Source: an uncultured Thermodesulfobacteriota bacterium (GTDB taxonomy: Bacteria; Desulfobacterota; WTBG01; CAIYCZ01). From it: a stretch of 64,000 nucleotides of DNA. The translations under genes were made by a program, and so were the position numbers. This document shows positions 1 to 64,000 of the stretch, one piece after another (the first letter of the stretch is position 1; each line of letters starts with the position of its first letter). The stretch lies in NCBI GenBank assembly GCA_964594075.1, contig CAZQKW010000004.1, forward strand, positions 38,171-102,170, in the 5' to 3' direction. A model generated the notes under the pieces. That model was not told the DNA's origin. It searched no databases and was given only the letters and a program-made list of their open reading frames with translations.

Positions 1-270
1 CGGCATGGTAGCAATCTGGGCCAATCCGGCGCTGCTCCAGACCACCTCTGCACGCTGTTTATCTATGCGCGCTGCGAGCGCGGCAGCAGCGGTTTCACTG
101 GCAAGACACACCAGACGCGGCTGAAATTGCCGCACCTGTTCAGCAATCTTTTTTACGTTTTTCCCTGCCGCCAGACCGACGATGCGAAACTTTTCGGGAT
201 GCGCTGCGCAGACCTTTAATGCTGCAGTCCCGATGGATCCGGTAGAGCCGATAATTGCAACTGTTTTCAT
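1..270 (-). CDS. dxr: 1-deoxy-D-xylulose 5-phosphate reductoisomerase, N-terminal fragment (runs off window start)
   Basis: The reverse-complement translation starts MKTVAIIGSTGSIGTAALKV, a Rossmann NADPH motif typical of Dxr. It follows cdsA in the conserved uppS-cdsA-dxr order. Confidence 0.75.
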   Translation of the reverse strand, partial: MKTVAIIGSTGSIGTAALKVCAAHPEKFRIVGLAAGKNVKKIAEQVRQFQPRLVCLASETAAAALAARIDKQRAEVVWSSAGLAQIATMP

Positions 271-1106
271 TGCGGAAATGCCATGGTGACCCAAAAATAA
301 AAGAACGGCGCTGCAAAAAGCAGACTGTCAAGCCGATCAAGAGCGCCCCCATGGCCGGGGAAAACACTGCCTGAATCCTTGATGCCAAATGCCCGTTTCA
401 GCACCGATTCGCCGAGGTCACCGAATTGATTCATAATGTTTATACCCATGCCGGCGCACATGCTGCTTAACGGACTGGCGTTTTGCAGAAGCAGCACACT
501 GCACGCCAGCGCAGTTATTATCCCGCCGACCAGGCCGCCAAGTGCTCCTTCAATGGTTTTCTTCGGACTGATGCCCGGGCACAGCGGGTGTTTGCCTTTC
601 CATGAACCGACAAAAAATGATGCGGCATCGCCCGCCCAGGTTACAAAAAGGAGAAACAGGATGAGCACAGGTCCGCCGGGCTGGACATGGATCAGCAGCA
701 TAAAGGAAAAAAACAGACTGATGTAAAAAACCCCTAACACAGTAAGTGCGAGCCGGTTTATAGTTTGCGCCATATCCCGCGCCATAAAGATATGATACAC
801 GAACAGCGCCAGAATACTGCCGGCACAACCACAAAGTGTTAAAAAATAGGTGCTGCCGCCGGTTGCTGAATAGCCGCGCGATTCAACAAATACGCAGATC
901 ACGATGAATATGCCCAGTGTTATGCCGATAAATCGCTCCCGGTAATGTTCTGGTGGTATTGCTGCCCGAAAAAACTCATAGAGTCCCAGAGCCGTGAACA
1001 CCAGCACCAGGAATAAAAATACCAGCTCTCCGCCCCAGACGATGGCCGCGGTAACCAGTGGAATCGTAATCAGTGCCGTGATGATGCGTTGCAGAAGCAT
1101 GAACAA
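267..1106 (-). CDS. cdsA: phosphatidate cytidylyltransferase (CDP-diglyceride synthase)
   Basis: 279-aa multi-TM protein with a CdsA-like C-terminal signature (SxLKRxxGxKDSG, FPGHGGxLDRxDS) and conserved operon context. Confidence 0.85.
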   Translation of the reverse strand: MFMLLQRIITALITIPLVTAAIVWGGELVFLFLVLVFTALGLYEFFRAAIPPEHYRERFIGITLGIFIVICVFVESRGYSATGGSTYFLTLCGCAGSILALFVYHIFMARDMAQTINRLALTVLGVFYISLFFSFMLLIHVQPGGPVLILFLLFVTWAGDAASFFVGSWKGKHPLCPGISPKKTIEGALGGLVGGIITALACSVLLLQNASPLSSMCAGMGINIMNQFGDLGESVLKRAFGIKDSGSVFPGHGGALDRLDSLLFAAPFFYFWVTMAFPQ

Positions 1107-1121
1107 CTGTAGAGGATTTGT

Positions 1122-1859
1122 TTATCGTTCGCCGATCTGTTCACCGGTGAGGCCAAACCGCCGCTCCCGTTTCTGATAATCAATAAGTGCTTTGTATAGA
1201 TCCTGCTTTCTAAAATCCGGCCACAGCACATCGGTCACATATATCTCAGTATAGGCAAGCTGCCAGAGCAAAAAATTGCTGATGCGCATTTCGCCGCTGG
1301 TTCGTATGAGCAGGTCAGGATCGGGAAGTCCTGCAGTATAAAGTTCTTGCGAAAACACTTCCTCGTCAACATCGGCAGCAGTAAAGTTATTGGTTTGGGC
1401 TTTTTGCACAAGACGCGCGACGGCCCGCAGTATCTCATCCCTGCCGCCGTAGCTTAATGCGATATTCAAAATCATCCCGGTGTTGTTTTTGGTCTGCTCA
1501 ATGGCTTCATGAACAACCGCCTGCACATCTTCGGGAAGGCGTTCAATATGGCCAATAGTCTGCACCTTAATATTATTTTTATGCAGCTCGGCAAGCTCCA
1601 AGCGAATGAAGCGCTTAAGCAGCCTCATAAGCCCCCTGATTTCGGTTTTTGGTCGTTTCCAGTTTTCCTGCGAGAATGCGTAAAGAGTAAGCGCCTGAAT
1701 GCCCAGCTCCCGGCAACACTTCACCACTTCTTTAACCGACTCCATGCCTTTTTGGTGGCCTTTGAGCCGTGCTAAAGCGCGGCGTTTTGCCCATCGGCCA
1801 TTGCCATCCATAATGATTGCTATGTGCCGTGGTAATTTTTCTCTATTAAGTCTATCCAT
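1122..1859 (-). CDS. uppS: undecaprenyl diphosphate synthase (cis-prenyltransferase)
   Basis: HIAIIMDGNGRWA and YAFSxENWxRP motifs; 245 aa. Confidence 0.9.
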   Translation of the reverse strand: MDRLNREKLPRHIAIIMDGNGRWAKRRALARLKGHQKGMESVKEVVKCCRELGIQALTLYAFSQENWKRPKTEIRGLMRLLKRFIRLELAELHKNNIKVQTIGHIERLPEDVQAVVHEAIEQTKNNTGMILNIALSYGGRDEILRAVARLVQKAQTNNFTAADVDEEVFSQELYTAGLPDPDLLIRTSGEMRISNFLLWQLAYTEIYVTDVLWPDFRKQDLYKALIDYQKRERRFGLTGEQIGER

Positions 1860-2430
1860 ATGGGAAACAGCGCACTATCGCTGCCTTTATTACGTAAAAA
1901 TCATTCGACTCAAACCCGTTAATAATTTTAAAAAATATCATATAACCGTATCGGCCTCAAGCACTATAACACACCACAAACGTTACCCAAAATATTACCT
2001 TGTTGCGAGCGGAGGAACACCGAAGCGTTTTTTCTCCGCCGCACCACTATGCTCATGGGCCGGCAGCACACCCGGCGTGGACAGTTGTGTTGAAACAATG
2101 AAACAAACCTCCCGGTGCTCGTGTTTTGCTGTTTCTGTGTGCAACCCTCCCGGTTTCCTATCGTTTACAACATTTATCTGCATATTAGAAAGAATTTTTG
2201 GGGGAACATCCTGCTATGACACGATACGTCCCACCGCGTTATGACGGCCCGTGGAGAGGCAGGAAAACAATTCCCTGCCAATAACAATACCGGCTGACTG
2301 CTAATGATTTCATTGATGTGAGGAAATTAGGACTGAATGGGGCGGATGTATGACAGAATCGAAAAGGATCATTAAAAAATTTGCAAAGCAAGATGCGGGG
2401 CACCAGCGAACCGGTTACCCCGCGATCATG

Positions 2431-2604
2431 TTACTTTTCCTCGATAATTGCTTCTGTCGGGCACACATCTTTACAGGTGCCGCATTCTGTGCATTTTTCC
2501 TGATCGATGACATAGGTATCGGTTCCTTCAGAAATTGCATCAGAAGGACATTCCTCGGCACAGGTACCGCAGGAAACACAATCATTAGTAATCTTAAATG
2601 CCAT
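2431..2604 (-). CDS. small 4Fe-4S ferredoxin (57 aa), not in ORF track
   Basis: I translated the minus strand by hand: MAFKITNDCVSCGTCAEECPSDAISEGTDTYVIDQEKCTECGTCKDVCPTEAIIEEK. It has two CxxCxxCxxxCP clusters and a GGAGGTG Shine-Dalgarno 8 nt upstream. It sits between frr and uppS. Confidence 0.7.
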   Translation of the reverse strand: MAFKITNDCVSCGTCAEECPSDAISEGTDTYVIDQEKCTECGTCKDVCPTEAIIEEK

Positions 2605-2643
2605 GTAGTGTCACCTCCTTATTCTAATATAACAGGGAATGGT

Positions 2644-3201
2644 TTAGAACTCCAGAATTTCTTTTTCTTTTGCCAACGTCAGCTCATCACACTTTTTTAT
2701 ATACTCGTCCGTTATGTCCTGAACTTCTTTCTGTCCCTTAAAAAAATCATCCTCTGAAATTTCTTTGTCCTTTTTCATGCGTTTGAGCTCTTCATTAATA
2801 TCTCGCCGGTGGTTGCGCATGGATACTTTGCAGGTTTCGGCCATTTTTTTTACCACTTTTACCAGTTCCATTCTGCGCTGCTCGGTGAGTGGGGGGATAG
2901 CCACTCTGATTATTTTGCCGTCGTTAACCGGCGTCAGTCCCAGATCTGACTTCTGAATTGCTTTCTCAATCTCCTTGACCGCCGTAGCATCCCACGGCTG
3001 AATGGTTATGAGGCGCGGTTCCGGCACAGACAGTGTGGCCAACTGGTTCAGCGGGGTGAGCGTCCCGTAATAATCAATTTTAATGCCGTCAAGCAGCGCA
3101 ATTGACGCCCTTCCGGTGCGCACTCTGCTGAATTCCCGCTTCAGGGAATCAAGGCTTTTTTCCATCTCCATATTTAGCTTCTGGATATAGTCAGTTCCCA
3201 T
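2644..3201 (-). CDS. frr: ribosome recycling factor
   Basis: 185 aa with a typical Frr sequence and operon context after pyrH. Confidence 0.95.
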
Positions 3202-3204
3202 AAC

Positions 3205-3933
3205 TCAACTCCGAATATGAGTTCCGATCTTTTTTCCCAAAACTGCCTTGCAGATATTTCCCGAAATGGTCATATTAAACACGATGATCGGCAGATTATT
3301 GTCCATGCACAGCGTAATTGCAGTAAGATCCATCACTTTCAAGTTTTTTGCAATAACATCCTGATAGGAAATCACAGCGAATTTTCTGGCGCGCGGATCT
3401 TTAACCGGATCACGGTCATAAACCCCGTCAACCTTGGTTGCTTTTAATATGACGTCGGCATTTATTTCAATAGCGCGCAACGCCGCGGCCGTGTCCGAGG
3501 AAAAAAACGGATTGCCGGTGCCGGCGGCAAAGATAACCACCCGTCTTTTTTCCAGATGCCGTGTAGCCCGACGCCGGATGAACGGCTCTGCAATCTGACG
3601 CATCTCAATTGCCGAAAGCACGCGGGTCGGAACCTCTCGCTTTTCCAAGCAGTCCTGGAGCGCCAGACTATTCATCACCGTAGCCAGCATTCCCATATAA
3701 TCGGCGGCAACCCGATCCATGCCCCGGGCGCTTTCCGAATTCCCCCGAAAAATATTGCCCCCGCCAATAACAATACCGATCTCGGTTCCCAGATCGTAAA
3801 TCTGCTTGACCTCGCCGGCAATGCTGCCCATCACATCAGCACTGATGCCGTATTCCTTGCTGCCGCTCAACACTTCACCGCTCAATTTCAGCAAAATACG
3901 TTTATAGGTGAGGCTGCGGGGATTTTTTGCCAT
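3205..3933 (-). CDS. pyrH: UMP kinase
   Basis: LLKLSGE and GGGNIFRG motifs; 242 aa. Confidence 0.95.
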
Positions 3934-3950
3934 GGAAATATTCCAAACAG

Positions 3951-4556
3951 TCAGTTGGTTTCGCCGAGTTGAAAACGGCTGAAACGGCTCACGCTCACAT
4001 TCTCGCCAAACTTTGCAATGATCCCTTTGATAAGTTCCTGAACGGTGATTTTATCATCTTTTACAAACGGCTGATCCAGAAGACAGACCTCTGAATAAAA
4101 TTTTTCCAGCCGGCCTTCGACAATTTTTTCCATTACGTTTTCGGGCTTATTTAGATTCTGTGCCTGGGTGCGCAGTATCCGCCGCTCCTGTTCCAGAACT
4201 TCCGCGGGCACTTCTTCGCGGCGCACATAGCGGGGGCTTGCCGCGGCAATGTGCATGGCAAGATCTTTGGTGAACACTGCAAATTCAGGGCTCTTGGCAA
4301 CAAAATCCGTTTCGCAGTTCACTTCCAGCAGCACGCCAATTTTATCGCCCGGATGAACATAAGCAACGATCTTGCCTTCATTGGTGGCGCGGCTCATCTT
4401 TTTCTGCGCCGATGCAATCCCCTTCTCCCTGAGATATATGACCGCTTTGTCAATATCATTGCCGCTCGCGCGCAAAGCCTCCCTGCAATCAAGGATCGGG
4501 GCGCCGGTCAGCGATCTCAATTCTTTTACTCGCGACGCATCTATCTCCATTAACAA
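3951..4556 (-). CDS. tsf: translation elongation factor Ts (short form)
   Basis: N-terminal UBA-like LRxxTGAGxxDCKxAL and a TDFVA motif; 201 aa. Confidence 0.9.
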
Positions 4557-4595
4557 CCTCCCTTTCCAACAATCTCGATCACAATGCCTGTTTTG

Positions 4596-5381
4596 CTAAT
4601 CCTCAAACTCTGTATCGTCAAACTCGAGTTCCTCGCCCTTTTCTGCGGGTTCGGGTTCCATGAGATAGCCCTTGTCAGTCTGAATGCGCTCTTCTCTCCT
4701 GCGGTCGCCCTCAATGCACGCATCGGCGATCTTCGCCGTAAACAGCCTTATGGCCCGGATGGCATCATCATTGCCGGGTATTATGTAATCCAGATCATCC
4801 GGATCACAATTAGTGTCCACAAGTCCTATTACCGGGATGCGCAATTTGCGGGCTTCGGCTACTGCAATCTTTTCCTTCTTGGGGTCCACCACAAACAGCG
4901 CGCCGGGAAGCCGGTCCATGTCCCGGATGCCTTCTAAAAGAAAGTTCAATTTGACCAGTTCCCGCTCCAGACCAAGGGCTTCTTTCTTTTTGAAATTTGC
5001 AAAACTGCCGTCGTTTTTCATCGTCTCCAGCTTTTTAAGCCGGTCAATATTCTTTTTAATAGTTTGAAAGTTGGTCAGGGTGCCGCCCAGCCACCGGTTG
5101 GTAACATAGAACATATGACAGCGCTGCGCTTCTTCTCGGATGGCATCCTGGGCCTGCCGTTTAGTGCCAACAAACAGCACGCTGTGCCCCTGGGCAACGG
5201 TCTCAACAATAAAATCATAGGCCTCTTTAAAAAGCACCACGGTTTTTTGTAAATCAATAATATAAATACCGTTGCGGGCGCCATAAATATAGGGTTTCAT
5301 CTTTGGGTTCCAGCGCCGTGTCTGATGCCCAAAGTGAACCCCTGCCTCTAAAAGCTGTTTCATGTTAATCAATTGTGCCAA
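4596..5381 (-). CDS. rpsB: 30S ribosomal protein S2
   Basis: [23 protein letters not shown]-terminus; 261 aa with an acidic C-terminus. Confidence 0.95.
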
Positions 5382-5614
5382 TCATGCCTCCTTAAATGTT
5401 ATGAGTTTATTGTAGGGTTTTAATAAAGGGTTTTGAATAAGGCCCCAAAATTTGCGCACCACATTGCTATCTATTTAAAATTTGTTGTTAATAGCATATT
5501 ACCGGGTACATATCAAGCCATATTTGCGCACAATGGCCACAAAATTACTGTGGCGGGAGTTTACACCTTGAGAGTGCTTTTGTGCGATTTTTTTAAAAAA
5601 TTTTTACGAAGGCT

Positions 5615-6814
5615 TTATGTGGAATAGCTGGCATTGATTTTCACATAGTCATAACTCAGATCGCAGGTAAAAACCTCATAGCTCCGTGTTCCGTTGCATA
5701 AATCAATACTGATGTCAAGCCGCCGGTTTTTGAAGATGTTCTTCAGCTTCGAACGGTTGCGGGCAAACTCCCGTCCCTTGGTTACTGCCGCCAGATTGTT
5801 TATCCTGATACCAACCTTTTCCGGATCAAATGCTGCGCCAGAATTTCCCAAGGCCGCCATGATTCTTCCCCAGTTAAAATCTCCCCCAAAGCATGCGGTC
5901 TTGAATAAGGGCGAATTCGCCACCCGAAAGGCAGCCTTTCGCGCATCGTCAAGCGTCCGCGCATGCTGCACGGCGATGGCAATCAATTTGGTTGCGCCCT
6001 CACCGTCGCGGACAATGAGCAGTGCAAGTTCCTGCATTACTTCGCGCACCAGAAGCGCAAACTGTTTATATTCTGCGGAGTTTTTTTTCTGGATGGGTTT
6101 GCGGGCATCGCCGTTTGCCAGCAGCAGCACGGTATCGTTGGTGCTGGTTTCCCCGTCAACACTAATTCTGTTAAATGTTTCATCAACCGTGTTTTTCAAT
6201 AGCTCGGCGAGCAAACCTTGTTTGAGCGACGCATTGGTGATTATAAAAGCAAGCATCGTGGCCATCTGCGGCATGATCATGCCTGAGCCTTTGGCAATTC
6301 CGCATACCTTGATGATGTTTCCTTGAATGACCGCGCTGCGCGTTACCACCTTGGGGATGGTATCGGTGGTCATGATCGCTTGAGCAAAATCCTCAAACCC
6401 GTTTGCAGATGCGCTGTTAATCAATCGGGGAAGCGCTTTTGTGATGGCAGCAACCGGCAGCGGAACGCCGATAATGCCGGTTGAGCAGGGAACCACCAGA
6501 TGGTCTGCGATGCCAAGGACTCGGGCGGTTTCGCTGCAGGTCAGGCGCGCTGCATGTATGCCCTCCGGCCCGGTGCACGCATTGGCATTCCCGCTGTTTA
6601 CCAGCACTGCCTGTATTGTGCCCTTTTGGAGTCTTTTTTTGCCAATTAGAACCGGCGCAGCCTTTACCCGGTTCTTGGTAAAAACGCCCGCAGCGACGCA
6701 CGGTTTCGTGCTTATCAGAATACCAAGATCCTTGGCGCCGTTCTTCTTTATTCCGGCAGCAATGCCGGCAGCTAAAAACCCGGGAATTCCCTCTTTGATA
6801 TTGAAAGACTTCAT
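5615..6814 (-). CDS. argJ: bifunctional glutamate N-acetyltransferase / amino-acid acetyltransferase ArgJ
   Basis: 399 aa with the autoproteolytic ATML site (QMATMLAFI), characteristic of ArgJ. Confidence 0.9.
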   Translation of the reverse strand: MKSFNIKEGIPGFLAAGIAAGIKKNGAKDLGILISTKPCVAAGVFTKNRVKAAPVLIGKKRLQKGTIQAVLVNSGNANACTGPEGIHAARLTCSETARVLGIADHLVVPCSTGIIGVPLPVAAITKALPRLINSASANGFEDFAQAIMTTDTIPKVVTRSAVIQGNIIKVCGIAKGSGMIMPQMATMLAFIITNASLKQGLLAELLKNTVDETFNRISVDGETSTNDTVLLLANGDARKPIQKKNSAEYKQFALLVREVMQELALLIVRDGEGATKLIAIAVQHARTLDDARKAAFRVANSPLFKTACFGGDFNWGRIMAALGNSGAAFDPEKVGIRINNLAAVTKGREFARNRSKLKNIFKNRRLDISIDLCNGTRSYEVFTCDLSYDYVKINASYST

Positions 6815-6993
6815 AGCGCAGTCCTCGTATCCAGAATGGTCAGCTCTGTGGAATTCTGGTGATTATTAAGGCTCAGGTTACATAGCATACAAAGCAATAA
6901 ATTCCAAGCAATAATGTGCAATAACTGTTGTTAAAAACTTAATTTTATGCTATTTTATCAATGAACTACTTACCTTTTAACCTACCCAGGCAT

Positions 6994-7353
6994 GGGGGCG
7001 AAAAGGGTTCGACGGGGGTTGTTGAAGCTTTAACTGCATACCGAGGTTCCTATCGCGGCTCGTAAAAAAGGTAGGATTAAACATAATCGCAGACGATTAT
7101 AATTACGCTCTGGCTGCCTAATCGCAGCCGGCGTTCCGCGTGTTTTCTCCTGCCGGACACAAAGGGGCGTCACTTCAGACAGGATAGCTCTTTTTCCTCT
7201 CTCAAGGGAATCTGAGCGAAACGTTTTGAGATAGCCTTTAAAGAATCCTGCTTCTGGGAGGCTTAAAAGGCGAACCCTAAAACAGAAGCTATGTATGTAG
7301 ATGTTAAAGTGGAAAGCTCTCGGACGGGGGTTCGATTCCCCCCGCCTCCACCA
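6994..7353 (+). ncRNA. ssrA: tmRNA (SsrA)
   Basis: The 5' end GGGGGCGAAAAGGGTTCGACGGGGGTTG and the 3' tRNA-like end GGACGGGGGTTCGATTCCCCCCGCCTCCACCA are tmRNA-like. An internal tag frame reads gca gac gat tat aat tac gct ctg gct gcc taa, giving ADDYNYALAA-stop. Confidence 0.85.
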
Positions 7354-7696
7354 TACTGTTGAATTAATTTAAGTCCGTAGCAGTTTTTTGCCGTAAAAAA
7401 GTCTTTGAATCAGATTTGAGCTTATAAAAAATAATCCTTGCTATGGGGAAATAGGTATGCTATTTACTATAGCAACATAAACAGTACACCGTTTGTTGAG
7501 CTTTTGAAATCCTGCAACTGGTATTTGTTTCACTAACGTTTTTAAAACATAGCTGTAGACAAAACTGATCGCAACCATGGTATTTCGCTCACCCAGTGGT
7601 TGCGATTTTTGCATATAAGGGCACTGCATACAGGCTGTACAAGATTCAATCCGCTAATGAACGGATTGCTACCCATTTAAGAAAGGATTTTATACA

Positions 7697-7897
7697 ATGA
7701 AAAATGGAACGGTAAAATGGTTTAACGAATCAAAGGGCTTTGGCTTTATTGAACAGGCCGACGGCGAAGATGTGTTTGTGCACTACTCAGGTATCAACGG
7801 TACCGGCCACAAGAGTCTTAGCGAAGGCGACCAAGTTTCTTTTGACGTCCAGAAAGGCCCCAAAGGTCTTCAGGCGATAAATGTCAGTAAGCTTTAA
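7697..7897 (+). CDS. cold-shock protein (CspA family)
   Basis: 66 aa with [12 protein letters not shown] and VFVHYS RNP motifs. Confidence 0.9.
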
Positions 7898-7916
7898 TCT
7901 TACGTAGACTACTTGA

Positions 7917-7956
7917 AAATTCCAGTCTGCAGAGCGACAGATTGGAATTTTTTATT
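7917..7956 (+). terminator. putative intrinsic terminator after csp
   Basis: Hairpin AATTCCAGTCTG..CAGATTGGAATT followed by TTTTTT. Confidence 0.45.
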
Positions 7957-9164
7957 TAATATGGCCTCATGGATTCTAAGGTTGACACATCCGTATAACT
8001 ATGGTTTACTATTAAAACAGAAAAAACTTAATTAGAAGTTCTTGAAATTAGCAGAAAGCTCTCGGACTATCTAACTGTTCGTGAGCTTTTTTTATTTCCC
8101 GCTGCTGCGATTCACGGGTATTGCTGACGAAGATATTTTGGCACGGTCCTTAGGTTTCGCTGTCAGCTTACCGAGGTATCTTTTTTCTCACCATACCGGG
8201 AGGTGGATAAAAATGTAAAAAAATTATTGGCAGTGCACAGTCTATAGGATGAGCAACTTCTTAAACTCTTCATCGGTCCTGTCGCCGCATGATGGGCTTC
8301 CCAGAATTCGCAGTGAACTGCCGAGAAGTTGCTGAATTTGATATGTTGCACAATGGCCATATACGAGCAAGACAAATGGACATCCGAACATTACTGCCAC
8401 AGCGGTCTTGCTTCGCGAATGGCGCTTGTGAGAACCTAAACATTACAGGAAGGAGAAGTGCATAATGATAAAAATTGTCGTTGCCTATTTTGTCAACAAC
8501 ATTTCATTAGAAGATTGTTTGTATGCGCTGGGATTTTTAGCTATTGCCAGCCTATACCTAAAAACCATTTTGCAGCTAAACTGCGGATTCTAACGGCCGC
8601 ACCGTTAATTGAATACCGTTTTGCAAACAATGTTGTCCACAATACGAAATTGCCACGCCCCGCTTTGTAGCGGGGTCAAGCGGCAGGTATCGGAAACGAA
8701 GAATTAAGCTCCGGGAAGCCCCGCCGTGGAGGCGGGGAGCTTGACAACCTCCGGTACAATAATCATAGTATGGTCAGTGCGCGGAATCCCGCAGCGCAGG
8801 ATGACGAGGCACTCCCGTTTTAGAAACTATGCAACAACAAAATGGTAATGCCGTATGTGAGGCAGAAATGTTTTGCAAAATAAAGCTAAAGATTATTGAC
8901 TTGCAATTATTTACTGGAAAGGCTGGGACTGAAAGTGAATAGGGAATTTAAGCCTATTAACGGTGATCGCATAAAAGCGGCGGCAGGAATGCCGCCGCTT
9001 TTATTATTTAAGCCGAAAGGTGTGCGCTACGGTGTTCACACCCAATTATATGCGCTTTTAACAGGGATAAATTATTTTGCGGATAGCAAAAATATCGGGT
9101 AGAATATTTTATTAACGCTCAATCAAAAAGCCCCGACAGCAGCTCGGGATTTGGCTAAAGGAAG

Positions 9165-10085
9165 ATGTGCGGCATGGGATATATTATTGAAGCAGCCGGC
9201 TTAAAAAAAACCTTTGCAGATGTGGTTGCGGTTGACGGAATTTCCTTCGAGGTTACGCCGGGAGAATGTTTTGGCATCCTGGGGCCCAATGGCGCGGGGA
9301 AAACCACTACCGTACGGATGGTCTATGGGTTTTCACCCAAAACTGCAGGGACATTAAAAGTCTTTGGCCTTGATATTGACACCGAATGGCGCCGCATTAA
9401 AGCGCGCATCGGTGTCTGCACGCAGGAAAACAGTCTTGATCCGGACCTCACAGTAGAGCAGAACCTGCATGTGTTTGCGCGCTATTTTAATATTCCGCCT
9501 GCTGCCGCTCGCGAAAAAACCCGCAAACTTCTTGCGTTCATTGCTCTTGACCATCGCCGAACTGCGCGTGTTCCTGAGCTGTCCGGTGGCATGATGCGCC
9601 GGCTGGTGCTTGCGCGCGCGCTGCTTAATGACCCGGAATTGTTAATTCTTGACGAGCCGACCACCGGACTTGACCCGCAAGCGCGCCATCAGATATGGCA
9701 ACGGCTTGAAGAACTCAAAGCCGGCGGCCTCACCATTTTACTCACCACGCATTACATGGATGAAGCATCCCGGCTTTGCGACCGGCTGGTCATAATGGAT
9801 CACGGGCGCATTCTGGTTGCGGGGAAACCGGCGGATTTAATACGCGACCATGTGGGGCACAATGTTATTGAGGTTGATGGCCCGTGCGACGAACTGCGCG
9901 CATTCGTAAAAACGTTGCCCATAGAAAGCGAAGATCTCGGTCATCGCCTCATCATTTATGGCCAGGGCAGAGACGAGCTGTTTCACGAAATCGGCAATAA
10001 ATTCTGCACGGAGGGCTGCCTGCTGCGCATGGCCACGCTTGAAGATGTCTTTTTGCGGCTCACCGGAAGGGATTTGCGGGAATGA
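9165..10085 (+). CDS. ABC transporter ATP-binding protein (ABC-2 / NodI-DrrA-like exporter)
   Basis: Walker A GPNGAGKTT, signature LSGGMMRRL and Walker B LILDEPTTGLD. The true start may be the Met at 9174. Confidence 0.85.
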   Translation: MCGMGYIIEAAGLKKTFADVVAVDGISFEVTPGECFGILGPNGAGKTTTVRMVYGFSPKTAGTLKVFGLDIDTEWRRIKARIGVCTQENSLDPDLTVEQNLHVFARYFNIPPAAAREKTRKLLAFIALDHRRTARVPELSGGMMRRLVLARALLNDPELLILDEPTTGLDPQARHQIWQRLEELKAGGLTILLTTHYMDEASRLCDRLVIMDHGRILVAGKPADLIRDHVGHNVIEVDGPCDELRAFVKTLPIESEDLGHRLIIYGQGRDELFHEIGNKFCTEGCLLRMATLEDVFLRLTGRDLRE

Positions 10086-10873
10086 GCACGCCCTGGTATC
10101 GCAATATATCAAAACGGTTTGTGCGCGTATGGCAGCGCAACCTTACCGTGTATCAGAAAATATGGAAAATAAGTTTTGTGCCTCCGCTGTGTGAACCCCT
10201 GTTTTATCTGCTTGCTTTCGGTATCGGCTTTGGCGCTCTGGTCGGTAAAATCAAGTATCAGGGGTTTGAGCTGTCCTATCTCATATTCTTAGCACCGGCG
10301 CTGCTGGCTATAAACATCATGAATAACGCATTTTTTGAAAACACCTATGCGTCATTTGTCCGCATGTATCACCAAAAAACATTTGACGCCATGCTGACCA
10401 CGCCGCTCTCTATTGATGAAATTATCACCGGCGAAATCATGTGGGGCGCAACCAAATCACTGATTGCCACCGGCATTATGCAGGCGGTGCTGAGCATTTT
10501 TGGCCTGATTTCCTACCCGTCCGGTCTGTTCATATTGCCGCTGGCGTTCGTGGGGGGCATTGCCTTCGGTGCGATCGGCATGTTCTTCACAGCCATTACG
10601 CCGACTATAGATATGTTCAACCTGCCGGTATTTCTATTCATTACGCCTATGTTTCTCTTCAGCGGCACCTTCTTCCCCCTACAAAACCTTCCGGCATGGG
10701 CGCAGACTCTTTCCATTGTGTTTCCGCTTACCCATCTGGTCACCCTCGTGCGGTCACTGAGTTTAGGCATACTGCATGCAGATCTTCTGTGGAATATTGT
10801 TTATCTGGTCGTCTTCTGCGCGGTGTTCTTTCCGCTTGCCATCATCAAAATGCGCAACCGGCTTATAAAATAA
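10082..10873 (+). CDS. ABC-2 family transporter permease
   Basis: 263 aa with six predicted TM helices. The start overlaps the ATPase stop, suggesting translational coupling. Confidence 0.8.
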   Translation: MSTPWYRNISKRFVRVWQRNLTVYQKIWKISFVPPLCEPLFYLLAFGIGFGALVGKIKYQGFELSYLIFLAPALLAINIMNNAFFENTYASFVRMYHQKTFDAMLTTPLSIDEIITGEIMWGATKSLIATGIMQAVLSIFGLISYPSGLFILPLAFVGGIAFGAIGMFFTAITPTIDMFNLPVFLFITPMFLFSGTFFPLQNLPAWAQTLSIVFPLTHLVTLVRSLSLGILHADLLWNIVYLVVFCAVFFPLAIIKMRNRLIK

Positions 10874-11075
10874 CCCGCAACATTGCTGTGCTGTTTTTCT
10901 GCTTTTTCGATGAGCATTTTCAAACCTGAATACTTTCGCAATACCCACAAGGAAAAACTCCCTGCGCACTGCGGTTACAGCAAAGAACTATTTTAGGTAA
11001 TGTTCTGAACTGCTTTTAGATTGACACCATTGCCGGTTTTTTTTATAGTGTAACCTCATGTAACGGAGAGAACCT

Positions 11076-11564
11076 ATGGACGGCAAACGAGTCAAAGACA
11101 GTCGGGTAACCATTTCATATGTCATGATGCCTGAAGACGCAAACCCGGCTGGTAATGTGCACGGCGGGATTATTATGAAACACATTGATATGACCGGTGG
11201 CGTCGTCGCCATGCGCCACGCGCGCTGTAATGTGGTCACGGCATCCATTGACAGCCTGATATTCCACTACCCGGTATTTGTGGGTGACCTGGTTACCCTT
11301 AAGGCCAGTCTCAACATGGTGGCGCGTTCGTCAATGGAGGTGGGCGTGCGCGTGGAGACAGAAAATCTTTTCACCGGAGAGGTGCGGCATACCGCTTCCG
11401 CCTATCTCACCTTCGTAGCTCTGGACCGCAACGGCAGACCCACGCCGGTGCCGCAGCTCATTCTTGAAACTGAAGAAGAACAACGGCGTAACCGCCAGGC
11501 TATTGAACGCCGGGCCGTGCGCCTTGCGGAGAGAAATAAAAAAGCTGCCGAGAGTAAAAAATGA
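11076..11564 (+). CDS. acyl-CoA thioesterase (hotdog fold, YciA-like)
   Basis: MPEDANPAGNVHGGIIMKHID hotdog motif; 162 aa. Confidence 0.75.
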   Translation: MDGKRVKDSRVTISYVMMPEDANPAGNVHGGIIMKHIDMTGGVVAMRHARCNVVTASIDSLIFHYPVFVGDLVTLKASLNMVARSSMEVGVRVETENLFTGEVRHTASAYLTFVALDRNGRPTPVPQLILETEEEQRRNRQAIERRAVRLAERNKKAAESKK

Positions 11565-11712
11565 TTATTTCTGCAAGCCCTCCGGGCAGCGCTCAACACG
11601 AGCGACAACCCCGGGGCGCTCATTAACCACGGTTCATGCTGAATGGTGGCGGAATTAGTAACCCGCTTGCTTTTTTTATCCCCGGCAGCGTTTGAAAGAA
11701 AGTGGAGACAAT

Positions 11713-13752
11713 ATGGCCCAGACCGTAAAGACCTATTGCGGCATCTGTGAAAAATCCTGCGGCATGCAGGTAACCGTAGCAGATAATCGGGTGCTCAATG
11801 TTGAAGGGCTGAAAGAACATGTAAAAAGCCAGGGCGACCTTTGCGTGAAAGGCAGAGCTGCGCGGGACATTCTCTATGCGCCTGACCGGCTCAAATCGCC
11901 GCTGAAAAAGTTAAATGGCACATGGATTGAAACAGGCTGGGATGACGCCCTTTCGTTGATTGCTGATAATCTGCAGAAATTAAAAGCACGGCATGGCGCC
12001 GGCAGCCTTGCGGTATATCACGGGCAGACCTATCTGAAAAACAACGTTGCCATGTTTTCCATGAAGCGGTTTCTCTCATTGTGTGGCACCCCCAATCTGT
12101 GCTCGGCTGCCAGCGAGTGCTTTATCCCGCAGTTGCTCAATGGCATAGCCACCTTTGGCGGCCTTGCCATGCCGGACATTGAACGCAGCCGCTGCACCAT
12201 CATCTGGGGCGCAAACCCCTTTGCCAGCGGCAGTCTGTTAGGCTGCAACACCCGCAGCATGCGCATCGTGCACACCCTCAAACAACAGGGCGTTCAGTTT
12301 ATTGTGATAGACCCGCGCACCCCAGAGGTGGCGCGGCTCGCCGACATACATCTGCAGCCGCGGCCCGGCACCGACGGCGCTCTGGCGCTGGGCATGATGC
12401 GGGTCATGGTGGATGAGAATCTATATGACAAAGCGTATGTGGAGCAGCACACGTCAGGCTTTGACCAGCTCGCGCACCTGCTTACACAATATGACCTGAA
12501 AACCGTAGAACAGATAACCGGCGTGTCGAAAAGCGACATTGAGCGCGCTGCACGCCTGTTTGCTGCAACCAAACCTGCCAGCATTATGAACGGCAACGGC
12601 CTTGAACATCATACCAATACCGTGCAGACGCTGCGCGCCCTCTCGATCCTGCTTGCCATCACTGGAAATATTGATGTTCCGGGCGGAAACACCTTTTTAA
12701 CCCCGCTCTTTTTCAATCCGGAACAACCGGAGGGAATGCCGGCACCTGAGGGAAGTCCCATCGGCACGGAAGAGCACCCGCTGTTTGTCAGCATGATCAA
12801 TCAGGCCCAGGCGCTGGTAGTTATGGAAAAAATCCTTGAAGCCTCAGACAGCCCGGTAAAGGCTCTCATCGTTGCCGGCGGCGCGCCGCTGCCGCAGCTT
12901 GCCAACAGCGCTCAAGTAAAAGCCGCGCTGCAAAAACTTGATTTCATCGTTGTCATAGACCAGTTTATGACGGCCACGGCACAGTATGCAGATATCGTGT
13001 TGCCTGCCGCTTTTTTCCTTGAGCGCGATGAACTCTCAACCATGCCGTTGAACCTGCAAAATAAAGCAGTTGAGGGCGGTCAGTGCTGGCCGGACTGGAA
13101 AATATGGTGGGAACTGGGCACACGCATGGGATATGCGCAATTTTTCCCCTGGAAAACGTTTGCCGAGGCTGCTGATTGCCTTCTGCAATCTGCCGGCTAT
13201 ACCTACGAGGAGCTTAAAAAACATCCCGAGGGTATCATCCAAAAAGAAACGCCCGGAAAATTTCTTGAGCAGGGTTTTTATACATTCTCCGGTAAAATTG
13301 AACTGTATTCTCAATCCCTGAAATCAAACGGATACGACCCGCTCCCGGTTTATCGGGAGCCCGGCGAAAGTATTGCAGCCACGCCCGCCCTTGCCGCAGA
13401 GTATCCCCTCACCCTTACCACGGGCGCACGCGTGCCCATGTTTCTCCACTCGCAACACCGCACTATTGAGAGTCTGCGAAAATTGTGGCCGGAACCCTAT
13501 CTTGAAATACATCCGGAAACTGCCCGTTCCTGCGGCATAGGTGATGGGGAACTGGTCGTCGTGGAGTCCCCCCGGGGCAGCCTGAGTATTAAAGCAAAAC
13601 TCACGTCCGGCATACTCCCCCATGTCGTGCATCTGCCCCATGGTTGGGTGGATGCGGACTGCAATCTGCTCACCGACCACAAACAGCGGGACCCCATTTC
13701 AGGATTCCCGGGGCTGAAATCATCATTGTGCCGGATCAAGAAAGCATATTGA
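11713..13752 (+). CDS. molybdopterin (Mo/W-bisPGD) oxidoreductase catalytic subunit, cytoplasmic (no Tat signal)
   Basis: N-terminal CGICEKSCGM...C 4Fe-4S motif, MopB-like domain order and a C-terminal beta-barrel (LHSQHRT, GDGELVVVESPRG). The Shine-Dalgarno GGAG makes 11713 a better start than 11692. Confidence 0.8.
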   Translation: MAQTVKTYCGICEKSCGMQVTVADNRVLNVEGLKEHVKSQGDLCVKGRAARDILYAPDRLKSPLKKLNGTWIETGWDDALSLIADNLQKLKARHGAGSLAVYHGQTYLKNNVAMFSMKRFLSLCGTPNLCSAASECFIPQLLNGIATFGGLAMPDIERSRCTIIWGANPFASGSLLGCNTRSMRIVHTLKQQGVQFIVIDPRTPEVARLADIHLQPRPGTDGALALGMMRVMVDENLYDKAYVEQHTSGFDQLAHLLTQYDLKTVEQITGVSKSDIERAARLFAATKPASIMNGNGLEHHTNTVQTLRALSILLAITGNIDVPGGNTFLTPLFFNPEQPEGMPAPEGSPIGTEEHPLFVSMINQAQALVVMEKILEASDSPVKALIVAGGAPLPQLANSAQVKAALQKLDFIVVIDQFMTATAQYADIVLPAAFFLERDELSTMPLNLQNKAVEGGQCWPDWKIWWELGTRMGYAQFFPWKTFAEAADCLLQSAGYTYEELKKHPEGIIQKETPGKFLEQGFYTFSGKIELYSQSLKSNGYDPLPVYREPGESIAATPALAAEYPLTLTTGARVPMFLHSQHRTIESLRKLWPEPYLEIHPETARSCGIGDGELVVVESPRGSLSIKAKLTSGILPHVVHLPHGWVDADCNLLTDHKQRDPISGFPGLKSSLCRIKKAY

Positions 13753-13809
13753 TACATAAAATAATTCAGCACCGCCTTGACAAACCATCAATCGCCAAAA
13801 GGAAGCCTT

Positions 13810-15261
13810 ATGCACACAGTTCAGGTATCACCTAAGGCCGGCGTCCGCTATCTGCCGCTGTTAATTTGGGTTTTAAGTTTTTCCTTTGCCACGACTTTTA
13901 ACCGCGCGCCGGCGTATAGCGAGACCCTGAGGTATGCGCCGGCCGATTTTAAAGCGGCAATCGCCTGGGTTGCGGAAAAAAATATCCCCGCAGTGGTGCA
14001 CATTGACGTCATTGAGCGGCGCGAGGTTGTGGTGCCGTTTCAGCCGTTTGCGGACGACCCGTTTTTCCGCTACTTTTTTGACGTGCCGCAGATGCCGCGA
14101 AAATATAAACGCGAAATTCAGGGAATGGGCACCGGGATGATCATGGATGCCAGAGGCTACATTCTCACCAATAACCATGTGGTGGGCGGCGCCAGTAAAA
14201 TTCAGGTGCTGCTGGCAAACGGCCGCCGCTATCCGGCAACACTGGTGGGCGCCGATCCTAAAACCGACCTTGCAGTAATAAAAATATCGGCCAAGGAGCC
14301 GCTGCCCGCGGTAACCTTCGGCGATTCGGACAAAACCAAGGTGGGCGAGTGGGTGGTTGCGATTGGCCATCCGCGCGGCCTTGACCATACGGTCACCCAG
14401 GGCATCATCAGCGCCAAGCATCGCCAGGGCATTATGGATCCCAGTAGTTATCAGGACTTTCTGCAGACCGATGCCGCTATTAATCCCGGCAACAGCGGCG
14501 GACCGTTGCTGAACCTGCAGGGGGAAGTGATCGGCGTGAATGCGGCAATCGTTTCTCAGTCAGGAGGCTATGAAGGCATCGGCTTCGCCATACCGAGCAA
14601 CATGGCACAGTATGTGGCGCAGGCGATCATCGGCAGCGGCAAGGTGGAACGCGGGTGGCTGGGCATCAGCGTTCAGGACCTTACGCCGGAGTTGGCAAAA
14701 TCATTTAACGTGGATACCGCCACAGGCGCATTGATTGCGGATGTGGTAAAAAACAGCCCGGCGGATAAAGCCGGTTTGAAAAAGGGCGATGTGGTTACGG
14801 CGTTCAAGGGCGTTGAGGTTGCCGATGCCCGATCGTTGATCAATCGGGCTGCCAGCACGCCGATTGGCGAAACAGTGCCGTTAACCATCGTCCGCGACGG
14901 CAGAACTTCTGAAATTTCCGTTACCATCGGCAGCATGCAGCAGGCCGCCCGAGCGCTCGCGGCATCCCTCAAGGAACGCCTTGGCGCGGAATTCAGGGCC
15001 GTCGGCACGCGGGAAATAAAAAAATACGGGCTCGATTCATCCGCCGGCGTCGTGGTTGAATGGCTTGATCGTGACGGACCGCTGGCAGCAGCAGGATTTG
15101 AAGTTGGCGACATTATTTTTGAGATAAATGGACAGCCTATTGAAAACATTGAAGGTTTTATTACCCAGATACGCGCGCTGCCGCCGCAACAGCCGGTATC
15201 ACTGCTTGCTCTCGACCATAGAACTGGCAATACCGGTTATGTTAAAGTCATGCTTCGGTAG
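13810..15261 (+). CDS. htrA: periplasmic serine endoprotease HtrA/DegP family with two PDZ domains
   Basis: Signal peptide, TNNHVV (His), GNSGGPLLN (Ser) and two PDZ-like segments. The Shine-Dalgarno AGGAAG supports a start at 13810. Confidence 0.9.
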   Translation: MHTVQVSPKAGVRYLPLLIWVLSFSFATTFNRAPAYSETLRYAPADFKAAIAWVAEKNIPAVVHIDVIERREVVVPFQPFADDPFFRYFFDVPQMPRKYKREIQGMGTGMIMDARGYILTNNHVVGGASKIQVLLANGRRYPATLVGADPKTDLAVIKISAKEPLPAVTFGDSDKTKVGEWVVAIGHPRGLDHTVTQGIISAKHRQGIMDPSSYQDFLQTDAAINPGNSGGPLLNLQGEVIGVNAAIVSQSGGYEGIGFAIPSNMAQYVAQAIIGSGKVERGWLGISVQDLTPELAKSFNVDTATGALIADVVKNSPADKAGLKKGDVVTAFKGVEVADARSLINRAASTPIGETVPLTIVRDGRTSEISVTIGSMQQAARALAASLKERLGAEFRAVGTREIKKYGLDSSAGVVVEWLDRDGPLAAAGFEVGDIIFEINGQPIENIEGFITQIRALPPQQPVSLLALDHRTGNTGYVKVMLR

Positions 15262-15304
15262 TGTGCAAATACTCACGATCTGTTGAAAAAATGTCCAGCC
15301 CTGT

Positions 15305-15379
15305 GTCATTCTGAAGGAGCGTGGCGAGAGAAGAATCTATGGTAGAGGTGTTGAGATTCTTCGCGTTGCTCAGAACGAC
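15305..15379. repeat. REP-like 26-bp element, inverted pair
   Basis: GTCATTCTGAAGGAGCGTGGCGAGAGAAGAATCT ... GAGATTCTTCGCGTTGCTCAGAACGAC. Confidence 0.6.
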
Positions 15380-15507
15380 AGGTGCATATGGCCTTATGTT
15401 CTGCGCTGAAATAATCTTTCCCTGTTTTCCTTAAATGATGCCGCGCATCATACAGACGGTGGTTAATTATTGACAATACCTTGCGGCAGGAAAGGAGCAC
15501 CATAATA

Positions 15508-16647
15508 ATGTTTGGCAATCGTGTAACGCTGTTCAAGCTGTTTGGCTTTGCGGTGCGGGTGGACGCAAGCTGGGTAGTGCTTGCCGTTCTGATTACCTGG
15601 TCTCTTGCCAAAGGATGGTTTCCCTATACCCTGCGCGGCCCCTATTCCGCCAATGTGTACTGGTGGATGGGCATCGCCGGTGCCATTGGCCTGTTTGCAT
15701 CCATCATCTTTCATGAACTGTGTCATTCGCTGGTTGCACGCAGATTCGGTCTGCCCATCAGCGGCATCACCCTGTTTATTTTTGGCGGCGTCGCCGAGAT
15801 GGAGGATCAGCCGCAAAACGCCCGCGTAGAATTTTTCATGGCAGCTGCAGGGCCGGCATCAAGCTTTGTGCTGGGCGGCATCCTGTTCGGCATACATTCG
15901 TTTGGATATGCCCAGGGATGGCCGCTCCCAGTAACCGTTGTTTTAAACTATTTGGTTTATCTCAACCTGCTGCTGGCTGCCTTTAATCTGGTGCCCGCCT
16001 TTCCGCTTGATGGCGGGCGCATCTTGCGGGCCGCGCTGTGGGGCTGGAAGGGCAGCCTACGCTGGGCAACCCGCATTGCGTCACAGACCGGCTCCTTGTT
16101 CAGTATCATGCTGATTCTGTGGGGATTCTGGGCGATCCTGACCGGAAATTTTATCGGCGGCTTGTGGCGGGTCATGATCGGTATGTTCCTCAAACGCGCT
16201 GCGGACATGTCCTATCAGCAGGTTGTCGTGAGCCGGGCATTACAGGGCGAACCGGTGAGCAGATTTATGCGAGAGAATCCGGTCACGGTGCCGCCGCAGA
16301 TTACCATTGCGGAACTGATTGAGGACTTTGTGTATCGCTACCATTACAAGATGTTTCCCGTGGTGGACAACGGCAGACTGCTGGGCTGCATTGCCACGCG
16401 GCAATTTAAAAACCTGCCGCGGGAGGAGTGGCGGAGCGCCACCGTTGCGTCCCTTATGGAACACTGTTCCCCGGAGAACAGCATTGAGCCTGATGCAGAC
16501 GCCATACGGGCGCTGGCAAAGATGAATCAGACCGGGGCCTCGCGGCTGATGGTGGTGCGCGGCGAACGTTTGCTCGGCATCATTTCATTGAAAGACCTGC
16601 TGCAGTTTCTGTCTTTAAAAATGGAACTGGAAGGTGCTGACCGATGA
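15508..16647 (+). CDS. site-2 protease family (M50) zinc metalloprotease with tandem CBS domains
   Basis: HELCHSLVA (HExxH), FNLVPAFPLDGGRIL (LDG motif) and two C-terminal CBS-like repeats. Confidence 0.85.
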   Translation: MFGNRVTLFKLFGFAVRVDASWVVLAVLITWSLAKGWFPYTLRGPYSANVYWWMGIAGAIGLFASIIFHELCHSLVARRFGLPISGITLFIFGGVAEMEDQPQNARVEFFMAAAGPASSFVLGGILFGIHSFGYAQGWPLPVTVVLNYLVYLNLLLAAFNLVPAFPLDGGRILRAALWGWKGSLRWATRIASQTGSLFSIMLILWGFWAILTGNFIGGLWRVMIGMFLKRAADMSYQQVVVSRALQGEPVSRFMRENPVTVPPQITIAELIEDFVYRYHYKMFPVVDNGRLLGCIATRQFKNLPREEWRSATVASLMEHCSPENSIEPDADAIRALAKMNQTGASRLMVVRGERLLGIISLKDLLQFLSLKMELEGADR

Positions 16648-16650
16648 GTG

Positions 16651-17340
16651 TTAGCTGCTTTTTTCCTTGCGGTAGAGCAGCACTGCTTCTTCACCGACAA
16701 TTGTGATGATTAGGGTGAGGAGATAGCGCAGCCCGAGTTCTTTGCCCACCGTCCAGGCAATCTGCCGGCCGTAATACCAGGGATTGGTTACATTATATGC
16801 TCCCCAGGCAAGTTTGCGCGCAGTATTGACAAACCGGTTCCCCAACACCTGGGTAATTTTGCTGTCCTTAATTCGCTTATACCCGCGGTGAAGATACAGA
16901 ATTTCTGCCACCGTGCGGTCGCGCACTATGGTCAGGGGAACGCGGTTCAGATAACCCTCAACGCGCTCAACGACCCGCCGCACCAGATGCAACAAGCCGG
17001 CCACCGTTGCCTGATACAGGGGCTCATCCTTATCCGGAAAGTAAATGGATGCAATTTTTATCACCAGCTCCCGCGAAAGTTCAAACACAGACTCACCTGA
17101 CAGCTCGGTCTGACTGCTAAAATTCATCCAGATTCTGTTCCGCTCTTCCTCAATGATTTTATACGCAGCGTCATCCTCCAGAGTCATTTCTTTAATTCTC
17201 TGAAAGGGCACCTTGTTAAGCGAATCCATCTCTTCCTCAAGGTCCTTGATCTTTTTCTTCTCCCGCCAAATCAGAAACAGCAGCAGACAGGAAATTATTG
17301 CAAACAGCCCAATGATAATAATATACTGATACTCAGCCAT
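16651..17340 (-). CDS. hypothetical membrane-anchored protein
   Basis: N-terminal TM helix followed by a KKKIKDLEEE coiled segment. The Shine-Dalgarno GGAG supports a start at 17340. No family recognised. Confidence 0.45.
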   Translation of the reverse strand: MAEYQYIIIIGLFAIISCLLLFLIWREKKKIKDLEEEMDSLNKVPFQRIKEMTLEDDAAYKIIEEERNRIWMNFSSQTELSGESVFELSRELVIKIASIYFPDKDEPLYQATVAGLLHLVRRVVERVEGYLNRVPLTIVRDRTVAEILYLHRGYKRIKDSKITQVLGNRFVNTARKLAWGAYNVTNPWYYGRQIAWTVGKELGLRYLLTLIITIVGEEAVLLYRKEKSS

Positions 17341-17488
17341 GCCGACTCCGTGTGATTCTTTGTATGATAAACGCAACGAGAAAGATACGGTTTATTTTCG
17401 CGGTGAACAAAATTGCCGCAATTATTTTTTTAAACAATATGGTAAATGAGTTAAGTTTGCAATATAAACTCGGGGCGTAAACCATATC

Positions 17489-18151
17489 ATGCGTTTCATT
17501 ATTGATGCCTATAATGTTATCAGAACTAATCCTGAGGGCAAGCTGATTGAAAGCCGGCAGGGAAATCTCCCGGCACGCGCATGGCTTATAGATTTATGCC
17601 GTGCTGCGGTCAGGAACGGGGAAAAATGGATCGTGGTCTTTGATGGCGACGGCACGGCTACGGCAGAGCAGGTTCACGGCGGCACCCTTGAAGTGCGCTA
17701 CGCCACGCCGCAAACTGCAGACGAGGTTGTTCGCCAACTGGGGGAAGATGCAATAGCCCTGAAGATATCCGCGCGCATTGTTTCATCAGACGGCGAAGTG
17801 CGGGTTTCGGGATGCGAACACGTGGACAGCCAGTCATTTGTGGAATTTCTTAACCGGAGAAAAGTAAAAGGCGACCGGCCCAAGTCCCCCTCAAAGCAAG
17901 CCCTTTGTGAAAACATACTGAAAACCCTTGCAGAAAAAAGGCATATTCCTATGGACGCTATATCATACAAACTGAAAGATGAAGTAACTGAATGTATTTC
18001 CTATCTCTTCGCGCGAAATTTAGCGCCGCAAAAAATGGCGCGGGAAATTGAAAAATATTTAAGAGACCTCCTGCCGTTACAGCCAAACCCTGATCCCCAG
18101 AAAGAGGTCTTCCGGATAATAAAGAGCCGTATTGAATCCCTAAGCCGATAG
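17489..18151 (+). CDS. NYN/YacP-like (PIN-related) predicted RNA-binding protein
   Basis: MRFIIDAYNVI...VVFDGDG resembles the YacP/NYN N-terminus; 220 aa. Confidence 0.45.
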   Translation: MRFIIDAYNVIRTNPEGKLIESRQGNLPARAWLIDLCRAAVRNGEKWIVVFDGDGTATAEQVHGGTLEVRYATPQTADEVVRQLGEDAIALKISARIVSSDGEVRVSGCEHVDSQSFVEFLNRRKVKGDRPKSPSKQALCENILKTLAEKRHIPMDAISYKLKDEVTECISYLFARNLAPQKMAREIEKYLRDLLPLQPNPDPQKEVFRIIKSRIESLSR

Positions 18152-18448
18152 CCCCTTTTTTCACCCTCTTCATAACATCTAACCCCTTTTTTCCCAATTA
18201 ATATCCTCGCGGACATTTACTTTTATCAACAGCTGCAAGATTAAAAACAAAATACTTAAAATTAGTCTCATATAGGTTGCAAACTTCAACATAGCAATAA
18301 TAAACAATTATTTAGCAATAATATAATATTATATAGCATTATGCCTTATTGACTTTTAACGATATTTATTGATATAATTTACTCCAATTAAATAACAAAA
18401 ATTACTTAAATTAATATAAATTAACTCTTACAAGCTCATCCAGCACTT

Positions 18449-21310
18449 ATGCGCAAAAATTTTTATCTTCCATCCAGCTTTTTCCCCGGGCGTTCCTGCC
18501 TGTTTAAAATACTCTGCACAATAATTCACGGTATCTTAATAATCAGTTCTACACCGGTTGGCGCATCCTGGGAATGGCTGAATCCCTTGCCTCAGGGGAA
18601 TAATCTCTATGGTGTCTGGGTTAATACGTCAAGCGATGTTTTTGCGGTGGGCGCAGCAGGAACTATTCTGCATTATAACGGCAGCGAATGGACCAGTATG
18701 GCAAGCGGTACGTCGCTATCGTTATATGCGGTCTGGGGGACTTCGGGAGCCCATGTGATAGCCGTGGGGGACAAGGGAACTATCCTGCGCTATAACGGCA
18801 GCTCTTGGAGCAGCATGACCAGCGGCACAACCGCAGCTCTTAATGCCGTCTGGGGCAGCGCGCCTCATAACGTGCTTGCGGTAGGCGCTAATGGCGCCAT
18901 CCTGCGCTACGACGGCAGCTCCTGGAGCGCCATGAACAGCGGGACCAACAAATCGCTGTATGGCGTATGGTGCAGCTCCGCTACCAGCGCATGTGCCGTG
19001 GGAGATGACGGCACTATTCTATATTACAACGGCAGCAAGTGGAACGGCATGAGCAGCGGCACGACAACCTGGCTCAATGCCGTCTGGGGCAGTTCTGACA
19101 GTAACATATTTGCGGTTGGCGCCTCCGGCACGATCCTGCGTTACAACGGCAGCTCCTGGAGCAGCATGACCAGCGGCACTTTTGAGTGGCTCAGCGGCGT
19201 GTGGGGCAAGTCTGACAGCGATGTGTTTGCAGTGGGCGATAACGGAGATATTTTGCATTACGACGGTCTTTCCTGGAGCACCATGGCCAGCCCCTCAAAC
19301 GCCTGGCTAAATGCGGTCAATGGAAGCGCAGACGGCAATGTGTTTACGGTGGGGTTGTCCGGTGAAATCCTCGCCTTTGACGGCAGCACCTGGAGCAGCA
19401 TGACCAGCGGCACGACAACCTGGCTCAATGCCGTCTGGGGCAGTTCGGGCAACGATGTGTTTGCGGTGGGCGATAGCGGCACCATCCTCCACTACGACGG
19501 CAGCTCTTGGAGCAAAATGATCAGCACTACGCTTAAACCTTTATACGCGGTCTGGGGCAGTGCAAACAACAACGTGTTTGCGGTAGGCGATTCAGGAATT
19601 ATCCTGCGCTATAACGGCAGCACCTGGAGCAAAATGACCAGCGGCACCAGCAAATCGCTGTATGGCGTGTGGGGCAGTTCGGGCAACAACATATTCGCAG
19701 TGGGTAATGGCGGCACGATCCTGCGTTATGACGGCAGCACCTGGGTCAGCATGAGCAGCGGCACAACTATCTGGCTCACTGCCGTCTGGGGCAGTTCGGG
19801 CAGCGACGTGTTTGCGGTGGGCGACAGCGGTACCATCCTCCACTATGACGGCAGTGCCTGGAGCAGCATGATCAGCAACTCATTAGCATTGCTGAGTGGT
19901 ATCTGGGGCAGTTCGGCCAGCGACGTGTTCGCAGTGGGCGATAGCGGCGCCATTCTGCACTATGATGGCAGTATCTGGAGCGCCATGGCAAGCGGCACCA
20001 CCGCATGGCTTAAAGCAGCCTGGGGAGTTTCCGGCACTGATGTCTATGCCGTGGGAACCTCGGGCATTATTCTTCGCTTTGACGGCGGCACCTGGGTCAG
20101 CATGTCCTCACCCACAGCAAAGTCCCTTATGGGTATCTGGGGCATGGCTCAAGCAGATCTGTTTGCTGTGGGTGAAGGAGGCACCATTCTTCACACTATA
20201 GACAGCGGCGGCAGTAATACCACCACAGCCCCGTCAACCACTACCAGTATCGCAGATACCACCACCACAGAGCCAACCACGACGACCAGCATAGAATCCG
20301 GCCCATCAACAACAACGACCGAGCCGTCAACCACCTCCAGCAGCGTCGAACCATCCACTACGACAACAACCGCTATTTCCGGGGTGAGCATTGTCAATAT
20401 TACGCAGGACTGGTCAGGGGCAAGTGATGTAACCCTCACCTGGGAAAGCAGCGTGGGGCAGAGCTATTCCATCTTGCTGAAAGATGAATTCAGCGGCTCA
20501 TTCATCGCCGTGGATACGGTTGCCGGAAATCAGGGCACCACCTCCTGGACTGATAATGGCGTTTGGCCTGGCGGAACGCACCCTTCAACCGTTTCGCAGC
20601 GTTACTACAAAGTTTCCGCAAGCGGCATAGAGTCGCACAACACGGTCGGCATCTACCGCATCACCGTGCAGGAAGGCATGAATCTCATATCCCTACCGCT
20701 CATACCGTTCCGATCAGACCTGGTGAATGTGATAGGAAGCCAATTGACGGGCGCGCCAAATGAAGGGGACGCCGACCGCCTCTGGGTATGGAATGGAAAC
20801 AATTACGAATTTGCCTGGCTGGTGGAAGGCGTGGGACCACCCTATGACGGAACGTGGTACACCGGTAATGCCGAAACCGCGGTTACACTGGGCGCCGACC
20901 GCGGCGCATGGGTGCAGGTGCGGCCAGGACACGGGACGCAAACGGTCTATATCGCAGGTGAAGTTGCCGCAGCAGCACGTATTATTCCGCTGGCAACCGG
21001 CATGAATCTGGTGGGAAGCAGTTACCCAGTTGCGGTGCCGCTGGGCGACCAACAGAGCGATGACAGCAATCTGTGGGAAAGCGGGGCAACCGGTGCAGAT
21101 AATGAAGGAGATGCAGACCGGGTGTGGAGCTGGAACGGATCACATTATCAGTTCCACTGGCTGGTGGACCACGTCAATGCAACGCTTAACGGAACGTGGT
21201 ATTCGGGAAACAGCCCCAGCCCGCTCGCTCTTGAACCGGGGAAAGGATACTGGGTGCAAATCCGCGCCAATCATGCGGGTTTTACCTGGACCTATCCCAA
21301 ACCATATTGA
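18449..21310 (+). CDS. large secreted repeat protein: ~14 x 40-aa Asp-box/BNR-like beta-propeller repeats, Thr/Pro-rich linker, FN3-like segment, duplicated C-terminal ~90-aa domain
   Basis: The repeat unit is L.AVWGSS..DVFAVGD.GTILHYDGS.WS.M.SGT; the DGSxWS part resembles the sialidase Asp-box SxDxGxTW. The linker reads TTTAPSTTTSIADTTTTEPTTTT. The C-terminal duplication is NEGDADRxWxWNGxxYxFxWLV...GTWYxGN...WVQxR. Confidence 0.8.
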   Translation: MRKNFYLPSSFFPGRSCLFKILCTIIHGILIISSTPVGASWEWLNPLPQGNNLYGVWVNTSSDVFAVGAAGTILHYNGSEWTSMASGTSLSLYAVWGTSGAHVIAVGDKGTILRYNGSSWSSMTSGTTAALNAVWGSAPHNVLAVGANGAILRYDGSSWSAMNSGTNKSLYGVWCSSATSACAVGDDGTILYYNGSKWNGMSSGTTTWLNAVWGSSDSNIFAVGASGTILRYNGSSWSSMTSGTFEWLSGVWGKSDSDVFAVGDNGDILHYDGLSWSTMASPSNAWLNAVNGSADGNVFTVGLSGEILAFDGSTWSSMTSGTTTWLNAVWGSSGNDVFAVGDSGTILHYDGSSWSKMISTTLKPLYAVWGSANNNVFAVGDSGIILRYNGSTWSKMTSGTSKSLYGVWGSSGNNIFAVGNGGTILRYDGSTWVSMSSGTTIWLTAVWGSSGSDVFAVGDSGTILHYDGSAWSSMISNSLALLSGIWGSSASDVFAVGDSGAILHYDGSIWSAMASGTTAWLKAAWGVSGTDVYAVGTSGIILRFDGGTWVSMSSPTAKSLMGIWGMAQADLFAVGEGGTILHTIDSGGSNTTTAPSTTTSIADTTTTEPTTTTSIESGPSTTTTEPSTTSSSVEPSTTTTTAISGVSIVNITQDWSGASDVTLTWESSVGQSYSILLKDEFSGSFIAVDTVAGNQGTTSWTDNGVWPGGTHPSTVSQRYYKVSASGIESHNTVGIYRITVQEGMNLISLPLIPFRSDLVNVIGSQLTGAPNEGDADRLWVWNGNNYEFAWLVEGVGPPYDGTWYTGNAETAVTLGADRGAWVQVRPGHGTQTVYIAGEVAAAARIIPLATGMNLVGSSYPVAVPLGDQQSDDSNLWESGATGADNEGDADRVWSWNGSHYQFHWLVDHVNATLNGTWYSGNSPSPLALEPGKGYWVQIRANHAGFTWTYPKPY

Positions 21311-21383
21311 TTGTTAATGGGTGCTCTGTATGAGCCAGCACTGGGGAAATTCTATCCAAACATCACAAACAAGGGGCATTTAA

Positions 21384-23132
21384 ATGCAAAAGAGCAACCA
21401 TGTGTCCTCTCATAGTATTTTTGCAGTCCTGATAGCCCTGCTGATTGGTTTGTTGCAACCTGCAGCCGCTGTCGCAGGTGTCATCGGGGTGCGCTCAAGC
21501 ACTGGCATAAAAAATAGTGACGGCAATTATTTGGTGGGCGATGGATTTCTCAATGCAGGACCAGATTGTCTGGTGCAGTGCATTTATGCGGGCGCAGACG
21601 GGGTCATTAATCCGCCGAATCCACTTGACGGCAGCCCGACCGGTGACGACCAGGCGCTGGAGATGGAAGAAATTGCCGGCCGTTATTATACTGTGATTGG
21701 AGAAGGGTATCCGTTTTCACCTGACACCGGAAAATTCGCCGAGGATTTCAGGCATGCTTTAAATGCCGGCAGTAAAATTTATTGCCGCGCATGGAACAGT
21801 TATGATTTTGCATCAGCAACCTGCTATGGGGATTCGCCATTATATCCAATAGCAAATGTGGTGGGGGAATACCATGATTTCGGCACCTGGCTAACCGATA
21901 CCTGCACGCCGTCTTCCAGCACGACAACCGTTGAGTCAACCACCACATCGGTAGAAAACACCACAACGGTTGAATCAACCACCACTACTACGGAACCTAT
22001 TACCACTTCAATAGTTTCAACTTCGACAACTTCTGAAGCGAGCACTACCTCCATTGAGCCGACCACGTCAACGATAGAATTGACCACTACAACGACTGCC
22101 GAAAGCACCACAACGGTTGACCTCGCAACCACAACCGTGGAAATGACAACCAGTTCCGTAGAATCTACCACGACATCAATAATGCCGACAACCACCACGA
22201 CAGAAGAGAACACCACGACCGTGCAGCCGACCATCACGACCAGCACCCCGGAAATTACCACTACCAGTGATCCATCAACCAGCTCTGTGGAGCCTTCTAC
22301 AACTTCTGTGGCATACACGACCACGTTCTTGCCGGTTACTACGACAATACGGCCGCCCACTACCTCAATCGGCCCGATCATTACCACTTCTCTACCTAAG
22401 ACAACAACCTCTATCGGACCGGTTACAACCACAACGTCGTCCCAAAAAACTTCAACTTCTTCCGCGGTTGCGAGCAGCACCACAACGACCGCAGAACCGT
22501 TTACGGTACGTTTCACAGCCGATGTCCGGACTGCGCGCATATTCCGTCCCGTGCAGTTCAGCAGCACCAGCAATGGCATTGTCCGCGAATATCGGTGGCG
22601 CTTTGGCGATGGCGCAGAAAGCAACGAGGCGCATCCGCAGCATATCTATAAAAAGAAAGGCATTTATGATGTAACGTTAACGGTAACCGGAGATGACGGC
22701 TCCACGGCAACAGAAAAAAAAGAAAAGTATATAACCGTCCACGGATTCTGCCCACTTACCACATCGCTAAACAACGAGAGTCACATAGAGGTGTTATATA
22801 AAGTAAGAGACCGGCTGCTCCCCAGCCTGCCCGGAATGATGCTGATATCGCTTTACTATCGCAATGCCGTTGAGCTGACGCGGCTGCTGGAAAACAATCC
22901 GTATCTGCAGAATCGGCTCAGGGAGATGGTAACAAATAACATCGGGATTGCAGAGCAGTGGGTTGCAGGTAAACCTGCAGTGATCTCGGCAGAACAGGTT
23001 GAAGAGATTGTGCAGTTTCTGGAAGCGGTAAGCGCATCGAGCAGCGTGCGGCTGCGCAACGATATTGATATGTTCATAGCGGGGCTGAACGACGGGTATT
23101 TACTCCAGGAATTTTATATTCAGGTGGAGTAG
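21384..23132 (+). CDS. secreted protein: N-terminal domain, ~190-aa Thr-rich imperfect repeat linker (TTTVESTTTS), PKD domain, conserved C-terminal domain shared with downstream gene
   Basis: Signal peptide MQKSNHVSSHSIFAVLIALLIGLLQPAAA. PKD motif WRFGDGAESNEAHPQHIYKKKGIYDVTLTVTGDDG. C-terminal domain LYYRNAVELTRLLENNPYLQNRLREMV. Confidence 0.8.
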   Translation: MQKSNHVSSHSIFAVLIALLIGLLQPAAAVAGVIGVRSSTGIKNSDGNYLVGDGFLNAGPDCLVQCIYAGADGVINPPNPLDGSPTGDDQALEMEEIAGRYYTVIGEGYPFSPDTGKFAEDFRHALNAGSKIYCRAWNSYDFASATCYGDSPLYPIANVVGEYHDFGTWLTDTCTPSSSTTTVESTTTSVENTTTVESTTTTTEPITTSIVSTSTTSEASTTSIEPTTSTIELTTTTTAESTTTVDLATTTVEMTTSSVESTTTSIMPTTTTTEENTTTVQPTITTSTPEITTTSDPSTSSVEPSTTSVAYTTTFLPVTTTIRPPTTSIGPIITTSLPKTTTSIGPVTTTTSSQKTSTSSAVASSTTTTAEPFTVRFTADVRTARIFRPVQFSSTSNGIVREYRWRFGDGAESNEAHPQHIYKKKGIYDVTLTVTGDDGSTATEKKEKYITVHGFCPLTTSLNNESHIEVLYKVRDRLLPSLPGMMLISLYYRNAVELTRLLENNPYLQNRLREMVTNNIGIAEQWVAGKPAVISAEQVEEIVQFLEAVSASSSVRLRNDIDMFIAGLNDGYLLQEFYIQVE

Positions 23133-23154
23133 ATACCGCTCATGAGCGCGCGTT

Positions 23155-23224
23155 AGATTCCTCTGTCGCCACCGCTCCTCAGAATGACACCATGGTGGGA
23201 ATTCTTCGCTTCGTTCAGAATGAG
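23155..23224. repeat. REP-like element, two tandem copies
   Basis: AGATTCctctgtcgccaccgctcCTCAGAATGAC ... GGAATTCTTCGCTTCGTTCAGAATGAG. Confidence 0.55.
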
Positions 23225-23414
23225 ACTTTTTCACCAGCCGGTTAGAAGCACAAATGCCAGAAAAGAAAGGCAGGGTCAATAATGGCCCTGCCTTTATCAT
23301 TTGAATTTCGTTTACCAGTCCATGCCGATTTAGAACCTCTTGCAGCGGGTTGAATAGGCACGAAATGAAATATCAATCACAACTGCCGAAATGCCCCTTC
23401 GCTGTGCATGGGGA

Positions 23415-26021
23415 TCACTGGTGCACCTTTATTCCGAACGTGCTAAAGATTGTCTTATTCTGCATATCGCGTTTGAGCCTGCTGAGGTCCTCCTTGAGGG
23501 CAGGACTTGCCTGATTCTTCAGAGCGTCTATCAACGCAACAGTTTCTTGTATGGTGCCTTTTGATATTACGGTCTTTCGCTTTGTAAGAAAAGCTTCTGC
23601 AACCGGCATAATTTTCCGGATAAGGCTTTGTGCCCTGTTTTTCATTCCCTGATCAGCAGCAAGAATGGCACTCAGTTCAGAAGCATTTTTATAATACAGC
23701 CCGACATAATAACCCCCCAATCCATTCTTTCCGGCCAGACGGTTTCTCACCCCGCGTAATTTTGTTAAATCTTTGCTGTTTTGCCCAAGAACGGTTTCGG
23801 CAGGGCAAATCGAAGGTATCGTCGTAGTTGTCGTGGGGGTTTTTGATAACTCTACCGATGAGCAAAAAACATAATCCAATACGATTCCAGGATCATTGGT
23901 AGTGAGTTCAATAGCGTATGTTCCTGCTCCTAAATACCTATTCATAGTGGCAATAAATGGATACGAATCATCGCATTTGGAGGCAGTCAGTGCTGCTTCA
24001 GCGGGAGTGTTTCCTTCGTACAGATAAAGACATAGCCCTTCCTGTTCAGACGTGGCGTCTAAAACAATGATCGTCGGATTGATTAAGGTAAAATAGAAAC
24101 GATCAGCATAGTGTGCATCTTCATAATGAACACTTGCCCAGTCAGACTTTCTCAGGCCGCCTTCATAAGCGTAGGAAGAACATTCAGCCTGAGTTAATGG
24201 CACTGATGAAATGATACTGTAATCTGTTGCTACTTTGCGGTCCTCGGTTGTCAGCTCAATAGTATAGGTTCCCGCTCCCAAATACTTGTTAATCTTGGCA
24301 ATGTATGGATATGCGTCTTTGCAGTTTGAGGTTATTAATTCGGCATTAGAGGGGTCACTCCCGTTATAAAGATACAAGCACAAGCCATCCTGCTCAGATG
24401 CAGCATCAACAACAAGAACCGTGGGACTGGTTAATGTAATCGTATAGAGGTCGGTATAGTGCGCCTCAGCATAATGGACGCTGAGACAATCAGGTTCCTG
24501 AAGTGTTCCCGGATAGGTATATACCGTGCTTTCAACCTGACTCAATTCCACCGACGAACGAAACGTATATTCCAATGAGATCTTTGGATCGTCGGTGGTG
24601 AGTTCAATAGAGTAGGTCCCCGCGCCTAAAAATTTGTTCACCTTTGCTACAAAAGGATAGGTGTCGTCACAGCTTGAGGCGATGAGCTCCGCACCGGACG
24701 GCTTGCTCCAGTCATACACATAGAGGCAGACACCCTCCTGTTCGGACGTGGCGTCTAAAACAATGTTGGTGGGGGTAGTGAGAGTAAACGTATAGAGGTC
24801 GGTATAGTGCGCATCATCATAATGGACGCTGGGCCAATCGGACTCTTCAAGATTACCCTGATACGTGTAGGAAGAACAACCAACAGGGCTTAACTCAATT
24901 GATGAGCGAAACACATAATCCAATGAGATTTTGGGATCATCGGTGGTAAGTTCAATGGTGTAGGTCCCGGCGCCCAGAAATTTGTTCGTCTTGGCTATAA
25001 ACGGATACGTATCTTTACAATCAGAACCAATAAGCTCTGCACCGGACGGCTTGCTCCAGTCATACATATACAGGCACACGCCATCCTGTTCAGAGGTTGC
25101 ATCTAAAACGACGTTGGTCGGGCTGGTCAAGGTAAAAGTATACAGATCGGTATAGTGTGCATCGGTGTATTGAATACTCAAACAATCAGCATCTTGAAGT
25201 TTTCCCGGGTAGGTGTAGGATGCACATTCAACCTGGCTAAGCGGCACTGACGAGACAAATACATAATCTGGGGAAACCTTTGGATCATCAGTGGTGAGTT
25301 CTATGGAATACGTGCCTGCCCCTAAAAACTTGTTTATCTTGGCAATAAAGGGATAGTTGTCATTACAGTTTGAGGCAATTAATTCTGATCCTGACGGCTT
25401 GCTCCAGTCATACACATACAGGCACAGGCCTTCCTGTTCTGATGCAGCGTCTAAAACAACAACCGTGGGAGTCGTCAAGGTGAAAGTGTAGAGATCGGTA
25501 TAGTGTGCATCGGAGTAGCGGATACCCAGACAATCAGACTCTTCAAGTTTTCCCGGATAAGAATAGGAAGTGCACGCAACCTGAGTCAGTTCTACCGGGG
25601 CGTCAAGAATATACGACAATGACACCTTGCGGTCATTGGTGGTGAGTTCAACAGAATAGGTTCCCGCGCCTAAGGGTATGGTATCTCTCAGTGGTATCCG
25701 TGGCGCAAAAGGATATACATCATCACAGGTATTGTAAATTAACTCAGCACCCGACGGGTTGCTCAGGTCATACAAATACAGGCACATGCCCTCCTGTTCA
25801 GACGTAGCGCTTAAATAAATATTCGCAGGAGCAGTCAGGGTGAATGTAAAAAGATCTGTATAATGCGCGTCAGCGTAGCGGATACTGAGGCAATCAGGCT
25901 CTTCAAGGGTGCCATTTATAGTGTTACTCTGGGCAGGGATAATGAATAAAGATAGGCTCAGAATAATAAATAGAACGGAAAACTGAATGAGTTGTAATAT
26001 TTTTTTCAATGCTTTTTTCAT
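23415..26021 (-). CDS. secreted protein with 7 tandem ~123-aa PPC-like (pre-peptidase C-terminal) domains, Thr-rich linker, shared C-terminal domain
   Basis: Repeat unit DCLSIRYxDAHYTDLYTFTLTxP...DATSEQEGxCLYxYDWSKPSGAELIAS.C.D.YPFIAK.NKFLGAGTYSIELTTDDPK. Linker TPTTTTTIPS. C-terminal domain LYYKNASELSAILAADQGMKNRAQSLI. Has a signal peptide. Confidence 0.8.
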   Translation of the reverse strand: MKKALKKILQLIQFSVLFIILSLSLFIIPAQSNTINGTLEEPDCLSIRYADAHYTDLFTFTLTAPANIYLSATSEQEGMCLYLYDLSNPSGAELIYNTCDDVYPFAPRIPLRDTIPLGAGTYSVELTTNDRKVSLSYILDAPVELTQVACTSYSYPGKLEESDCLGIRYSDAHYTDLYTFTLTTPTVVVLDAASEQEGLCLYVYDWSKPSGSELIASNCNDNYPFIAKINKFLGAGTYSIELTTDDPKVSPDYVFVSSVPLSQVECASYTYPGKLQDADCLSIQYTDAHYTDLYTFTLTSPTNVVLDATSEQDGVCLYMYDWSKPSGAELIGSDCKDTYPFIAKTNKFLGAGTYTIELTTDDPKISLDYVFRSSIELSPVGCSSYTYQGNLEESDWPSVHYDDAHYTDLYTFTLTTPTNIVLDATSEQEGVCLYVYDWSKPSGAELIASSCDDTYPFVAKVNKFLGAGTYSIELTTDDPKISLEYTFRSSVELSQVESTVYTYPGTLQEPDCLSVHYAEAHYTDLYTITLTSPTVLVVDAASEQDGLCLYLYNGSDPSNAELITSNCKDAYPYIAKINKYLGAGTYTIELTTEDRKVATDYSIISSVPLTQAECSSYAYEGGLRKSDWASVHYEDAHYADRFYFTLINPTIIVLDATSEQEGLCLYLYEGNTPAEAALTASKCDDSYPFIATMNRYLGAGTYAIELTTNDPGIVLDYVFCSSVELSKTPTTTTTIPSICPAETVLGQNSKDLTKLRGVRNRLAGKNGLGGYYVGLYYKNASELSAILAADQGMKNRAQSLIRKIMPVAEAFLTKRKTVISKGTIQETVALIDALKNQASPALKEDLSRLKRDMQNKTIFSTFGIKVHQ

Positions 26022-26219
26022 GGTTTCCTCCTCGGTAGTTTAAAATTTTTTCTTCGTTTATTAAATAAAACTTAAAATTATATAATCTAATTGTTAAACA
26101 GAAGTCAATTGAAATGTTGGCAACAATAGATGAAAATAGTATAAAATTTAATAAGGATAATGAGTAACAATTCGCTACTCCACAGGGATTCACATTTTCA
26201 AACACTTTAAGGTGTGATT

Positions 26220-26858
26220 TTATTGATCACTTTGTTTTAACTCTTTCTCAATATCTTCCACCAGGTGCGCGCCAAGCCGGAACGCTTCCTCAAGACGTTC
26301 AGCAAACCGTTCTTCGGTTATATTTTCTATGCCGCCCACATACATTTCGTGCGAGGTATCAACCTGCTCAAGCATCAGGCTTGATTCAATCGCCTCGAAG
26401 CAGGGATCAGCCATAACTTCCTTGTATTCATCTGCTGCAGCGCCGGTAACAATAAACGCCGCCTTCCGCTTGAAGTTTGCCGGGCAGCGCGACTCCGGCA
26501 GCTTGCCATAGGCATCGGGGGCTTTGTAGGTGAGCATGATTTTTCGCTCAAGAAACGTTTTCATAAGCGCGGTAACCGTTCCATCATATACCGGCGATGC
26601 GAAGATGTAGCCATCAGCCTTCACATAGTCTTCCAGTATGGAGGCAACATCATCTTTAATGGGGCATTTGCCTATGGTCAGTTCCGGGTTGTTTCGATAA
26701 CAGGTATTGCAGCCCAGGCAGTATTTGATATTCAGTTTGATTAAATCAAAGCGTTTGGTGGCGGCACCTTTGCTTTCAGCCCCTTCCAGAGCTCTCTTTA
26801 ACAGTTTTGCGCAGTGCCCGTTAACCTTCGGACTTCCCAAAAACCCAAGTATCAGCAT
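26220..26858 (-). CDS. iron-sulfur flavoprotein / NADPH-dependent FMN reductase-like (flavodoxin fold)
   Basis: Flavodoxin-like MLILGFLGSP N-terminus and a compact Cys motif CLGCNTC...C as in Isf. The Shine-Dalgarno AGGAGC supports a start at 26858. Confidence 0.65.
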   Translation of the reverse strand: MLILGFLGSPKVNGHCAKLLKRALEGAESKGAATKRFDLIKLNIKYCLGCNTCYRNNPELTIGKCPIKDDVASILEDYVKADGYIFASPVYDGTVTALMKTFLERKIMLTYKAPDAYGKLPESRCPANFKRKAAFIVTGAAADEYKEVMADPCFEAIESSLMLEQVDTSHEMYVGGIENITEERFAERLEEAFRLGAHLVEDIEKELKQSDQ

Positions 26859-27072
26859 ATCGCAGCTCCTCTTATAAGCAATTCTAACCTCCGTAAAAAA
26901 ATAAACAACGCTGTGCACAGTCCGCTGCGTGTGCAATCCGTTTATTTCCGGCTATTTCCTTAAACAATTGTATACAAAAAAGGGCTCGTTGTCACTCTCC
27001 GAGCCCTGATTTTTACACCATATTGCATTGTTGTGATAAATTCCCCTGTTTCTTACCCCATCGACTCAAAAA

Positions 27073-27663
27073 TTAAAATATACAGAAAATGGGATATAGG
27101 ACCACCGCAATAAGCGCAATGATAAAGTTTATATTCGCCAGGACTAAACTTATCAGCACAAGGTTGGGCGCCAGCCCGATGACATTCAGCGCCCCAACCG
27201 CAAATAGAAAATACAGGCCCAAGGCAAGGCATGCCGTCGCCACGCTTACCAGATCGCTGCAGATGCTGTCCGATGCCAGCAATTCCAGTTTCTCATCCGT
27301 GCTGATGTCAAGTTTTGCAATGTCAACAATGTTTTTTACGGTTTCCGAAACACGCTGCGGCAGCAAGCCTGAATTGTTTAGAAGATAGTTAAGGTAAAAT
27401 TCATTTTCCGGTTTTTTTATCTCCTCAAAAGCTGCATCAAGATATGAGAGATACTGCTCCTTGATCGCGGCACGCTGGTCTTGTGTCAGAGCCGTTTCGC
27501 CGTTATTAAACGCCTTTAAAGTTTCGTTGGTCTTCTGCACTTCAAGAATTTTGGCGATAGCGTTGCCGACGGGTGTTTGCGGTGTTTTGGCTAATGCCGT
27601 TGTTCCCACTGCCGCAAGCAAAAACATGACTGCTAATAGCAATGAAAAATATTTCTTATTCAT
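27073..27663 (-). CDS. hypothetical exported/membrane protein
   Basis: Signal peptide, strong Shine-Dalgarno GAGGAGG, and a C-terminal pair of TM helices. No family recognised. Confidence 0.45.
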   Translation of the reverse strand: MNKKYFSLLLAVMFLLAAVGTTALAKTPQTPVGNAIAKILEVQKTNETLKAFNNGETALTQDQRAAIKEQYLSYLDAAFEEIKKPENEFYLNYLLNNSGLLPQRVSETVKNIVDIAKLDISTDEKLELLASDSICSDLVSVATACLALGLYFLFAVGALNVIGLAPNLVLISLVLANINFIIALIAVVLYPIFCIF

Positions 27664-27740
27664 TTAAACGCCTCCTCTCGTATGGTTTTAATGCCGTTAA
27701 TAATCTGCCTGTTTAATTAATGTTGGCCGGATGTCGCGTT

Positions 27741-28226
27741 TTACTGGGTTGCAGAACACCCCAGCACATCGGTAACAAATGCGATAAGATTTTCAAATAC
27801 GCATATCGTATCGCCTTGCTCACATCCCTGAATTGCCTGAATCAAATCAAGAATTGCCTGAAAAATGCAGAGGAAGCCCGAAGGATCGCCCTCCTGTTGC
27901 GCCTTAAGTATCAATGTTCCGTTTTTTGAAATCGTTGCCAGTGTATCTTCACCATTGACTGAAAACAACAGGGTGTTTTTCTCGGCTGCTGTCTCATTGA
28001 TTGCCACAATGAGCGGCGCCCGTCCGGGTACTGAAATGACCATGCCCTTGTAAATGCCATCTGCGCGCTCAAAGACAACCACATCAAAATCTATATGCGC
28101 TCTCTTTAAAACATACTTTATCAGCGCATAATTGTTGATACTCTTGCCTGCAGCCGCTGCATCAGCAAGCGAAATGCCGCAGATGATACACACCATGAGT
28201 CCTATTACTGCAATTCGTTTTTTCAT
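27741..28226 (-). CDS. hypothetical exported protein
   Basis: Signal peptide MKKRIAVIGLMVCIICGISLADA and a strong Shine-Dalgarno AAGGAGGG. Confidence 0.45.
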   Translation of the reverse strand: MKKRIAVIGLMVCIICGISLADAAAAGKSINNYALIKYVLKRAHIDFDVVVFERADGIYKGMVISVPGRAPLIVAINETAAEKNTLLFSVNGEDTLATISKNGTLILKAQQEGDPSGFLCIFQAILDLIQAIQGCEQGDTICVFENLIAFVTDVLGCSATQ

Positions 28227-28327
28227 ACGTGCCCTCCTTAAAAACAGTTTTTAAAAATAGATAAATGCCTAACCTATTGAATGACCTGTCGGTTGCAGCA
28301 TTACGCGTGTTAACCGGGTGTCCCCTT

Positions 28328-28393
28328 GTCATTCTGAACGTCGCGAAGAATCTCAACACCTTTGCCATAGATTCTTCAGCCGCTACCGCTCAC
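28328..28393. repeat. REP-like element, inverted pair
   Basis: GTCATTCTGAACGTCGCGAAGAATCT ... AGATTCTTCAGCCGCTACCGCTCAC. Confidence 0.55.
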
Positions 28394-28430
28394 ACTGTGT
28401 TACACGGCGAACTGTGCGGCTTCGTCTCGT

Positions 28431-31121
28431 TTAATGTATCCGTATCTTTGAGCCAACTTTCAGGACTGATTCCTCATATAAGCCGTTCAGTTTTCTCAAG
28501 GTATTAACATCAACATTATATTTTCTGGATAGCGACATCAGGGTATCGCCCTGCGCAACACTATGATATTGAGGCGCCCGCGCCTTCGGCGCTGCTGCTT
28601 TAGCAATTTGTTTAATGTTCTCTTTTTTTGCCGGCGCGGGTTTTCTTACTATCTTGGGGGCCGGCGGCTTTACCGTCTTCTTCGTATCCGGCTCTACTGC
28701 CACGGGCTTTTCACCTTCCTGTTTCTCAGTCGGTTTAACCTCTTGAGCCGGTGTTTTTTCCGCTGTAACATTTTTTTCTGGCGCAGATGGGGCGATTTCC
28801 GTTGCTGCTGTCTCTTTTTTCTCTGTTTCAGATTCTGTTCCGGTTGCTTCTTTTTTCTGCTCAGTTTCTGGCTGGGGGGGAGTGTCCATCACCGGCGCTA
28901 TCTGCGCAGTCGGTTCCGGCGCACCTTCTGCCTTTGTTTCCGGCGCTGGCGCAGAAAGTATATTTGACGAAGAGCCGGTTTCGGCAACGGGCTCGCTGCC
29001 TGCGGGCGCATCAGCCTGAAGCGTATTTGCAGCAGCCTTTAATTCCTCTCCAGATGGCGCGTTCGCACCTGCCTGCCCAGCCTCTGGCAACGGCGCCGGT
29101 TTCTGCATTGCCGCAGGTCCCTCAGACACTTGGTTTGTAACTTCCGGCGCACCTGTTTCGCTCTTCGCTGTTTCCTGCTTCTCTTCTGGTTTGGCTGCAG
29201 CAGCACCAGGTTCGGTCAGCGTTTCTGCTGCGGGCTGCACAGCAGGAACAGCATCCTGAGGTGCAGGAGCTGCCTTTGCTGCCGTCGCCTGTTCTCCTGG
29301 TTGAGCCGGTTCAGCGGGTTTATCAGCGGGAGAGCTTTTGGATTCTTGCTGCACAGAACCCTGCGCCGGCTGCGCCTGTTCGGTTATAGGCGCCGGTTGC
29401 GGCGCGTCACTATGAGCCGGTGCTGCTTCACCGGCTGCACTGGGCGTATTAGCGTCTGCCGCCTGCACGGCAGGGGAAGCAGTTTCCGGAGGCTTTTCTG
29501 CTGTTTCTTGCTTTATCACAGCCTCGCCGGGAACTTCCTGCGCTGGTGCGGGCGCTGCCGCGTGCGTATTCTCCGGTGCGGGTGCTTCGGTTTTAACTGC
29601 GGCGACCAATTCGCTGCCGGTTGCGATTTTATCCGCTGCCGGGGAAGGTGCCGGCGGCCCTTCTGCTGCTGGTTGAACTGGAGGCGGTGAAACCGGAATC
29701 GGCGGCTCTTGTACCGCTTGCGCCGGAGTAGCGTCCGCTGCAGATGGTTTGGTCTCCGCCTTTTCTGCCGCCGGGGCGGCAGTTGCAATCCGGGCAGGTT
29801 GCTGGTTCTTTTCCGTACTGACGGCCACCGGTGCATGAGCGCGCGGTTGCACATCAGACTTTGATTTCAGAACAGGTTTTTTTAGGGGTTCAGTCTTTTT
29901 AGCGGTTACGGCGGACGCAACTTTTTTTACTGGAGGAGAAACTTCAGGTTTAAGAGTTACCCGCGTTTTTTCCTGCATCGCTGGTTTCTCTGTCTTATCC
30001 TCAGCAATACTTTGCACTTTAACCTTGGGCGGTTCCTTGATAACCGTCACCGGCTCCGGTGTCTGCTGTTTTGGCGGCGGCAATTCCTCAAGGTTAAAAT
30101 CTTCGGCTTTGACGATCTCAGCCTGCGGCTTATCGGTCAAAAAGTCTAATTTTGAAGACCCGCTGGCACCGGTTCTGGATTTTTTTAAGTTTTCGTTTGC
30201 TATAGTGTAAAAAGAGGGCTTCAGTTTTATTGCTTTTTCAAACGCCTGGTTCGCCCTCTCATAATCGCCTTTCATCAACAGCACACATCCCAGGTTATTA
30301 TAGGCAGTTGCCTCGTCGCTCACTTTCTTAAAAGTCTCCAGCGCTTCCTGATACCTGCCGGACAGTCCCAACGCAAGTCCCATGTTATTGTAAACCTTGT
30401 TCGGCACCGATCGGAAACCCATCGCCGTGTCAAACGCTTTTATGGCGCTGTCATAATTGCCGGAAAATAAATATGACAGCCCGAGATTGTTATACAGCAG
30501 CGCATTGTCCTGCTTGAGTGCGATTGCCTTCTGATAGGCGGCTATTGCCCGCGGGTAGTCCTTGCGCTTATCGTAAATAATCCCCAGACAGTTATGGCTC
30601 TTCCACAGGTTCTGATTCAGCTCCAGGGCTTTAATGAAATACCGCTCTGCCTCAGCAATCTTTTGCTGCTGAAAGAGCGCCAGCCCCATGCCTTCGTGTG
30701 CCAGGGCGTTTTGCGGCTCTTTTCTCATGACCTCCTGAAACTCCAGCATCGCATCGCTGAACATTTTGTTTAACAAAAACAGCAGGCCAATTTTATATCT
30801 GATTCGCAGGTTTTCCGGTTCAAGCCGCACTGATTTATCATACTGGAGAAACGCCTGTTGCAGGTTGCCGCTGTTGAAATAGTCGTCCCCTGACCGCTCA
30901 TACTCGGCAGCCGTCATTTCAGGGGGTTCTTTGAGGGGAACATCTCGTTGTGCGGGATTGGTGGCTTGGCGGGGCAAATTTTTTACCGGATATTTGTTGG
31001 CAAAGGGGTCTTTCAGGGTGTCCTTCCCGGCAATGGTGCTATTCTGCGAACAGCCGGATAAAAAAAAGATGCTAACCGCAAGAGCTAAGAAAGTTAGCAA
31101 GACCCCCTTTGATAGCACCAT
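28431..31121 (-). CDS. TPR-repeat lipoprotein with ~550-aa Pro/Ala/Glu-rich low-complexity region and C-terminal LysM domain (TadD-like / FimV-like)
   Basis: Lipobox FLSGC. N-terminal TPR repeats (AxxYYxxG, LGxxYxxxxxYxxA). C-terminal LysM YHSVAQGDTLMSLSRKYNVDVNTLRKLNG. Last gene of the tad locus. Confidence 0.8.
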   Translation of the reverse strand: MVLSKGVLLTFLALAVSIFFLSGCSQNSTIAGKDTLKDPFANKYPVKNLPRQATNPAQRDVPLKEPPEMTAAEYERSGDDYFNSGNLQQAFLQYDKSVRLEPENLRIRYKIGLLFLLNKMFSDAMLEFQEVMRKEPQNALAHEGMGLALFQQQKIAEAERYFIKALELNQNLWKSHNCLGIIYDKRKDYPRAIAAYQKAIALKQDNALLYNNLGLSYLFSGNYDSAIKAFDTAMGFRSVPNKVYNNMGLALGLSGRYQEALETFKKVSDEATAYNNLGCVLLMKGDYERANQAFEKAIKLKPSFYTIANENLKKSRTGASGSSKLDFLTDKPQAEIVKAEDFNLEELPPPKQQTPEPVTVIKEPPKVKVQSIAEDKTEKPAMQEKTRVTLKPEVSPPVKKVASAVTAKKTEPLKKPVLKSKSDVQPRAHAPVAVSTEKNQQPARIATAAPAAEKAETKPSAADATPAQAVQEPPIPVSPPPVQPAAEGPPAPSPAADKIATGSELVAAVKTEAPAPENTHAAAPAPAQEVPGEAVIKQETAEKPPETASPAVQAADANTPSAAGEAAPAHSDAPQPAPITEQAQPAQGSVQQESKSSPADKPAEPAQPGEQATAAKAAPAPQDAVPAVQPAAETLTEPGAAAAKPEEKQETAKSETGAPEVTNQVSEGPAAMQKPAPLPEAGQAGANAPSGEELKAAANTLQADAPAGSEPVAETGSSSNILSAPAPETKAEGAPEPTAQIAPVMDTPPQPETEQKKEATGTESETEKKETAATEIAPSAPEKNVTAEKTPAQEVKPTEKQEGEKPVAVEPDTKKTVKPPAPKIVRKPAPAKKENIKQIAKAAAPKARAPQYHSVAQGDTLMSLSRKYNVDVNTLRKLNGLYEESVLKVGSKIRIH

Positions 31122-31158
31122 ATAATGTTCCTGAAGTTGTCAAGCGTTTTGCGAAAAA

Positions 31159-32106
31159 TTATGGTTTTATAAGTGTATGAAATATGCGAATGGCTGCCGG
31201 CCCCATTAATATAACAAAGAGCGCAGGGAAAATGCAAAAAATAAGCGGCACCATTAACTTGACCGGCAGTTTTGCAGCAATTTCTTCAGCTTTCATATAC
31301 CTCTTAGTCCTGAAGGTGTCAGAATAAGTGCGCAACGCCTGCGCTATGCTGGTGCCGAATTTATCAGTCTGTATGAGCAAGGTGGCAAAATTTTTAATGT
31401 CCTCTATGTCAATACGCAGACCTAAATTGCGTAGCGCATCCGGCCGCGATTTTCCCGCTCGCAATTCTAAATTATACAGTTTAAGCTCATCGCTCAACGG
31501 CGGACTCGTCAATTTTATTTCATCCGCTACCCGGTTCATCGCCGCATCCAGCCCCATGCCCGCTTCAACGCAGACCACCAAAATATCCAGCGCATCAGGT
31601 ATTCCCCGTGATATTTTTTCTTTTCGGATGTTGGTTTTTATCTGCAACAAAAGATCAGGCAAATAAAATCCGGCAACCGCAAGAACGACGCAGATTATCA
31701 TCGTAATATTTGGTTGAACAATTTTAAAAACAGTTACCCGAAGAAGAAAAAATACTACCGGCAATAATAAGGAAAGGAAAAACTTTGCCCCCCAATAAAC
31801 GGAAATCAAATCTTCATTATTTAATCCTGCCCGTAAAAAATTAAGTTTTATTCGCGAATAATCTTCAGACCTTTCATTAACAAATAATTTACCCAGCGGT
31901 TTCAGCCAGGCCGCAAATGAAAGGAAGGACATATCCTTTCTGCTTCGCACACTCTCTTTTAAATCTTCAAACGTTCCTACATATTCCTCAAATTGTACTT
32001 TTTTAATTAACTTTTTCTTAGCCTGAACAAAATTTAAATACTGCAGGGTGCCAAAAATAATTAAAAAGATGAAAATAAATGTTATGGCTGAAATAATAAG
32101 CAGCAT
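31159..32106 (-). CDS. tadC: Flp pilus assembly inner-membrane protein TadC (T2SS F-domain)
   Basis: GspF-like domain with GMGLDAAMNRVADE. Confidence 0.85.
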   Translation of the reverse strand: MLLIISAITFIFIFLIIFGTLQYLNFVQAKKKLIKKVQFEEYVGTFEDLKESVRSRKDMSFLSFAAWLKPLGKLFVNERSEDYSRIKLNFLRAGLNNEDLISVYWGAKFFLSLLLPVVFFLLRVTVFKIVQPNITMIICVVLAVAGFYLPDLLLQIKTNIRKEKISRGIPDALDILVVCVEAGMGLDAAMNRVADEIKLTSPPLSDELKLYNLELRAGKSRPDALRNLGLRIDIEDIKNFATLLIQTDKFGTSIAQALRTYSDTFRTKRYMKAEEIAAKLPVKLMVPLIFCIFPALFVILMGPAAIRIFHTLIKP

Positions 32107-32127
32107 GACCGTATTGTTTTAACTTGT

Positions 32128-33105
32128 TTAAATTCTTATTGAAACCATGCGGTTCATTATATAAATACCCACCGCTATTAACACCAGTGCCCCGACGATC
32201 ATTTTTTTGCCGATGGGATCTTGTATGAGAGAATTTACATAATCAGGGTTTAAGATCCGAATGACGAAAAAGATCAAAAATGGAAGAACCGTTAGTATAA
32301 TAGCAGATATTTTTCCTTCCGCAGATAAAACCCGCAGTTTGTCATTAAATTTAAATCTTTCGCGAATAATATGCGCTATATTGTCAATAATCTCGGCAAG
32401 ATTCCCGCCGGTCTCACGCTGAAGAATGACCGAAACTACAAAAAATTTAACTTCAGCGCAGTCAACACGATAAGCAAGATTTCTCAATGCATCAGCAACC
32501 GGGACGCCAAAATTGATTTCATCCAGCACTTGGGCAAATTCGGGGCCAAGCGGTTCGCCAAAATTATCAACCACCACCTTCATGCCGCTGGTGAACGCAT
32601 GCCCCGCACGCAGCGATCGGGCAATCAGCTCAAGCGCCTCCGGCAATTGTTTTTCAAACTCCTGCAATCGGTTTCTTTTTTTAAGGGAAAGATACAAAAA
32701 AGGAATTATGGCAAACAAAAAAGCTGTAATATAGGATATTCCCAATACTCTGACCGGCAAAATGACACTGCCCATTAAAAAGCCAACCTGCATTAACAAC
32801 AACGAGAGCAAGATAAACACACCGACTGGATACTGCGCATTCGCTTGCTGGATTAATCTATCAAGCCGTTCAATACCGGGAATTTTAAAAAAAATTTTAT
32901 TTAAGAACGGAACATTGCTAAGAAGTCTTTTGCGTAAGATATCCGGCGTATCAATGGAATACTGGGAGAAAGAGAATTTTTTCAGGCGATTCTGAATTTG
33001 TCTGCTCTTAAGCCCACTAATAGACCTGATGCCATATAACACCAGCTCAATAAAAATGATGGTTATTATTGCAAAGAAAATAATTAATCTAAACGGAAGA
33101 TCCAT
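32128..33105 (-). CDS. tadB: Flp pilus assembly inner-membrane protein TadB (T2SS F-domain)
   Basis: GspF-like domain with LRAGHAFTSGMKVV...GVPVADALRNL. Confidence 0.85.
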   Translation of the reverse strand: MDLPFRLIIFFAIITIIFIELVLYGIRSISGLKSRQIQNRLKKFSFSQYSIDTPDILRKRLLSNVPFLNKIFFKIPGIERLDRLIQQANAQYPVGVFILLSLLLMQVGFLMGSVILPVRVLGISYITAFLFAIIPFLYLSLKKRNRLQEFEKQLPEALELIARSLRAGHAFTSGMKVVVDNFGEPLGPEFAQVLDEINFGVPVADALRNLAYRVDCAEVKFFVVSVILQRETGGNLAEIIDNIAHIIRERFKFNDKLRVLSAEGKISAIILTVLPFLIFFVIRILNPDYVNSLIQDPIGKKMIVGALVLIAVGIYIMNRMVSIRI

Positions 33106-33131
33106 AAATTTCCTTAATATGAGACGACACC

Positions 33132-34472
33132 CTATACTTCCAGCACCGTAGTCGGCTCAAACATTTCCCTGGGCAGCGTTATGCCGAATGCCTTGAATTT
33201 CTCTATGAATTTTGGCCGCACCCCGTGAAATACGAATTTTCCGCGCACCCTGCCTTCCGAATCAATGGTCGTCCGCTGGAATGAATAAATTTCCTGCATG
33301 GTTATAATGTCGCCCTCCATGCCGGTGATTTCCTGAAAGCTAATCAGTTTTCGGGTCCCGTCCTGCAAACGGGCAATGTGGATAATAACATTGAGCGCTG
33401 AACTGATGTAGCGGCGCAGGTGGTCAATGGGAATGTCAACATTCGCCATGGCAACCATGGATTCAATGCGCATTAAGGCGTCCCGCGGCGAATTGGCGTG
33501 AATGGTGGTCAACGAGCCTTCGTGGCCGGTGTTCATTGCCTGCAGCATATCAAATGCTTCCCTGCCTCTGACCTCGCCGACAATAATGCGATCGGGCCGC
33601 ATGCGCAGGCTGTTGCGCACCAGATCCCGCTGAGTCACTTCACCCTTGCCTTCAATATTAGGCGGCCTGGTTTCCAGCCGCACCACGTGTTCCTGTTTTA
33701 ATTGCAGTTCTGATGCATCTTCTATGGTGATAATCCGCTCGTCATGGGGAATAAAACGCGATAGAACATTCAGCGTGGTGGTCTTGCCACTGCCGGTGCC
33801 ACCGGAAATCACAATATTCAATTTTGCTTTGACAATGGCCTTAAGTATCTCGCCAATTTCCGGCGTCAAAGTCTGAAGATTAATAAGGTCTTCAAGTTCC
33901 AGCGGGTCCCGGGCAAAGCGCCTGATGGACAAAATGGGACCGTCAATCGCCAGCGGCGGTATGATGGCATTAACGCGTGAACCGTCCGGCAAGCGCGCGT
34001 CAACCATCGGCGATGATTCATCAATACGGCGCCCCACCTGAGAGACAATTTTATCAATAATCCTCATTAAATGTGCGTCGTCTTTAAACCGTGCGTCGGT
34101 GCTTTCCAGCTTGCCAAACCGCTCCACATAGATGTTTTTGTAGGTATTGACCAGAATGTCTGATACCGTCGGGTCCTGCATGAACGGCTCCAGAGGACCA
34201 TACCCCATCACTTCGTCCTGAATTTCAGTAACCAGCAATTCACGCTCAAGTGAATTGAGGGGATAGCTGCTGCGGTCTTCATTAAGGATGCGTTCTACCA
34301 GCGCCCGAATTTGAGATTTGAGCATATCCGCTTCAAGAGTCTCGATTACCGTGAGGTCTATGATATCCAACAGACGGTCATGTATCTGAGTCTTAAGCTC
34401 AAAATACTCCTCAGGTATTTCTCGGCGCGCTGCACGCTTGTCTCTCGCTGCTACCTGTGCGTATGGTTGCAT
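33132..34472 (-). CDS. cpaF: Tad pilus ATPase CpaF/TadA (T2SS/T4SS E-family)
   Basis: Walker [10 protein letters not shown] and [16 protein letters not shown]. Start set at 34472 (MQPYAQ) on the strength of an AGGAG Shine-Dalgarno. Confidence 0.9.
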
Positions 34473-34504
34473 AAAAACTCCTATGCTATTATGTATGTAT
34501 AATG

Positions 34505-35677
34505 TTATGTTGCCGCTTCCCTGCTGTTGAACCACCTGAACAGCTTACTCCGCGATTCTTTCTCAGTTTCCTTTTTTCCTATGATGTTTTCAGCAAGGTC
34601 TTTAAGGTTTTTGGCAATGGGCGAATTAGAGGCAACGCTTGACAGCGGAAGCCCTTGGTTAATAGCGTTCATGGTTGCCCGGTAGTCATTGGGTATCGTC
34701 CAGTAGATATCTTTCTTTATGCCTTCTGCTGCATCTTTCAAAGTAAGATCAGACTGTTTGATATACCGATTGATGATAACCCGAATCCGTTCCGGTTGTG
34801 GATAGCCTATCTCTTTTAAGGAGGAGAGAAGTTTTGAGGTGTTTGACAGGCACGGCAGGCTTAACACCGAAATAATAAAAATCAGATCAGACATTTCAAA
34901 TGCCTTTACCGTGGTGTCGTCTATGGAGGTGCCGGCGTCAATCACTATGAAGTCAAACATTCTCTTTAACAGCGAAAGAATGCGTTCCATTATCTTGGGC
35001 GTGGTTTTTTCCCCTTCCTTCCAATAACTTTCGGAAGGCAACACATAGACCCCGGTGTGATGTTTGGACAGGATGTCCATCAAAAAGGTGGGGTCAAGGC
35101 GGTTTATATGTTTGGTAATTTCGCTCAGGTTATATTTAGGCTTGATTTCCAGAAACAGCGGAATTTCGCCATATAGCCGGTTCATGTCCACCAGCACCAC
35201 CGAGTTTCTGCGTTTCTCCTCGGCAAGTTCCACTGCCAGATTTACCGCAAGCGTGGTGGTTCCCACGCCCCCTTTGCTGCCCAGCAAGGTCAGTATTCTG
35301 CCGAATTTGACCACATCCTTGGGTTTGGCATCTTCCGCCTTCTTTTTAAATGCATCAAATGCCTGTTTTATCTGGCTGGGGTCAATCGGCTGCGCCAGAA
35401 ATTCCTTTGCGCCGATTTTTATGGCGCGCATGAGAATTTCCGGGGCAGGGTTCTTTGCTGTTAGGAATACATCCCCCACCAGGTTCACGTTTTTCAGGGA
35501 TTCTATAAGCTGAAAATCGTTCTCCACCTGGTCACCCAGTTCATAAATCAGCAGGTCCGCTCTTCGCGTGTCATCAGGTCTGAGAATGGCAACGCCCTGA
35601 AATGAGGTAATAACTGCCTCCAGCTCGTTTCTGACCGACGAATTCTTGATTTCAAATTTGACTAAAATATCATTCAT
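34505..35677 (-). CDS. cpaE: CpaE/TadZ: receiver-like N-domain + ParA/MinD-type ATPase
   Basis: Deviant Walker [17 protein letters not shown]. Confidence 0.85.
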
Positions 35678-35696
35678 GGTATCTCTGCTTAATGAA

Positions 35697-36950
35697 TTAA
35701 TTTACCAGAACGGGAATTTTTGCCAGAACGCCAAAGTTATCTCCTCCCGTATTTCCGGTCGGCTCATGCGGCGTGCAATCAGGCAAAAAGTAAATGGTCT
35801 TTTTTTCGCATTCTACCGGACAGCCGGGGGCCGCATTCTGAATGTGAAAATGCGAAAAAAAACTTGCCCAGCTTGCTGCAGCATCCTCGGGGTTTGGCGA
35901 TGTCCATGCGCCATAGTTACCGACTCCGGCCATAGTTACGGGATAATTGGGATCCCTGGGATTATTATTGGGCCGTGTGCAATCATTCTTATTATCTCGG
36001 TGCACCCACAGAACGTTAACTTCAACGACACCAATAATCGGTGCACAATGATCAACGGGGCCTGGATAAGCGTCGCAGCGGATAACGGGCAATTTAATTG
36101 GCCATGGTCTAGTGCCAAACTCGCTATGCTGCAGCCAGCATTCGCGAAAATCTTGGAAAACGTTATCCGTCATGCCATTGATACCACCCATATCCTTACC
36201 CAAAAATAGTGTTTGGGGGTTCCCGTCTCCGCAAACAAGTGGCCTAACAGTTGGTGGGGTCGCCGTTTCGCACGGCTGGGTAAAATTGGTCCACGCGCCG
36301 GTATTGCTGTCGCATGCATTATTGTTACTGTTTATCATTCTGCCCATATTACAGGTATATTTATCATCCTGCGTAATTGCCTCTTTGCAAAGCGAAATGG
36401 GCTGATCCACCCCAAACGGTTCTATGGTGCCGGCAAAACCAATATAGGCGATTGCCTTTGCCTGCATCTGCTGGCTTTCCTTGCCAAATATTCTGGCAAA
36501 ATATAACGTTGCCGGTATACTCGCCCTCTGGGTGTAAACCCTTACCGCGTTAATAAATGCTGGGTTTGCGTCAAGCTCAGCAAAACTGACATCCCACAGT
36601 GCCGTCTGCTCGAGCGCATTGTTTGGCGTGAATGTTTTTGTTGCAAAGCTCCAGTGGCCCCGCTCAACTGATGCTACTTCAACATCTTCTTTTTCACTTT
36701 TGTTATCTATTGCCGCATTCCGCGCTATTTCATTTGCACCGGGGTTTATGCTTCCGTCCTCATTAAAAAGTTTTAAAGCGCCTGCCAATGCCCCCGCATC
36801 AGCTGCGTTCTGCAACTCATTACGCACCACATAAAGATGACCTATATCCACCGCAAGAGCGGTAAACCCGACAAAAATCACCAGGCACAATGCAACCAAT
36901 GCAGCAACCGCTCCCCTCTCATCAGTTACGATGTGCTTAAATTGTTTCAT
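35697..36950 (-). CDS. TadG-like pseudopilin/pilus assembly protein
   Basis: N-terminus RGAVAALVALCLVIFVGFTALAVDIGHLYVVRNELQNAADAGALAG is typical of TadG. Confidence 0.7.
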   Translation of the reverse strand: MKQFKHIVTDERGAVAALVALCLVIFVGFTALAVDIGHLYVVRNELQNAADAGALAGALKLFNEDGSINPGANEIARNAAIDNKSEKEDVEVASVERGHWSFATKTFTPNNALEQTALWDVSFAELDANPAFINAVRVYTQRASIPATLYFARIFGKESQQMQAKAIAYIGFAGTIEPFGVDQPISLCKEAITQDDKYTCNMGRMINSNNNACDSNTGAWTNFTQPCETATPPTVRPLVCGDGNPQTLFLGKDMGGINGMTDNVFQDFRECWLQHSEFGTRPWPIKLPVIRCDAYPGPVDHCAPIIGVVEVNVLWVHRDNKNDCTRPNNNPRDPNYPVTMAGVGNYGAWTSPNPEDAAASWASFFSHFHIQNAAPGCPVECEKKTIYFLPDCTPHEPTGNTGGDNFGVLAKIPVLVN

Positions 36951-36986
36951 TTACATCACCTCGTTTCTAAACTTGAACGGTTTTTA

Positions 36987-37529
36987 TTATTCTTCCGGCT
37001 GACATTCTGTTCTCATTTGTGTTACCGCAGAAAGTGTTATGGGCCCTGACAAAGAACCGCCAAAGAATGCTCCCAGAATATTTGGCAGCAGAAGAAAATT
37101 ATAATCAAATGTCACGGTCACTCTTCTATAATACTGACCATCTGCAGTTGGCACCATACCCGTAGTGGTAACCGACGGAGTTTTGGAGCCGGAAAAGTTA
37201 ATTAAATAATTTGCGCAGTAGCTGCGCACTACTGTTTCGACATCCGATGGGGAAATCATACGACAAGTACCCACTCCCGCTACACCATTAGGGGGATGGG
37301 TATATAGTATCGCTGTTCTGGCGCCTTCACGGCTGGCATTGGTAATGACCGCTTTGTTATAAAACAGTATCCCAAACTCAATAATGCCGAAAATAAAAAG
37401 CAACAACAGCGGCAGCACAATCGCAAACTCAACCGCTGATGCGCCCTTCTGGCATTTTAAACCTGTCTTATCTTTCACGTCATACCTCACGTATTCAAAA
37501 TTATTGTTATTGCTGGCCATAGATGCCAA
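36987..37529 (-). CDS. TadE/TadF-like pseudopilin
   Basis: QKGASAVEFAIVLPLLLLFIFGIIEFG TadE motif. Confidence 0.75.
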   Translation of the reverse strand: MASMASNNNNFEYVRYDVKDKTGLKCQKGASAVEFAIVLPLLLLFIFGIIEFGILFYNKAVITNASREGARTAILYTHPPNGVAGVGTCRMISPSDVETVVRSYCANYLINFSGSKTPSVTTTGMVPTADGQYYRRVTVTFDYNFLLLPNILGAFFGGSLSGPITLSAVTQMRTECQPEE

Positions 37530-37806
37530 ATCCCAATGTCCCCATGCGTTGAGCGCCGCTCGTCTGGCCTGCTTTTCCCGTAAAGCTTTTCACATATTGC
37601 CCCAACGCCGCTTCTGCAGCCTGACCGTGAAGCCCTTTGACCGGCTCAAGATTTTTGGAAGCATCGGGGTTGAATGTCTGCCCCTGTTTTTGTGCATAGT
37701 ATGCAGTGCCCCAGTTATCCGCCACCTTTGACGGGGTTGCACACGCGCCGCACACCAATGCTGCTATGGTTAACAAAATCACCGACAAAACAATGCGTGA
37801 TGTATT
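37507..37806 (-). CDS. small exported protein in tad locus
   Basis: Signal peptide MNTSRIVLSVILLTIAALVCGACA. No recognisable family. Confidence 0.4.
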   Translation of the reverse strand, partial: NTSRIVLSVILLTIAALVCGACATPSKVADNWGTAYYAQKQGQTFNPDASKNLEPVKGLHGQAAEAALGQYVKSFTGKAGQTSGAQRMGTLGFGIYGQQ

Positions 37807-37890
37807 CATGGCTGCCACTCCTTATATTTTTATTATTATATTTATTATTGAGGTAATTGCAAAAGTATTCAAAAATGGGATTACAGAGTT

Positions 37891-37956
37891 TCGCTCGCAA
37901 TGACAAATGGCGTCTGTGCGGTCATTGCGAGGAGAATAGCGACGAAGCAATCTCAA
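37891..37956. repeat. REP-like element, degenerate inverted pair (within tad locus intergenic)
   Basis: TCGCTCGCAATGAC ... GTCATTGCGAGGAGAATAGCGACGAAGCAATCTCAA. Confidence 0.45.
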
Positions 37957-38058
37957 TAAATGAAACTTTTGCAATTGGCTCTCATTGTATAAGTATTATC
38001 GTTTAATTCAAGCGTTTCTTTACCTGTCTCTCTTGCCGCTGTCTCGTGACTCATCCTT

Positions 38059-39486
38059 TTAGTTCATCGGCACAGCGTGCCCGAACTCACCGTCAAGCCT
38101 GCCTTTGGTATTTGAAGAAGGCGGGCAGGCTCTTCCTTCCAGCATCCCCAGCACATAGAATTCAAAATCATCCGGCTCCACAAAAAAATCTGTCGGCAAC
38201 GGCTGTTTGGCAGTGTCAAGTGGCTTTACCAGGCGCGGGGTAACAATAATTACCAACTCAGTTTCATTGCGTCTGAAATTTTGGCTGCGGAACAGTTGCC
38301 CGAGAATCGGTATGTCTCCCAACGCAGGGTATTTTGCAGCGTTTTCCCGCATATTTTCAGACAAAAGTCCGGCTATCGCAAAGCTCTGACCGTCGGCAAG
38401 TTCAACATTTGTTGAAGCGCTGCGGGTAGTTAGCCCTGGAACCACAAACCCCTGAATTGCCACTGCAGTTGAGTAATCCAGCTCAGACACCGACGGGGTT
38501 ACTTTAATATTTATTTTATTTTCGCTTAATACCGTCGGCGTGAACGCAAGCTCTACACCGTATTTCTTATATTCAATACCCACGGTTCCCAGTCCCTGTG
38601 GAATCGGCACCGGGTATTCGCCGCCGGCTAAAAACTGGGCATTTTGCCCGCTCAAAGCGATGAGCGTCGGCTCTGCCAGAACCTTTATCATTCCGTCGTC
38701 CCGCAAGGCATCAATGAGGGTAGTCCAAGAGGAACTGCCCCGGTTGAAACGGAATAACAGATTCGATGCAGGGGACGCAAAAAAACTGAGTAAACCGCTT
38801 CTCGCATCTGGCAGATTCCCTTCGCCTTCCTGAGCTAAGGTGCCGATCTGATTAAGCAATCCGATACCAAACTCTTCCTTATTGCGGTAGATGATATTGA
38901 AACCAAGTTCACGGGTGAGCCGTTTTGACATTTCCGCGACCCGCACCTCAAGCATAACCTCCTGCACACCCGAAACTTCCACCTGATTTCTGATCTTTCC
39001 TTTTGGGGCATACGCCTCGGCAACCGATAAAATCTGCGCAAGATTTGCCGCGCTGGAAACTCTGCCGGCAAGTATGATGGAATCATCGCCGGAGATGATC
39101 CGCAGCTCCTGTTCCTCGGGAAGTACCTGATTGAGCTTTTGTTTTAGCTTGGTGATGTCATAGCCCACGTGCAGGTCATAAATTTCGGTAATTTTGTTCC
39201 CTTCCCAGATGGTGAGATTACTGGTGCCGGGCGATTTGCCAGTGAGGTAAATCTCGCGCGGCGAAATCATCAAAAAGTCGGCGATTTTAGGTTCTGCAAT
39301 GGAAATACGGCTTATCGCCCGCGTGCTGCGAATGGTTACCGAACTGCCCACTGCCACTTCCAGCGTTTTATGCTGACGCGTGTCAACGGTGATTGCAGCG
39401 TCTAACAGCGCGGGCATACACAAGGCAAGTATAATCAAAACACAAAGCGTCCATTTCTTTATGGCAGATACAGGTATTGTGCTCAT
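38059..39486 (-). CDS. cpaC: Tad secretin CpaC/RcpA (BON + secretin domains)
   Basis: Signal peptide and C-terminal secretin signature GQSFAIAGLL...PILGQLFRS...ELVIIVTPRLV. Confidence 0.9.
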   Translation of the reverse strand: MSTIPVSAIKKWTLCVLIILALCMPALLDAAITVDTRQHKTLEVAVGSSVTIRSTRAISRISIAEPKIADFLMISPREIYLTGKSPGTSNLTIWEGNKITEIYDLHVGYDITKLKQKLNQVLPEEQELRIISGDDSIILAGRVSSAANLAQILSVAEAYAPKGKIRNQVEVSGVQEVMLEVRVAEMSKRLTRELGFNIIYRNKEEFGIGLLNQIGTLAQEGEGNLPDARSGLLSFFASPASNLLFRFNRGSSSWTTLIDALRDDGMIKVLAEPTLIALSGQNAQFLAGGEYPVPIPQGLGTVGIEYKKYGVELAFTPTVLSENKINIKVTPSVSELDYSTAVAIQGFVVPGLTTRSASTNVELADGQSFAIAGLLSENMRENAAKYPALGDIPILGQLFRSQNFRRNETELVIIVTPRLVKPLDTAKQPLPTDFFVEPDDFEFYVLGMLEGRACPPSSNTKGRLDGEFGHAVPMN

Positions 39487-39503
39487 GCAAACCCCTCCTT
39501 ATT

Positions 39504-40346
39504 TTAGAATCCCTGAGTGGTTACTTTGGTGCCTCTTATTTCTTTGACGGTTATTGGCTCGCGGCGGCTGAGTACCTGAGCCTGTTTTTCCTGACCTTTT
39601 ATTTTTACGGTTTTACCGGTATATGATTCAAGAGTTTCCGGAACCGTAGCTCCGTCGGTCAAGACAATCTCCGTATCCATGGCATTGCGCAACGCCAACT
39701 GCAGTTTGCCCTCGGTGGCGGCAAGGGCAAGTTTCTCGCCTTCTTCCGGGGTTACCTCAAGGGTAAAGACATCCACCGGTGAGGGCTCGCCTTTTTCATT
39801 CTTTTGAATTTCAGCACCGGTTGCCAGCACCAGGATATTTTCAAGAATTACTTTGGTAACCTGCTTCTTGTCGCGCGGATCTTCTATGCTGACCAGCACA
39901 TCAACGATATTTCCGGGCCTGATGAGACCAGCAAGCCCGATAACTTTATCACCCTTGACCGCGATTGCCCGTTTGCCGGTTTTTACCACCGCCGCCATGC
40001 CGCCGGCAGTAACGGTGGCAGGGGCAAGCTTGGTCTCCAGCACCGGTTCGTTGGCTTTTAACGGCTGAATGGTAACTCTGCCTTCAAGTTGATTGAGGTC
40101 GCTGAAATAACCGGGAGGAAGCGTTTCCTTGAGGTAGGGCACAAGGCGCAACTGCTCTTTAGTTATCTTGGTGCCCCAGGGCAAATCAATTGCTGCCGAA
40201 GCGATCATGACCGTTTCTTTCTCCGGGGCAACCTTGGGAGGCCCGATTTGCCGTTTTACCCAGTTGTAGGTAAAAACGCCTCCGATGAAGGCTATAAACA
40301 CAGCGAGAATGATTGGTAAAATTGCTTTCCAGATTCCCATAATCAA
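39504..40346 (-). CDS. cpaB: Flp pilus assembly protein CpaB/RcpC (SAF domain)
   Basis: N-terminal TM helix, SAF-like domain, 280 aa. Confidence 0.85.
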   Translation of the reverse strand: MIMGIWKAILPIILAVFIAFIGGVFTYNWVKRQIGPPKVAPEKETVMIASAAIDLPWGTKITKEQLRLVPYLKETLPPGYFSDLNQLEGRVTIQPLKANEPVLETKLAPATVTAGGMAAVVKTGKRAIAVKGDKVIGLAGLIRPGNIVDVLVSIEDPRDKKQVTKVILENILVLATGAEIQKNEKGEPSPVDVFTLEVTPEEGEKLALAATEGKLQLALRNAMDTEIVLTDGATVPETLESYTGKTVKIKGQEKQAQVLSRREPITVKEIRGTKVTTQGF

Positions 40347-40448
40347 CCCCCTTTGCTAAAGTTGATAATGTTACAAAACGCAACTCTACAAAACGCAACC
40401 CTAATTTATGTTATGTTAAAAACATATCTGTTAAACGCTTCGCCCCCT

Positions 40449-40474
40449 AGATTCTTCGCTGCGCTCAGAATGAC
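40449..40474. repeat. REP-like 26-bp element
   Basis: AGATTCTTCGCTGCGCTCAGAATGAC. Confidence 0.65.
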
Positions 40475-40495
40475 AGCGAGAGGCATGCTTCACCA

Positions 40496-41053
40496 TTAAA
40501 TGGGCAACTTATACTGTGCCGCTTTAAGCCCCATCGTTAGCAACGCGCCCAGCGCAATGGCAACCCCGTAACACAGCTTGGGCGGCTTTTCGTCTTCCGC
40601 TGCCGGTATCGGAATGAAGTTGCCGGTCCATACCAGTGTTTTTACGGTTGCGGTAATCCGTTTAAGCACCTTTTTACTTGCTTGAAAACGCACCAGTATA
40701 ATGAAGACGGCATAGATGCCACCGATAATTCCAGTAAACAAGAAGGCGTTGAGGACATTTTTGGGTCCGAGCACCGCGCCTACTGCTCCCATGAGCTTGA
40801 CATCTCCAGCACCCATAGCTCCAAACACATAAAAAATACCCAAGGTTATCAAACCCGTTAGCAAACCGACGACGCTAAAAAACAAACCATGTATTCCGTT
40901 ATAAAAAAAATTGTAGGTGAATGCAATAATAATGGTAGGATATGTAATAAGGTTGGGTATTTTTCTAATAAAGAGATCTATGATTGCGGCAACTATTAAG
41001 ATACCGGCCAAAGCATACATTAAATAACAATCCATTGCAGACTGTTCAGCCAT
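40496..41053 (-). CDS. tadV: prepilin peptidase TadV/CpaA (A24 family)
   Basis: IIDLFIRKIPN Asp motif, GAMGAGDVKLMG motif, multi-TM. Confidence 0.8.
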   Translation of the reverse strand: MAEQSAMDCYLMYALAGILIVAAIIDLFIRKIPNLITYPTIIIAFTYNFFYNGIHGLFFSVVGLLTGLITLGIFYVFGAMGAGDVKLMGAVGAVLGPKNVLNAFLFTGIIGGIYAVFIILVRFQASKKVLKRITATVKTLVWTGNFIPIPAAEDEKPPKLCYGVAIALGALLTMGLKAAQYKLPI

Positions 41054-41239
41054 TTTACCCCCGCTTTTGCCTTTTGTGCTAATCGGCCGGATTTGATATT
41101 TTGTTGATTATCTTGGATATTATGTTAATTAAATTAAAACTCTGCTTGAACAATTGAAAAGTATTAAAACTTAACCTGTCTTCGAGTATCATAATTTTTT
41201 AAAAAATACAGGAAAAGTTTTCGCAGAATTTTTTTGTGC

Positions 41240-41413
41240 TTAACTCCCGGCGTTCATTACCTCTGTTGCCGTAGAATCAAATAAGGTGCTCAAGTTTTGT
41301 CCAAGGAGAGTAACAGCTGCAAGAATAATGACCGCAATAAGCGCTAACATAAGACCATACTCTACTGCAGTCGCTCCATCTTCGGCACGATAGAATTTTT
41401 TGAGGCTATCCAT
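41240..41413 (-). CDS. flp: Flp-family type IVb pilin (57 aa), not in ORF track
   Basis: Hand translation: MDSLKKFYRAEDGATAVEYGLMLALIAVIILAAVTLLGQNLSTLFDSTATEVMNAGS. It carries the Flp motif G/ATAVEYGLM. Confidence 0.85.
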   Translation of the reverse strand: MDSLKKFYRAEDGATAVEYGLMLALIAVIILAAVTLLGQNLSTLFDSTATEVMNAGS

Positions 41414-41427
41414 ATGGATTCCTTTTT

Positions 41428-41458
41428 ATATAAACTTCCCCTATCACTTTTAATGATA
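41428..41458 (-). terminator. inter-pilin hairpin (putative attenuator/terminator after flp2)
   Basis: CTTCCCCTATCA-CTTTTA-TGATAGGGGAAG perfect 12-bp stem, followed on the minus strand by a U-rich run. Confidence 0.4.
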
Positions 41459-41488
41459 GGGGAAGTTTTGTGTATGGGTTAATTGCTA

Positions 41489-41662
41489 TTACTGACCTGC
41501 CTGTCCTACCTCGGTTGCAACTGAATCAAATTTTGTGCTTAAGTTCTGACCGAGCAAGGTGACAGCTGCGATGATCACGATCGCAATTAAGGCTACCATA
41601 AGCCCATATTCAACTGCGGTAGCTCCTTCTTCATCACGAAAGAATTTTTTTAAGCGTTCCAT
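41489..41662 (-). CDS. flp: Flp-family type IVb pilin (57 aa), not in ORF track
   Basis: Hand translation: MERLKKFFRDEEGATAVEYGLMVALIAIVIIAAVTLLGQNLSTKFDSVATEVGQAGQ. Shine-Dalgarno GGGAGAA. First gene of the tad operon. Confidence 0.85.
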   Translation of the reverse strand: MERLKKFFRDEEGATAVEYGLMVALIAIVIIAAVTLLGQNLSTKFDSVATEVGQAGQ

Positions 41663-42058
41663 AATTTTCTCCCTTTTAAAAATTGTTTGTGTTTAAATAA
41701 TAGAAAACCAAAAAACCATTTGTCAACTAATTTTTTCACCTCCTTTCTAAAATTATTTCCAATAAATCATTAAAAAATGTTTCTTGCCATATATTATCGT
41801 AAAAAAAATTTTTAATGTCAATTGAAATCTTTGCAGGCATTTTTTACATTTTTTAAAAAAATAAACTTATTTACCAGGTAAAAAATGGCTTTGTATTGAC
41901 CCAAAACCATTTAATCATACCTTTGTAACCTGACTCTCTAAAGCTACTATCTCATTCAACAATGAACTGCAGTGATTATTAAAACATAAAGTGCTGTAGA
42001 TCTGGTGGCGCAATGGCAATCTTTTAAAACTTAAATGCGCACAGGCTGTTGAAAAGGT

Positions 42059-42084
42059 GTCATTCTGAACGAAGTGAAGAATCT
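42059..42084. repeat. REP-like 26-bp element (reverse orientation)
   Basis: GTCATTCTGAACGAAGTGAAGAATCT. Confidence 0.6.
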
Positions 42085-42364
42085 CAACTTTAGCACGGCT
42101 TGGCAATTCAAAAAGGTAAGACTGAATCCCGCATCACACCCTTAGTCCTATCACGTTTTTCAACAAGCCGATAAACGGTAACAGGTTTAATATGGTCGCA
42201 TAAAAAAATTCAATGTTTTTAATTATAGGTTTAACTTTATTAAATGCAAGGGCAAAATTTTTATTTTGTTTGTAATAAGAAGAAGAAAAATGGCCATAGA
42301 AAAAAATATATGTATTAAATCATCTTTTAGGAATTTTCCTGATTTCATCAATTCAAGGAAAGTG

Positions 42365-43855
42365 TTAATCAAAGGAACGGCTAAAAAGGGCGGCACCAGA
42401 ATCACTATATATTTGTTTCCAGCCAAATTCTTTATTCAAGGCGCCGGACAGTTTAGACCCATTTTTTATAAGTATCAAGTTGGGCGGATACCTGGTTAGA
42501 AAGTCCTTCCAGCCTCGCCGGCAAAAAATGAAATCAAAGTATTCTCTGGTTATGCGTTCCGGGTAAACCTGTTCATATCGACCATCAAGAGAAACACGAC
42601 AAAGGGGGTGCAGTTCCCAAATTAGATATTCTCCCCAATGAAACTCAGTTAATATGTTTCCGGACAACTCCTGTTCTTTGATATAATTAACTGCACCTGA
42701 TGGATAAAAAACGCTAAATTTTTTATCTTTATTTGGCTGCGAAGGAAGTGTCAGGCTCATGGGGTTCTGATTTATAATTTTTACCGTCAAAATGAGCGCC
42801 AACACTACAGCGCAAGCTGTGGGGGTTTTCCAGCCGATGCGATCCTGAATCCCTCTAATTAACACATCCGATTTCATTGCATTTAAAAAGTCTGACAGCC
42901 AGACCGGCATATAGGCACCGGCAAGCAACAGAAAAAAACAAATATGCCGTTGCTGTTTCAGCCCTAAAAAGAGGGTTAAACCTAAAACCAGATAGACTGT
43001 CAGTTCGCGCGGTTTACGCCATAATAATAGCAGGACTAAAAAAATAATTATGAACAGTATATAAATAATCGCGAAATTGTTTAATACGCCGTATTTGTAT
43101 CCCGCGTAAACAGAGAACCATTCGATTAGCTCTGGACGGGGCATTGGCAAAGATCGAGCAAAAAAACGCCAGTACTCAATGCCGTATGGATTTATAAGCG
43201 TTGCAAGAGATGAAAAGACGAGAACCATGACATACGGGACAAACGGTTTGCGGGCTATTGCTTCCCCTGCTGCATATAAAGCAAGCAGTCCAAGCCCAAC
43301 CAAGAAGCCGCCGTGCAGGTTACACCACAATATCTGAGTGGGAATTATCCACCATAAAATCTGCCATCGTCTTGTTGTTCGGGTAGTTTCCAACAAATAA
43401 AGCGTCACGGCAAAGAAAAAAAAAGTAAAAATCTGTGCTCTGACTGGACTGTACCCAAAATCAAGTATGCCGCCGATTGCAATTAAAATAAGTACGGCTG
43501 AATAGTAGTTGGCACCGCGTCTTACCGCAGTTAAAAATATAAACCCCATGGTTGCCAGCCCAATGCTGTATTTAAGCAACTGCAAGGCGGCAGCCCCAAA
43601 TTTCTGATACAGCGGGAAAAAAAGCACCCCGGTAAGCCACTCATGAAAAACCCACGTATCATGCGTCGGAAGGTAGGCAAAAATATCTTTATATGGGAAC
43701 TTGCCGGTTTCCCAGAACAGCCTTCCAAACGTCAGGTAGCCCCACAAGTCTACATCTGCGACTGTGTAAGTCAGAACATAGGCAGCAAACACCAGATACA
43801 ATAACGAGAGAACGGTTTTTTTAACTAAATCTATGAAGTTATTTCCAACCTGCAT
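42365..43855 (-). CDS. polytopic membrane protein, putative GT-C-type glycosyltransferase (family uncertain)
   Basis: About 12 TM helices, then a roughly 150-aa C-terminal soluble domain. Confidence 0.45.
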   Translation of the reverse strand: MQVGNNFIDLVKKTVLSLLYLVFAAYVLTYTVADVDLWGYLTFGRLFWETGKFPYKDIFAYLPTHDTWVFHEWLTGVLFFPLYQKFGAAALQLLKYSIGLATMGFIFLTAVRRGANYYSAVLILIAIGGILDFGYSPVRAQIFTFFFFAVTLYLLETTRTTRRWQILWWIIPTQILWCNLHGGFLVGLGLLALYAAGEAIARKPFVPYVMVLVFSSLATLINPYGIEYWRFFARSLPMPRPELIEWFSVYAGYKYGVLNNFAIIYILFIIIFLVLLLLWRKPRELTVYLVLGLTLFLGLKQQRHICFFLLLAGAYMPVWLSDFLNAMKSDVLIRGIQDRIGWKTPTACAVVLALILTVKIINQNPMSLTLPSQPNKDKKFSVFYPSGAVNYIKEQELSGNILTEFHWGEYLIWELHPLCRVSLDGRYEQVYPERITREYFDFIFCRRGWKDFLTRYPPNLILIKNGSKLSGALNKEFGWKQIYSDSGAALFSRSFD

Positions 43856-43903
43856 TTTCCTAAATTACCGGAAGAGTTTTACTGCGCATCAAAACAGACC
43901 GTG

Positions 43904-45559
43904 TTATGTCTCTATCTTATAAAGGAAGACTGCCATATACCAAATTCCCTGGCCAAACCTGTTACTACTCCCCCGAAAGGTGAAAGGCCAGCTCTTTTCT
44001 AGTCGCAGATAATTGGCAGTGCCACTGCCAAATAGCTTGTCCGCAAGCTGTTTCAGTTCTTTGTCCTCGCCATTCTCAATAAGGCCATGATTTACCAAAT
44101 AGGCAATACCCTGCTTTTTCAGCAGCTCTCCGGCGGTTCCATGTTTTAGGGCATTCGCATAAACTATGGAGTTTACCACCCCATCAATATTGATTATTTT
44201 CTGGGAGGTAAAATAGCCAATGACGCCTGCATCCCAGGATCCAAGAATGGCATTTGGGGACAGATTTTTTGAAATCCACTCGCCGGCTTTTTGATTAGTA
44301 ATGCACATGGAAAGGAATCGTGGATCAACCACACTCGAATTCATTGCAATCACACACAGAGCTAATGGCGCTGAGATGACCAATTTAACTTTTATCAGCG
44401 AAGATTTATGTGGTTGATACCGCAAATCATCCTTTCTGGCAGTGTTAAAGATATCAATGACAGCACATAAAAAGATGAGAAAAACATAGAGCACAAGGGG
44501 GCCAAAATACCAAAGCTGCGGAAAGACTTGCATAATGGTGTAATACACAATAATCAGACAGCAAAACACTGCAAACCACCACGTGCGATTGATAAATTGT
44601 CTTAGACAGGGGAAGTTCGTTTTATTCTTCTTTGCCGGCAGATTAAACCTTGAAGCATGTTGTGTAGGCAATTTGCCCCAGTTTTTAAAAAGCCTTCCGA
44701 TTATGCCGGAAAGGAGCAGGCCGACTGCAAGAACACCTGTCCTGCTGAGCGTTAAAGGAATGCGTTTTATTTCACCGCTAACCTGCCACGGACTTCCAAA
44801 GGTATTATAATTAAACAGAATAAATAGAACAACAGCAGCCACAGGCAGGATAAAAAGCTCTGCAAGGCGACCCAATGATTTGAACCCTAATGAGACTGCC
44901 TCAAGCAGACAACAGATTCCTAAACAAATTAATAATAATACGGCATCGGTCCGCGATAGAAAGCAAAGCATCCCTATTCCGCCCACTAGTATCCGCCAGC
45001 GTGGAGAAGTATCAGACAAAAACCTACTCTGTCTTATTATTGATTGGAATAGCAGAAAAGTATAACAGAGGGCATAAGCCGCTGATTCCAACCCATTTAC
45101 AAATGTTCTTAAAAATAAAGGGCTGGCAGCTAACATTGCAAACAAAACCCAGATTGTTCTAAATGCATTTTTTGAGCGCGATGCATATGCTGACGGATCT
45201 ATTTCAGGTTGGCTCTGTGAAATTATGATATTAATGATATGCCCCATTATCAAACAGACGCATAGCCACAGAATAATTTGGCCGGACAACAAAATGCGTA
45301 CTGCGGTCAGCCCATCGAAACCGAACCAGTAAACAGGAATACATATAAGCAACCAGAGAGGATGAAATCCATTGGTCGGATTTATTCTATCAAAAGTAAA
45401 GCCATATCCCTGCGCTACATTGCGGGCAATTTCAAAATAATAAAAAGCATCATCAAAACAGAGAACATACGGTGTATATTCCCAGAGCCAGATCGCCAAT
45501 AGCCATCCACAATAAAGTGAAAGTAAAATTAAATAAAATTTCTTAGTAAAGACTGTCAT
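43904..45559 (-). CDS. polytopic membrane protein, putative GT-C-type glycosyltransferase (paralogous architecture to upstream gene)
   Basis: N-terminal DDAFYYFEIARNVAQGYGFTFD-like first-loop motif as in the ArnT/PMT/PglL class, many TM helices, and a C-terminal soluble domain. Confidence 0.5.
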   Translation of the reverse strand: MTVFTKKFYLILLSLYCGWLLAIWLWEYTPYVLCFDDAFYYFEIARNVAQGYGFTFDRINPTNGFHPLWLLICIPVYWFGFDGLTAVRILLSGQIILWLCVCLIMGHIINIIISQSQPEIDPSAYASRSKNAFRTIWVLFAMLAASPLFLRTFVNGLESAAYALCYTFLLFQSIIRQSRFLSDTSPRWRILVGGIGMLCFLSRTDAVLLLICLGICCLLEAVSLGFKSLGRLAELFILPVAAVVLFILFNYNTFGSPWQVSGEIKRIPLTLSRTGVLAVGLLLSGIIGRLFKNWGKLPTQHASRFNLPAKKNKTNFPCLRQFINRTWWFAVFCCLIIVYYTIMQVFPQLWYFGPLVLYVFLIFLCAVIDIFNTARKDDLRYQPHKSSLIKVKLVISAPLALCVIAMNSSVVDPRFLSMCITNQKAGEWISKNLSPNAILGSWDAGVIGYFTSQKIINIDGVVNSIVYANALKHGTAGELLKKQGIAYLVNHGLIENGEDKELKQLADKLFGSGTANYLRLEKSWPFTFRGSSNRFGQGIWYMAVFLYKIET

Positions 45560-45713
45560 AAATTATAGTGAACTATTTATTTAATCATCCAGAAATAAAA
45601 GGCAGAACCATTGCTGACTCTGCCTCGTTCTTTTTTTGTCCTACCTCTTTACCTTTTAATCAATCCACATTTTTCGACCTACCTTACCAAAGCACGCATA
45701 ACGATTACCCTGT

Positions 45714-47105
45714 TTAACACTCCGGTTCACACTGGGGCTGGCCGCAGCCGCCGCAACCGGGGTCAACGTCGCACACATCGCCAACGCCGTCGTTATCCGC
45801 ATCCATTTGTTGCGCATTGCAGTTATCCGGGCAATTGTCGCAGCTATCGGGCACGCCGTCACCGTCCCGGTCTGGAAACACACAGTCACCCAGAGCAAAC
45901 GGGGTGGCAGGAGGAATAATAACATCCACCGGAAGGGAACTGTCAATTATTGTATTATTGCCAAGCTGCCCTTCAGAATTATCGCCCCAGGTTTTCATGG
46001 TGCAGCCCGCAGGAATCGCCGCAGTATGAAAATTTCCGGCGCCAATGCTGATGGCAGCGCCGATGTTCAAAACCGCTACCGGCACTTTTCTCAAGGTCTG
46101 GGTGCCGTCGCCAAGCTGGCCATCGGAATTCAGACCCCAGGCCCATACCGTGCAGTCGCTCCTGAGCGCTGCTGAATGATACTTTCCCGCAGCGACCGCC
46201 TCGACATTACTTAACGTGCTGACTTTTACTGGCATGGTTTTATTGGTGAGGGAATTGATGCCAAGCTGCCCGCTTTCATTGAGCCCCCATGCCCAGACGG
46301 TTTTGTCAGCCTTGATAGCCAGATTATGCCACCCGCCGGCTGCAAGCGCCACAACGCCGGTAAAGCCACCGCCGCCGGCATCAAGGACCTGCACCGGAGC
46401 TAATCGGGTAGTGGTGGTATTGTCTCCAAGCTGTCCGTATTTATTAACACCCCATGCCCAGACCGTGCCGTCGCTTTTAAGCGCAATGCTGTGAAATGTG
46501 CCGGCACCTATTGCTACGACCCCGCTCAGCCCGCTCACCTGAGTTGCTTTGGTTTTGTCTCGGGTTGACCCGATGCCAAGCTGCCCATAATTATTGCGTC
46601 CCCACGCCCAAACCGTGCCGTCACTCTTTAATGCCAGCGAGTGATATTCGCCGCCTGCGATCGCAACCACCCCGCTCAAACTGCTTACGACCACCGGTGT
46701 TGTTTTGTCTTTTGTGGTGCCGTCGCCAAGCTGCCCATAAAGATTTGATCCCCATGCGCGGACGGTGCCATCGCTTTTAAGCGCCAGCGTGTGAAATGAA
46801 CCGGCAGCAACTGCGACAACACTGGTCAAACCGCTCACCTGCACGGGTGTCAGTTTGTCTATGACTGTCCCGTCGCCAAGCTGGCCGGAGGCATTTGCAC
46901 CCCACGCCCAGACCGTGCCGTCGCTTTTAATGCTTACTGTGTGCCATTCCCCGCCTTCCATCATGGGCTCTGACTGCGCCCATGCCGGGCCGGCTGCAAA
47001 AATGCCCAGCACGAAATAAAAGGACATGATTATGCAGCACATTGTTTTTAGTTGAATGGACCTGCTATGTTTCATAAACGGTGCCCTCCTTTGAAAGGGG
47101 TACAT
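45714..47105 (-). CDS. secreted RCC1-repeat beta-propeller protein with C-terminal thrombospondin type-3 Ca-binding repeats
   Basis: Seven units of AWGxNxYGQLGDGT (RCC1). C-terminus DRDGDGVPDSCDNCPDNCNAQQMDADNDGVGDVCD (TSP3-like). Has a signal peptide. Confidence 0.8.
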   Translation of the reverse strand: MYPFQRRAPFMKHSRSIQLKTMCCIIMSFYFVLGIFAAGPAWAQSEPMMEGGEWHTVSIKSDGTVWAWGANASGQLGDGTVIDKLTPVQVSGLTSVVAVAAGSFHTLALKSDGTVRAWGSNLYGQLGDGTTKDKTTPVVVSSLSGVVAIAGGEYHSLALKSDGTVWAWGRNNYGQLGIGSTRDKTKATQVSGLSGVVAIGAGTFHSIALKSDGTVWAWGVNKYGQLGDNTTTTRLAPVQVLDAGGGGFTGVVALAAGGWHNLAIKADKTVWAWGLNESGQLGINSLTNKTMPVKVSTLSNVEAVAAGKYHSAALRSDCTVWAWGLNSDGQLGDGTQTLRKVPVAVLNIGAAISIGAGNFHTAAIPAGCTMKTWGDNSEGQLGNNTIIDSSLPVDVIIPPATPFALGDCVFPDRDGDGVPDSCDNCPDNCNAQQMDADNDGVGDVCDVDPGCGGCGQPQCEPEC

Positions 47106-47156
47106 AAAGATTGCGGTATTGTTGAGGTGTTGAGTTCTCCATTGGTTGCTAACTCA

Positions 47157-47222
47157 AGATTCTTCGCTGCGCTCAGAATGATAAGTATTATCCCGGAGAT
47201 TCTTCGCTGCGCTCAGAATGAC
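47157..47222. repeat. REP-like element, two direct copies 15 bp apart
   Basis: AGATTCTTCGCTGCGCTCAGAATGA occurs twice. Confidence 0.7.
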
Positions 47223-47361
47223 CAAAAGGCAATGAAGGGAAAGCAATTTTGGGTTTTGTTCATTATACGCCTGTTGCTTTACTATGGTCAAATGTAATCT
47301 TGGCAGGTCTTTGCCACTATCAGCATCAAATAACAGGTTTTGAGAGGCTCATGCGGGCACT

Positions 47362-49422
47362 CTATCCCGCCGACCCCAGGGAAAACATGCTCTGCTTTTG
47401 CTCCATGATTTTTTTAACTTCCTGCAGGAGCGAATTCAAACTGAACGGTTTGAAGAGAATGCCGTCAGCAGTTGCCTTTAACATATCCGTTCCATCAGTA
47501 TGGCCCGTGGTAATGAGAATGCGCACACACGGATCAATGCCGCGCAGACACTTCATACATGATTTACCGTCCATGACCGGCATGGACATGTCAAGCATCA
47601 CCAGATCAATCCCGTTGCCGTTTTCCCGAAGTTTTTTATACAGCTCTATCGCTTCCTGACCATTGGCAGCCTCGCTCACCTGATACCCTGCTGTGGACAG
47701 CAATTCCTTTGCTATTTCGCGCAATTGCGGCTCGTCATCAACCACCAGTATGTGTTCGCCGGCCCCGACCGCGTTAAAACTTTCAATTTCCGGGGCGACT
47801 TCTTCTTCATACACTTCTTCCTCAACCGGCAGATATATTTTAAAACAGGTTCCCCTGTGGAGTTCGCTTTCGACCGCAATATGCCCGCCATAATTCTTGA
47901 TTATGGAATATACAATGGCCAGTCCCAGGCCGGTTCCTTTTCCCGGTTCTTTAGTGGTGAAAAACGGATCAAAGATATGTTCCATGACATACTCCGACAT
48001 GCCTTTCCCCGTATCCACGACTTCGATGAGGACATAGTGCCCGGGGTGCTGCAGGGAGTTGGCCATGCAGTAGGATTCATCAAGCTCTGTGCGCCTGGTT
48101 CTAATGGTCAGTGCGCCGCCGTCAGGCATGGCATCGCGGGCATTGACCGCAAGATTGAGCAGCACCTGTTCAAGCTGATTGCTTTCCGCCCGGATAAACG
48201 GCAGATGGGGCTGGAGGTCTATGTTCAGTTCAATCTGCGGAGGAAGCGTCTGCCGGAGGAGGCGATGCATGCCGTCCACCAAATGTTTTATTTTCACCAG
48301 CTTCATTTCCCCGGTTTCGGAGCGGGAGAAGGCAAGCATTTTGCGGGTCAGACCGGCTGCCCGTTGACAGCTTACGTCAATGTCATCAATATAGACCGAG
48401 AGCGGATTATCCGTTTCAATCTTCATTTTCATAAGCTGCACATAACCCTGAATGGCTGCCAGGATGTTGTTAAACTCATGCGCCATGCCGGCTGCCAGCG
48501 TTCCGACTGCTTCCAGCTTCTGGGAGCGTTGCAGTTGGATCTGCAGTTGCTCTTTTTCGGTTATGTCCTGCAGGGTTTCAATGGCGCCGATGACGTTGCC
48601 CTTTTCATCACGCAGCCGCGCAGCCAGAAAGTAGATATTTTTCTTGACTACCCCGCCGATGGTCAACTGGTCTGCGGCTTCATACGCCTCTGCTATGGCA
48701 TGGCTGCGAAACAGCTTTTTTTCGCGGTAAAATTGCTGCAGGGCATTTTCGTCCATATCAAGAACCAGATCGGCAAGCGCCGGCATGTTTTCATTCTGAT
48801 AAAATATCTGACGGTTCAGGGGCCTGCCCAGTGCCACCTGTTTGATGATACCGGTCAGGTTTTCGCAGGCGCGATTCCAGACCACGACATTATGGTCCAA
48901 GTCAATAACAAAGGTAGGAATCGGGCTTCCATCAAGAATAATTTCCAGTCGCTGCCGCTCCTTGATAACCGCTGCCTCGGCGCTACGGCGCTCGGCGATT
49001 TCCTGCTGCAGTTTATCCGTTAACTCCAGCAGTTCCATGGTGCGCTCCTGAACCCGGCTCTCCAATACCTGATTCACGCGTTTAATTTCCTGATCTTTCT
49101 GCCAGGTGGCGCCAATGGTAGAAGCAAACTCATGGGCAAGAATGCCCAGTTCGTCACGCCGTTTGACCGAGATAATGGCGTCAATGGCTTCCCGTTTGCC
49201 TAAGCGTGATTGGATGGAAAATTTAGTGATGAGATTGGTCAGGGTGATAATGGGACTGATGATAACATGATAAAATATTAAAAAAAGCGCTGCCGAGAGA
49301 AACAGCCCGACGCCCAAAACCGGACCAGCGAGATATAATTTTTTATATAAGAAGCCAATACCAGCTAAATATAATATAAAATTAATGCAAATTATTATGA
49401 TAAGTTTTTGTCTCAGTTTCAA
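47362..49422 (-). CDS. hybrid sensor histidine kinase (TM/HAMP, PAS, HisKA, HATPase_c, C-terminal receiver)
   Basis: H-box [14 protein letters not shown]-box GTGLGLAIV and a C-terminal REC domain (VVDDEP...[11 protein letters not shown]). Confidence 0.85.
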
Positions 49423-49514
49423 AACATTAAACCTTTTAAAATGGCCATAATTTGTTAAGATAATTTGAATAAATTTCTTGTCTAACTTTCGGTTTTTATT
49501 TAGAATTCTTTAGA

Positions 49515-51056
49515 ATGAAGGCTTTTGCTCACTTCACCATCAGACAAAAACTTGCCGCCGGCTATGCGGTGATGTTTCTGTCGGTGCTTACCATAAGTGT
49601 TTATGCGGTCATTCAGCTCAACCGTTTTGATCGTTTGATAAACACTGCCCTGAGCGTTGATTCGGAAATACTAAAGAATGCAGAGTATCTCATGAACTCG
49701 CTGCTCACGCAGGCGAGCAATAATCAAAAATACATGATAACCGGCGACGCTGCCTTCAAGCGGCTGTTTGGCGAAAATGCTGAAGAATTCCTGAAGCGGC
49801 TGGATGCACTGGAGGGGCGGGCGCAGACTGATCAGCAAAGAGAGGCGATCGCTGCCATACGGACATCATACCAGCGGTATGCCGCGCTGGTAAACAAGGA
49901 GTTCCAGACCGAGGGCTTTCTCAACAGAACACCCGACAGCACCAAGCAGGAATTAATTGCCGAGATCAGCACTGCCATTGGGAAGCTGAATGAAATCACC
50001 CAGCGCGTGCTTGACCGCAAAATGCTCTACTCGCAGCAGGTGACCAAGACCGGCACCAGAATCGCCCTGCTGTTCACTATTATTGCGGTTGCCGCCGGCA
50101 TCGGGTTCGGCATCATTATCATTCAGTCGCTGTATAATCCGCTGCGCAGATTAAAAGAAGGCACACAGGACATATCTCGCGGAAATTTCAATGCCAGGAT
50201 TCCGATTGAAAGCCGCGATGAACTGGGAGAACTGTCTGCGGCATTTAATCAGATGTGCGACCGTCTGCGCGAGCTTGATCAATTGAAGTCGGATTTCATT
50301 GCCAATATTACCCATGATCTGAAAACCCCGCTTGCCTCAATCACCGAGGCTACCCAACTGCTGCGTGAGGGCGTGGGGGGCGCAGTTTCTCCTGAGCAGC
50401 AGCACCTGCTGCAGATCATACAGGAAGATGCTGCTCGGCTGATACGGCTGATTGAAGGCATGATAGATTTAACCAAAATGGAATCAGGGCTGGTGCAGTA
50501 TAATTTCATACGTGCCGACATAGCGCCGGTTATTGCTGAGGCAGTTGAAGCCATGCAGCTTCTTGCGGAAAGCAAACGCATTACACTTACTGCAACGGTT
50601 GCGCCGGGCGTACCAAAGTTGCTGATTGACCGGGAGAAGCTGGGCCAAGCCTTGATTAACCTGTTGAGTAATGCTATAAAATTCACGCCCGCGGGAGGCA
50701 CAGTCTGCATAAAAGCACAGAGAGTGAACGGTGAAGAAAAATCAGTGAACAGTGAGCAGTATGCAGTGAATAGTAACGGTGCTGATGCTCAGGACGAGGA
50801 TTTTGTGGAAATTTCTGTGGCGGATACCGGCATGGGCATCGCGGCCGAGGATTTGCCGAAAATTTTTGACAAATTTTTTCAGGGACGCGGCGGCACACAG
50901 CAGAAAGGCTCCGGCTTGGGACTGGCAATCGCCCAGCATATCATTCAGGCGCATGGGGGCAGCATCCGCGCCGCAAGTGAACACGCCCAGGGCGCCACAT
51001 TCTATATTTTACTGCCGGTTCCCAAACCGCCGGCAGACATGAGCGCCGCTGCCTGA
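49515..51056 (+). CDS. sensor histidine kinase (TM, HAMP, HisKA, HATPase_c)
   Basis: H-box FIANITHDLKTPL and G-box GSGLGLAIAQHII. Confidence 0.85.
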   Translation: MKAFAHFTIRQKLAAGYAVMFLSVLTISVYAVIQLNRFDRLINTALSVDSEILKNAEYLMNSLLTQASNNQKYMITGDAAFKRLFGENAEEFLKRLDALEGRAQTDQQREAIAAIRTSYQRYAALVNKEFQTEGFLNRTPDSTKQELIAEISTAIGKLNEITQRVLDRKMLYSQQVTKTGTRIALLFTIIAVAAGIGFGIIIIQSLYNPLRRLKEGTQDISRGNFNARIPIESRDELGELSAAFNQMCDRLRELDQLKSDFIANITHDLKTPLASITEATQLLREGVGGAVSPEQQHLLQIIQEDAARLIRLIEGMIDLTKMESGLVQYNFIRADIAPVIAEAVEAMQLLAESKRITLTATVAPGVPKLLIDREKLGQALINLLSNAIKFTPAGGTVCIKAQRVNGEEKSVNSEQYAVNSNGADAQDEDFVEISVADTGMGIAAEDLPKIFDKFFQGRGGTQQKGSGLGLAIAQHIIQAHGGSIRAASEHAQGATFYILLPVPKPPADMSAAA

Positions 51057-51086
51057 GCACGGCGGCGGATAAGAGGAATCACATTA

Positions 51087-51668
51087 ATGACCAGATTCAC
51101 CGGGCGATGCGTTTACCGTCTGTGCCGGGTGGTTATACCCGGGCTTTTTATCTGCCTCATGAGCGGCTGCAGTTCTGTTGCCTATCTTGCTGCGCCCCGC
51201 GATCAGCAGCTTTCCGCAGATATTGAGCACACCTACCGTCAGGGAGCGTATCAGCAGTCCCTTGCGCACTGTGAAGCGCTCATCCACGATTTTCCGGGCA
51301 GCCCCTTTTATGCCCAGGCGCTGCTGTATGCAGGCCTTAACAGCCTGCAACTGCATTACCTTGACGACGACTACCGCAGCGCGCTGCGCTATTTTGAACA
51401 GGTTAAAGAGAAGGTTCCCGACAGCCCGCAGGCTGACCAGGCACAAGCGTGGATTGCAGTGCTGTCGCGCGCGCTTCAGGTTAAGCAGGACCTGCTGAAC
51501 GCAGAGGCGTTGAATGCCCGCTTCCGGCAGTCGCTCGATGAGAAAGACCGGCGCCTGGTGAAACTGAAAACCGAAAGCGAAAAGCTTAAAAAAGAAATCG
51601 AGCTGCTGAAAAAAGTTGACCTGCAAATGCACCAGCAAAAAAGGGACATGAGCAATGCCGGAAGATAG
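51087..51668 (+). CDS. TPR-like lipoprotein between the kinase and the regulator
   Basis: Lipobox LMSGC, TPR-like helices and a C-terminal coiled coil. The stop overlaps the response regulator start by 14 nt. Confidence 0.55.
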   Translation: MTRFTGRCVYRLCRVVIPGLFICLMSGCSSVAYLAAPRDQQLSADIEHTYRQGAYQQSLAHCEALIHDFPGSPFYAQALLYAGLNSLQLHYLDDDYRSALRYFEQVKEKVPDSPQADQAQAWIAVLSRALQVKQDLLNAEALNARFRQSLDEKDRRLVKLKTESEKLKKEIELLKKVDLQMHQQKRDMSNAGR

Positions 51669-53046
51669 TAACGACAATCGGGCAAAAATTCTGGTGGTGG
51701 ATGATGAGCCCAATATCCGGGACCTGATAAAAATACGGCTGACGTCCCTGGGCTATGATGTCATTGAGGCAGCGACCGGTGCGGAAGCCCGTGCCGCAGC
51801 CGCACAGGCGGTTCTGGATTTGGCAATCATAGATTTGAAGCTGGGAGAGACAGAAGACGGGCTGCAGGTCATGGAACAGCTTTTCCTGATAAATCCGCAG
51901 ATCCCGGTTATCATACTTACCGCGCACGGCAGCATTGAAAATGCTGTGGCGGCGATTAAAAAAGGGGCCTACAGCTACCTCACCAAGCCTTACAAGCCGG
52001 AGGAATTGACGCTGCAGGTAAAAAACGCCCTGGAAAAGCAGCGCCTGACCAAAGAAATCACCATTCTGAAAGGCATGCTGCAGGAGCGCTTTGCGGTAAA
52101 AAATATCATCGGCAAAAGCCCCCAGATGCAGGAAATTTTAAGCCAGGTGGAGCGCGCCGCCCAAACCGATGCAACCATCATGCTGTATGGGGAGAGCGGC
52201 ACCGGCAAAGAACTGATTGCCCAGATTATTCATCTTCAGAGCCGCCGCTCGCGCGGCCCGTTTGTTGCCATCAATTGCGGCGCAATTCCCGAAGGCCTGT
52301 TGGAAAATGAGCTGTTTGGGCATACCCGGGGAGCCTATACCGATGCCCGCGAAACCAAGATAGGCCTCTTCACGCAGGCTGACAAGGGCACCCTGCTGCT
52401 GGATGAAATCGGTGACACCAGCCCGGCGCTGCAGATAAAACTGCTCCGGGTGCTGCAGGAAAAGGAATTTAAACCATTGGGCGGGGAACGGCCGGTTAAG
52501 GTTGATGTGCGCATCATTGCCGCATCAAATAAAAATCTGCAGGAGGCGGTGGCGCGGGGAACATTCCGCGAAGATCTTTTCTACCGAATTCACGTTGTGC
52601 CGATCTACCTGCCCCCTCTGCGCGACCGTAAGGAGGACATCCCGCCGCTGGTAGAACATTTTATTAAACAATACAGCAAGGAACTGGGCAAAGAAGTCAA
52701 GGGACTGACCCCTGCCGCCATGCAGAAACTGATGCTTTATCACTGGCCGGGCAATATTCGCGAGCTTAAAAATGTGCTCGAACGGGCGGTCATTCTGACC
52801 AGCCACAACCTTATTGATGAACAAGATTTGCAGCATATGACACACCCTGCAGGCGGAACGGCTGACCGGGCGATATATCGGTCGTTTAAACAGGCAAAAG
52901 AGGAATTTGAGAAGGGTTATGTGATTCAGCTCTTAACCCAGACGCGGGGTAATGTGGTGCAGGCGGCGAAACTGGCGCAGCGCTATCGGGGAGATTTATA
53001 CCGGCTCATGAAAAAATACGGTTTGAAAGCAGAGGATTTTAAATAA
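51655..53046 (+). CDS. sigma-54-dependent response regulator (NtrC family: REC + AAA+ + Fis-type HTH)
   Basis: REC domain VVDDEP...D, Walker A GESGTGKE, GAFTGA-region ELFGHTRGAYTDA and a C-terminal HTH. Confidence 0.9.
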   Translation: MPEDSNDNRAKILVVDDEPNIRDLIKIRLTSLGYDVIEAATGAEARAAAAQAVLDLAIIDLKLGETEDGLQVMEQLFLINPQIPVIILTAHGSIENAVAAIKKGAYSYLTKPYKPEELTLQVKNALEKQRLTKEITILKGMLQERFAVKNIIGKSPQMQEILSQVERAAQTDATIMLYGESGTGKELIAQIIHLQSRRSRGPFVAINCGAIPEGLLENELFGHTRGAYTDARETKIGLFTQADKGTLLLDEIGDTSPALQIKLLRVLQEKEFKPLGGERPVKVDVRIIAASNKNLQEAVARGTFREDLFYRIHVVPIYLPPLRDRKEDIPPLVEHFIKQYSKELGKEVKGLTPAAMQKLMLYHWPGNIRELKNVLERAVILTSHNLIDEQDLQHMTHPAGGTADRAIYRSFKQAKEEFEKGYVIQLLTQTRGNVVQAAKLAQRYRGDLYRLMKKYGLKAEDFK

Positions 53047-53247
53047 GTGCGTCTCCGGGCCGGGGACCGATTGTATCGCCCCCGAGCCTTGACAAATGGT
53101 TTAACCGGACAATGGCGCTCTACCAAACGCCGCCATTGACCTGAATTGAGCTTTGGTCGTGCCGTGCGCCGCAATCAGTCATGACCCCGGGCGGAGTTTG
53201 ATGAGAAATAGCCGCCGTTTGCCGACGGCCGGCAACTGAGCGCGACA

Positions 53248-53619
53248 CTATTTTATGCGGACAATGCGAACCTTGAGCGTTGAGCAGCCCACCAGATCTA
53301 TAGAATATACCTTGTATAACGCATAGAGCGCAGCGGTACCGATCAGCCCCATCCCCACAAAGGTCTCAATGATGACCAACCCGACCGCAAGCGAGGTGAG
53401 GGCTGCGGCCAACAATGCCGGAACCTCCCCGAAAAAAAATGACAGGACGATGCCCAACACTGCAAGAACTGCAACCACCACTAAGCCGCGTTTGGTTATG
53501 ATTTTCATGCGCTTGAACTGCAACAGCCTGCGAGCCAGTTGTTCATCATCAATTAATATTTCATTCTCGTTGTGTTCAATGGCCTTTCTGAGCTCTTCCG
53601 TGGTTTTTACCGCGATCAT
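53248..53619 (-). CDS. small hypothetical membrane protein
   Basis: 123 aa with two TM helices. No family recognised. Confidence 0.45.
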   Translation of the reverse strand: MIAVKTTEELRKAIEHNENEILIDDEQLARRLLQFKRMKIITKRGLVVVAVLAVLGIVLSFFFGEVPALLAAALTSLAVGLVIIETFVGMGLIGTAALYALYKVYSIDLVGCSTLKVRIVRIK

Positions 53620-53738
53620 GAAAATCCTCTCCGCACCGGTTCAAAAATACGCTACCCTGATTTAGAAGAAAAATGTTTAACTATTTTCTCTGATAGTCCG
53701 ATACCTGATGTCGGCTGGCAGTTATCAAACCCCATTAC

Positions 53739-53773
53739 CCCCCTGAAGGCTTGGTCTTTCAGGGGGCTTTTTT
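53739..53773 (+). terminator. intrinsic terminator
   Basis: CCCCCTGAA-(loop)-TTCAGGGGG followed by CTTTTTT. Confidence 0.5.
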
Positions 53774-53788
53774 ATATGTGGTGATGAT

Positions 53789-53816
53789 TTGACAAATTAA
53801 AAAAATATGTTATAAA
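53789..53816 (+). promoter_or_regulatory. near-consensus sigma70 promoter (TTGACA-N16-TATAAA)
   Basis: TTGACAaattaaaaaaatatgtTATAAAat. Confidence 0.45.
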
Positions 53817-53822
53817 ATAGTT

Positions 53823-53896
53823 GAGGGTGTGAAACCCCTCATGTTCCCCTCTTTTTTTACCCCTGGAACGAGTAACATCGTCCAGGGGTTTTTTTA
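53823..53896 (+). ncRNA. candidate small RNA (~75 nt) bounded by promoter and terminator
   Basis: After the promoter: 5' hairpin GAGGGTGTGAAACCCCTC, a U-run, then a terminator hairpin CCCCTGGAACGAGTAACATCGTCCAGGGG followed by TTTTTTT. No ORF. Confidence 0.35.
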
Positions 53897-54002
53897 TGAC
53901 CCACAACCATGGGCACCGTGATATTCTCCACACCCGCAAAGGTTATACACCCGACCTCCCCTAACCTGTCCTCAGAGGGCCTGTGTCGTAATGGCATTAG
54001 AT

Positions 54003-54028
54003 GTCATTCTGCACAAGGTGAAGAATCT
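54003..54028. repeat. REP-like 26-bp element (reverse orientation)
   Basis: GTCATTCTGCACAAGGTGAAGAATCT. Confidence 0.55.
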
Positions 54029-54247
54029 TAATTGCGACTCAGCCTCCTATCAAGGAGGGGAAAAGTTATCACGTCGGCGCATGGTGCCCCGGGCAGACAG
54101 TGCACCATGCAACGGAACCTGCCGCTGCGCAGGTGCTGAGCGGTGGGGTTATGGCTCAGGAAAACCACCGTGCGCTGATAGTTCACGATGCTTTTTTAAT
54201 TAAAAACGCACGGGGAACATAGATGAAGTCGTCTTGCCGCAAAATTT

Positions 54248-54388
54248 TCAATTGTTTTTTTGCTCAGAGAGTCTGGAAAGGACCTCAATATTTTCACGCA
54301 TGCGCTTTTGTGTCGCTTTAAAGTTAGCCTTGTTTTTGCTCCGTTTTCGTTTGCGGATAGATTCAGTCTTTGCAGTATTTGATGCCAC
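54248..54388 (-). CDS. possible small basic protein (46 aa, GTG start)
   Basis: GGAGG Shine-Dalgarno 9 nt upstream of a GTG start. Translation VASNTAKTESIRKRKRSKNKANFKATQKRMRENIEVLSRLSEQKNN is Lys/Arg-rich and ribosomal-protein-like. Not validated. Confidence 0.2.
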   Translation of the reverse strand: MASNTAKTESIRKRKRSKNKANFKATQKRMRENIEVLSRLSEQKNN

Positions 54389-54470
54389 TACCTATTTCCT
54401 CCTTTTTCCCTTCAGTATTCTCAATAATTAATCAAGATGCAGAAAAAATTGTTATTTCAAAAGTAATGTT

Positions 54471-54497
54471 GCGATTCTTCGCTGCGTTCAGAATGAC
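54471..54497. repeat. REP-like 26-bp element
   Basis: GCGATTCTTCGCTGCGTTCAGAATGAC. Confidence 0.6.
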
Positions 54498-54952
54498 GCA
54501 TTTTTTTACCGCAGACGGTCAATATTTCCATTGTATCTGTTGATAAATTTTAGCAGCTTACCGCTCTTATGTCACGATAAATTTTAGCTCTGCAGCATGA
54601 GACTGCGCGGTAGCAGGGCAGACTCGGCAGCGGCGTTTTTTACCGTCATTGCGATCAAAAACCCGAAATGTTTTTCAGTAAAAAATTTATTTACATTTAT
54701 TATATAAAAGGCTATGGTTACCAGCAACAGGGTATGGTGCTGCATTCTCAGGTTTTAAACGTCGCCTGAGTTGCAGCAAAAATCTGGTGAAAAACAGTCT
54801 GTGTTTAGTATTTTTTCACTACGCGAGTTGGGTTCGGTATTTTGGAGCCCATGCCATTTCGGCCTTGCGCCTGAGCTGTGCAGCTCCACGGCAGCTCTCA
54901 AAGTAATGTCCCGACGAGCGGTATTTTATGAGGAAAGGAGGGATTTGAGAGT

Positions 54953-55156
54953 ATGGCAAAAGGCCGGGTGAAATGGTTTGACAAAAAAAAGGGCTACGGC
55001 TTTATTGAGGCCGACGGCCAGGGCGATGTATTTGTCCACTACAGCAACATTGAAGGCGACGGGTTCCGTTTGCTGAAAGACGGAGAGCAGGTGAGTTTCG
55101 AAGTGGAGAACAGCCCGAAAGGACCGCACGCAATAAAGGTCAAAAAAGTGGAATAG
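54953..55156 (+). CDS. cold-shock protein (CspA family), second copy
   Basis: KWFDKKKGYGFI and VFVHYS motifs; 67 aa. Confidence 0.9.
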   Translation: MAKGRVKWFDKKKGYGFIEADGQGDVFVHYSNIEGDGFRLLKDGEQVSFEVENSPKGPHAIKVKKVE

Positions 55157-55184
55157 CCGCACCATTTATGAAAGCACGACACAT

Positions 55185-55217
55185 GCGCCCGAATGCACGT
55201 TTGGGCGCTTTTTTATT
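55185..55217 (+). terminator. intrinsic terminator after csp
   Basis: GCGCCCGAATGCACGTTTGGGCGC followed by TTTTTTATT. Confidence 0.6.
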
Positions 55218-55352
55218 CTTCGCACGTCCCCCCACAACCTGGTGCCACCGCTATTGTGTTGTTAATAATCCACCGCATAGAATTAAGGCCCGTTAAACCT
55301 TGCCAAAAAAACCGGACTTTCCCCATAATATTTTATCGCTGGCGATGAAGAA

Positions 55353-55559
55353 GCGCCTGGGGGTTTTTCTCTGCCGCACCAATCTGCTCATCCGCCGGCA
55401 TCACGACCCCGGCACCGTGCGTATTCTGCCCCGGGCAGGCAGCCGGTAGAGCCTTCGTCACCGGCAATGCAGAGGGTCTGGGGACTGCATAATATACCAG
55501 CACCTGCCGTGTTCCTGGCACAGACGGTTGTGTTGTGGCAATGAAAAACCCCCAGACGC
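55353..55559. mobile_element. ~205-bp MITE-like element with 17-bp terminal inverted repeats (copy 1, complete)
   Basis: Ends GCGCCTGGGGGTTTTTC ... GAAAAACCCCCAGACGC. The interior is about 90 percent identical to the reverse complement of 62956..63124. Confidence 0.6.
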
Positions 55560-55803
55560 TTCTGTTTTGATCTTCCCCATTATTCCCCGTGCGTTTCGGT
55601 GTTTTCGTGCAGGTTACCCGAATTGCAGGGCTAATTTTTGCGGAACGTCCCGCCCAAAAAAATTCCTTGACAGAATTATTTAAAAAAATTAATATTCCGT
55701 TATCGGAATTTCCGTAATTGAAAATATTGCGTTCCAGGACGTTTCGGCAAACAGTATTTTTGTTTAGCATCACTCCCAAAATTTTTCCTTAACGGGCTGT
55801 GCC

Positions 55804-56256
55804 ATGACCAAAAAAGTTGACGCGCTTGACACCAAGCTGTTGATTGTCAGAGATTTCATTGATGAGTTTTACAATAAAACCATATTTCAAAAAGGGAGCA
55901 GCAATGCCGCATCGGATTTGACGCCTTCTGTCATAAAAGCCCTGTTTGCCTTTTCTGATGAAAACCAAGCCTATCCCATCGGCGAGCTGGGAAGATATGC
56001 GCGGGTCAAAAGTTCTACCATTACCGATATGGTTGACCGTCTGGAACGTGACGGGATTGCGGAACGGTTTAAGGAAGACGGCGACCGGCGCGTGATCAAG
56101 GTGCGGCTCACTGCAAAAGGCAAAAAGCTGCGCCGAGAATTCAGCCAGAAACGGCGGCAGGAGTTCGCAGCGCTCTTTGCAAAATTGGACCCAAGCGAAC
56201 AGGAGCAGCTTCTCCATCATCTGGAAGGCGCGTATCAGATATTAAAAAAGATTTAA
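55804..56256 (+). CDS. MarR-family transcriptional regulator
   Basis: Winged-helix segment ITDMVDRLERDGIAERFKEDGDRRVIKVRLTAKGKKL. Confidence 0.8.
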   Translation: MTKKVDALDTKLLIVRDFIDEFYNKTIFQKGSSNAASDLTPSVIKALFAFSDENQAYPIGELGRYARVKSSTITDMVDRLERDGIAERFKEDGDRRVIKVRLTAKGKKLRREFSQKRRQEFAALFAKLDPSEQEQLLHHLEGAYQILKKI

Positions 56257-56289
56257 CGTGATACTGCTGGATAAAAGGAAAGGTAAACA

Positions 56290-57312
56290 ATGGACATAGA
56301 TTTGACACAGACCGGATTCTGGGCGCTCATGGTGGCGACCTTTACCCTTGCCGCAACGCATACCGTTTCTCCCGATCACTGGTTCCCCTTCATTATGGTC
56401 GGCAGGGCAAACAAATGGAAACTGTCCTGGGTGCTGCTGCTGGCACTTCTGGCCGGAATAGGGCATGTGGGAACCTCGGTTGCTATTGGCTTGATAGGCG
56501 TATTTGCTGAAAAGGGCATGTCAAAAAGTGTCGCGGAATTTCTTGAAAATGCCACCCCGCTGCTGCTGATAATTTTTGGGTTTGGGTATGCCGGATACGC
56601 GTTTTACAAGCAACGGGTTGGTGCCCACGGCCATGCGCACGGCATACCGATTCTAAACAAATGGCTGGGCATTGATCCCCATGCCTATGCTCTGCCGCAT
56701 CATGAACACGGCACCCACGATCACAGCCAGGATCAAGTGGCGGGCATTCACATCGGCAGGGTCAATTTATATATCCACAATATGGAGTTGCACATAACGG
56801 TAGCCCATGATGATCATATCCATGGCTATGATGCGACTACTGAAGAAGACCACAACCATAAGCATTATCACGCAGATATTTTGCATGAACATAAGCATGT
56901 GCATACCCTCAAGGGACTGGTTCATGACCATGGCGCTGAGCACGCTCATCCGCAAGGGGAGCATCAGCCTCACGTCCATACGCAAGACCTGCACCATACC
57001 CGCCATGAAACTGCAGAACAACAGCTTAAGCATAAACGGGCGGGCTGGGGGCTGGTGGCGATCCTGGGATTAACACCCTGCATTGCATTGCTTCCCCTCA
57101 CGTTTGCCGCGGTGAAATACGGGTCTCTGGCTGTCATTCTGGTAAACATATCGTTTGCCGTGGGCACGTTGGGCACTATCCTGCTGTTTACCTGGCTCGG
57201 GTATCTGGGATTGTCCTGGATTAAACTTGAATTTTTTGAAGAATACGGCGATGTGATTGCCGGCGTCATTATCGGCCTGCTGGGAGTTGCAACAAAAGTT
57301 TTTGAGTTGTGA
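56290..57312 (+). CDS. nickel/cobalt transporter, NicO/NiCoT-RcnA family with His-rich loop
   Basis: N-terminal HTVSPDH (HX4DH signature), a central loop with more than 30 His, and 6-8 TM helices. Confidence 0.7.
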   Translation: MDIDLTQTGFWALMVATFTLAATHTVSPDHWFPFIMVGRANKWKLSWVLLLALLAGIGHVGTSVAIGLIGVFAEKGMSKSVAEFLENATPLLLIIFGFGYAGYAFYKQRVGAHGHAHGIPILNKWLGIDPHAYALPHHEHGTHDHSQDQVAGIHIGRVNLYIHNMELHITVAHDDHIHGYDATTEEDHNHKHYHADILHEHKHVHTLKGLVHDHGAEHAHPQGEHQPHVHTQDLHHTRHETAEQQLKHKRAGWGLVAILGLTPCIALLPLTFAAVKYGSLAVILVNISFAVGTLGTILLFTWLGYLGLSWIKLEFFEEYGDVIAGVIIGLLGVATKVFEL

Positions 57313-57355
57313 ACTGACAGGCGTATCACCCTATTAAAACAGAGAGGAAGATGGT

Positions 57356-58111
57356 ATGAGCGACATAGTTACCGATCTTGGCTTTGACTCCAAAAGCCTG
57401 TGGCAGCCAAAGGGATTTGATCCCCATCCCTTTCCTGAACGCACCTGGCCGCTGCTCAAGGAATTAAACCTGAAACGGCTGACCGAGGTGGAGGGCGAGG
57501 ATTTAACCCCCATCCAGGGAATGATCAAGCAGCCCATGGCAGAGGGCACCTTTAGAAATTTTTGCAACGAGAAGATTGAAAAGCTTGCCCTCATGTGGCT
57601 CCTGATCTCAAAGAGCATTGCCGGCGGGAGCTGGGTGGGCTGGCCCAATGATGGGTATGACTTCCCGGCGCTAATTATTGCCTGGGAAGAATCAAAAAAA
57701 CGGCTGCACATTATTATTGACGTCATGCCGATTGTGGACTGCGTGGAATATGAGTGGTACCGGGAGAAATACCTTGACGGCATTGAACCGGTCTATAACG
57801 AATATAAGGATTTAATCGGCCCCAATTCCACCTATCGCTGGTTCCGCGCCATGCAGGGTCCCTATCATATTTTTGACAGCCCGAATGAAAAGCGGGAGCG
57901 CGCCCTGCAGTGCGAAATAGAGTATATTAAATACTGGGTTGATGTGGTAAAAAAAGCCGAATCCGTCGCCGATGCCGCCTATCGAGAATACGCGATAAGG
58001 CGCAAGCGGATTTTAATGACGCAGTTGCGGCAGCGCGACCCGCTGGGTTCGGTTCTGATGCGAACTCTGGGACCGGAACTGGGCAAGAAGAGCGTGGTGG
58101 GATATACATAA
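57356..58111 (+). CDS. ferredoxin-dependent bilin reductase (FDBR)-like protein, divergent paralog A
   Basis: EKIEKLALMW (compare the FDBR FRKxHLE motif) and GWPNDGYDFPALII (compare PcyA FPEPLYGLPLFGCD). About 250 aa. The canonical catalytic His/Glu/Asp are not conserved. Confidence 0.5.
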   Translation: MSDIVTDLGFDSKSLWQPKGFDPHPFPERTWPLLKELNLKRLTEVEGEDLTPIQGMIKQPMAEGTFRNFCNEKIEKLALMWLLISKSIAGGSWVGWPNDGYDFPALIIAWEESKKRLHIIIDVMPIVDCVEYEWYREKYLDGIEPVYNEYKDLIGPNSTYRWFRAMQGPYHIFDSPNEKRERALQCEIEYIKYWVDVVKKAESVADAAYREYAIRRKRILMTQLRQRDPLGSVLMRTLGPELGKKSVVGYT

Positions 58112-58165
58112 AAAGAGGAAAAAGTTAAAGGAAAAAAGGTTAAAAGGAAAAAAGGAGTTATAGCA

Positions 58166-58582
58166 ATGCCATCCATGATAGAGATTATGCGAAAAGGGGC
58201 TGATCTGGTCAACAATGACGAAGAGTTCAAAGCCCAGATGGTTGAATTAGACGGCGACATCATTTTCTGGCGGTTTGAAGACGATCAGCCGGCGGTAACC
58301 ACCCGGCTTGACAAAGGCGTCCTGGTAGTGGAAGAGGGAGAACATCCTGGTTCACAGGTCGGCATGAAGCTCAAGGCCAAAGTGCTTCTGGATGTGATAG
58401 ATAATTCTCTTGAGGCAAAAATGATGTACACCTTTACCGAACTGGTTAAGGGCGACGTTGAACGTGCCCGCCATCATGTGTTTGCCCTCGTGCCATACAT
58501 CTACGGGATGCAGGATTACTACGACAGCGATGAAGGATTCAGAAGCATGGTGGTGGATAAAAAGCGGCAGCTCGGAGGATAA
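58166..58582 (+). CDS. hypothetical protein (138 aa), possibly small-ligand-binding (SCP2-like?)
   Basis: No clear motif. It sits inside the FDBR-like/ferredoxin cluster and its stop overlaps the ferredoxin start. Confidence 0.4.
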   Translation: MPSMIEIMRKGADLVNNDEEFKAQMVELDGDIIFWRFEDDQPAVTTRLDKGVLVVEEGEHPGSQVGMKLKAKVLLDVIDNSLEAKMMYTFTELVKGDVERARHHVFALVPYIYGMQDYYDSDEGFRSMVVDKKRQLGG

Positions 58583-58815
58583 TGGCTGTGGATGTTCATG
58601 AGCACAGCATTGTTATTGATGAAGATAAATGCGTCGGCTGCGGAATCTGTATCGAGTATTGTCATGTAGATGCGATCCGCATCAATGAAGAACGCAACGT
58701 GGTAGAAGTGGTTGACCTTGAGAGCTGCATTGAATGCCATAGCTGTCAGCAGCGGTGCCCGCAAAAAGCCATTATGGTCTACCCGCAGATTGAAGAAGTC
58801 CTGCCGGAACTTTAA
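58582..58815 (+). CDS. 2[4Fe-4S] ferredoxin
   Basis: CVGCGICIEYC and CIECHSCQQRCP. Confidence 0.8.
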   Translation: MAVDVHEHSIVIDEDKCVGCGICIEYCHVDAIRINEERNVVEVVDLESCIECHSCQQRCPQKAIMVYPQIEEVLPEL

Positions 58816-58827
58816 GGACAGGGGCGC

Positions 58828-59067
58828 GTGCACATGGAGATTAAATTCATCGTAGATACAGAGCGCTGTCTGGGAGCAGATGCCTGCGGCAACCTTTGCG
58901 CCCGCATCTGTCCGCCGGATATTATTGACTATGCTGATGAAAACGGAAAGAAAGTCCCCCGGGTAAATGATATGGAGCTGTGCATGAAAGATCACGGATG
59001 CCAGAACAACTGTCCGGTGAAAGCGATTACCATTCTTCCGCCGCAGGAAGAAGGACGGAATTTTTAA
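58828..59067 (+). CDS. ferredoxin-like Fe-S protein with atypical Cys spacing
   Basis: CLGADACGNLCARICPP and CMKDHGCQNNCP. Confidence 0.6.
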   Translation: MHMEIKFIVDTERCLGADACGNLCARICPPDIIDYADENGKKVPRVNDMELCMKDHGCQNNCPVKAITILPPQEEGRNF

Positions 59068-59099
59068 CAACTTATCCCATTTAAAACAGGAGGCACACC

Positions 59100-59879
59100 A
59101 TGAAGGAATATCATCTGGAGAAAGAGGTGGGGTTCAGGTGCGACACCTGGCCTGCCAAGAATGTTCCCGAGATTAGGCCGTTTCCCGAGGAATGCTGGGA
59201 AATCCTGCGCACTCTTGAGGTAAAGCCGTTGCGCGGTATGTATCAGGGCTATAATATGGATTTGCTGCTGGAGAATCTTGATTCGCCGATGGCAAAAGGC
59301 GCGGTGCGGGTGTTTGAGTCGGAAAAAATAGAAAAAGTCTGCCTCTGGTGGCAGGTGCTTTCAGGGCGTTCTATCTCCGGCGCGGTCATTGGATTCCCCC
59401 GCGATGATTACGACTTTCCGGTAATGCTTATTGACTGGGATGAAGGACGCGGCCCGGGCCACGGCATGGTTGACCATATGCCCCTGTGCGATCTGGTGCT
59501 CCATGAGGACTACCGCATCAAGTACCTTGATAAACTGGATAATACGTTCCGGGAATATTATGATATAATCGGTCCGCCGTCGCTGCACGTCTGGTTTAGA
59601 ACGCTCACCGGACCGTATTACAGTTTTTTCAGAACTCAGGCGGGCGGCACGCCGGAGTATCGCCAGCGCATTTTGAATCTGCCGCTCCGCTACCTTCAGA
59701 TGTGGGCGGATACGGTTAAGGAAGCGCAGCCGGTCACCGATCCGGCGCACCGTGAATACTGCATCAAGCGCAAACGCGTGCTTCAGGAATGGCTGTTTGT
59801 CCGTGACCCGGTAACCTCGGTGATGCTGCGCTGTTATGGAAAGGAAATCGGCTCGCTGGTAATGAAGGGTCTGTCATAG
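59100..59879 (+). CDS. ferredoxin-dependent bilin reductase (FDBR)-like protein, divergent paralog B
   Basis: VRVFESEKIEKVCLWW and GFPRDDYDFPVMLIDWDEG. Co-linear with paralog A (EYxDxIGP, WFR, GPY, REY.IxRKR). Confidence 0.5.
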   Translation: MKEYHLEKEVGFRCDTWPAKNVPEIRPFPEECWEILRTLEVKPLRGMYQGYNMDLLLENLDSPMAKGAVRVFESEKIEKVCLWWQVLSGRSISGAVIGFPRDDYDFPVMLIDWDEGRGPGHGMVDHMPLCDLVLHEDYRIKYLDKLDNTFREYYDIIGPPSLHVWFRTLTGPYYSFFRTQAGGTPEYRQRILNLPLRYLQMWADTVKEAQPVTDPAHREYCIKRKRVLQEWLFVRDPVTSVMLRCYGKEIGSLVMKGLS

Positions 59880-59938
59880 AAAACGCGCTTACAGGTGAAC
59901 ACTATGAGCGCGCAGCGTGCCTTTTCCAGGAGAACCCC

Positions 59939-60217
59939 ATGCCCAAAATAACCGAAGACCAAATTGTTCAGATTGAAATTAAAATTGATGAAGAAAAATG
60001 TGTCGGCTGCGGAACCTGCATCTCGGTGTGCCCGGTTAATCTGCTTGAATTAAAGGTGGTGGGCACCAAGAAAAAAAGTTGTGCGCCGGATCAGAGTTTC
60101 TGCCTGAAATGCCATATGTGCGAATTCCACTGTGGATATGAAGCCATTAAAGTGTTTCCGCCGTTTGAAGGGCAGCAGCCCACCGATCAGGCAAAAGTGC
60201 CGATGCGCCATCGCTAA
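59939..60217 (+). CDS. 2[4Fe-4S] ferredoxin
   Basis: CVGCGTCISVCP and CLKCHMCEFHC. Confidence 0.8.
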   Translation: MPKITEDQIVQIEIKIDEEKCVGCGTCISVCPVNLLELKVVGTKKKSCAPDQSFCLKCHMCEFHCGYEAIKVFPPFEGQQPTDQAKVPMRHR

Positions 60218-60295
60218 CCGAACCCGTGACCTCCTTGACCGCTGATTACAACCCGCCATGTTTCCGCAGCGTGCGCCGAGGATAAAAGGATAGCG

Positions 60296-61729
60296 ATGCG
60301 CGTTCTGCTCATTCAGCCGCCGATGTTTCATCAGCAGGTGCAGCTTTCCCCCAATCTGGGGCTTGCCTCCATTGCTGCGGTGCTTGAACAGGACGGTGTG
60401 CAGGTAAGGGTAGTGGATGCGGCGGCAGAAGGGCTATCGTATGACCGTATTCTGGAAAAGATTCGCGCGTTCCAACCGCACATCATTGGCGCCGGCGGGC
60501 AGACGCCGGTCAGCCACCGCGCGCGCATCATTTTTCAGCGAACCAAACGGGAAATCAGCCGCGACATCATAACAATTGCCGGCGGGCCGCACTTCAGCTT
60601 CACCGACCGGGAATCGTTACAGGAATGCCAAGACCTTGATATTGTGGTGCGCGGCGAAGGCGAAGCGACCATCAGCCATCTCTGTAAAACGCTTGAGTCC
60701 GGCGCCCCCCTTGCCACGGTTCAGGGCATAACCTTTCGGGACGAAACCGGCTCAATAGTGCGCAATCCCGACCGCGAGCCAATTGCCGATATTGACTCCC
60801 TGCCCTTCCCTGCCTGGCATCTGTTCCCCGTAGAAAAATACCACTGGGTGGGAAACCGGCTGCTGGCAACCTCTTCCTCGCGGGGTTGCCCGTTCAACTG
60901 CCCCTACTGCATCACTTGGAAAGTGCATAAGGGCGTGCGGCAGAGGAAACCGGCGCGGATTGTTGAAGAAATGGTCTGGGTAAAAAAGAACTTTCAACAC
61001 GACACGTTTTTCTTTCAGGACGATGCCTCATTTCTGTCCCGCGAGCAGATGGAAGGATTTCTGGACGAGCTGGAAAAATGCGGAGAGAAGCTCTATTGGT
61101 ATTATGAGACCAGGGAAGATGTTTTTCTGGGCTATCGCGATCTGTGGCAACGCATGAAGCGCAACGGCCTGTTCAAAATTGTTTTCGGCCTGGAGACGCC
61201 AGACCCGGAGATGCGGAAAAAATTCGGCAAACAGCCGTTTGACAGCCGGGCCGTCGTGCAGATGCTTGATATTCTGGAACATGAGCTTGATATTATGGTT
61301 TCCGTGTATCTGCTCTTTGGTCTTCCGGAGGATACCGCGGAGTCCTTGAACGCAATTCTTGAATATGGCAAATATCTGTATCCGGACCATTGTTCTTTTA
61401 TCGTCGGGTCCATGGCTACGCCGTTTCCGGGAACCGATATGTATGAAGAACTCAAAGCCCGGGATATGCTGACCAGCTATAACTGGAAAGACTACGGGTT
61501 TGGCAGGTCGGTCATCAAAACGGCGGTTTCGCCGGAAAAGCTCCAGGCGGTTTTTAAGGGTTTCTGGATAAAAACCTATGTGCGGCCGAAAGCATTTTTA
61601 AAACAGTTCCAGTTTTTCATCTCCGGCAACCGCTTCCGCAGGGCGATGGCCAAGCAGTATATTAAAATGGCGATAGAGATGGCTTCCGATGTCAAGAAAA
61701 TGAGCGGCGAAGCCGATGAGGAATTTTAA
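60296..61729 (+). CDS. B12-binding domain radical SAM enzyme (class B; BchE/methyltransferase-like)
   Basis: N-terminal cobalamin-binding Rossmann segment (RVLLIQPP...VVDAA) and radical SAM motif SSRGCPFNCPYC (CxxxCxxC). Confidence 0.85.
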   Translation: MRVLLIQPPMFHQQVQLSPNLGLASIAAVLEQDGVQVRVVDAAAEGLSYDRILEKIRAFQPHIIGAGGQTPVSHRARIIFQRTKREISRDIITIAGGPHFSFTDRESLQECQDLDIVVRGEGEATISHLCKTLESGAPLATVQGITFRDETGSIVRNPDREPIADIDSLPFPAWHLFPVEKYHWVGNRLLATSSSRGCPFNCPYCITWKVHKGVRQRKPARIVEEMVWVKKNFQHDTFFFQDDASFLSREQMEGFLDELEKCGEKLYWYYETREDVFLGYRDLWQRMKRNGLFKIVFGLETPDPEMRKKFGKQPFDSRAVVQMLDILEHELDIMVSVYLLFGLPEDTAESLNAILEYGKYLYPDHCSFIVGSMATPFPGTDMYEELKARDMLTSYNWKDYGFGRSVIKTAVSPEKLQAVFKGFWIKTYVRPKAFLKQFQFFISGNRFRRAMAKQYIKMAIEMASDVKKMSGEADEEF

Positions 61730-61817
61730 AAAAATCATACCTCATGATTCAGAATCAGAATAATCAGATCAGACGGAAAAAAATCTTCGCCGCTGAACAC
61801 GCGGCAGAAAGGATTCC

Positions 61818-62828
61818 ATGCCATTAGATGTTTATGCCTTTGGCAGCGCGCTGGTGGACATTCAGCTTGCTGTTGATGACACCCTGCTGGCAGAACTTGA
61901 GCTGCAGCGCGGGAATATGTATCTGACCGATCGGGTTCGCCAGGAACAGGTCTTGGAAAAAATTCTTGGCGGCCGCATAACCGACCTCGGCGCTCTGGGT
62001 GATCGGGTGAACCTTGCAGCCGGCGGCAGTGCCGCAAATACGGTTTACGGCATTGCCCAGCTTGGCGGGACAGCGGCGCTCTGCGGCAAGGTAGCGTCTG
62101 ATCCCTTTGGCCATTTCTACATTAGAGATATTCAGCAGGGCGGCGTGCTGTTCAATCAAAAAATGGTGGACGGCATGACCGGCACCTGTATCGTTCTCAT
62201 TTCCGACGACGCGCAGCGCACCATGCTTACCTGTCTTGCGGTATCCAGCGAGATAACGTACGAGGATCTCAATGAGGATTATTTAAAAAACAGCACCTAC
62301 CTGTATATTGAAGGCTATCTTTTTGACAGCGCGGTTGCAACCGAGACGCTGCTGCGCGCGATTGCCACGGCTAAAAAACACCAGGTAAACGTTGCGCTCT
62401 CAGCTTCAGATTCATTTTGTATAGAGCGGCACAAGGACCAGTTTCTGCACCTGGTAAAAAATGATGTTGACCTTTTATTTGCCAACGCCCAGGAAGCGCA
62501 GGCGCTTACCGACACCGACAGCCTTGAGGAAGCATGCCGCGTGCTGCCCCGCTGGTGCCGGCAGTGCGCCATCACTGATGGAGCCCGCGGCTCAACCCTC
62601 CTGTTTAACGGCGTGCGCCTTAAAATCAATCCCTACCCGGTCATCGCCATAGATACCACCGGCGCCGGAGACGCCTATGCTGCCGGACTGCTCTTTGGCC
62701 TTACCAATGGCTATTCACTGGAACAGAGCGGCAAAATCGCCAGCTTCTTTTCCTCGCGGGTGGTATTCCAGTTGGGCCCGCGGTTTGCCGGCGATATAAG
62801 ACAAGAAATAAAAGAACTGGAGCTCTAA
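61818..62828 (+). CDS. PfkB-family carbohydrate/nucleoside kinase
   Basis: GGSAANT and C-terminal DTTGAGDAYAAG anion-hole motif. Confidence 0.8.
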   Translation: MPLDVYAFGSALVDIQLAVDDTLLAELELQRGNMYLTDRVRQEQVLEKILGGRITDLGALGDRVNLAAGGSAANTVYGIAQLGGTAALCGKVASDPFGHFYIRDIQQGGVLFNQKMVDGMTGTCIVLISDDAQRTMLTCLAVSSEITYEDLNEDYLKNSTYLYIEGYLFDSAVATETLLRAIATAKKHQVNVALSASDSFCIERHKDQFLHLVKNDVDLLFANAQEAQALTDTDSLEEACRVLPRWCRQCAITDGARGSTLLFNGVRLKINPYPVIAIDTTGAGDAYAAGLLFGLTNGYSLEQSGKIASFFSSRVVFQLGPRFAGDIRQEIKELEL

Positions 62829-62955
62829 TCAAAGATATTTGAAATGTATTTACCGGCCAGGTTTCATGACCTTCTCCCCATATAGCCCTGATTTCAGAAA
62901 ACCCGCATGAGAACAGCAATACGGAATGGGTAACAACGGGGAATTGAAAACTCCA

Positions 62956-63124
62956 GCGCCTGGGGGTTTTTCGTCGCCAGCAACACACCCGTCCGTGCCG
63001 CGAACACAGCAGCTGCCGTTATAGACTGCAGTCCCGAGCCCCCGGCATCAACAGTGGCGAAGGCTCTACCGGCTGCCTGCCCGGGGCAGAACAGGCACGG
63101 TGCCGGGGTCGTGATGCCACCGGG
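62956..63124. mobile_element. MITE-like element copy 2 (opposite orientation, truncated at one end)
   Basis: Starts with the same 17-mer GCGCCTGGGGGTTTTTC and is homologous to the reverse complement of copy 1. The distal TIR is missing. Confidence 0.55.
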
Positions 63125-63168
63125 AGGTGCAAGCTCTCTTGGGTAATAATGAATCAAGACCCGATGTG

Positions 63169-64000
63169 CTATTCATGCCCACTGCTCATAAGGCACAGCT
63201 TCATATCCTCCGCCGCATCGTCAAGCCCCAGTTCTTTCAGGGTTTCCGGATTCGGAATGCCGGTCTCCTTATCCCAGCCGCGCACTGCATAGTAATCTTC
63301 AAGCATGGTTTTAAATTTTTGCTTGTCCAGCACCGCCCCATTAAATGCTCCGCCGCGTGTCGCCTCCTCTGCCCATTTGCCCTGCAGAAAGTCATCGTGC
63401 GTGCGTATGCCCTCGCGCACCAGAAAACATCGCTCAAGGGTATAAATTCTGTTTGCTATGGTGCGCAGCATCGGTTCATCAGCTTCCACCCCGGTTACCG
63501 CGGTATAGAGATCAGCCATGTCCTGAATGTTTATGCCGTGCCCATTATGGGACGTGTTGAACTTGCAGATTTGCAAAGCATCTGCCAGCGTATAGATGTC
63601 CTGAAAATAAACGGTTGAGGCAGCTTTGTCATAGGAATCATGCTGGAGAACAGCGGCGGTGCCGAAGCGCCGCCGCGCTTCTTCTTCTGAAAGCAGTGCT
63701 TTCCCGCCCAACGGGATTTCTATCATATTACTGCCGCGCAGATGGTCGCATCCCCGCGTCGCCGTAGCGAACGTCAAGGCAGTTCCCTTAAGCCCTCTGA
63801 TATCAACCCCGCCCAGCACCATGCCTTTGCAGTAATTGAGCGATTGTTCCGCGCCTCTGCCGATGCGCTGCGCCGCCGTTACGGCTCCATCAGCCAGCAC
63901 GGCGCCAAAGCCCTCGCGCCGCGCGATCAGCGGCACCATCGCAATCATGGACTCATAGTTTCCCCATTCAAAGGATCTGCCGCCGGTATCTTCCAAGGAG
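63169..64000 (-). CDS. aldehyde:ferredoxin oxidoreductase (tungsten AOR family), C-terminal part; N-terminus beyond window
   Basis: AOR C-terminal domain with ...YYAVRGWDKETGIPNPETLKELGLD; the ORF is open at the window edge. Confidence 0.8.
   Translation of the reverse strand, partial: SLEDTGGRSFEWGNYESMIAMVPLIARREGFGAVLADGAVTAAQRIGRGAEQSLNYCKGMVLGGVDIRGLKGTALTFATATRGCDHLRGSNMIEIPLGGKALLSEEEARRRFGTAAVLQHDSYDKAASTVYFQDIYTLADALQICKFNTSHNGHGINIQDMADLYTAVTGVEADEPMLRTIANRIYTLERCFLVREGIRTHDDFLQGKWAEEATRGGAFNGAVLDKQKFKTMLEDYYAVRGWDKETGIPNPETLKELGLDDAAEDMKLCLMSSGHE

What the first reader, a model, noticed from the sequence alone, without database searches (positions are those of the whole stretch)
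28431..31121. TadD-like TPR lipoprotein fused to ~550-aa Pro/Ala/Glu-rich disordered region and C-terminal LysM
Tad loci usually end with a short TPR lipoprotein (TadD pilotin). Here the TPR module (lipobox FLSGC) is followed by a very long PAPA/E/K-rich low-complexity spacer and a C-terminal peptidoglycan-binding LysM domain. This resembles the FimV/HubP architecture in inverted order, and could tether the secretin or pilus machine to peptidoglycan across the periplasm.
Basis: partly seen in the sequence, partly recalled or inferred. Interest (0 to 1): 0.55.

Follow-up and report, generated by a model that had tools for sequence, protein, structure and literature searches.

The report
Tad pilotin fused to cell-wall anchor
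The last gene of this pilus (Tad) operon encodes an outer-membrane lipoprotein that probably helps assemble the pilus pore and tethers it to the cell wall through a C-terminal LysM domain; such fusions turn out to be common in sulfate-reducing bacteria, and only the ~530-residue floppy linker is unusual here.

Summary
ORF 28431-31121 (-) encodes an 896-aa lipoprotein (lipobox LSGC, Cys24). It has seven TPR repeats plus a cap helix (aa 71-319), a ~530-aa Ala/Pro/Glu/Lys-rich disordered linker, and a C-terminal LysM domain (aa 851-896). It lies 37 bp after tadC in a complete Tad locus.

The fusion itself is not unusual. The TPR module belongs to a large Desulfobacterota family of lipoproteins that is almost always encoded directly after tadC. 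About one third of members carry a C-terminal LysM, SPOR or SH3b cell-wall-binding domain, and these tails have been gained or swapped several times. All 42 secretins in these loci end in a conserved tip motif, [LF][DE]GxFGHxxP, which parallels the RcpA tip that docks into P. aeruginosa TadD.

Best reading: a TadD-type pilotin that also tethers the secretin/outer-membrane complex to peptidoglycan. That role is played by separate proteins elsewhere (CpaD, TsaP, PilQ AMIN domains).

The FimV/HubP analogy fails because there is no transmembrane segment and the whole protein is periplasmic.

What is rare is the linker. Only one small clade has it. Its length is conserved, and dN/dS is about 0.4-0.5 against 0.05 for the TPR module. 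This is a new variant of a known kind and is of moderate interest.

The parts
28431..31121 (-). Whole gene: TadD-like TPR lipoprotein, disordered linker and LysM domain (896 aa plus stop codon)
   Evidence: ORF list; Pfam TPR and LysM; full-length AF2 model; orthologues P0002-P0004 at 78/63/50% identity with the same architecture
31050..31121 (-). Signal peptide with lipobox L-S-G-C (aa 1-24; Cys24 is the predicted lipidated residue)
   Evidence: Read directly from the sequence. It is the only hydrophobic segment. G23 and C24 are conserved in at least 90% of 125 family members.
30918..31049 (-). Unstructured N-terminal tether between the lipid anchor and the TPR module (aa 25-68)
   Evidence: pLDDT <50
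30165..30917 (-). TPR module: 7 TPR repeats plus a capping helix (aa 69-319). The conserved Asn residues N212/N246/N276 sit at TPR position 6.
30030..30164 (-). Conserved post-TPR segment at the start of the linker (aa 320-364: ...SSKLDFLTDKPQAEIVKAEDFNLEELPPPK...)
   Evidence: Conserved among P0001-P0004. dN/dS is 0.13 for aa 315-364, against 0.4-0.5 for the rest of the linker. No structure is predicted.
28572..30029 (-). Main body of the disordered linker (aa 365-850): Lys-rich basic ends (aa 365-464 and 815-850) flanking an acidic Ala/Pro/Glu-rich core
   Evidence: Composition and charge windows; pLDDT <50 with no secondary structure; no tandem repeat; dN/dS 0.38-0.54 with 1 and 17 gap codons against L003 and L001
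28434..28571 (-). C-terminal LysM domain (aa 851-896)
   Evidence: Pfam PF01476, 38.7 bits against a cut-off of 20.9; beta-alpha-alpha-beta model at pLDDT ~90
38059..39486 (-). Tad secretin (RcpA/CpaC type), the presumed partner of the TPR module
   Evidence: Pfam Secretin and T2SS-T3SS_pil_N. The best PDB sequence match is P. aeruginosa RcpA, 8odn_A, E 1.3e-63.
38062..38097 (-). Secretin C-terminal tip LDGEFGHAVPMN, carrying the conserved motif [LF][DE]GxFGHxxP; a candidate pilotin-docking peptide
   Evidence: The motif is present in 42 of 42 secretins of these loci, after a variable spacer and 3-9 residues from the C-terminus. In P. aeruginosa the last 4-5 residues of RcpA bind the TadD groove (PMC10499894).
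31159..37529 (-). tadC (31159-32106), tadB (32128-33105), tadA/cpaF (33132-34535), tadZ/cpaE (34505-35677), tadG (35697-36950), tadE (36987-37529)
   Evidence: Pfam T2SSF x2, T2SSE, AAA_31/ParA, Tad/Tad_C, TadE
37507..37818 (-). Small (103-aa) putative lipoprotein directly after the secretin gene, in the RcpB/CpaD position. No known domain.
   Evidence: ORF and sequence; no Pfam or NCBIfam hit; homologues in 30 of the related loci
39504..41662 (-). rcpC/cpaB (39504-40346), prepilin peptidase cpaA (40496-41053) and two Flp pilin genes (41240-41413, 41489-41662)
   Evidence: Pfam RcpC/SAF and Peptidase_A24; 57-aa ORFs with the Flp motif GATAVEYGLM

Best explanation
The gene encodes the pilotin-type accessory lipoprotein of this Tad pilus machine, with a peptidoglycan anchor built in.

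Shown:
- It is a lipoprotein with a 7-repeat TPR module, a ~530-aa disordered linker and a LysM domain.
- It is encoded directly after tadC.
- Its TPR module belongs to a large family that is tied to Tad loci.
- The C-terminal module is interchangeable with SPOR or SH3b in orthologues.

Inferred:
- After lipidation at Cys24, the protein is anchored in the inner leaflet of the outer membrane.
- The concave face of its TPR superhelix is lined by conserved position-6 residues: R76 and K110 in the N-terminal repeats and an Asn ladder (N212, N246, N276) in the C-terminal repeats. This face captures the conserved C-terminal tip of the secretin (...LDGEFGHAVPMN), as P. aeruginosa TadD captures the last residues of RcpA. 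That would promote secretin assembly and form a ring around the secretin.
- From each copy, the linker pays out the LysM domain, which binds the glycan strands of the cell's own peptidoglycan non-covalently.
- The outer-membrane part of the machine is thereby coupled to the wall. This is the job done by a separate OmpA-like lipoprotein (CpaD) in Caulobacter, and by PilQ AMIN domains and TsaP in type IVa pili.

The very long linker is a derived expansion in this small clade. It most likely acts as a slack, flexible tether whose length and composition, rather than its sequence, are maintained.
For: Anatomy.

Operon position:
- 37-bp gap after tadC, with no promoter-like or terminator-like site on the - strand in the gap.
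- Same position in L001-L003.
- 74 of 83 related loci have tadC upstream on the same strand, and in 63 the TPR module starts within 520 nt of the tadC stop.
- In L002 the gene is the last of the operon; the next gene is convergent.

Family:
- At least 349 proteins match at E<=1e-20; the best 120 are 46-59% identical over more than 83% of the TPR module, and many are named 'Flp pilus assembly protein TadD' by JGI.
- The lipobox Cys is conserved in at least 90% of members.

Modular cell-wall tails:
- Of 125 members, 26 carry LysM, 9 SPOR and 6 SH3b.
- Of 83 genome loci, 4 carry LysM, 15 SPOR and 1 SH3b.
- The tail types are patchy on the TPR tree, with about 5, 5 and 2 state changes.

Partner peptide:
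- [LF][DE]GxFGHxxP sits at the extreme C-terminus of 42 of 42 secretins, after a variable spacer.
- The secretin's closest solved relative is RcpA from the RcpA-TadD complex 8odn.

No other cell-wall-binding domain was found in the locus: the secretin has no AMIN domain and there is no OmpA-like gene.

Precedents: CpaD (PMC13170226); PilQ AMIN domains (PMC5285504); TsaP and OutB, together with the remark that peptidoglycan-binding parts are the variable part of such machines (PMC9239104).
Against: - No direct test of TPR-secretin binding or of LysM-peptidoglycan binding was possible.
- Sequence homology to an experimentally characterised TadD was not demonstrated. No TadD-specific model matched, the PilW and Tgl NCBIfam models score far below their cut-offs, and the fold searches are dominated by generic TPR proteins.
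- The module has 7 repeats, against 5 in P. aeruginosa TadD.
- In Caulobacter the TadD orthologue CpaO is dispensable and is not part of the machine, so a TPR lipoprotein in a tad locus is not automatically a pilotin.
- Half of the family has no tail at all, so wall binding is not essential to the family's core role.
- A linker of 60-160 aa suffices in all other members, so tethering does not explain 536 aa.
- Co-transcription with tadC is inferred, not measured.
Confidence: 0.6

Rival explanations
1. The cell-wall-binding tail is mainly a positioning device. It binds particular peptidoglycan (for example at the division septum or new pole) so that the pilotin, and with it the secretin, is installed at defined sites. 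Mechanical anchoring is secondary. The long linker lets the domain search a large volume.
For: Many orthologues carry SPOR, a domain known from the literature (my own knowledge, not tested here) to prefer denuded glycan strands at division septa. In P. aeruginosa the peptidoglycan-binding AMIN domains of PilQ recruit the type IVa machinery to future division sites before secretin oligomerisation (PMC5285504). Half of the family works without any tail, which fits a modulatory rather than a structural role.
Against: LysM and SH3b have no known septal preference, yet they occupy the same position as SPOR. No localisation data exist. This reading is not exclusive of the anchoring reading.
Confidence: 0.25
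2. The protein is a surface-exposed lipoprotein. The Pro/Ala-rich region is a stalk that presents LysM outwards to bind GlcNAc polymers (chitin, or the walls of other cells), making it an adhesin that accompanies the adhesive Tad pilus.
For: LysM also binds chitin (abstract of PMC4004799). Long Pro/Ala-rich spacers are typical of surface proteins (my own knowledge). Tad systems mediate adhesion.
Against: Orthologues carry SPOR or SH3b in the same place, and those domains recognise features of the cell's own wall. There is no sign of a surface-export system. The conserved secretin tip motif points to a periplasmic partner.
Confidence: 0.05
3. It is a general envelope TPR-LysM protein with no specific role in the Tad machine, and its position after tadC is incidental.
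For: The TPR module is close to the TPR consensus and matches many unrelated TPR proteins. No curated family model claims it.
Against: Adjacency to tadC is conserved across orders of Desulfobacterota in 63 of 74 informative loci. The secretin tip motif is conserved alongside it.
Confidence: 0.03
4. It is a FimV/HubP-like polar hub with the domain order inverted.
For: The same three ingredients are present: LysM, a long acidic low-complexity region and TPR.
Against: There is no transmembrane segment, so all parts lie in the periplasm. FimV/HubP function depends on a cytoplasmic TPR/acidic region and a periplasmic LysM (my own knowledge). No homology beyond the generic domains was seen.
Confidence: 0.02

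Closest known systems
TadD, the pilotin of the Tad secretin RcpA (P. aeruginosa, A. actinomycetemcomitans; PMC10499894)
   Same: Both are outer-membrane lipoproteins and all-TPR, PilF-like crescents. Both genes lie directly after tadC. Both partner secretins have an unstructured C-terminal tail ending in a conserved tip. The window's secretin is most similar to RcpA of the RcpA-TadD complex, 8odn.
   Different: The window protein has 7 TPR repeats against 5, and 896 aa against ~250. P. aeruginosa TadD has no linker and no peptidoglycan-binding domain (no mention of peptidoglycan in that paper). The secretin tip motif is FGHxxP here, while RcpA ends in ...L414-S415-D416. Direct sequence homology was not demonstrated here.
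CpaD of Caulobacter crescentus (outer-membrane lipoprotein with an OmpA-like fold, proposed to anchor the CpaC secretin to peptidoglycan; PMC13170226)
   Same: Both are outer-membrane lipoproteins of a Tad machine that combine secretin contact with a cell-wall-binding module. The proposed function is the same.
   Different: The fold is unrelated (OmpA-like against TPR plus LysM), the gene position differs (after the secretin gene), and CpaD has no long linker. In Caulobacter the TPR protein CpaO is separate and dispensable.
PilF/PilW/Tgl pilotins, together with TsaP and the PilQ AMIN domains of type IVa pili
   Different: In type IVa systems, the pilotin and the wall-binding parts are separate proteins. 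The NCBIfam PilW and Tgl models score 79 and 56 bits against cut-offs of 154 and 225, so this is not a member of those families.
FimV/HubP
   Same: Domain content: LysM, an acidic low-complexity region and TPR.
   Different: FimV/HubP span the inner membrane, with LysM in the periplasm and TPR in the cytoplasm. The window protein has no transmembrane helix and is a lipoprotein.
Short-linker TPR-LysM, TPR-SPOR and TPR-SH3b lipoproteins of Desulfobacterota Tad loci (e.g. P0213/L018, P0177, P0245; the Pseudodesulfovibrio and Desulfovibrio loci L062-L082)
   Same: They are true family members: 46-59% identity over the TPR module, the same gene position, a lipobox, and a C-terminal cell-wall-binding module.
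   Different: Their tails are 58-170 aa in total, against 571-585 aa in the window clade. I found no publication describing them.

Membership tests
TadD (Tad secretin pilotin) | Outer-membrane lipoprotein: signal peptide ending in a lipobox Cys | tested here: met
   L-S-G-C with Cys24. It is the only hydrophobic segment. The Cys is conserved in at least 90% of the family.
TadD (Tad secretin pilotin) | All-helical TPR crescent with a PilF-like fold | tested here: met
TadD (Tad secretin pilotin) | Encoded in the tad operon directly after tadC | tested here: met
   37-bp gap. The position is conserved in 63 of 74 informative loci.
TadD (Tad secretin pilotin) | Significant sequence similarity to an experimentally characterised TadD | tested here: inconclusive
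   No TadD-specific model appeared in Pfam or NCBIfam. TadD of 8odn was not among the listed PDB hits. Only JGI's automatic 'TadD' names support this.
TadD (Tad secretin pilotin) | Binds the C-terminal tip of the secretin in its groove and is needed for secretin assembly | not testable with these tools
   Indirect support only: the tip motif is conserved in 42 of 42 secretins, and conserved position-6 Asn, Lys and Arg residues line the groove by canonical TPR geometry (inference).
PilW/PilF (TIGR02521) and Tgl (NF033762) type IVa pilotins | Score above the curated NCBIfam cut-off | tested here: not met
   PilW 79.2 bits against 154; Tgl 56.4 bits against 225
LysM domain proteins (PF01476) | Pfam gathering score and a beta-alpha-alpha-beta fold | tested here: met
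   38.7 bits against 20.9, aa 853-895. The model shows E852-854, H861-867, H872-879 and E892-894 at pLDDT ~90.
LysM domain proteins (PF01476) | Binds peptidoglycan | not testable with these tools
   Inferred from the domain family and from its replacement by SPOR or SH3b in orthologues
FimV/HubP | Single transmembrane helix separating a periplasmic LysM from a cytoplasmic acidic/TPR region | tested here: not met
   No hydrophobic segment after the signal peptide (maximum KD19 0.97)
CpaD-type OmpA-like Tad lipoprotein | OmpA-like peptidoglycan-binding fold | tested here: not met
   No OmpA family hit in the target or in any gene of the locus

The most novel reading that the evidence does not exclude
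The 536-aa linker is not slack rope but a functional periplasmic polymer. If the pilotin rings the secretin in 13-14 copies, as TadD does in P. aeruginosa, about 7,000 residues of charged disordered chain would surround the periplasmic face of each pore. That chain has basic ends and an acidic core. It could act as an entropic brush or spring that sets or buffers the local distance between the outer membrane and the wall. Alternatively, it could be a tether adapted to an unusually wide periplasm in this lineage. The conserved length, the near absence of indels and dN/dS below 1 would then reflect selection on polymer properties.
Probability: 0.12. Interest if true: 0.65.

Novelty: new variant of a known kind. 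Interest (0 to 1): 0.4.

Why it matters
How Tad secretins are fixed to the cell wall is only now being worked out. In Caulobacter the job was assigned to CpaD in 2026, while P. aeruginosa RcpA-TadD was solved without any wall-binding partner.

This family offers a natural experiment. The same TPR lipoprotein occurs bare, or with LysM, SPOR or SH3b, or next to a second TPR-LytR_C protein. The partner secretin always keeps one conserved tip motif. That makes two ideas testable by domain swaps and truncations in culturable Desulfovibrio or Desulfosarcina relatives:
- that the pilotin doubles as a peptidoglycan anchor or positioner;
- that wall attachment is the fast-evolving, modular part of such machines.

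The window's clade adds an extreme case for studying what a very long disordered periplasmic tether does.

If the reading is wrong, the finding reduces to an ordinary TPR/LysM envelope protein.

Tried and rejected
- Sequence and fold searches of the TPR module against the PDB are dominated by designed consensus TPRs, OGT and SPINDLY. They cannot separate TadD, PilF and generic TPR proteins. TadD of 8odn never appeared in the listed rows.
- In NCBIfam no model passes its cut-off. The best partial matches are MamA, PilW, NlpI and Tgl.
- The full-length homology search was swamped by generic TPR proteins. Only the search restricted to the TPR module revealed the family. P0001-P0005 were not relisted there, for reasons I do not know.
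The nearest relatives are uncultured Desulfobacterales. A literature search for GCA_900174595 found nothing.
- Long tblastn matches (1.5-3 kb) in many genome loci looked like further long-linker versions. They turned out to be a second, separate TPR gene downstream.
- The linker has no DNA tandem repeats, so it did not arise by recent repeat expansion.
- No intrinsic terminator was found after the gene. The 204-nt downstream spacer folds into hairpins with z = -2.0 but has no U-tract, which is inconclusive.
- Model coordinates are not exposed to scripts, so conserved residues were placed on the groove by canonical TPR numbering only.
- The exhaustive profile search mixes giant multi-TPR proteins with family members. 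Only single-stretch, N-terminally aligned hits were used.
- Literature searches for Tad/TadD combined with LysM, SPOR or peptidoglycan-binding found no description of these fusions. The library is incomplete, so this does not prove that none exists.
Full report

Yes. The window has an ATG-initiated ORF at 28431-31121 on the minus strand, encoding 896 aa.

- Signal peptide. The N-terminus is a signal peptide ending in L-S-G-C (Cys24). It is the only hydrophobic stretch in the protein: the Kyte-Doolittle 19-residue maximum is 2.28 at aa 6-24 and never exceeds 0.97 afterwards.
- TPR module. Pfam finds TPR repeats over aa ~70-305 (TPR_2 E 9e-37, TPR_1 E 8e-36). AlphaFold2 with a 66-sequence alignment gives a confident TPR superhelix (mean pLDDT 85.6, 232 residues >=90) of 15 helices, i.e. 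seven repeats plus a cap.
- LysM. Pfam finds a LysM domain at aa 853-895 (38.7 bits against a gathering score of 20.9).
- Full-length model. It shows aa 71-319 at pLDDT >90, aa ~327-840 at pLDDT <50 with no secondary structure, and aa 850-896 at pLDDT ~90 with a beta-alpha-alpha-beta LysM fold.
- Linker. Measured as aa 315-850, it is 536 aa: 21% Ala, 16% Pro, 11% Glu, 10% Lys, two aromatic residues, net charge -15. It has Lys-rich basic ends (aa 365-464 and 815-850, about +9 each) around an acidic core. It is not built from DNA tandem repeats.

**2. Surroundings**

The gene is the last recognisable member of a complete Tad/Flp locus on the minus strand. In order, the locus holds:

- two Flp pilin genes (41489-41662, 41240-41413)
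- the prepilin peptidase (40496-41053)
- RcpC/CpaB (39504-40346)
- the secretin (38059-39486)
- a 103-aa putative lipoprotein (37507-37818)
- TadE, TadG, TadZ, TadA, TadB and TadC (31159-32106)
- the target, 37 bp downstream of the tadC stop codon, with AGGAA ahead of the ATG

The consensus scan finds no promoter-like or terminator-like site on that strand in the gap. Downstream there is a 204-nt spacer, followed by two small secreted or membrane proteins of unknown function. Co-transcription is therefore likely but has not been measured.

**3. Relatives**

A full-length search found only four clusters with the same long architecture: an exact match (cluster 1, which also holds an 898-aa member, P0121) and orthologues at 78, 63 and 50% identity, 823-900 aa. 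It also found a 533-aa protein whose TPR module is 51% identical but which ends in a SPOR domain instead of LysM. In three contigs carrying these genes, the gene again sits directly after tadC in an identically ordered Tad locus. In the SPOR case it is the last gene before a convergent DNA polymerase gene.

Searching with the TPR module alone changed the picture. At least 349 proteins match at E <= 1e-20. The best 120 are 46-59% identical over more than 83% of the module, are 282-482 aa long, and are often named 'Flp pilus assembly protein TadD' by JGI. Nearly all have a signal peptide ending in a Gly/Ala/Ser-Cys lipobox, and Gly23/Cys24 are conserved in at least 90% of members.

I cut each protein after the conserved end of the TPR module and classified the tails with HMMs built here. 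Of 125 members:

- 62 have essentially no tail
- 26 end in LysM
- 9 end in SPOR
- 6 end in a bacterial SH3 domain
- 22 have other or disordered tails (including MORN, an Ig-like domain and an unknown ~110-aa beta-rich domain)

A scan of one genome per species returned 80 further loci. All come from Desulfobacterota (Desulfobacterales, Desulfosarcina variabilis and D. widdelii, Syntrophorhabdus, Pseudodesulfovibrio, Desulfovibrio, Halodesulfovibrio) or from a few bins labelled otherwise. Across all 83 loci:

- 74 have tadC upstream on the same strand, and in 63 the TPR module begins within 520 nt of the tadC stop.
- 20 carry a wall-binding tail: 4 LysM, 15 SPOR (all the Desulfovibrionales) and 1 SH3b.

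On a neighbour-joining tree of the TPR modules the tail types are scattered, with parsimony changes of about 5 for LysM, 5 for SPOR and 2 for SH3b. The tree has no support values. The window's clade nests inside a 20-member LysM clade whose other members have short linkers. So 'TPR lipoprotein plus cell-wall-binding tail' is a common, modular and repeatedly re-invented architecture of these Tad loci. The long linker is a derived expansion.

**4. How rare is the long linker?**

Tails are 58-170 aa in nearly all tailed members. They are 571-585 aa only in the window's clade. The next longest are 386 aa (L005, SPOR), 234 aa (L059) and 214 aa (P0005).

An exhaustive profile search of 1.84 billion cluster representatives shows only two family-type hits above 600 aa. 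One is P0003, representing the window's clade. The other is P0306 (790 aa), whose extension consists of four PKD/Ig domains, not a disordered linker plus LysM.

Within the clade, the regions evolve differently:

| Region | Identity to P0002 / P0003 / P0004 | dN/dS vs L003 / L001 |
|---|---|---|
| TPR module | 96 / 93 / 81% | 0.065 / 0.045 |
| Linker (whole) | 69 / 47 / 35% | 0.49 / 0.375 |
| Linker, first 50 residues after the TPR module | not computed | 0.13 / 0.135 |
| LysM | 89 / 78 / 65% | 0.46 / 0.25 |

The linker aligns with only 1 and 17 gapped codons out of 536 against L003 and L001. It is therefore maintained in length and composition under relaxed purifying selection, and it is not decaying sequence.

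**5. The partner**

The secretin of the locus is most similar, among solved structures, to P. aeruginosa RcpA of the RcpA-TadD complex (8odn_A, E 1.3e-63).

[quoted passage not shown] It rings the secretin and binds the last four to five residues of RcpA in its positively charged groove. [quoted passage not shown]

In the present family, every one of 42 secretins that could be read to its end finishes with the same motif, [LF][DE]-G-x-F-G-H-x-x-P. The motif lies 3-9 residues from the C-terminus, after a spacer of variable length and sequence. In the window it reads ...RLDGEFGHAVPMN.

The invariant or near-invariant residues of the TPR family include Asn212, Asn246 and Asn276. By canonical TPR numbering (Gly at position 8) these occupy position 6 of helix A in repeats 5-7. 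Arg76 and Lys110 occupy the same position in repeats 1-2. Position 6 lines the concave face and forms the peptide-binding 'asparagine ladder' of the O-GlcNAc transferase TPR domain. That last point is my own knowledge; 1w3b is among the top hits.

This pattern is what a TadD-like docking of the secretin tip would predict, but the binding itself is inferred.

**6. Fold and family membership**

The NCBIfam models for PilW and Tgl score far below their cut-offs (79 against 154 bits; 56 against 225), and no TadD-specific model exists in the libraries searched. I therefore call the protein TadD-like by position, lipidation, fold and partner motif. I have not shown it to be homologous to characterised TadD.

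**7. Mechanism**

The best-supported reading is a bifunctional protein. A lipid-anchored TPR pilotin docks the secretin tip, and its C-terminal LysM binds the cell's own peptidoglycan, so that the outer-membrane part of the Tad machine is coupled to the wall.

- The strongest argument for the second half is the interchangeability of three unrelated wall-binding folds (LysM, SPOR, SH3b) at the same position in orthologues.
- It is also supported by the absence of any other wall-binding domain in the locus. The secretin has only the N-terminal pilus-formation domain and the secretin domain, and there is no OmpA-like gene.
- The principle is well established elsewhere: PilQ AMIN domains (PMC5285504), TsaP LysM and GspB/OutB (PMC9239104), and most recently the OmpA-like lipoprotein CpaD of the Caulobacter Tad machine (PMC13170226).
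- The OutB paper notes that peptidoglycan-binding components are the less conserved, recently diversified parts of such machines. That is exactly the pattern seen here.

SPOR domains prefer septal peptidoglycan (my own knowledge), and AMIN domains pre-install type IVa machines at future poles.

Caution is warranted for two reasons. In Caulobacter the TadD orthologue CpaO is dispensable. And half of the present family has no tail.

**8. The linker**

Simple polymer scaling (Rg = 0.254 N^0.522 nm for disordered chains; my own knowledge, computed) gives an rms end-to-end distance of ~16 nm and a contour length of ~190 nm for 536 residues. The 60-160-residue linkers of other members give 5-9 nm.

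The short linkers evidently suffice to reach the wall from the outer membrane, so tethering alone does not explain the expansion. Options that remain open:

- a slack tether with no cost
- adaptation to a wider envelope
- a polymer-brush or spring function, given 13-14 copies per secretin

None of these could be tested here.

**9. The FimV/HubP comparison**

This comparison fails on topology. FimV and HubP are inner-membrane proteins with a periplasmic LysM and a cytoplasmic TPR region. The window protein has no transmembrane helix and is wholly periplasmic.

**10. Side observation**

In loci whose TadD-like protein has no tail, 18 of about 55 encode a second TPR protein ending in a LytR_C domain, mostly immediately downstream, though a few lie up to ~1.3 kb downstream or upstream of the gene (Pfam E 1e-8 to 4e-28). 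None of the 20 loci with a LysM, SPOR or SH3b tail does (Fisher p = 0.002, not corrected for phylogeny). LytR_C is a cell-wall-associated domain whose direct binding to peptidoglycan has not been shown (PMC11832169). The pattern suggests alternative ways of adding an envelope-binding module.

**11. Verdict**

This is a new variant (extreme linker) within a widespread family of Tad pilotin-like lipoproteins with modular cell-wall anchors. As far as I could find, that family has not been described in the literature. It is a new variant of a known kind of system, not a new kind. Interest is moderate (0.4).

Noticed in passing
L026:8952-10574, L043:10300-11676, L012:9010-10284, L021:3447-4772, L025:8962-10365, L030:9079-10509, L038:8823-10487, L067:8993-10309: In Tad loci whose TadD-like protein has no tail, a second TPR protein (325-560 aa) ending in a LytR_C domain (PF13399) is encoded, mostly just downstream. 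It is present in 18 of ~55 such loci and in 0 of 20 loci with a LysM, SPOR or SH3b tail. This looks like mutual exclusion but is not corrected for phylogeny.
   Followed up: partly
window 37507-37818 (-): A 103-aa putative lipoprotein with no known domain lies directly after the secretin gene, in the RcpB/CpaD position. Homologues are present in 30 of the related loci, so it is probably a family-specific Tad component.
   Followed up: partly
window 38062-38097 (-) and the secretins of 41 related loci: The secretin C-terminal tip motif [LF][DE]GxFGHxxP is invariant in 42 of 42 secretins. It differs from the ...LSD tip of P. aeruginosa RcpA. I did not check whether it occurs in Tad secretins outside this TPR family.
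   Followed up: partly
window 27741-28226 (-) and 27073-27663 (-): Two small proteins of unknown function, each with a signal peptide, lie downstream of the target. The 196-aa one has a long hydrophobic C-terminal region. They are conserved only in the two closest relatives (L001, L003), not in the wider family.
   Followed up: partly
window 6994-7353 (+): A tmRNA gene (Rfam RF00023, 215 bits, full length).
   Followed up: no
window 18449-26021 and 45714-47105: Several large secreted repeat proteins flank the Tad locus: PKD (21384-23132, +), PPC/PKD-like (23415-26021, -), an RCC1-repeat protein (45714-47105, -) and a 953-aa protein with no clear domain (18449-21310, +). Similar PKD/NHL proteins lie near the locus in L001.
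   Followed up: no
P0306; P0162, P0175, P0181, P0220; P0140; P0231: Other C-terminal extensions occur in the same TPR family: four PKD/Ig domains (P0306, 790 aa), an unrecognised ~110-aa beta-rich domain (four proteins), MORN repeats (P0140) and an Ig-like segment (P0231). So the tail position accepts more than peptidoglycan binders.
   Followed up: partly
window 28227-28430 (-): The 204-nt spacer after the stop codon folds into two stable hairpins right after the stop (MFE -59.6 kcal/mol, z -2.0) without a U-tract. These could be a transcript-end or stabilising structure.
   Followed up: partly
L034, L037, L041: Three loci carrying typical Desulfobacterota-type Tad/TPR genes come from bins labelled Methanomassiliicoccales archaeon, Gammaproteobacteria and Nitrospiraceae. 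This probably reflects binning or labelling errors in the public records (the Nitrospirota ones may be genuine).
   Followed up: no
The closest homologues, P0001-P0005, were not relisted when the TPR module alone was used as the query, although they should score best. This is a quirk of the word-index candidate step, so counts from that tool are lower bounds.
   Followed up: no

Follow-up and report, generated by a model that had tools for sequence, protein, structure and literature searches.

A gene pair encoding predicted GT-C-fold membrane proteins upstream of an flp/tad locus: candidate glycosyltransferases, one of them linked to pilins

The locus studied here raises the question of whether two membrane proteins modify the pilins encoded beside them. 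The window (the whole stretch of DNA analysed, 64,000 nucleotides from an uncultured Thermodesulfobacteriota bacterium) contains two long open reading frames, termed here geneB and geneA, that occupy positions 42365-45559 exactly. An initial annotation had described their products as GT-C-like proteins possibly involved in O-glycosylation of pilins or surface proteins, or alternatively as unrelated envelope glycosyltransferases. We give roughly even chances to the reading that they form a two-gene unit of periplasm-facing, lipid-linked-donor GT-C glycosyltransferases and that the acceptor of geneA is most likely a pilin. The fold, the conserved residues, the predicted topology, and the gene neighbourhoods are what the analysis shows; that the proteins are catalytic, and with which donor, acceptor, and linkage, is inferred. 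The locus is arranged as follows, in the direction of transcription:

45714..47105, minus strand: secreted protein with RCC1 and TSP3 repeats (Pfam), an alternative candidate acceptor
45599..45626, minus strand: terminator-like hairpin between the RCC1-repeat gene and geneB, a 12-bp stem followed by a T run
43904..45559, minus strand: geneB, 551 aa, first gene of the pair, polytopic protein with a predicted GT-C fold
42365..43855, minus strand: geneA, 496 aa, second in the pair and separated from geneB by 48 bp, predicted GT-C fold with STT3/AglB-like architecture
41663..42364, minus strand: AT-rich intergenic region between geneA and flp1, 29% GC
41489..41662, minus strand: flp1, 57-aa Flp prepilin and proposed acceptor, PF04964 E 6.5e-19
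41240..41413, minus strand: flp2, 57-aa Flp prepilin, PF04964 E 7.5e-14
28431..41053, minus strand: remaining tad locus, encoding an A24 prepilin peptidase, CpaB/RcpC, a secretin, TadE, a TadG-like protein, CpaE/TadZ, CpaF/TadA, TadB, TadC, and a TPR+LysM protein

The neighbours of the pair are genuine Flp pilins (PF04964) followed by a complete tad locus, in agreement with the initial annotation, which had however placed the pair downstream of the AT-rich flp promoter region. Because geneB, geneA, flp, and the tad genes are all on the minus strand, the pair lies upstream of the AT-rich region and of flp in the direction of transcription. For the same reason the protein that had been called the second one, with a distinctive first-loop motif, does carry this motif but is the product of geneB, the gene transcribed first. 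The hairpin at 45599..45626 suggests that geneB and geneA constitute their own transcription unit; no terminator-like site was found after geneA. A promoter scan detected two sigma-70-like promoters in the AT-rich region (41821-41793 and 41726-41697), which suggests that flp has promoters of its own. No -24/-12 match to a sigma-54 promoter was found upstream of flp or geneB, and an Rfam scan of 41000-47500 returned no matches.

The predicted mature form of Flp1 is ATAVEYGL...GQNLSTKFDSVATEVGQAGQ. The pilins had been said to end in Ser/Thr-containing tails; Ser and Thr are indeed present in the exposed C-terminal third (14-27% S+T), but the tails are not Ser/Thr-rich.

Both proteins of the pair are polytopic, as had been proposed, with about 11 transmembrane helices and, after these, a soluble domain of about 135-140 aa at the C-terminus; the helix count, which was derived from hydropathy, AlphaFold secondary structure, and the positive-inside rule, is approximate. 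In the predicted topology of both, the N-terminus is inside and the C-terminus outside. The AlphaFold2 models are confident for both proteins (pLDDT 92.6 and 92.0), their polytopic modules show the GT-C helix arrangement, and geneA and geneB are clearly predicted to adopt the GT-C fold. Foldseek matched geneA to STT3 with E 1e-5 and TMq 0.59-0.69, and the top structural matches of geneA are the protein-modifying GT-C enzymes STT3, AglB, DPY19, and Pmt4. Each protein ends in a small predicted periplasmic alpha/beta domain that resembles the C-terminal domain of AglB. Four motifs in these models deserve to be located:

45389..45454, minus strand: first periplasmic loop motif of geneB, DDAFYYFEIARNVAQGYGFTFD, residues 36-57
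44225..44239, minus strand: SWDAG of geneB, residues 441-445 in the C-terminal domain, with D443 and G445 invariant
43748..43756, minus strand: D34-V-D36 of geneA, where the first periplasmic loop begins
42626..42643, minus strand: F405-H-W407-G408-E-Y410 of geneA, in the C-terminal domain, a beta-strand and then the start of a helix

The geneB motif is the one noticed initially. Across 63 homologues its residues D36, D37, Y40, Y41, and D57 do not vary, and the conserved set of geneB comprises D36-D37, D57, N63-G64, H66, E158, R203/D205, and D443/G445. In geneA, conservation reaches at least 90% at D34 and at D36, and both Asp residues are retained in relatives with identity as low as 27%. Residues kept down to 27-30% identity include D34, D36, D57, H71-E72-W73, R139, and N179/H181, as well as N222-P223, E245-W246, R303, W407-G408, and D424-G425-R426. 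The conserved sets of both proteins fall entirely in predicted periplasmic loops. A pair of Asp residues in the first loop is typical of catalytic GT-C enzymes; this pair, the other invariant acidic and polar residues of the periplasmic loops, and the co-occurrence of GT2 donor-synthase genes with the family make it barely credible that the two proteins are non-catalytic GT-C-fold scaffolds, comparable to PIG-U/GAB1 of the GPI transamidase, that aid pilin handling or pilus assembly.

The GT-C assignment stands on the fold; it does not extend to the sequence families to which it had been tied. Scans of geneA, geneB, and 60 + 63 relatives with Pfam and NCBIfam profiles gave no consistent match, and none of these sequences matched STT3 (PF02516). 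Neither geneA nor geneB matched PMT_2/ArnT (PF13231) or PMT (PF02366) at E<=0.1, and a weak PMT_2 match was seen in one of the 60 and one of the 63 relatives. Wzy_C (PF04932) had no Pfam match in either protein or in the relatives and was also absent among the structural matches. The suggested PglL-like resemblance was not found, and the closest architecture is STT3/AglB-like. A profile search of the PDB with geneA and geneB produced nothing significant; the matches of geneB to AglB C-terminal domains (E 0.39-0.49) are a lead only, and those of geneA to Scone/PQQ beta-propellers were dismissed as short repeats. Paralogy of geneA and geneB was not demonstrable (hhalign probability 0.2%), and their alignment gives a suggestive motif register only. 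Judged by these profile scans, geneA and geneB represent two families for which neither Pfam nor NCBIfam has a model. The family of geneA is a large one; clustering at 50% identity gives 4,755 clusters for E<=1e-30 and about 19,000 for E<=1e-10.

Are these proteins, then, small versions of the true N-oligosaccharyltransferases? If one or both were of a minimal AglB/PglB type, the Asn of an N-L-S-T sequon carried by both Flp pilins of the window could be the site; N-L-S is found at the same place in both pilins of an orthologous locus (L001). The STT3/AglB-like fold and C-terminal domain of geneA would fit, and SWDAG of geneB aligns with the AglB motif WWDYG, an alignment that is not significant. 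The F-H-W-G stretch of geneA may be another WWDYG counterpart, again in an hhalign register that is not significant; here W407 and G408 never vary, and the family has D, E, N, H, or G at position 406. A degenerate WWDYG-like motif may be present at the equivalent place in both proteins. Against N-glycosylation, WWDYG is not strictly kept, the STT3 profile does not match, and about 11 transmembrane helices are predicted, not 13. We also compared sequon counts with those in shuffled sequences for 15 Flp and 13 type IVa pilins encoded beside family members. The N-x-S/T sequon was neither conserved nor enriched, and several pilins had none: the Flp pilins, whose sequences are not independent, had 8 sequons where 4.6 were expected (P = 0.07), and the type IVa pilins had 14 where 17 were expected. 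We consider N-oligosaccharyltransferase activity very unlikely, and because the sequons are not conserved, O-linkage of a pilin glycan is more likely.

The case for a pilin acceptor comes from the neighbourhoods of geneA homologues. Adjacency to tad genes, which had been proposed as a check, is conserved for geneA and persists through five gene arrangements. The gene is upstream of flp/tad in the same direction in the window and in L001, and divergent from flp/tad in the cultured Desulfobacca acetoxidans (L004) and in a member of the Acidobacteriota (L082). Homologues are found 3' of the tad operon (L006 and L018), convergent with flp/tad (L013), and embedded in tad (L034). Moreover, genes for type IVa pilins lie directly 5' of geneA homologues in Syntrophales (L022, L027, L031, and L032), and the same order is seen in a gammaproteobacterial MAG (L040), in Omnitrophota (L052), and in L081/L085. 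GT2 and TfpW-like genes frequently accompany the homologues that follow type IVa pilin genes. In several loci, pilin, GT-C, and GT2 genes follow one another closely on the same strand. At L007, five polytopic or GT-C genes lie upstream of six flp genes. Overall, 15 of 79 genome loci of the geneA family are linked to pilin or tad genes vs 3 of 80 in the geneB-family set (Fisher p = 0.0025), which is not a clean negative control, since its three positives are genuine pilins and its contigs are shorter. Comparative genomics thus clearly supports a link between geneA and pilins.

The neighbour family met most often beside geneA-family members, at 12 loci, is a GT2 of about 247 aa; this suggests that the donors would be monosaccharide phosphates, not diphosphate-linked oligosaccharides. 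Methyltransferases, PMT/PMT_2, and GT87 recur as neighbours too, as do polytopic proteins that bear TPRs and resemble TfpW in architecture, and an orthologous locus (L170) additionally carries GT87 and a PAP2 phosphatase. Within the window, tblastn found no genes for a GT2, a UbiA-type donor synthase, or a flippase.

The situation of geneB is different. Co-occurrence with tad holds for its near-orthologues and fails for homologues of 35-44% identity, which are found in unrelated contexts: beside an AMP-binding enzyme, in Planctomycetales, and in Acidimicrobiia. Tad machinery genes were present in 0 of 80 metagenome loci of geneB relatives, and for two distant relatives (L109 and L113) an flp gene lies at a distance of 3.8 kb. 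The link between geneB and pilins is weak. One relative (P0015) forms a fusion with a polysaccharide deacetylase, a hint of a glycan acceptor, and a 70%-identical orthologue (L090) is beside a gene for a UbiA-like prenyl-phosphate transferase. These observations favour the alternative that both proteins, as glycosyltransferases of the ArnT, AftB, or GT136 type, act on glycans or lipids of the envelope (LPS, exopolysaccharide, peptidoglycan-linked polymers, or lipids), and that proximity to tad reflects co-regulated surface remodelling or chance. This alternative applies especially to geneB. For geneA, on the one hand, pilin and tad genes are absent within 10 kb in 64 of 79 family loci, and the D. 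acetoxidans homologue also borders an LPS cluster (kdsA/kdsC/lptCAB, of the kds/lpt genes). On the other hand, the best structural matches of geneA modify proteins, and pilin adjacency recurs in at least five arrangements, with two unrelated pilin classes, and in several phyla. Such recurrence, together with the same-strand strings of pilin, GT-C, and GT2 genes, is hard to explain other than by a pilin-related role. On balance, we regard the envelope alternative as rather unlikely for the pair as a whole.

A protein acceptor need not be a pilin. The pair could act on other secreted or periplasmic proteins, such as the RCC1/TSP3-repeat protein, Tad components, or a broad set of targets in general O-glycosylation. 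The RCC1-repeat gene lies directly upstream of geneB in L001 and L170 also, so that the order RCC1-repeat gene, geneB, geneA is common to the three loci; the RCC1 protein has a signal peptide; and the protein-modifying enzymes that geneA resembles include the C-mannosyltransferase DPY19. However, more distant tad- or pilin-linked geneA loci have no RCC1 gene, the terminator-like hairpin separates this gene from geneB in the window, and the recurrent neighbours of the geneA family are pilin genes rather than RCC1 genes. This makes other protein targets distinctly unlikely.

We return to the pilin as the acceptor: geneA probably adds sugars to it. Of the initial idea of pilin O-glycosylation, the part concerning geneA has thus gained a comparative-genomic link, and the part concerning geneB remains weak. 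In the mechanism that we envisage, a polyprenyl-phosphate-linked sugar, synthesised in the cytoplasm, would be flipped to the other side of the membrane and then transferred at the periplasmic face by means of the conserved acidic and polar loop residues and the AglB-like C-terminal domain. In the window, the geneA acceptor would be the exposed C-terminal segment of both Flp pilins, modified before or during assembly of the Tad pilus, with the sugar probably linked to Ser or Thr. The geneB product may add a second sugar, modify a different site, or have some other acceptor in the envelope.

A broader proposal, to which we give somewhat less than even chances, is that the relatives of geneA make up a large family, so far undescribed, of minimal GT-C enzymes of STT3/AglB-like type that glycosylate type IV-class pilins, both Flp/Tad and type IVa, with geneB as a second, accessory GT-C enzyme. 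In our literature searches, no glycosyltransferase had been ascribed to Flp/Tad pilins; if the proposal is true, geneA would be the first enzyme put forward as dedicated to the glycosylation of Flp pilins. The Tad system is thought to be archaeal in origin, and archaeal pilins are glycosylated in an AglB-dependent way; we speculate that an AglB-like enzyme with a Tad system may echo this archaeal modification. Glycosylation of pilins alters adhesion, aggregation, and antigenicity. Resistance to pilus-specific phages is a further trait that it changes in Pseudomonas (bioRxiv 10.1101/150227). The Tad pilus structure from Caulobacter, the sole one found in our literature searches, has no glycan density (PMC10710030). 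The proposal, if true, would explain what thousands of 'hypothetical' membrane proteins do, and Tad and type IVa pili would be expected to be glycosylated in Desulfobacterota, Planctomycetota, Acidobacteriota, Omnitrophota, and further phyla. It would also provide small OST-like enzymes for the study of GT-C evolution and acceptor recognition, and possibly for glycoengineering.

How do geneA and geneB compare with known systems? With STT3/AglB/PglB (GT66) they share the predicted GT-C(A) transmembrane fold, acidic residues that start the first external loop, and possibly a [W/F]-[D/N/H]-x-G motif at the WWDYG position, in alignments that are not significant. They differ in that about 120 family members have no PF02516 match, in size (496 and 551 aa with about 11 predicted transmembrane helices, whereas STT3/AglB/PglB have 13 and about 590-870 aa), in the degenerate WWDYG, and in candidate acceptors without a conserved N-x-S/T sequon. 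ArnT (GT83) and PMT/PMT_2 (GT39) have the first-loop D-[D/E]-x-aromatic...A-R motif seen in geneB and use a polyprenyl-phosphate monosaccharide donor, as would the enzymes proposed here; the C-terminal domain here, however, is AglB-like and neither ArnT-like nor a MIR domain. PglL, TfpO (PilO), and PglS are polytopic enzymes that glycosylate pilins on Ser/Thr, and tfpO adjoins pilA, but these Wzy_C proteins belong to another fold family. A parallel in genomic context is TfpW, the GT-C arabinofuranosyltransferase for the group IV type IVa pilin of Pseudomonas aeruginosa (bioRxiv 10.1101/2020.04.19.049825). Here too, a gene for a polytopic GT-C enzyme adjoins a pilin gene (for TfpW, that of the modified pilin), and the first-periplasmic-loop Asp pair, a large periplasmic C-terminal domain, and, putatively, a polyprenyl-phosphate donor are shared. 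Architecture and motif set geneA and geneB apart from TfpW: it has a C-terminal TPR domain, whereas they have no TPR Pfam match and mixed alpha/beta C-terminal domains in the AlphaFold2 models, and its proline-rich YX6PFX7P in a late periplasmic loop is absent from both by regular-expression search. The TPR-bearing polytopic proteins beside Syntrophales geneA homologues (cluster c7) do share the TfpW architecture, so geneA represents a different, partner family. Finally, the target of TfpW is a type IVa pilin, whereas the likely target in this locus is an Flp pilin.

Two minus-strand open reading frames, geneB and then geneA in the order of transcription, occupy the whole of 42365-45559. The two polytopic membrane proteins described there in the initial annotation are real, each with about 11 TM helices (hydropathy, AlphaFold secondary structure and Lys/Arg distribution) and a C-terminal domain, and the loop motif quoted with them, DDAFYYFEIARNVAQGYGFTFD, is present as geneB residues 36-57 (window 45389-45454). 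The genes had been placed downstream of the AT-rich flp promoter region, but in the direction of transcription both lie upstream of it. In minus-strand order the region reads:

47362-49422, minus strand: hybrid histidine kinase, preceding the RCC1 gene
45714-47105, minus strand: secreted RCC1-repeat/TSP3 protein, directly upstream of geneB
45626-45599, minus strand: terminator-like hairpin dividing the RCC1 gene from geneB
43904-45559, minus strand: geneB, 551 aa
42365-43855, minus strand: geneA, 496 aa, starting 48 bp past geneB
41663-42364: intergenic geneA-flp1 spacer, 702 bp, 29% GC
41489-41662, minus strand: flp1, Flp prepilin gene
41240-41413, minus strand: flp2, Flp prepilin gene
After flp2, minus strand, in order: A24 prepilin peptidase, CpaB/RcpC, secretin, TadE, TadG-like, CpaE/TadZ, CpaF/TadA, TadB, TadC, TPR+LysM protein

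Because this order holds flp1, flp2 and the full set of tad genes, the tad locus of the window is real and complete. Its last gene (28431-31121, minus strand) encodes an 896-aa TPR-repeat protein with a LysM domain at the end, as a TadD-like component it would be unusually large and would carry a module for binding peptidoglycan. The secreted RCC1 protein combines seven RCC1 repeats with a Cys-rich TSP3-repeat C-terminus; it may act as an adhesin or be an alternative target for glycosylation. A 432-aa open reading frame (47725-49023, plus strand), antisense within the hybrid histidine kinase gene, is probably spurious.

Two sigma-70-like promoters, with 11/12 matches each, lie close upstream of flp1; no terminator-like site was found after geneA, and a scan for sigma-54 promoters gave no match. 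At L001, an orthologous locus (83% identity), geneB and geneA abut with zero gap. Given these transcription signals and the zero gap in L001, we treat geneB-geneA as a bicistronic unit adjoining a separately promoted flp operon, with read-through possible. The spacer between geneA and flp1 contains long A/T runs, both of its sigma-70-like promoters are strong, and it has no match in Rfam; its counterpart in L001 is only ~410 bp long. A perfect TATAAT box stands 3 nt upstream of the geneB ATG (45560-45600, minus strand), a Shine-Dalgarno sequence is absent, and the geneB N-terminus is kept in L090, a geneB homologue locus; the geneB mRNA may lack a leader or have only a very short one. GC content is 41.5% in geneB and 42.8% in geneA versus 48.8% in the window, 47.6% in the tad genes and 55.8% in the RCC1 gene; membrane-protein composition or horizontal acquisition could account for the low values.

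Source annotations call the proteins hypothetical. Searches of Pfam-A and NCBIfam returned zero matches at E<=0.1 for either, and scanning every member of both alignments (60 geneA and 63 geneB homologues) revealed no consistent family, with PMT_2 weakly matched by one member in each. On the other hand, the GT-C fold of both proteins is unambiguous in the AF2 models (pLDDT 92.6 and 92.0; pTM 0.92 and 0.91). The earlier GT-C idea is confirmed at the level of fold and is unsupported at that of sequence family; of the proposed resemblance to PglL there was no sign, no PglL/Wzy_C match appearing in profile or structural searches. Foldseek placed yeast and human STT3 at the top for geneA (E ~1e-5, TM-score on query up to 0.69), followed by DPY19 and AglB and then by ArnT and PglB; geneA in particular is predicted to have a miniature STT3/AglB-like architecture. 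We conclude that geneA and geneB represent two distinct GT-C-fold sequence families without a curated model, and we have little doubt that both proteins are GT-C glycosyltransferases.

The predicted orientation of both proteins puts the N-terminus in the cytoplasm and a C-terminal domain of ~135-140 aa in the periplasm. Residues invariant or at least 90% conserved among the 60 geneA homologues are D34, D36, D57, H71-E72-W73, R139, Q141, E156, W177, N179, H181, N222-P223-Y224-G225, R240, E245-W246, R303, F405, W407-G408-E409-Y410 and D424-G425-R426, and nearly all of them persist in members from other phyla at only 27-30% identity. In geneB (63 homologues) the invariant residues are D36-D37, Y40-Y41, D57, T62-N63-G64, H66, W69, G156, E158, R203, D205, Q259, S261-G262, W350, D443, G445, G460 and N490. 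In both proteins the conserved residues map to predicted periplasm-facing loops or to the C-terminal domain, the pattern expected of a GT-C active site. When the geneB-family profile was compared with PDB sequences, the top two matches were AglB-S C-terminal domains, at non-significant E-values of 0.39 and 0.49; in this alignment WWDYG, the OST hallmark, falls on geneB S441-W-D443-A-G445. An hhalign comparison of the geneA and geneB families was also non-significant (probability 0.2%), with geneA F405-H-W407-G408 sharing register with WWDYG; geneA position 406 varies among D, E, N, H and G within its family. In both models the candidate motif comes after a beta-strand and opens a helix. We regard the possible correspondence to WWDYG as a lead, not a result.

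Both families are broad. Among 1.84 billion representatives, the geneA-family profile matched 4,755 clusters at 50% identity at E<=1e-30, 19,056 at E<=1e-10 and 28,336 at E<=1e-3. When one genome of each GTDB species was scanned by pattern, at least 553 geneA relatives were confirmed, those listed including Desulfobacterota, Planctomycetota (Brocadiaceae), Acidobacteriota, Omnitrophota, Verrucomicrobiota, Chloroflexota, Melainabacteria, Binatia and Gammaproteobacteria. For geneB, 572 of 600 pattern matches in metagenome contigs were confirmed as relatives.

The initial annotation raised the possibility that the pair is linked to the pilins, and for geneA comparative genomics supports this link well: adjacency of its homologues to tad/flp genes is conserved through five gene arrangements.

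Upstream of flp/tad, same direction: the window, L001/L002 (83% identity), L007=L012 (51%), L026
Divergent from flp/tad: Desulfobacca acetoxidans L004 (51%), Acidobacteriota MAG L082 (30%)
Directly downstream of the tad operon: L006 (59%), Brocadiaceae MAG L018 (46%)
Convergent with flp/tad: L013
Embedded among tad genes: L034

In L007=L012, a run of five polytopic genes comes before six flp genes; among the five are a paralogue of geneA, one with a weak PMT_2 match and a GT87. In L018, the tad operon and the geneA homologue are separated by a GT2 and a methyltransferase. More informative still are the loci that lack tad genes: the geneA homologue there often stands behind one or more type IVa pilin genes, on their strand.

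L022: pilin, two TPR-bearing polytopic proteins, geneA homologue, two GT2 genes
L027: three pilins, two TPR-polytopic proteins, methyltransferase, geneA homologue, GT2, another TPR-polytopic protein
L031, L032: pilin, PMT/PMT_2 protein, geneA homologue, methyltransferase-GT2 fusion, TPR-polytopic protein(s)
L040 (gammaproteobacterial MAG): three pilins, geneA homologue
L052 (Omnitrophota): PilB-like genes, PilC, three pilins, geneA homologue
L081, L085: PilB, PilC, PilS/PilR-like regulator, pilin, geneA homologue

The TPR-bearing polytopic neighbours carry an F-D-D motif after TM1; it is they, and not geneA, that have the architecture reported for TfpW, in which loop 1 holds a DDx motif and the C-terminus a TPR domain. 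The commonest neighbour family of geneA is a ~247-aa GT2, present at 12 loci (PF00535, E 1.7e-23). In the ArnC/ArnT, GtrB/GtrC and Dpm1/PMT pathways, such enzymes make the polyprenyl-phosphate sugar donor. Three-component GT-C systems have been described (PMC11127046). In a uniform screen within 10 kb, for pilin signal-peptide motifs together with tblastn matches to the Tad proteins of the window, pilin/tad genes were present at 15 of 79 geneA-family genome loci versus 3 of 80 geneB-family metagenome loci (Fisher p = 0.0025), an imperfect comparison in that the latter contigs are shorter and their three positives are real pilins. The association was strongest in geneA relatives at >=43% identity. 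In L056, L057, L069, L073 and L087, distant geneA-family members form tandem sets of two or three paralogues, at loci without pilin genes that also hold another, 505-aa polytopic protein without a Pfam match and a methyltransferase-looking gene, which suggests other acceptors in these clades.

For geneB the pilin link is weak, being kept in near-orthologues. The order RCC1 gene-geneB-geneA is common to the window, to L001, where flp follows, and to L170 (72% identity), where a histidine kinase, a GT87 and a PAP2 phosphatase precede it and the contig ends directly after geneA. In L090 (70% identity), the gene before geneB encodes a 460-aa AAA ATPase that shares 78% identity with one found inside the tad locus of L034. 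At 35-44% identity the adjacency is gone: neither tad nor pilin genes lie near the relatives in L008 (Planctomycetales), L009, L010 and L171, those in L009 and L010 sitting downstream of an AMP-binding enzyme. Since, in addition, none of the 80 geneB-family metagenome loci has tad machinery genes and one relative (P0015) is fused to a polysaccharide deacetylase, geneB is a member of a general-purpose GT-C family, apparently recruited at this locus. A UbiA-like prenyl-phosphate transferase gene facing geneB in L090 (3776-4651, minus strand) encodes a protein resembling, from its NDxxD motif, decaprenyl-phosphate phosphoribosyltransferase; similar genes lie near six distant family members (L122, L129, L132, L137, L138, L151), and these neighbours hint that some members of the family use a pentofuranose donor. 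Genuine, orphan-looking Flp pilin genes occur in L109 (~15110) and L113 (~15155), each lying downstream of a distant geneB-family GT-C gene (25-26% identity) at a distance of 3.8 kb; no further tad genes were detected within 10 kb. A family of 435-490-aa AAA-type ATPases (Walker A GPAGNGKT, no Pfam match) recurs within or beside Desulfobaccales tad loci, adjoining geneA or geneB homologues (L004 8579-9961; L006 14520-15773; L034 9853-11160; L050 11303-12778; L090 29-619), and is absent from the window.

Both window pilins bear N-L-S-T, an N-glycosylation sequon, and geneA looks OST-like; we therefore counted sequons in pilins whose genes lie beside family members (15 Flp, 13 type IVa), with expectations from shuffles. 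The Flp pilins had 8 versus 4.6 expected (P = 0.07; the sequences are not independent), 7 of the 15 having none, and the type IVa pilins 14 versus 17 expected, 7 of the 13 having none. With neither enrichment nor conservation of the sequon, and many pilins without any, N-linkage is unsupported as a family property. Ser+Thr typically make up 12-32% of the exposed parts of neighbouring pilins, two Flp pilins (L026, L082) being at or near zero, and O-linkage would be the simpler guess. In the mechanism that we propose, a GT2 encoded elsewhere in the genome (tblastn found no donor genes within the window) would load a sugar onto undecaprenyl phosphate, the lipid-linked sugar would be flipped across the membrane, and geneA would move it to the periplasm-exposed C-terminal segment of the Flp pilin while this is still anchored in the membrane and has yet to be drawn into the fibre by the Tad machinery; geneB might serve a second sugar, a second site or another acceptor. 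What the analysis itself shows is the GT-C fold, the conserved periplasmic acidic/polar residues, the AglB-like C-terminal domain and the recurrent adjacency to two pilin classes and GT2 genes. On balance, we lean slightly towards geneA acting on pilins; for geneB such a role is doubtful.

The known pilin glycosylation enzymes are Wzy_C-type O-oligosaccharyltransferases (PglL, TfpO/PilO, TfpM, PglS) and the GT-C enzyme TfpW. Archaeal pilins and archaellins are N-glycosylated by AglB. In the literature searched, we found no glycosyltransferase assigned to Flp pilins. The Flp of Aggregatibacter was reportedly modified, according to older reports. No extra density is seen in the structure of the Tad pilus from Caulobacter (PMC10710030). 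The TPR domain and proline-rich motif of TfpW are absent from geneA and geneB, and both differ from the OSTs in having no STT3 profile match, strict WWDYG, 13 TM helices or conserved acceptor sequon; by the tests applied, they belong neither to TfpW nor to the OSTs. As GT-C enzymes beside pilin genes they would work in the manner of TfpW, and in their predicted structures they look like miniature versions of AglB/STT3.

Follow-up and report, generated by a model that had tools for sequence, protein, structure and literature searches.

What is made from positions 53789 to 53895 of the window, by which we mean the whole 64,000-nucleotide (64-kb) stretch of DNA analysed here? The preliminary description of this DNA proposed that an independently transcribed, non-coding small RNA (sRNA) is encoded there, and the comparative sequence evidence gathered since supports that proposal. 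The interval, hereafter unit B, very probably is a real, conserved, and previously uncatalogued gene for a regulatory sRNA of ~73 nt in an uncultured lineage of sulfate-reducer-type Thermodesulfobacteriota. It is surrounded by the following genes:

49515-51056, + strand: histidine kinase gene
51087-51668, + strand: TPR lipoprotein-like open reading frame
51655-53046, + strand: sigma54-type (NtrC-type) response regulator gene
53248-53619, - strand: p123, a gene for a 123-aa membrane protein
53677-53773, + strand: unit A, a small promoter-terminator unit
53789-53895, + strand: unit B, the proposed sRNA gene from promoter to terminator
54248-54388, - strand: p46, a basic open reading frame of 46 aa
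54953-55156, + strand: csp, with a MarR gene next

Unit B had been placed in a 1.3-kb gene-poor region between the sigma54 regulator and csp. Its position between these two genes stands, but the region can no longer be called gene-poor, since p123, p46, and unit A lie inside it. Gene order also bears on whether the interval could simply be the 3' UTR of a longer mRNA, a concern that had been raised at the outset. The nearest upstream gene on the + strand ends 740 nt from unit B, beyond the convergent gene p123, and on the downstream side the next gene has the - orientation in every clade. With opposite-strand genes on both sides, unit B can be neither a 3' UTR nor a + strand leader, and the concern falls away. 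The DNA itself matches a 124-kb contig of JGI metagenome 3300037501 at 100% over the region compared, and a Logan assembly also matches it. The nearest GTDB genomes are MAGs labelled uncultured delta proteobacterium or Thermodesulfobacteriota.

Several other features were seen on the downstream side. The p46 protein (MASNTAKTESIRKRKRSKNKANFKATQKRMRENIEVLSRLSEQKNN) is very basic, and its gene has a GGAGG Shine-Dalgarno (SD) sequence and a promoter reading GTGACA-N17-TAAAAT (54575-54547). A homologue with 47-49% identity was found by tblastn in locus L003, and p46-like reverse-strand sequence is located at the same position in L084, L085, L087, L088, and L090. No Pfam match was found for the p46 protein, which is likely the product of a real small protein gene inside this supposedly gene-poor region. 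Inverted repeats of 25 nt, 80% complementary, at 54003-54027 and 54473-54497 flank p46 at a distance of 445 nt from each other, and could reflect chance or could mark the two termini of a small element, mobile or inverted. The right arm of this repeat is overlapped by a terminator-like hairpin, TGCGTTCAGAATGACGCA followed by T7, at 54483-54506 (+ strand), just upstream of the p46 promoter region.

Within unit B, the following elements can be assigned:

53789-53794, + strand: -35 hexamer TTGACA of the sRNA promoter, from a consensus scan
53803-53816, + strand: invariant AAATATGYTA block (-16 TRTG, or extended -10 TGn) and -10 hexamer TATAAA, from the alignment
about 53822-53824, + strand: predicted 5' end (TSS), placed by its spacing from the -10 hexamer
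53822-53841, + strand: 5' hairpin of 6 bp, consisting of UGAGGG (53822-27), an 8-nt loop UGUGAAAC, and CCCUCA (53836-41)
53841-53858, + strand: C/U-rich stretch AUGUUCCCCUCUUUUUUU, the proposed seed, unpaired in the consensus structure
53852-53858, + strand: U-run
53859-53889, + strand: intrinsic terminator, stem ACCCCUGGA(A)CGA / UCGUCCAGGGGU, 9+3 bp with one bulged A
53889-53895, + strand: T7 tail of the terminator

The TTGACA-N16-TATAAA promoter that had been read at 53789..53816 is indeed there, as are the 5' hairpin, the U-run, and the strong terminator with its T7 tail. What the first reading missed is the extended -10 element. TATG at 53806-53809 provides a TGn directly before the -10 hexamer (53811-53816), and the -35/-10 spacer is 16 nt long. 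In the consensus scan this promoter matches at 11 of 12 positions. Six positions scoring at least 11/12 are present on both strands of the 64-kb window (128 kb), compared to 1.2 +/- 1.0 in shuffled sequence, and only two of the six carry the TG extension. The 76-nt transcript folds with -30.3 kcal/mol, whereas dinucleotide shuffles average -17.2 +/- 2.8 (z = -4.7), and none of 200 is as good. Two CCCUC blocks are available as partners for the 5' GAGGG, which makes alternative folds possible. On the - strand side, no T-run follows the stem, and therefore the terminator acts on + strand transcription only.

Conservation and covariation in related genomes had been suggested as ways to check the candidate, along with a scan of Rfam. 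Orthologous loci were sought using the p123 protein as the anchor, with homologues graded from 58 to 100% identity, and were drawn from JGI metagenomes via p123 alignment, from exact-protein look-ups, and from one GTDB genome (L003). Unit B was recovered as eight distinct sequences at the same syntenic site and in the same orientation, in loci whose p123 identity spans 64-100%. These are the window and L082 (in which the p123 fragment is identical), L069 and L070 (p123 93%), L071-74, L085, and L088 (82-85%), L077 (67%), and L081 (64%). The functional segments of the gene are conserved among these sequences, in agreement with the original proposal. Mean pairwise identities in an alignment of the whole intergenic region are 0.86 for the -16/-10 block, 0.88 and 0.93 for the 5' stem arms, 0.88 for the unpaired C-rich stretch, 0.86 and 0.82 for the terminator arms, and 0.91 for the T tail. 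The corresponding values are 0.45 for the promoter spacer, 0.47 from the -10 to the start, 0.38 for the hairpin loop (which also varies in length), 0.44 for the spacer between units A and B, and 0.37 for the downstream flank. To the extent that an alignment can show it, this mosaic is the pattern expected for an sRNA gene.

The same sequences yield a consensus structure (RNAalifold) composed of the 5' hairpin, a single strand, and the terminator. All six pairs of the 5' hairpin are kept in 8/8 sequences, with the GC pair 6-18 becoming GU in two of them, and 93.8% of cells in the consensus structure are paired, versus at most 62.5% when the partners are slid. The terminator is likewise kept in all eight (90.6% of cells paired), and compensatory changes occur at two of its stem pairs. 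Covariation thus gave a mixed outcome: these two compensated pairs count in favor of the structure, but 53-64 of 500 shuffles were as good, which is not significant for eight sequences whose 5' stem is almost invariant. With covariation this weak, the case for the structure depends on thermodynamics and on which segments are conserved. In every homologue the seed stays unpaired, with a mean unpaired probability of 0.52-0.97. A covariance model (R1) scores unit B at 70-94 bits, and at the syntenic site only, across 72 sources (the window plus 71 loci). No second copy or paralogue was encountered in a pattern search with 3 mismatches or in the covariance model search of the window and 71 loci, and viral contigs scanned for the seed gave 0 matches.

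Not every lineage has retained unit B. It is absent from L003, L075, L076, L078, L079, L084, L087, and L090, while contigs L083, L086, L089, and L091 stop before or inside it, and the P0012 (75% clade) loci were left out. In L003 (7928-7988), L075, L076, and L078, the unit A terminator is fused (...CCAGGG-TTTTTTTATGACCGGGG) to what, in L077 and L081, is the sequence 3' of the unit B terminator. The loss in these four loci looks like a deletion via recombination between two similar terminators. Unit B must be dispensable in the loss lineages, since it is deleted there, and those lineages keep the p123 gene intact. In L083 (p123 72% clade; 1-60, - strand of the locus), the TTGACA-N16-TATAAA promoter is intact, and the transcribed 5' hairpin is TAGAC-AAGGG-GUCUA rather than UGAGGG...CCCUCA; the contig stops there. 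The TTGACA hexamer is kept in seven of the eight distinct orthologues. The exception, L081, has an insertion of ~80 nt (986 region) that splits the -35 element, and a new TTTACA is present at the correct spacing. This re-creation of the -35 after the insertion suggests that selection maintains the transcription of unit B.

Other insertions were noted upstream of p123. In L074 and L085, ~130 nt containing a CCGAATCC...GGGAATTCGG hairpin lie between the p123 RBS and unit A, and L079, L080, and L087 carry insertions of ~170 nt. When synteny was instead anchored on the regulator, 66 GTDB genomes were examined, among which the neighbourhood is kept only in L003; the others have paralogues or rearranged regions.

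Unit A, the neighbor of unit B, has these parts:

53677-53704, + strand: unit A promoter, sigma28-like, TTAA-N16-TCCGATAC
53713-53720, + strand: conserved GGCUGGCA
53739-53773, + strand: unit A terminator

Across loci, the unit A promoter reads TTAA-N15/16-(G/T)CCGATA(C/T), with the exact GCCGATAT in L077. Unit A also has a C-rich stretch, CCUUCCCCCC. Judged by eye, GGCUGGCA appears in a hairpin loop whose stem is clade-specific (AUAAC/GUUAU, GCG/CGC, UGUGG/CCACA), an arrangement that RNAalifold did not recover. Wherever a p123 locus extends far enough upstream, unit A is present, also in loci without unit B, and it probably represents a second, more widespread sRNA. The two units are not homologous, because unit A reaches no more than 11.6-20 bits with the unit B covariance model.

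Unit B does not fall into a known RNA family. With the gathering thresholds of Rfam 15, a scan of the whole window detected only tmRNA (RF00023; 6994-7353, + strand, 215 bits, full length), and thus the check suggested earlier gave no family for the candidate. When the region 53000-55000 and four homologous loci (L069, L071, L077, L081) were searched at E<=10, only sub-threshold matches were obtained. NsiR1 (RF02399) reaches 25.2 bits in the window and 21-24 in the homologues, versus a gathering threshold of 39, with essentially only the terminator aligned. NsiR1 is likewise a short RNA (~60 nt) with a CCCC...GGGG terminator and a U tail, and NsiR1 genes are tandem promoter-terminator units, as are units A and B; but NsiR1 is cyanobacterial, and neither of units A and B is a copy of the other. 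The atoC RNA motif (RF01733) scores 17.2 bits (E = 9.1) versus a threshold of 50, and is absent in the four homologous loci. Both candidates were rejected, as products of chance or of a similar terminator. RsaE, RoxS, and LhrC gave no match at E<=10, whether in the window region or in the four homologous loci, and a literature search on sRNAs in Desulfobacterota returned nothing relevant.

The gene context offers another possible parallel. Qrr-type sRNAs are encoded beside an NtrC-family sigma54 activator, and unit B likewise is located near a histidine kinase and sigma54-dependent regulator pair. However, the unit B promoter is of the sigma70 type, and a convergent gene separates unit B from the regulator. 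Furthermore, no sigma54 promoter (-24 GG / -12 GC) with up to 2 mismatches was found in 53000-55000, and so a Qrr-like dependence on the neighboring regulator is not supported.

More useful hints regarding function come from the unpaired stretch. The seed AUGUUCCCCUCUUUUUUU contains UCCC and resembles an anti-SD sequence, and its reverse complement, AAAAAGAGGGGAACAU, reads like a ribosome binding site (RBS) and start codon. The same holds for AAAAAGAGGGGAACAUGAG, likewise a reverse complement of this conserved segment, and repression in trans through anti-SD pairing was adopted as the working explanation on this basis. Under this explanation, the RNA (53822-53895, + strand) would start from a strong promoter of the housekeeping type and stop at an intrinsic terminator. 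Its 5' hairpin might protect the 5' end, its middle module would be the conserved unpaired C/U-rich stretch (AUGUUCCCCUCUUUUU), and its 3' module would be the terminator hairpin with its U tail. The seed would pair in trans with G-rich RBSs, and possibly with the adjacent start codon via CUCAUG, thereby blocking translation initiation of target mRNAs in the manner of RsaE and LhrC. The CUCA portion of the start-codon pairing block lies inside the 5' stem, which would have to open. We give a little better than an even chance to this reading of unit B as a stand-alone, non-coding, trans-acting sRNA of ~73 nt with an anti-SD-like seed that blocks RBSs.

The best documented examples of the C-rich anti-SD strategy come from Firmicutes, and comparison with these better known RNAs is informative in both directions. 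Rsa RNAs such as RsaE have a 5' hairpin, an unpaired UCCC, and a terminator, and the motif binds SD regions and prevents formation of the initiation complex (Geissmann et al. 2009, PMC2790875). RsaE and RoxS are, like unit B, short RNAs in which a C-rich motif (UCCC/UCCCC), conserved and unpaired, is combined with a 5' hairpin and an intrinsic terminator, but there is no homology of sequence or structure, and the function of unit B is a prediction from sequence. The hosts differ as well (low-GC Gram-positive bacteria versus an uncultured Thermodesulfobacteriota), and unit B, unlike RsaE and RoxS, has one single-stranded C-rich block that is followed by a U-run.

The LhrC RNA of Listeria carries UCCC motifs in a stem-loop, in a single-stranded linker, and in the terminator, which bind the G-rich RBS of an adhesin mRNA, and this pairing requires the opening of stem A (PMC4132741). 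Unit B similarly has C-rich blocks in the 3' arm of its hairpin (CCCCUC), in its linker (UUCCCCUC), and in the 5' arm of its terminator (ACCCCUGG). The adhesin RBS would be paralleled by a candidate pilus secretin RBS, and pairing with the AUG would again need the 5' stem to open. In contrast, LhrC is multicopy and under two-component control, whereas unit B is single-copy, and no regulator site can be recognised at its housekeeping promoter, which is close to consensus; LhrC and unit B are not homologous. By analogy, unit B would be an RNA that works like RsaE and LhrC but belongs to neither family.

A search for pairing partners covered the 64-kb window and pointed to one site above the others:

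39482-39505, - strand: RBS and start codon of cpaC, AAAAUAAGGAGGGGUUUGCAUGAG, a putative trans target

This site belongs to a Tad/Flp pilus locus at 35000-40400 (- strand), with cpaB/rcpC at 39504-40346 and the cpaC secretin gene at 38059-39486. The Secretin domain of cpaC and the RcpC domain of its neighbor were confirmed by Pfam, and genes for a prepilin peptidase, TadE, and Tad proteins are found in the orthologous loci L092-95. The cpaC RBS forms the best non-self seed duplex of 42,648 windows, at -24.4 kcal/mol, by pairing AAGGAGGGG and CAUGAG, and it ranks first among 147 RBS-like sites. When the seed was shuffled as a control, 3 of 200 versions reached -24.4 kcal/mol at any of the 147 sites. 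At the cpaB-cpaC junctions, both complementary blocks are kept while the spacer differs (UUUG, UUUUUC, UUA), and the complementarity is -20.1 kcal/mol in L092 and -26.4 kcal/mol in L093-95 (84% clade). L092 is on the same 208-kb contig as L070, and hence carries unit B. Several RBSs of the Tad locus are G-rich (AAAGGGGG, GAGAGGGG) and belong to the five best matches of the seed within the window.

Care must be taken in weighing these matches. An anti-SD-like seed finds some complementarity at many strong RBSs, and the persistence of the cpaC match is weak support because an RBS and start codon are conserved for translation anyway. Overall, the cpaC secretin mRNA is the best candidate target in the 64 kb, yet whether unit B acts on it is doubtful.

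Several other explanations for unit B deserve consideration. A peptide or a leader-peptide attenuator might be encoded, given that a conserved AUG (53841) is preceded, at a distance of 13 nt, by an SD-like GAGGG and that the first codons of the Phe-rich frame (MFPSFF...) are kept as MFPSF in six of eight sequences. Past codon 5, the predicted peptides diverge in both length and sequence, as exemplified by MFPSFFTPGTSN... (26 aa), MFPSFYPWND (10 aa), MFPFFSPGEDY... (open), and MSPLLCPGKM... (22 aa), owing to a 2-nt difference in T-run length and a 1-nt indel in L081. Frames on the - strand are broken in turn by loop-length differences that are not multiples of 3. These changes speak against coding readings on both strands, and the earlier statement that there is no ORF is borne out, as no reading frame is conserved across the homologues. 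The SD-like block is also sequestered in the stem, and the frame crosses the terminator. The attenuator version fails as well, given that the peptide is not conserved and that there is no co-oriented gene downstream to attenuate, the next gene being on the - strand in all clades. We consider an encoded peptide or attenuator extremely improbable.

An action in cis is unlikely too, although less so. Read-through on the - strand, from the p46 promoter or another to the right, might extend into p123, and units A and B might then control that gene. Their RNAs would be perfectly complementary to p123 intergenic or 5'-UTR RNA and would act either by forming duplexes with it or through transcriptional interference. 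In favor of this, p123 and p46 both lie on the - strand, there is no convincing sigma70 promoter between the p123 start and unit A, and in the 84% clade no obvious - strand terminator follows p46; that the two small units are closely linked to p123, and that this linkage is conserved, also fits a local function. In the window, however, a stem CCGTGCG...CGCACGG and then UGGUUUUCC are found just after p46 on the - strand, and the lineages that deleted unit B keep p123 intact. Moreover, complementarity in cis is independent of sequence, whereas a conserved single-stranded seed beside variable loops is the pattern of a seed that acts in trans. A smaller chance still is given to a real sRNA that does not pair with mRNAs, and instead binds a protein, serves as a decoy, or pairs with or sponges the unit A RNA. 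The keeping of two unrelated small units side by side and the alternative folds that GAGGG permits with either CCCUC block would suit such a role, but GGA loops repeated as protein-binding motifs, in the manner of CsrB/RsmZ, are absent, no extended complementarity between units A and B was found in the sequence, and the architecture fits that of base-pairing sRNAs. Equally improbable is a non-functional or purely structural promoter-terminator pair, such as a remnant or an insulator that separates divergent units. Its loss from several lineages would be readily explained, but a remnant would not keep a 10-nt -16/-10 block, a hairpin stem, and a 14-nt unpaired stretch, all of them invariant, while the bases around them fall to ~40% identity, and the new TTTACA that offsets the -35 insertion in L081 argues for selection on transcription.

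If unit B is indeed a trans-acting repressor of RBSs, a broader role can be imagined for the two small units. They might form a conserved, lineage-specific module that sets the motile or attached state, in which unit A would be driven by the flagellar sigma28, as its (G/T)CCGATA -10 hints, and unit B would use its anti-SD-like seed to silence cpaC and perhaps other G-rich Tad RBSs. This scheme is speculative and has only a slim chance of being correct.

New candidate sRNAs are common, and unit B is unsurprising in kind. To our knowledge, the RNA regulators of uncultured Thermodesulfobacteriota ("Deltaproteobacteria") from sediments and soils are almost unexplored, and Rfam is without a family for the unit B RNA. 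Three usable products come out of this analysis: a seed alignment of 8 sequences and its covariance model, a seed of defined sequence, and the cpaC RBS as a candidate target open to testing. The case also illustrates that a reading of sequence alone can pick out a real sRNA gene. An anti-SD, C-rich architecture in so distant a phylum would support the convergent use of this mechanism, and if the motile/attached module proves to be true, it would be the first description of an sRNA circuit from this group of uncultured Thermodesulfobacteriota.

Follow-up and report, generated by a model that had tools for sequence, protein, structure and literature searches.

The intergenic region between a cold-shock protein (CSD) gene and a marR gene of an uncultured Thermodesulfobacteriota bacterium (GenBank assembly GCA_964594075.1, contig CAZQKW010000004.1) contains a pair of inverted repeats, and the DNA enclosed by them recurs in the opposite orientation beyond the operon headed by marR. 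What kind of element is this, where does it begin and end, and how did it come to lie beside these genes? We addressed these questions in the window, i.e., the whole stretch of 64,000 nucleotides analysed here (positions 38,171 to 102,170 of the contig), and in related contigs, which are designated by L numbers. A first-pass annotation had described a non-autonomous MITE of about 205 bp at 55353–55559, bounded by 17-bp terminal inverted repeats and accompanied by a truncated second copy at 62956–63124.

The inverted repeat is real. The 17-mer GCGCCTGGGGGTTTTTC is found at 55353–55369 and its near reverse complement GAAAAACCCCCAGACGC, with 1 mismatch, at 55543–55559; the 17-mer occurs once more at 62956–62972, giving 3 matches in all against 0.01 expected by chance. 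The pairing is longer than the annotated 17 bp, extending over two arms of 33 nt which, in the window copy (copy 1), are identical to one another at 28 of 33 positions. The inverted partial copy (copy 2) is equally real, and it lacks the other arm, as had been claimed. Its similarity to copy 1 had been overestimated, at about 90%: alignment of 55392–55559 with the reverse complement of 62956–63123 yields 141 identical positions out of 169 (83.4%), or 87% over an 85-nt stretch of the core, values that lie well above the 70% proposed as a refutation threshold. Both copies are intergenic, copy 1 lying between the CSD and MarR genes and copy 2 between those of a PfkB kinase and an aldehyde:ferredoxin oxidoreductase (AFOR). 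The open reading frames that span them had been dismissed as artefacts, and this view is supported, given that the ORF at 55333–55779 matches no Pfam family and has as its sole database relatives other copies of the same repeat.

The boundaries of the element, on the other hand, had to be redrawn. No copy is bounded at 55353 and 55559, no direct repeats flank these two points, and the homology with every other copy runs farther on both sides, by approximately 40 nt to the left and 90 nt to the right, up to a different set of terminal inverted repeats; the 17-bp repeats are actually part of the internal 33-bp inverted repeat and do not lie at the limits of the unit. For instance, the homology between copies 1 and 2 continues past the 3′ arm (65% over 93 nt, to 55652 and 62867, respectively), and the real extent of copy 2, which is truncated at its 5′ side, is 62867–63123. 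The limits of the unit were set by aligning copies located in unrelated flanks (L012, L014–L018, L025, and L028), which have a common unit of 331–342 bp, corresponding to 341 bp in the window. The lesson is that a pair of inverted repeats in one copy is insufficient to delimit a MITE, the true ends having come only from copies in different flanks. The resulting anatomy is given in Table 1.

Table 1. Features of the element, of its further copies and of other repeats and genes in the window (positions are those of the window).
Feature	Position	Strand	Basis or remark
Copy 3, diverged, both ends kept, ~100 nt of core gone	1976–2213	+	nhmmer; right terminal inverted repeat at 2193–2213
tmRNA gene	6994–7353	+	215 bits against RF00023
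REP-like 26-nt repeat	15354, 23199, 28328, 40449, 42059, 47157, 47197, 54003, 54472	both	
Long tandem repeats	18611–20080, 23884–25673, 45959–46930		periods of 117, 348, and 150 nt; 60–85% identity
Copy 4, decayed relic	54075–54222 (approximate boundaries)	+	weak nhmmer match, E 0.003–0.075
Left target-site duplication CCAAAAAAA	55303–55311	.	abuts left end of element; 9-mer recurs at 55654–55662
MITE copy 1, full-length	55312–55652	+	341 bp (possibly 342 if base 55653 is included)
Outer left terminal inverted repeat CCGGACTTTCCCCATAATATT	55312–55332	+	pattern search with terminal-repeat consensus
5′ arm of internal inverted repeat	55349–55381	+	33 nt, 85% complementary; holds 17-mer 55353–55369
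G+C-rich core between internal arms	55382–55530	+	149 bp; inverted relative to outer frame in L022, L023/L024
3′ arm of internal inverted repeat	55531–55563	+	arm pairing; holds 55543–55559
Outer right terminal inverted repeat (reverse complement CGGGACGTTCCGCAAAAATTA)	55632–55652	-	pattern search with terminal-repeat consensus
Right target-site duplication CCAAAAAAA	55654–55662	.	same 9-mer as left
Promoter-like site of marR operon, TTGACA-17-TAATAT	55667–55695	+	target DNA, not element; 13–14 nt beyond right end
Copy 2, 5′-truncated	62867–63123	-	profile positions 81–332, nhmmer E 2.2e-46; alignments

At the redrawn limits the homology among copies breaks off suddenly; the left limit is marked by CAGGAC or CAGGGC and the right one by GTCCTG, and the two ends are inverted repeats of each other. 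These terminal inverted repeats are approximately 20 bp long (consensus CAGGACTTTCCCCAAAAAGTT, of the type CAGGAC...GTCCTG), and a search with their consensus pattern gave 3 matches in the window as compared to 0.06 expected. The ends, CAGGACTTTCCCC... and ...GGAACGTCCTG, lie at 55312–55332 and 55632–55652 in the window. The left end reads CAGGAC in L007 and L012 and CAGGGC in L014, L021, and L030; the two ends match each other at 15 of 20 positions in L012, and in L025 and L028 the agreement is nearly complete over some 20 nt.

Using a profile of full copies, nhmmer matched positions 2–340 to 55313–55651 with an E-value of 2.6e-125. Copy 2 is devoid of both the left terminal repeat and the 5′ internal arm, and its degenerate right end reaches approximately 62867. 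Two further copies were found in the window. Copy 3 is matched in two blocks, 1981–2074 (profile positions 6–100) and 2071–2211 (positions 203–339), and is flanked by CTATAACAC and CTATGACAC. Copy 4 is a relic that has retained its internal arms (GCGCATGGTG/CACCGTGCGC), some of the core and a sequence, GGGGAACATAG, similar to a right end; its orthologue in L007 (positions 620–767) is matched more strongly, with E-values of 1.3e-11 and 6.5e-9 using the A2 and the full-length profile, respectively.

Altogether, the family is represented at 13 loci of the window and of related uncultured genomes by full, truncated and internally deleted copies, a count that includes the four window copies and partial relics. 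Outside the window, full copies occur in L012, L014–L018, L025, and L028, copies with a flipped core in L022 and L023, and a truncated one in L030. The neighbouring genes differ among the 13 loci, and so do the direct repeats that abut the element: CCAAAAAAA in the window, TTATCGCC in L012, TTATTGACCT in L014, and TCAAATCTTT in L025, together with a pair in L028 (ATTTTTTAA/ATATTTTAA) and one around copy 3 (the flanks quoted above). When all junctions were scored by a uniform test, in which two of them need an offset of 1 nt, the six independent loci scored between 6 and 10, whereas 42 control pairs, each made of the left flank of one locus and the right flank of another, did not exceed 3. The length of the duplication varies: it is 8 bp in L012, 9 bp at three loci (window copy 1, copy 3, and L028) and 10 bp at the other two, L014 and L025.

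An empty site was found in L020 (NCBI GCA_900174595.1). Here, the same genes that flank the L014 insertion, coding for a CitMHS transporter (90% identical) and a Na+/H+ exchanger (Na_H_Exchanger), are separated by a 210-nt spacer which contains a single ATTGACCT and no element; subtracting the element and one copy of the repeat from L014 makes the two contigs colinear. At the same locus, L021, L019, L026, and L027 carry the insertion with a common internal deletion of approximately 170 nt. The CitMHS/Na+/H+ exchanger locus is thus a series from empty to full (L014–L018) to deleted. The uninserted csp-marR spacer would be expected to read ...CCTTGCCAAAAAAATTCCTTGACAG..., with a single CCAAAAAAA. 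Relic pieces consisting of the left part or of the right end only were also noticed in L015 (468–564), L021 (19202–19301), L022 (6134–6208), and L020 (around 19200–19300), where they sit upstream of other genes; they point to a long history of insertion and decay in this lineage.

No open reading frame is consistent across copies. Several frames are nearly open on both strands owing to base composition; they shift between copies and run off the element, and a protein-coding gene was rejected on these grounds and for want of a Pfam match. The annotation of the 10 kb or so on either side of each copy shows neither a transposase nor a recombinase domain. Moreover, the approximately 300 kb of contig DNA examined contain no transposase, and no isolated element ends lie next to a transposase in any of the related contigs searched.

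The relatives were searched for by scanning an exact 20-mer of the core in species-representative genomes and in 241 million metagenome records. The former gave no genuine match to the 20-mer, the 3 matches obtained being chance matches in high-G+C genomes, while the latter yielded two further loci only, the orthologous L007 and the new L012, plus 6 chance matches. Three scans of viral contigs gave nothing or one chance match (L029) to an 18-nt end pattern, and the plasmid collection holds no match to the element. More copies were found indirectly: gene callers assign spurious ORFs to the repeat, and a protein database search with these ORFs led to their contigs. In annotation, these repeats are present as hypothetical proteins in the JGI, ENA, and Logan gene calls. 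A literature search found no paper on MITEs of this uncultured lineage, in which such elements appear to be little described. We also noted that the nearest named homologues of a neighbouring transporter, with identities of about 60%, belong to Brocadia, Kuenenia, and MAGs of other Planctomycetota, a faint hint that the host might be akin to Brocadiales.

A non-coding unit with terminal inverted repeats has therefore been inserted at many sites, with duplication of 8–10 bp of the target each time. Each feature by which a MITE can be tested is found in this family, namely small size, lack of coding capacity, terminal inverted repeats, variable duplications, many contexts and an empty site. The classification of the first-pass annotation as a non-autonomous MITE is accordingly retained on the strength of the independent loci, the locus-specific direct repeats, the empty site and the decayed copies, while the anatomy it gave is replaced. 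In our preferred reading, to which we assign a probability of roughly 0.85, 55312–55652 is one copy of a 341-bp non-autonomous MITE that moved in trans, whose internal core has been flipped, and which was inserted at the edge of a promoter. Since the element encodes nothing, a DDE transposase encoded elsewhere would act in trans on the ~20-bp terminal repeats, and its staggered cut would cause the duplication of 8–10 bp of target. Copy 2 would then have lost the left 80 nt, and the copies at 1976–2213 and around 54075–54222 would be older and decaying. Both the trans-mobilization and the family assignment discussed below are deductions, as no autonomous partner was seen.

Which enzyme could be the mover? 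The sequence of the ends and the length of the duplication suggest one of the ISAs1 family. As known from ISfinder, the direct repeats of ISAs1-type elements measure 8–10 bp. The duplications found here, of 8–10 bp, agree with an ISAs1 direct-repeat length of about 10 bp, and the ends, whose terminal repeats are about 20 bp long, read CAGGGCTTTCCCC in L014 and L021, CAGGGCGTTCCCC in L030, or CAGGACTTTCCCC. Members of this family have terminal repeats of 14–22 bp starting with CAGGG and 10-bp direct repeats (PMC11946415); one of them, ISArsp11, has the left inverted repeat CAGGGCTGATGC... and a 10-bp direct repeat (PMC6305408). The first five bases of the element are CAGGG in L014, L021, and L030, CAGGA in L007, L012, L025, and L028, and CCGGA in the window copy. 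Unlike ISAs1, IS1358, and ISArsp11, the element is without a transposase gene, and its likeness to them is confined to the first 5–7 bases of the ends; given this short likeness and the fact that no partner transposase was found, the link to ISAs1 is a lead and not a membership.

The insertions show a relationship to promoters. In 6 of the 9 insertions with a readable end, a −35 hexamer of the form TTGAC(A/C), pointing away from the element, lies 4–14 nt beyond one end. For five of these six hexamers the distance is 11–14 nt, i.e., the duplication plus 3–5 nt, and five of the six are followed by a good −10 hexamer 17 nt further on. Such a hexamer is present within 16 nt at 2.4% of the window positions and at 3.2% of the positions in a crude non-ORF set, which gives a P of approximately 1e-8, or 2e-4 even when the background is set at 15%. 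The geometry seen at the marR promoter is repeated in L012, L025, L028, and L023. In L014 the −35 hexamer is located inside the duplicated target, and its presence in the empty site L020 identifies it as belonging to the host promoter. Furthermore, the homologous marR promoters of the window and of L028 have been hit at almost the same point by different subfamilies in opposite orientations, which suggests a hot spot. The duplicated targets are A/T-rich. This pattern would fit a preference for UP-element-like DNA, recognition of the hexamer, or the survival of only those insertions that are not disruptive. Under the preferred reading, the MITE would land at the upstream edge of sigma70-type promoters owing to a transposase that prefers A/T-rich or bent DNA near the −35 region, or the hexamer itself, and the survival of non-disruptive insertions would also contribute.

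We regard as rather unlikely a more far-reaching view, in which this is a promoter-directed transposon whose transposase, or a host factor bound to the promoter, steers insertion to approximately 11–14 bp upstream of the sigma70 −35 hexamer, with the flippable core making it a mobile and reversible regulatory cassette. If so, each copy would bring a strong hairpin, which might serve as insulator or as terminator, together with fresh upstream DNA to the front of a gene. Should the clustering at promoter edges be mechanistic, it would be instructive as a bacterial case of transposition aimed at promoters, and regulatory variation could arise from it; the operon under MarR control next to copy 1 is one of the gene sets affected.

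The internal inverted repeat deserves separate consideration. When the outer-left part, the core and the outer-right part were each given a profile of their own, all three lay on one strand in most copies. In L022 and in L023/L024, on the other hand, the core lies on the strand opposite to that of the outer parts, with the switch points within the arms, which implies at least one inversion of the 149-bp core between the internal repeats. Most likely, the flip occurred by recombination between the arms during the history of the family. Within each copy the two arms match at 85–91% over 30–39 nt and co-vary, in that the positions differing between subfamilies are changed in both arms (variants AGAAGCG(C/T)CTGGGGG, AGAGCACCTGGGGG, CG(C/T)GTC(T/C)GGCGGG, and GCGCATGGGGG). 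Behind this co-variation there may be selection, either for pairing or for a protein-binding site, or else intramolecular gene conversion between close inverted repeats; in the mechanism favoured here, either selection or such conversion would keep the arms complementary. A further observation is that 55572–55596 (CTTCCCCATTATTCCCCGTGCG), shortly after the internal hairpin, resembles the left end of the element at 55316–55338 (CTTTCCCCATAATATTTTATCG) as a direct repeat, so that the element may stem from the joining or partial duplication of a smaller unit.

The good inverted repeats that bound the inner unit of about 215 bp, i.e., the unit described at first with its 17–33-bp repeats, raise the question of whether this is a small MITE nested in another repeat. 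Its occurrence in both orientations relative to the outer frame would agree with this, as would the relic at about 54075–54222, which keeps the internal arms and has no recognizable outer left end. We nevertheless consider nesting quite improbable: at every recovered locus the inner part is accompanied by the outer parts and joined to them at the same points, none of these loci has an inner unit standing alone between duplications of its own, and no direct repeats flank 55349 and 55563. Moreover, an inversion between the arms is far more likely than two independent nested insertions at exactly one point.

Could the copies be genes for structured small RNAs, or cis-regulatory leaders, each with its own promoter and a hairpin serving also as terminator, that have been duplicated rather than transposed? 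The predicted fold is strong on both strands (−102 and −105 kcal/mol, z-scores of −4.6 and −5.2), the arms co-vary, the element is more conserved than its flanks and usually lies upstream of a gene in the same orientation, and a promoter-like site, TTGCCA-18-CATAAT, is located just upstream at 55300–55329. Such folding, however, is what any long imperfect palindrome gives. No Rfam family matches the element even at E ≤ 10, and in RNAalifold the six full copies receive a covariation penalty of +4.6, with compensatory changes in 2 of 107 pairs and many pairs broken in L014 and L015. The fold of copy 3 is no better than that of shuffled sequences (z = −0.4), and the L021 lineage has lost half of the hairpin at an otherwise conserved locus. 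In the light of these results, the co-variation of the arms lends no good support to a functional RNA. The L025/L028 subfamily has no −10-like hexamer, and duplication would explain neither the locus-specific flanking duplications nor the empty site; small-RNA genes or leaders are very improbable. Known RNA families had been considered separately and were discarded, Rfam at its gathering thresholds giving only the tmRNA in the window and nothing on the element; a conserved RNA structure was likewise rejected on the RNAalifold result and on the behaviour of copy 3.

We give equally little credence to an inverton, in which a site-specific invertase would flip the core as a phase-variable switch that the MITE frame has spread to promoters. 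Both orientations of the core do exist among copies, the arms are kept complementary, and the element adjoins promoters. However, comparison of assemblies reveals a single core orientation at every locus sampled more than once (window/L001/L007; L014–L018/L021/L026–L027; L023/L024), neither strand of the core has a predicted promoter-like site, and the ~10 kb around each copy are free of annotated recombinase domains. Finally, copies 1 and 2 are inverted and bracket the 7.2-kb marR-to-pfkB operon, but it is scarcely credible that they mark the two ends of a composite transposon or of a segmental duplication, a possibility rejected on the orientation of the ends (those facing outward are left ends, and copy 2 has none) and because copy 1 is flanked on both sides by a target duplication of its own, and contradicted also by the single occurrence of the family at many other loci and by L007, which has the same arrangement plus an unrelated 2.7-kb insertion.

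The comparison between the window and its orthologue L007 reveals that the element is 96.8% identical, as compared to 91–92% for the flanking spacers and 91.2% for marR. This higher conservation could result from function, gene conversion or a consensus effect of assembly. Taken together with the co-variation of the arms, it could indicate a function beyond selfish spread, though gene conversion or consensus effects of assembly would produce just such a result. The short-read contigs L002 and L019 break inside the conserved core, and the window is identical to L001 (JGI contig Ga0394875_0000172) over 18,197 nt except for seven substitutions, all of them within 55447–55533. The seven differences are probably due to repeat-induced blending during assembly or to gene conversion between copies; the contig breaks and the restriction of the differences to the core are the behaviour of a multi-copy repeat in metagenome assembly. 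Caution is thus needed, in that the core of any one copy may be a blend, the local consensus is unreliable and short-read assemblies are broken. A diversity-generating retroelement was rejected, no reverse transcriptase being found nearby and the differences, both among copies and between the window and L001, being mostly transitions and not adenine-specific.

Bacterial MITEs include the Correia elements of Neisseria, the ERIC/IRU elements of enterobacteria and the RUP elements of Streptococcus pneumoniae. The MITE described here resembles them in being a non-coding, highly self-complementary unit within their range of 100–400 bp, with terminal inverted repeats and a target-site duplication, that lies in intergenic DNA, often beside promoters, and whose copies decay by truncation and internal deletion. 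In sequence it is unrelated to Correia, ERIC/IRU, RUP and the other described families, and it has no match in Rfam, which holds several such repeats. Correia and RUP elements duplicate TA, unlike the 8–10 bp duplicated here, and a second, internal inverted repeat enclosing a core in both orientations is a further difference. In invertons, segments between inverted repeats are flipped by invertases, examples being fimS, hin and the capsule promoters of Bacteroides. The likeness to them lies in a segment of about 150 bp which is framed by 17–33-bp inverted repeats and occurs in two orientations; the difference is that these orientations are distributed between loci and never found at one, with neither a predicted internal promoter nor a nearby invertase. 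REP and REPIN elements, mobilized by RAYT transposases, are short, palindromic, intergenic and multi-copy as well, but they are much shorter than the element studied here and are without a target-site duplication. Overall, this is a new MITE family of an ordinary kind, unusual only in its flipped core and in its insertion at promoter edges.

Several other features of the window and of L007 were recorded. The operon headed by marR (55804–62828) has an unusual combination of genes, comprising two proteins weakly similar to ferredoxin-dependent bilin reductases, several small ferredoxins, a B12-binding radical SAM enzyme and the PfkB kinase. The insertion in L007 (2835–5500) places an extra 2.7 kb between marR and the next gene, at the equivalents of window positions 56256 and 56290; it contains an ORF of 225 aa that matches no Pfam family and a gene for a P-type ATPase (E1-E2_ATPase), both absent from the window, and its edges show neither transposase nor repeats. 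At 53789–53900 two hairpins lie within 100 nt downstream of a strong promoter-like site, TTGACA-18-TAAAAT, and the second hairpin (CCCCTGGAACGAGTAACATCGTCCAGGGG plus a run of T) looks like a terminator; this region, which could be a short sRNA or a leader, is kept in L007 at approximately 330–440. The REP-like repeat of 26 nt, GTCATTCTGARCGNNGYGAAGAATCT, which is unrelated in sequence to the MITE, is present in 9 copies in the window, on both strands and with none expected, and often extends to inverted pairs of 40–60 nt; it looks like a family of REP-type intergenic repeats. The long tandem repeats listed in Table 1 are presumably repeat domains inside large coding regions.
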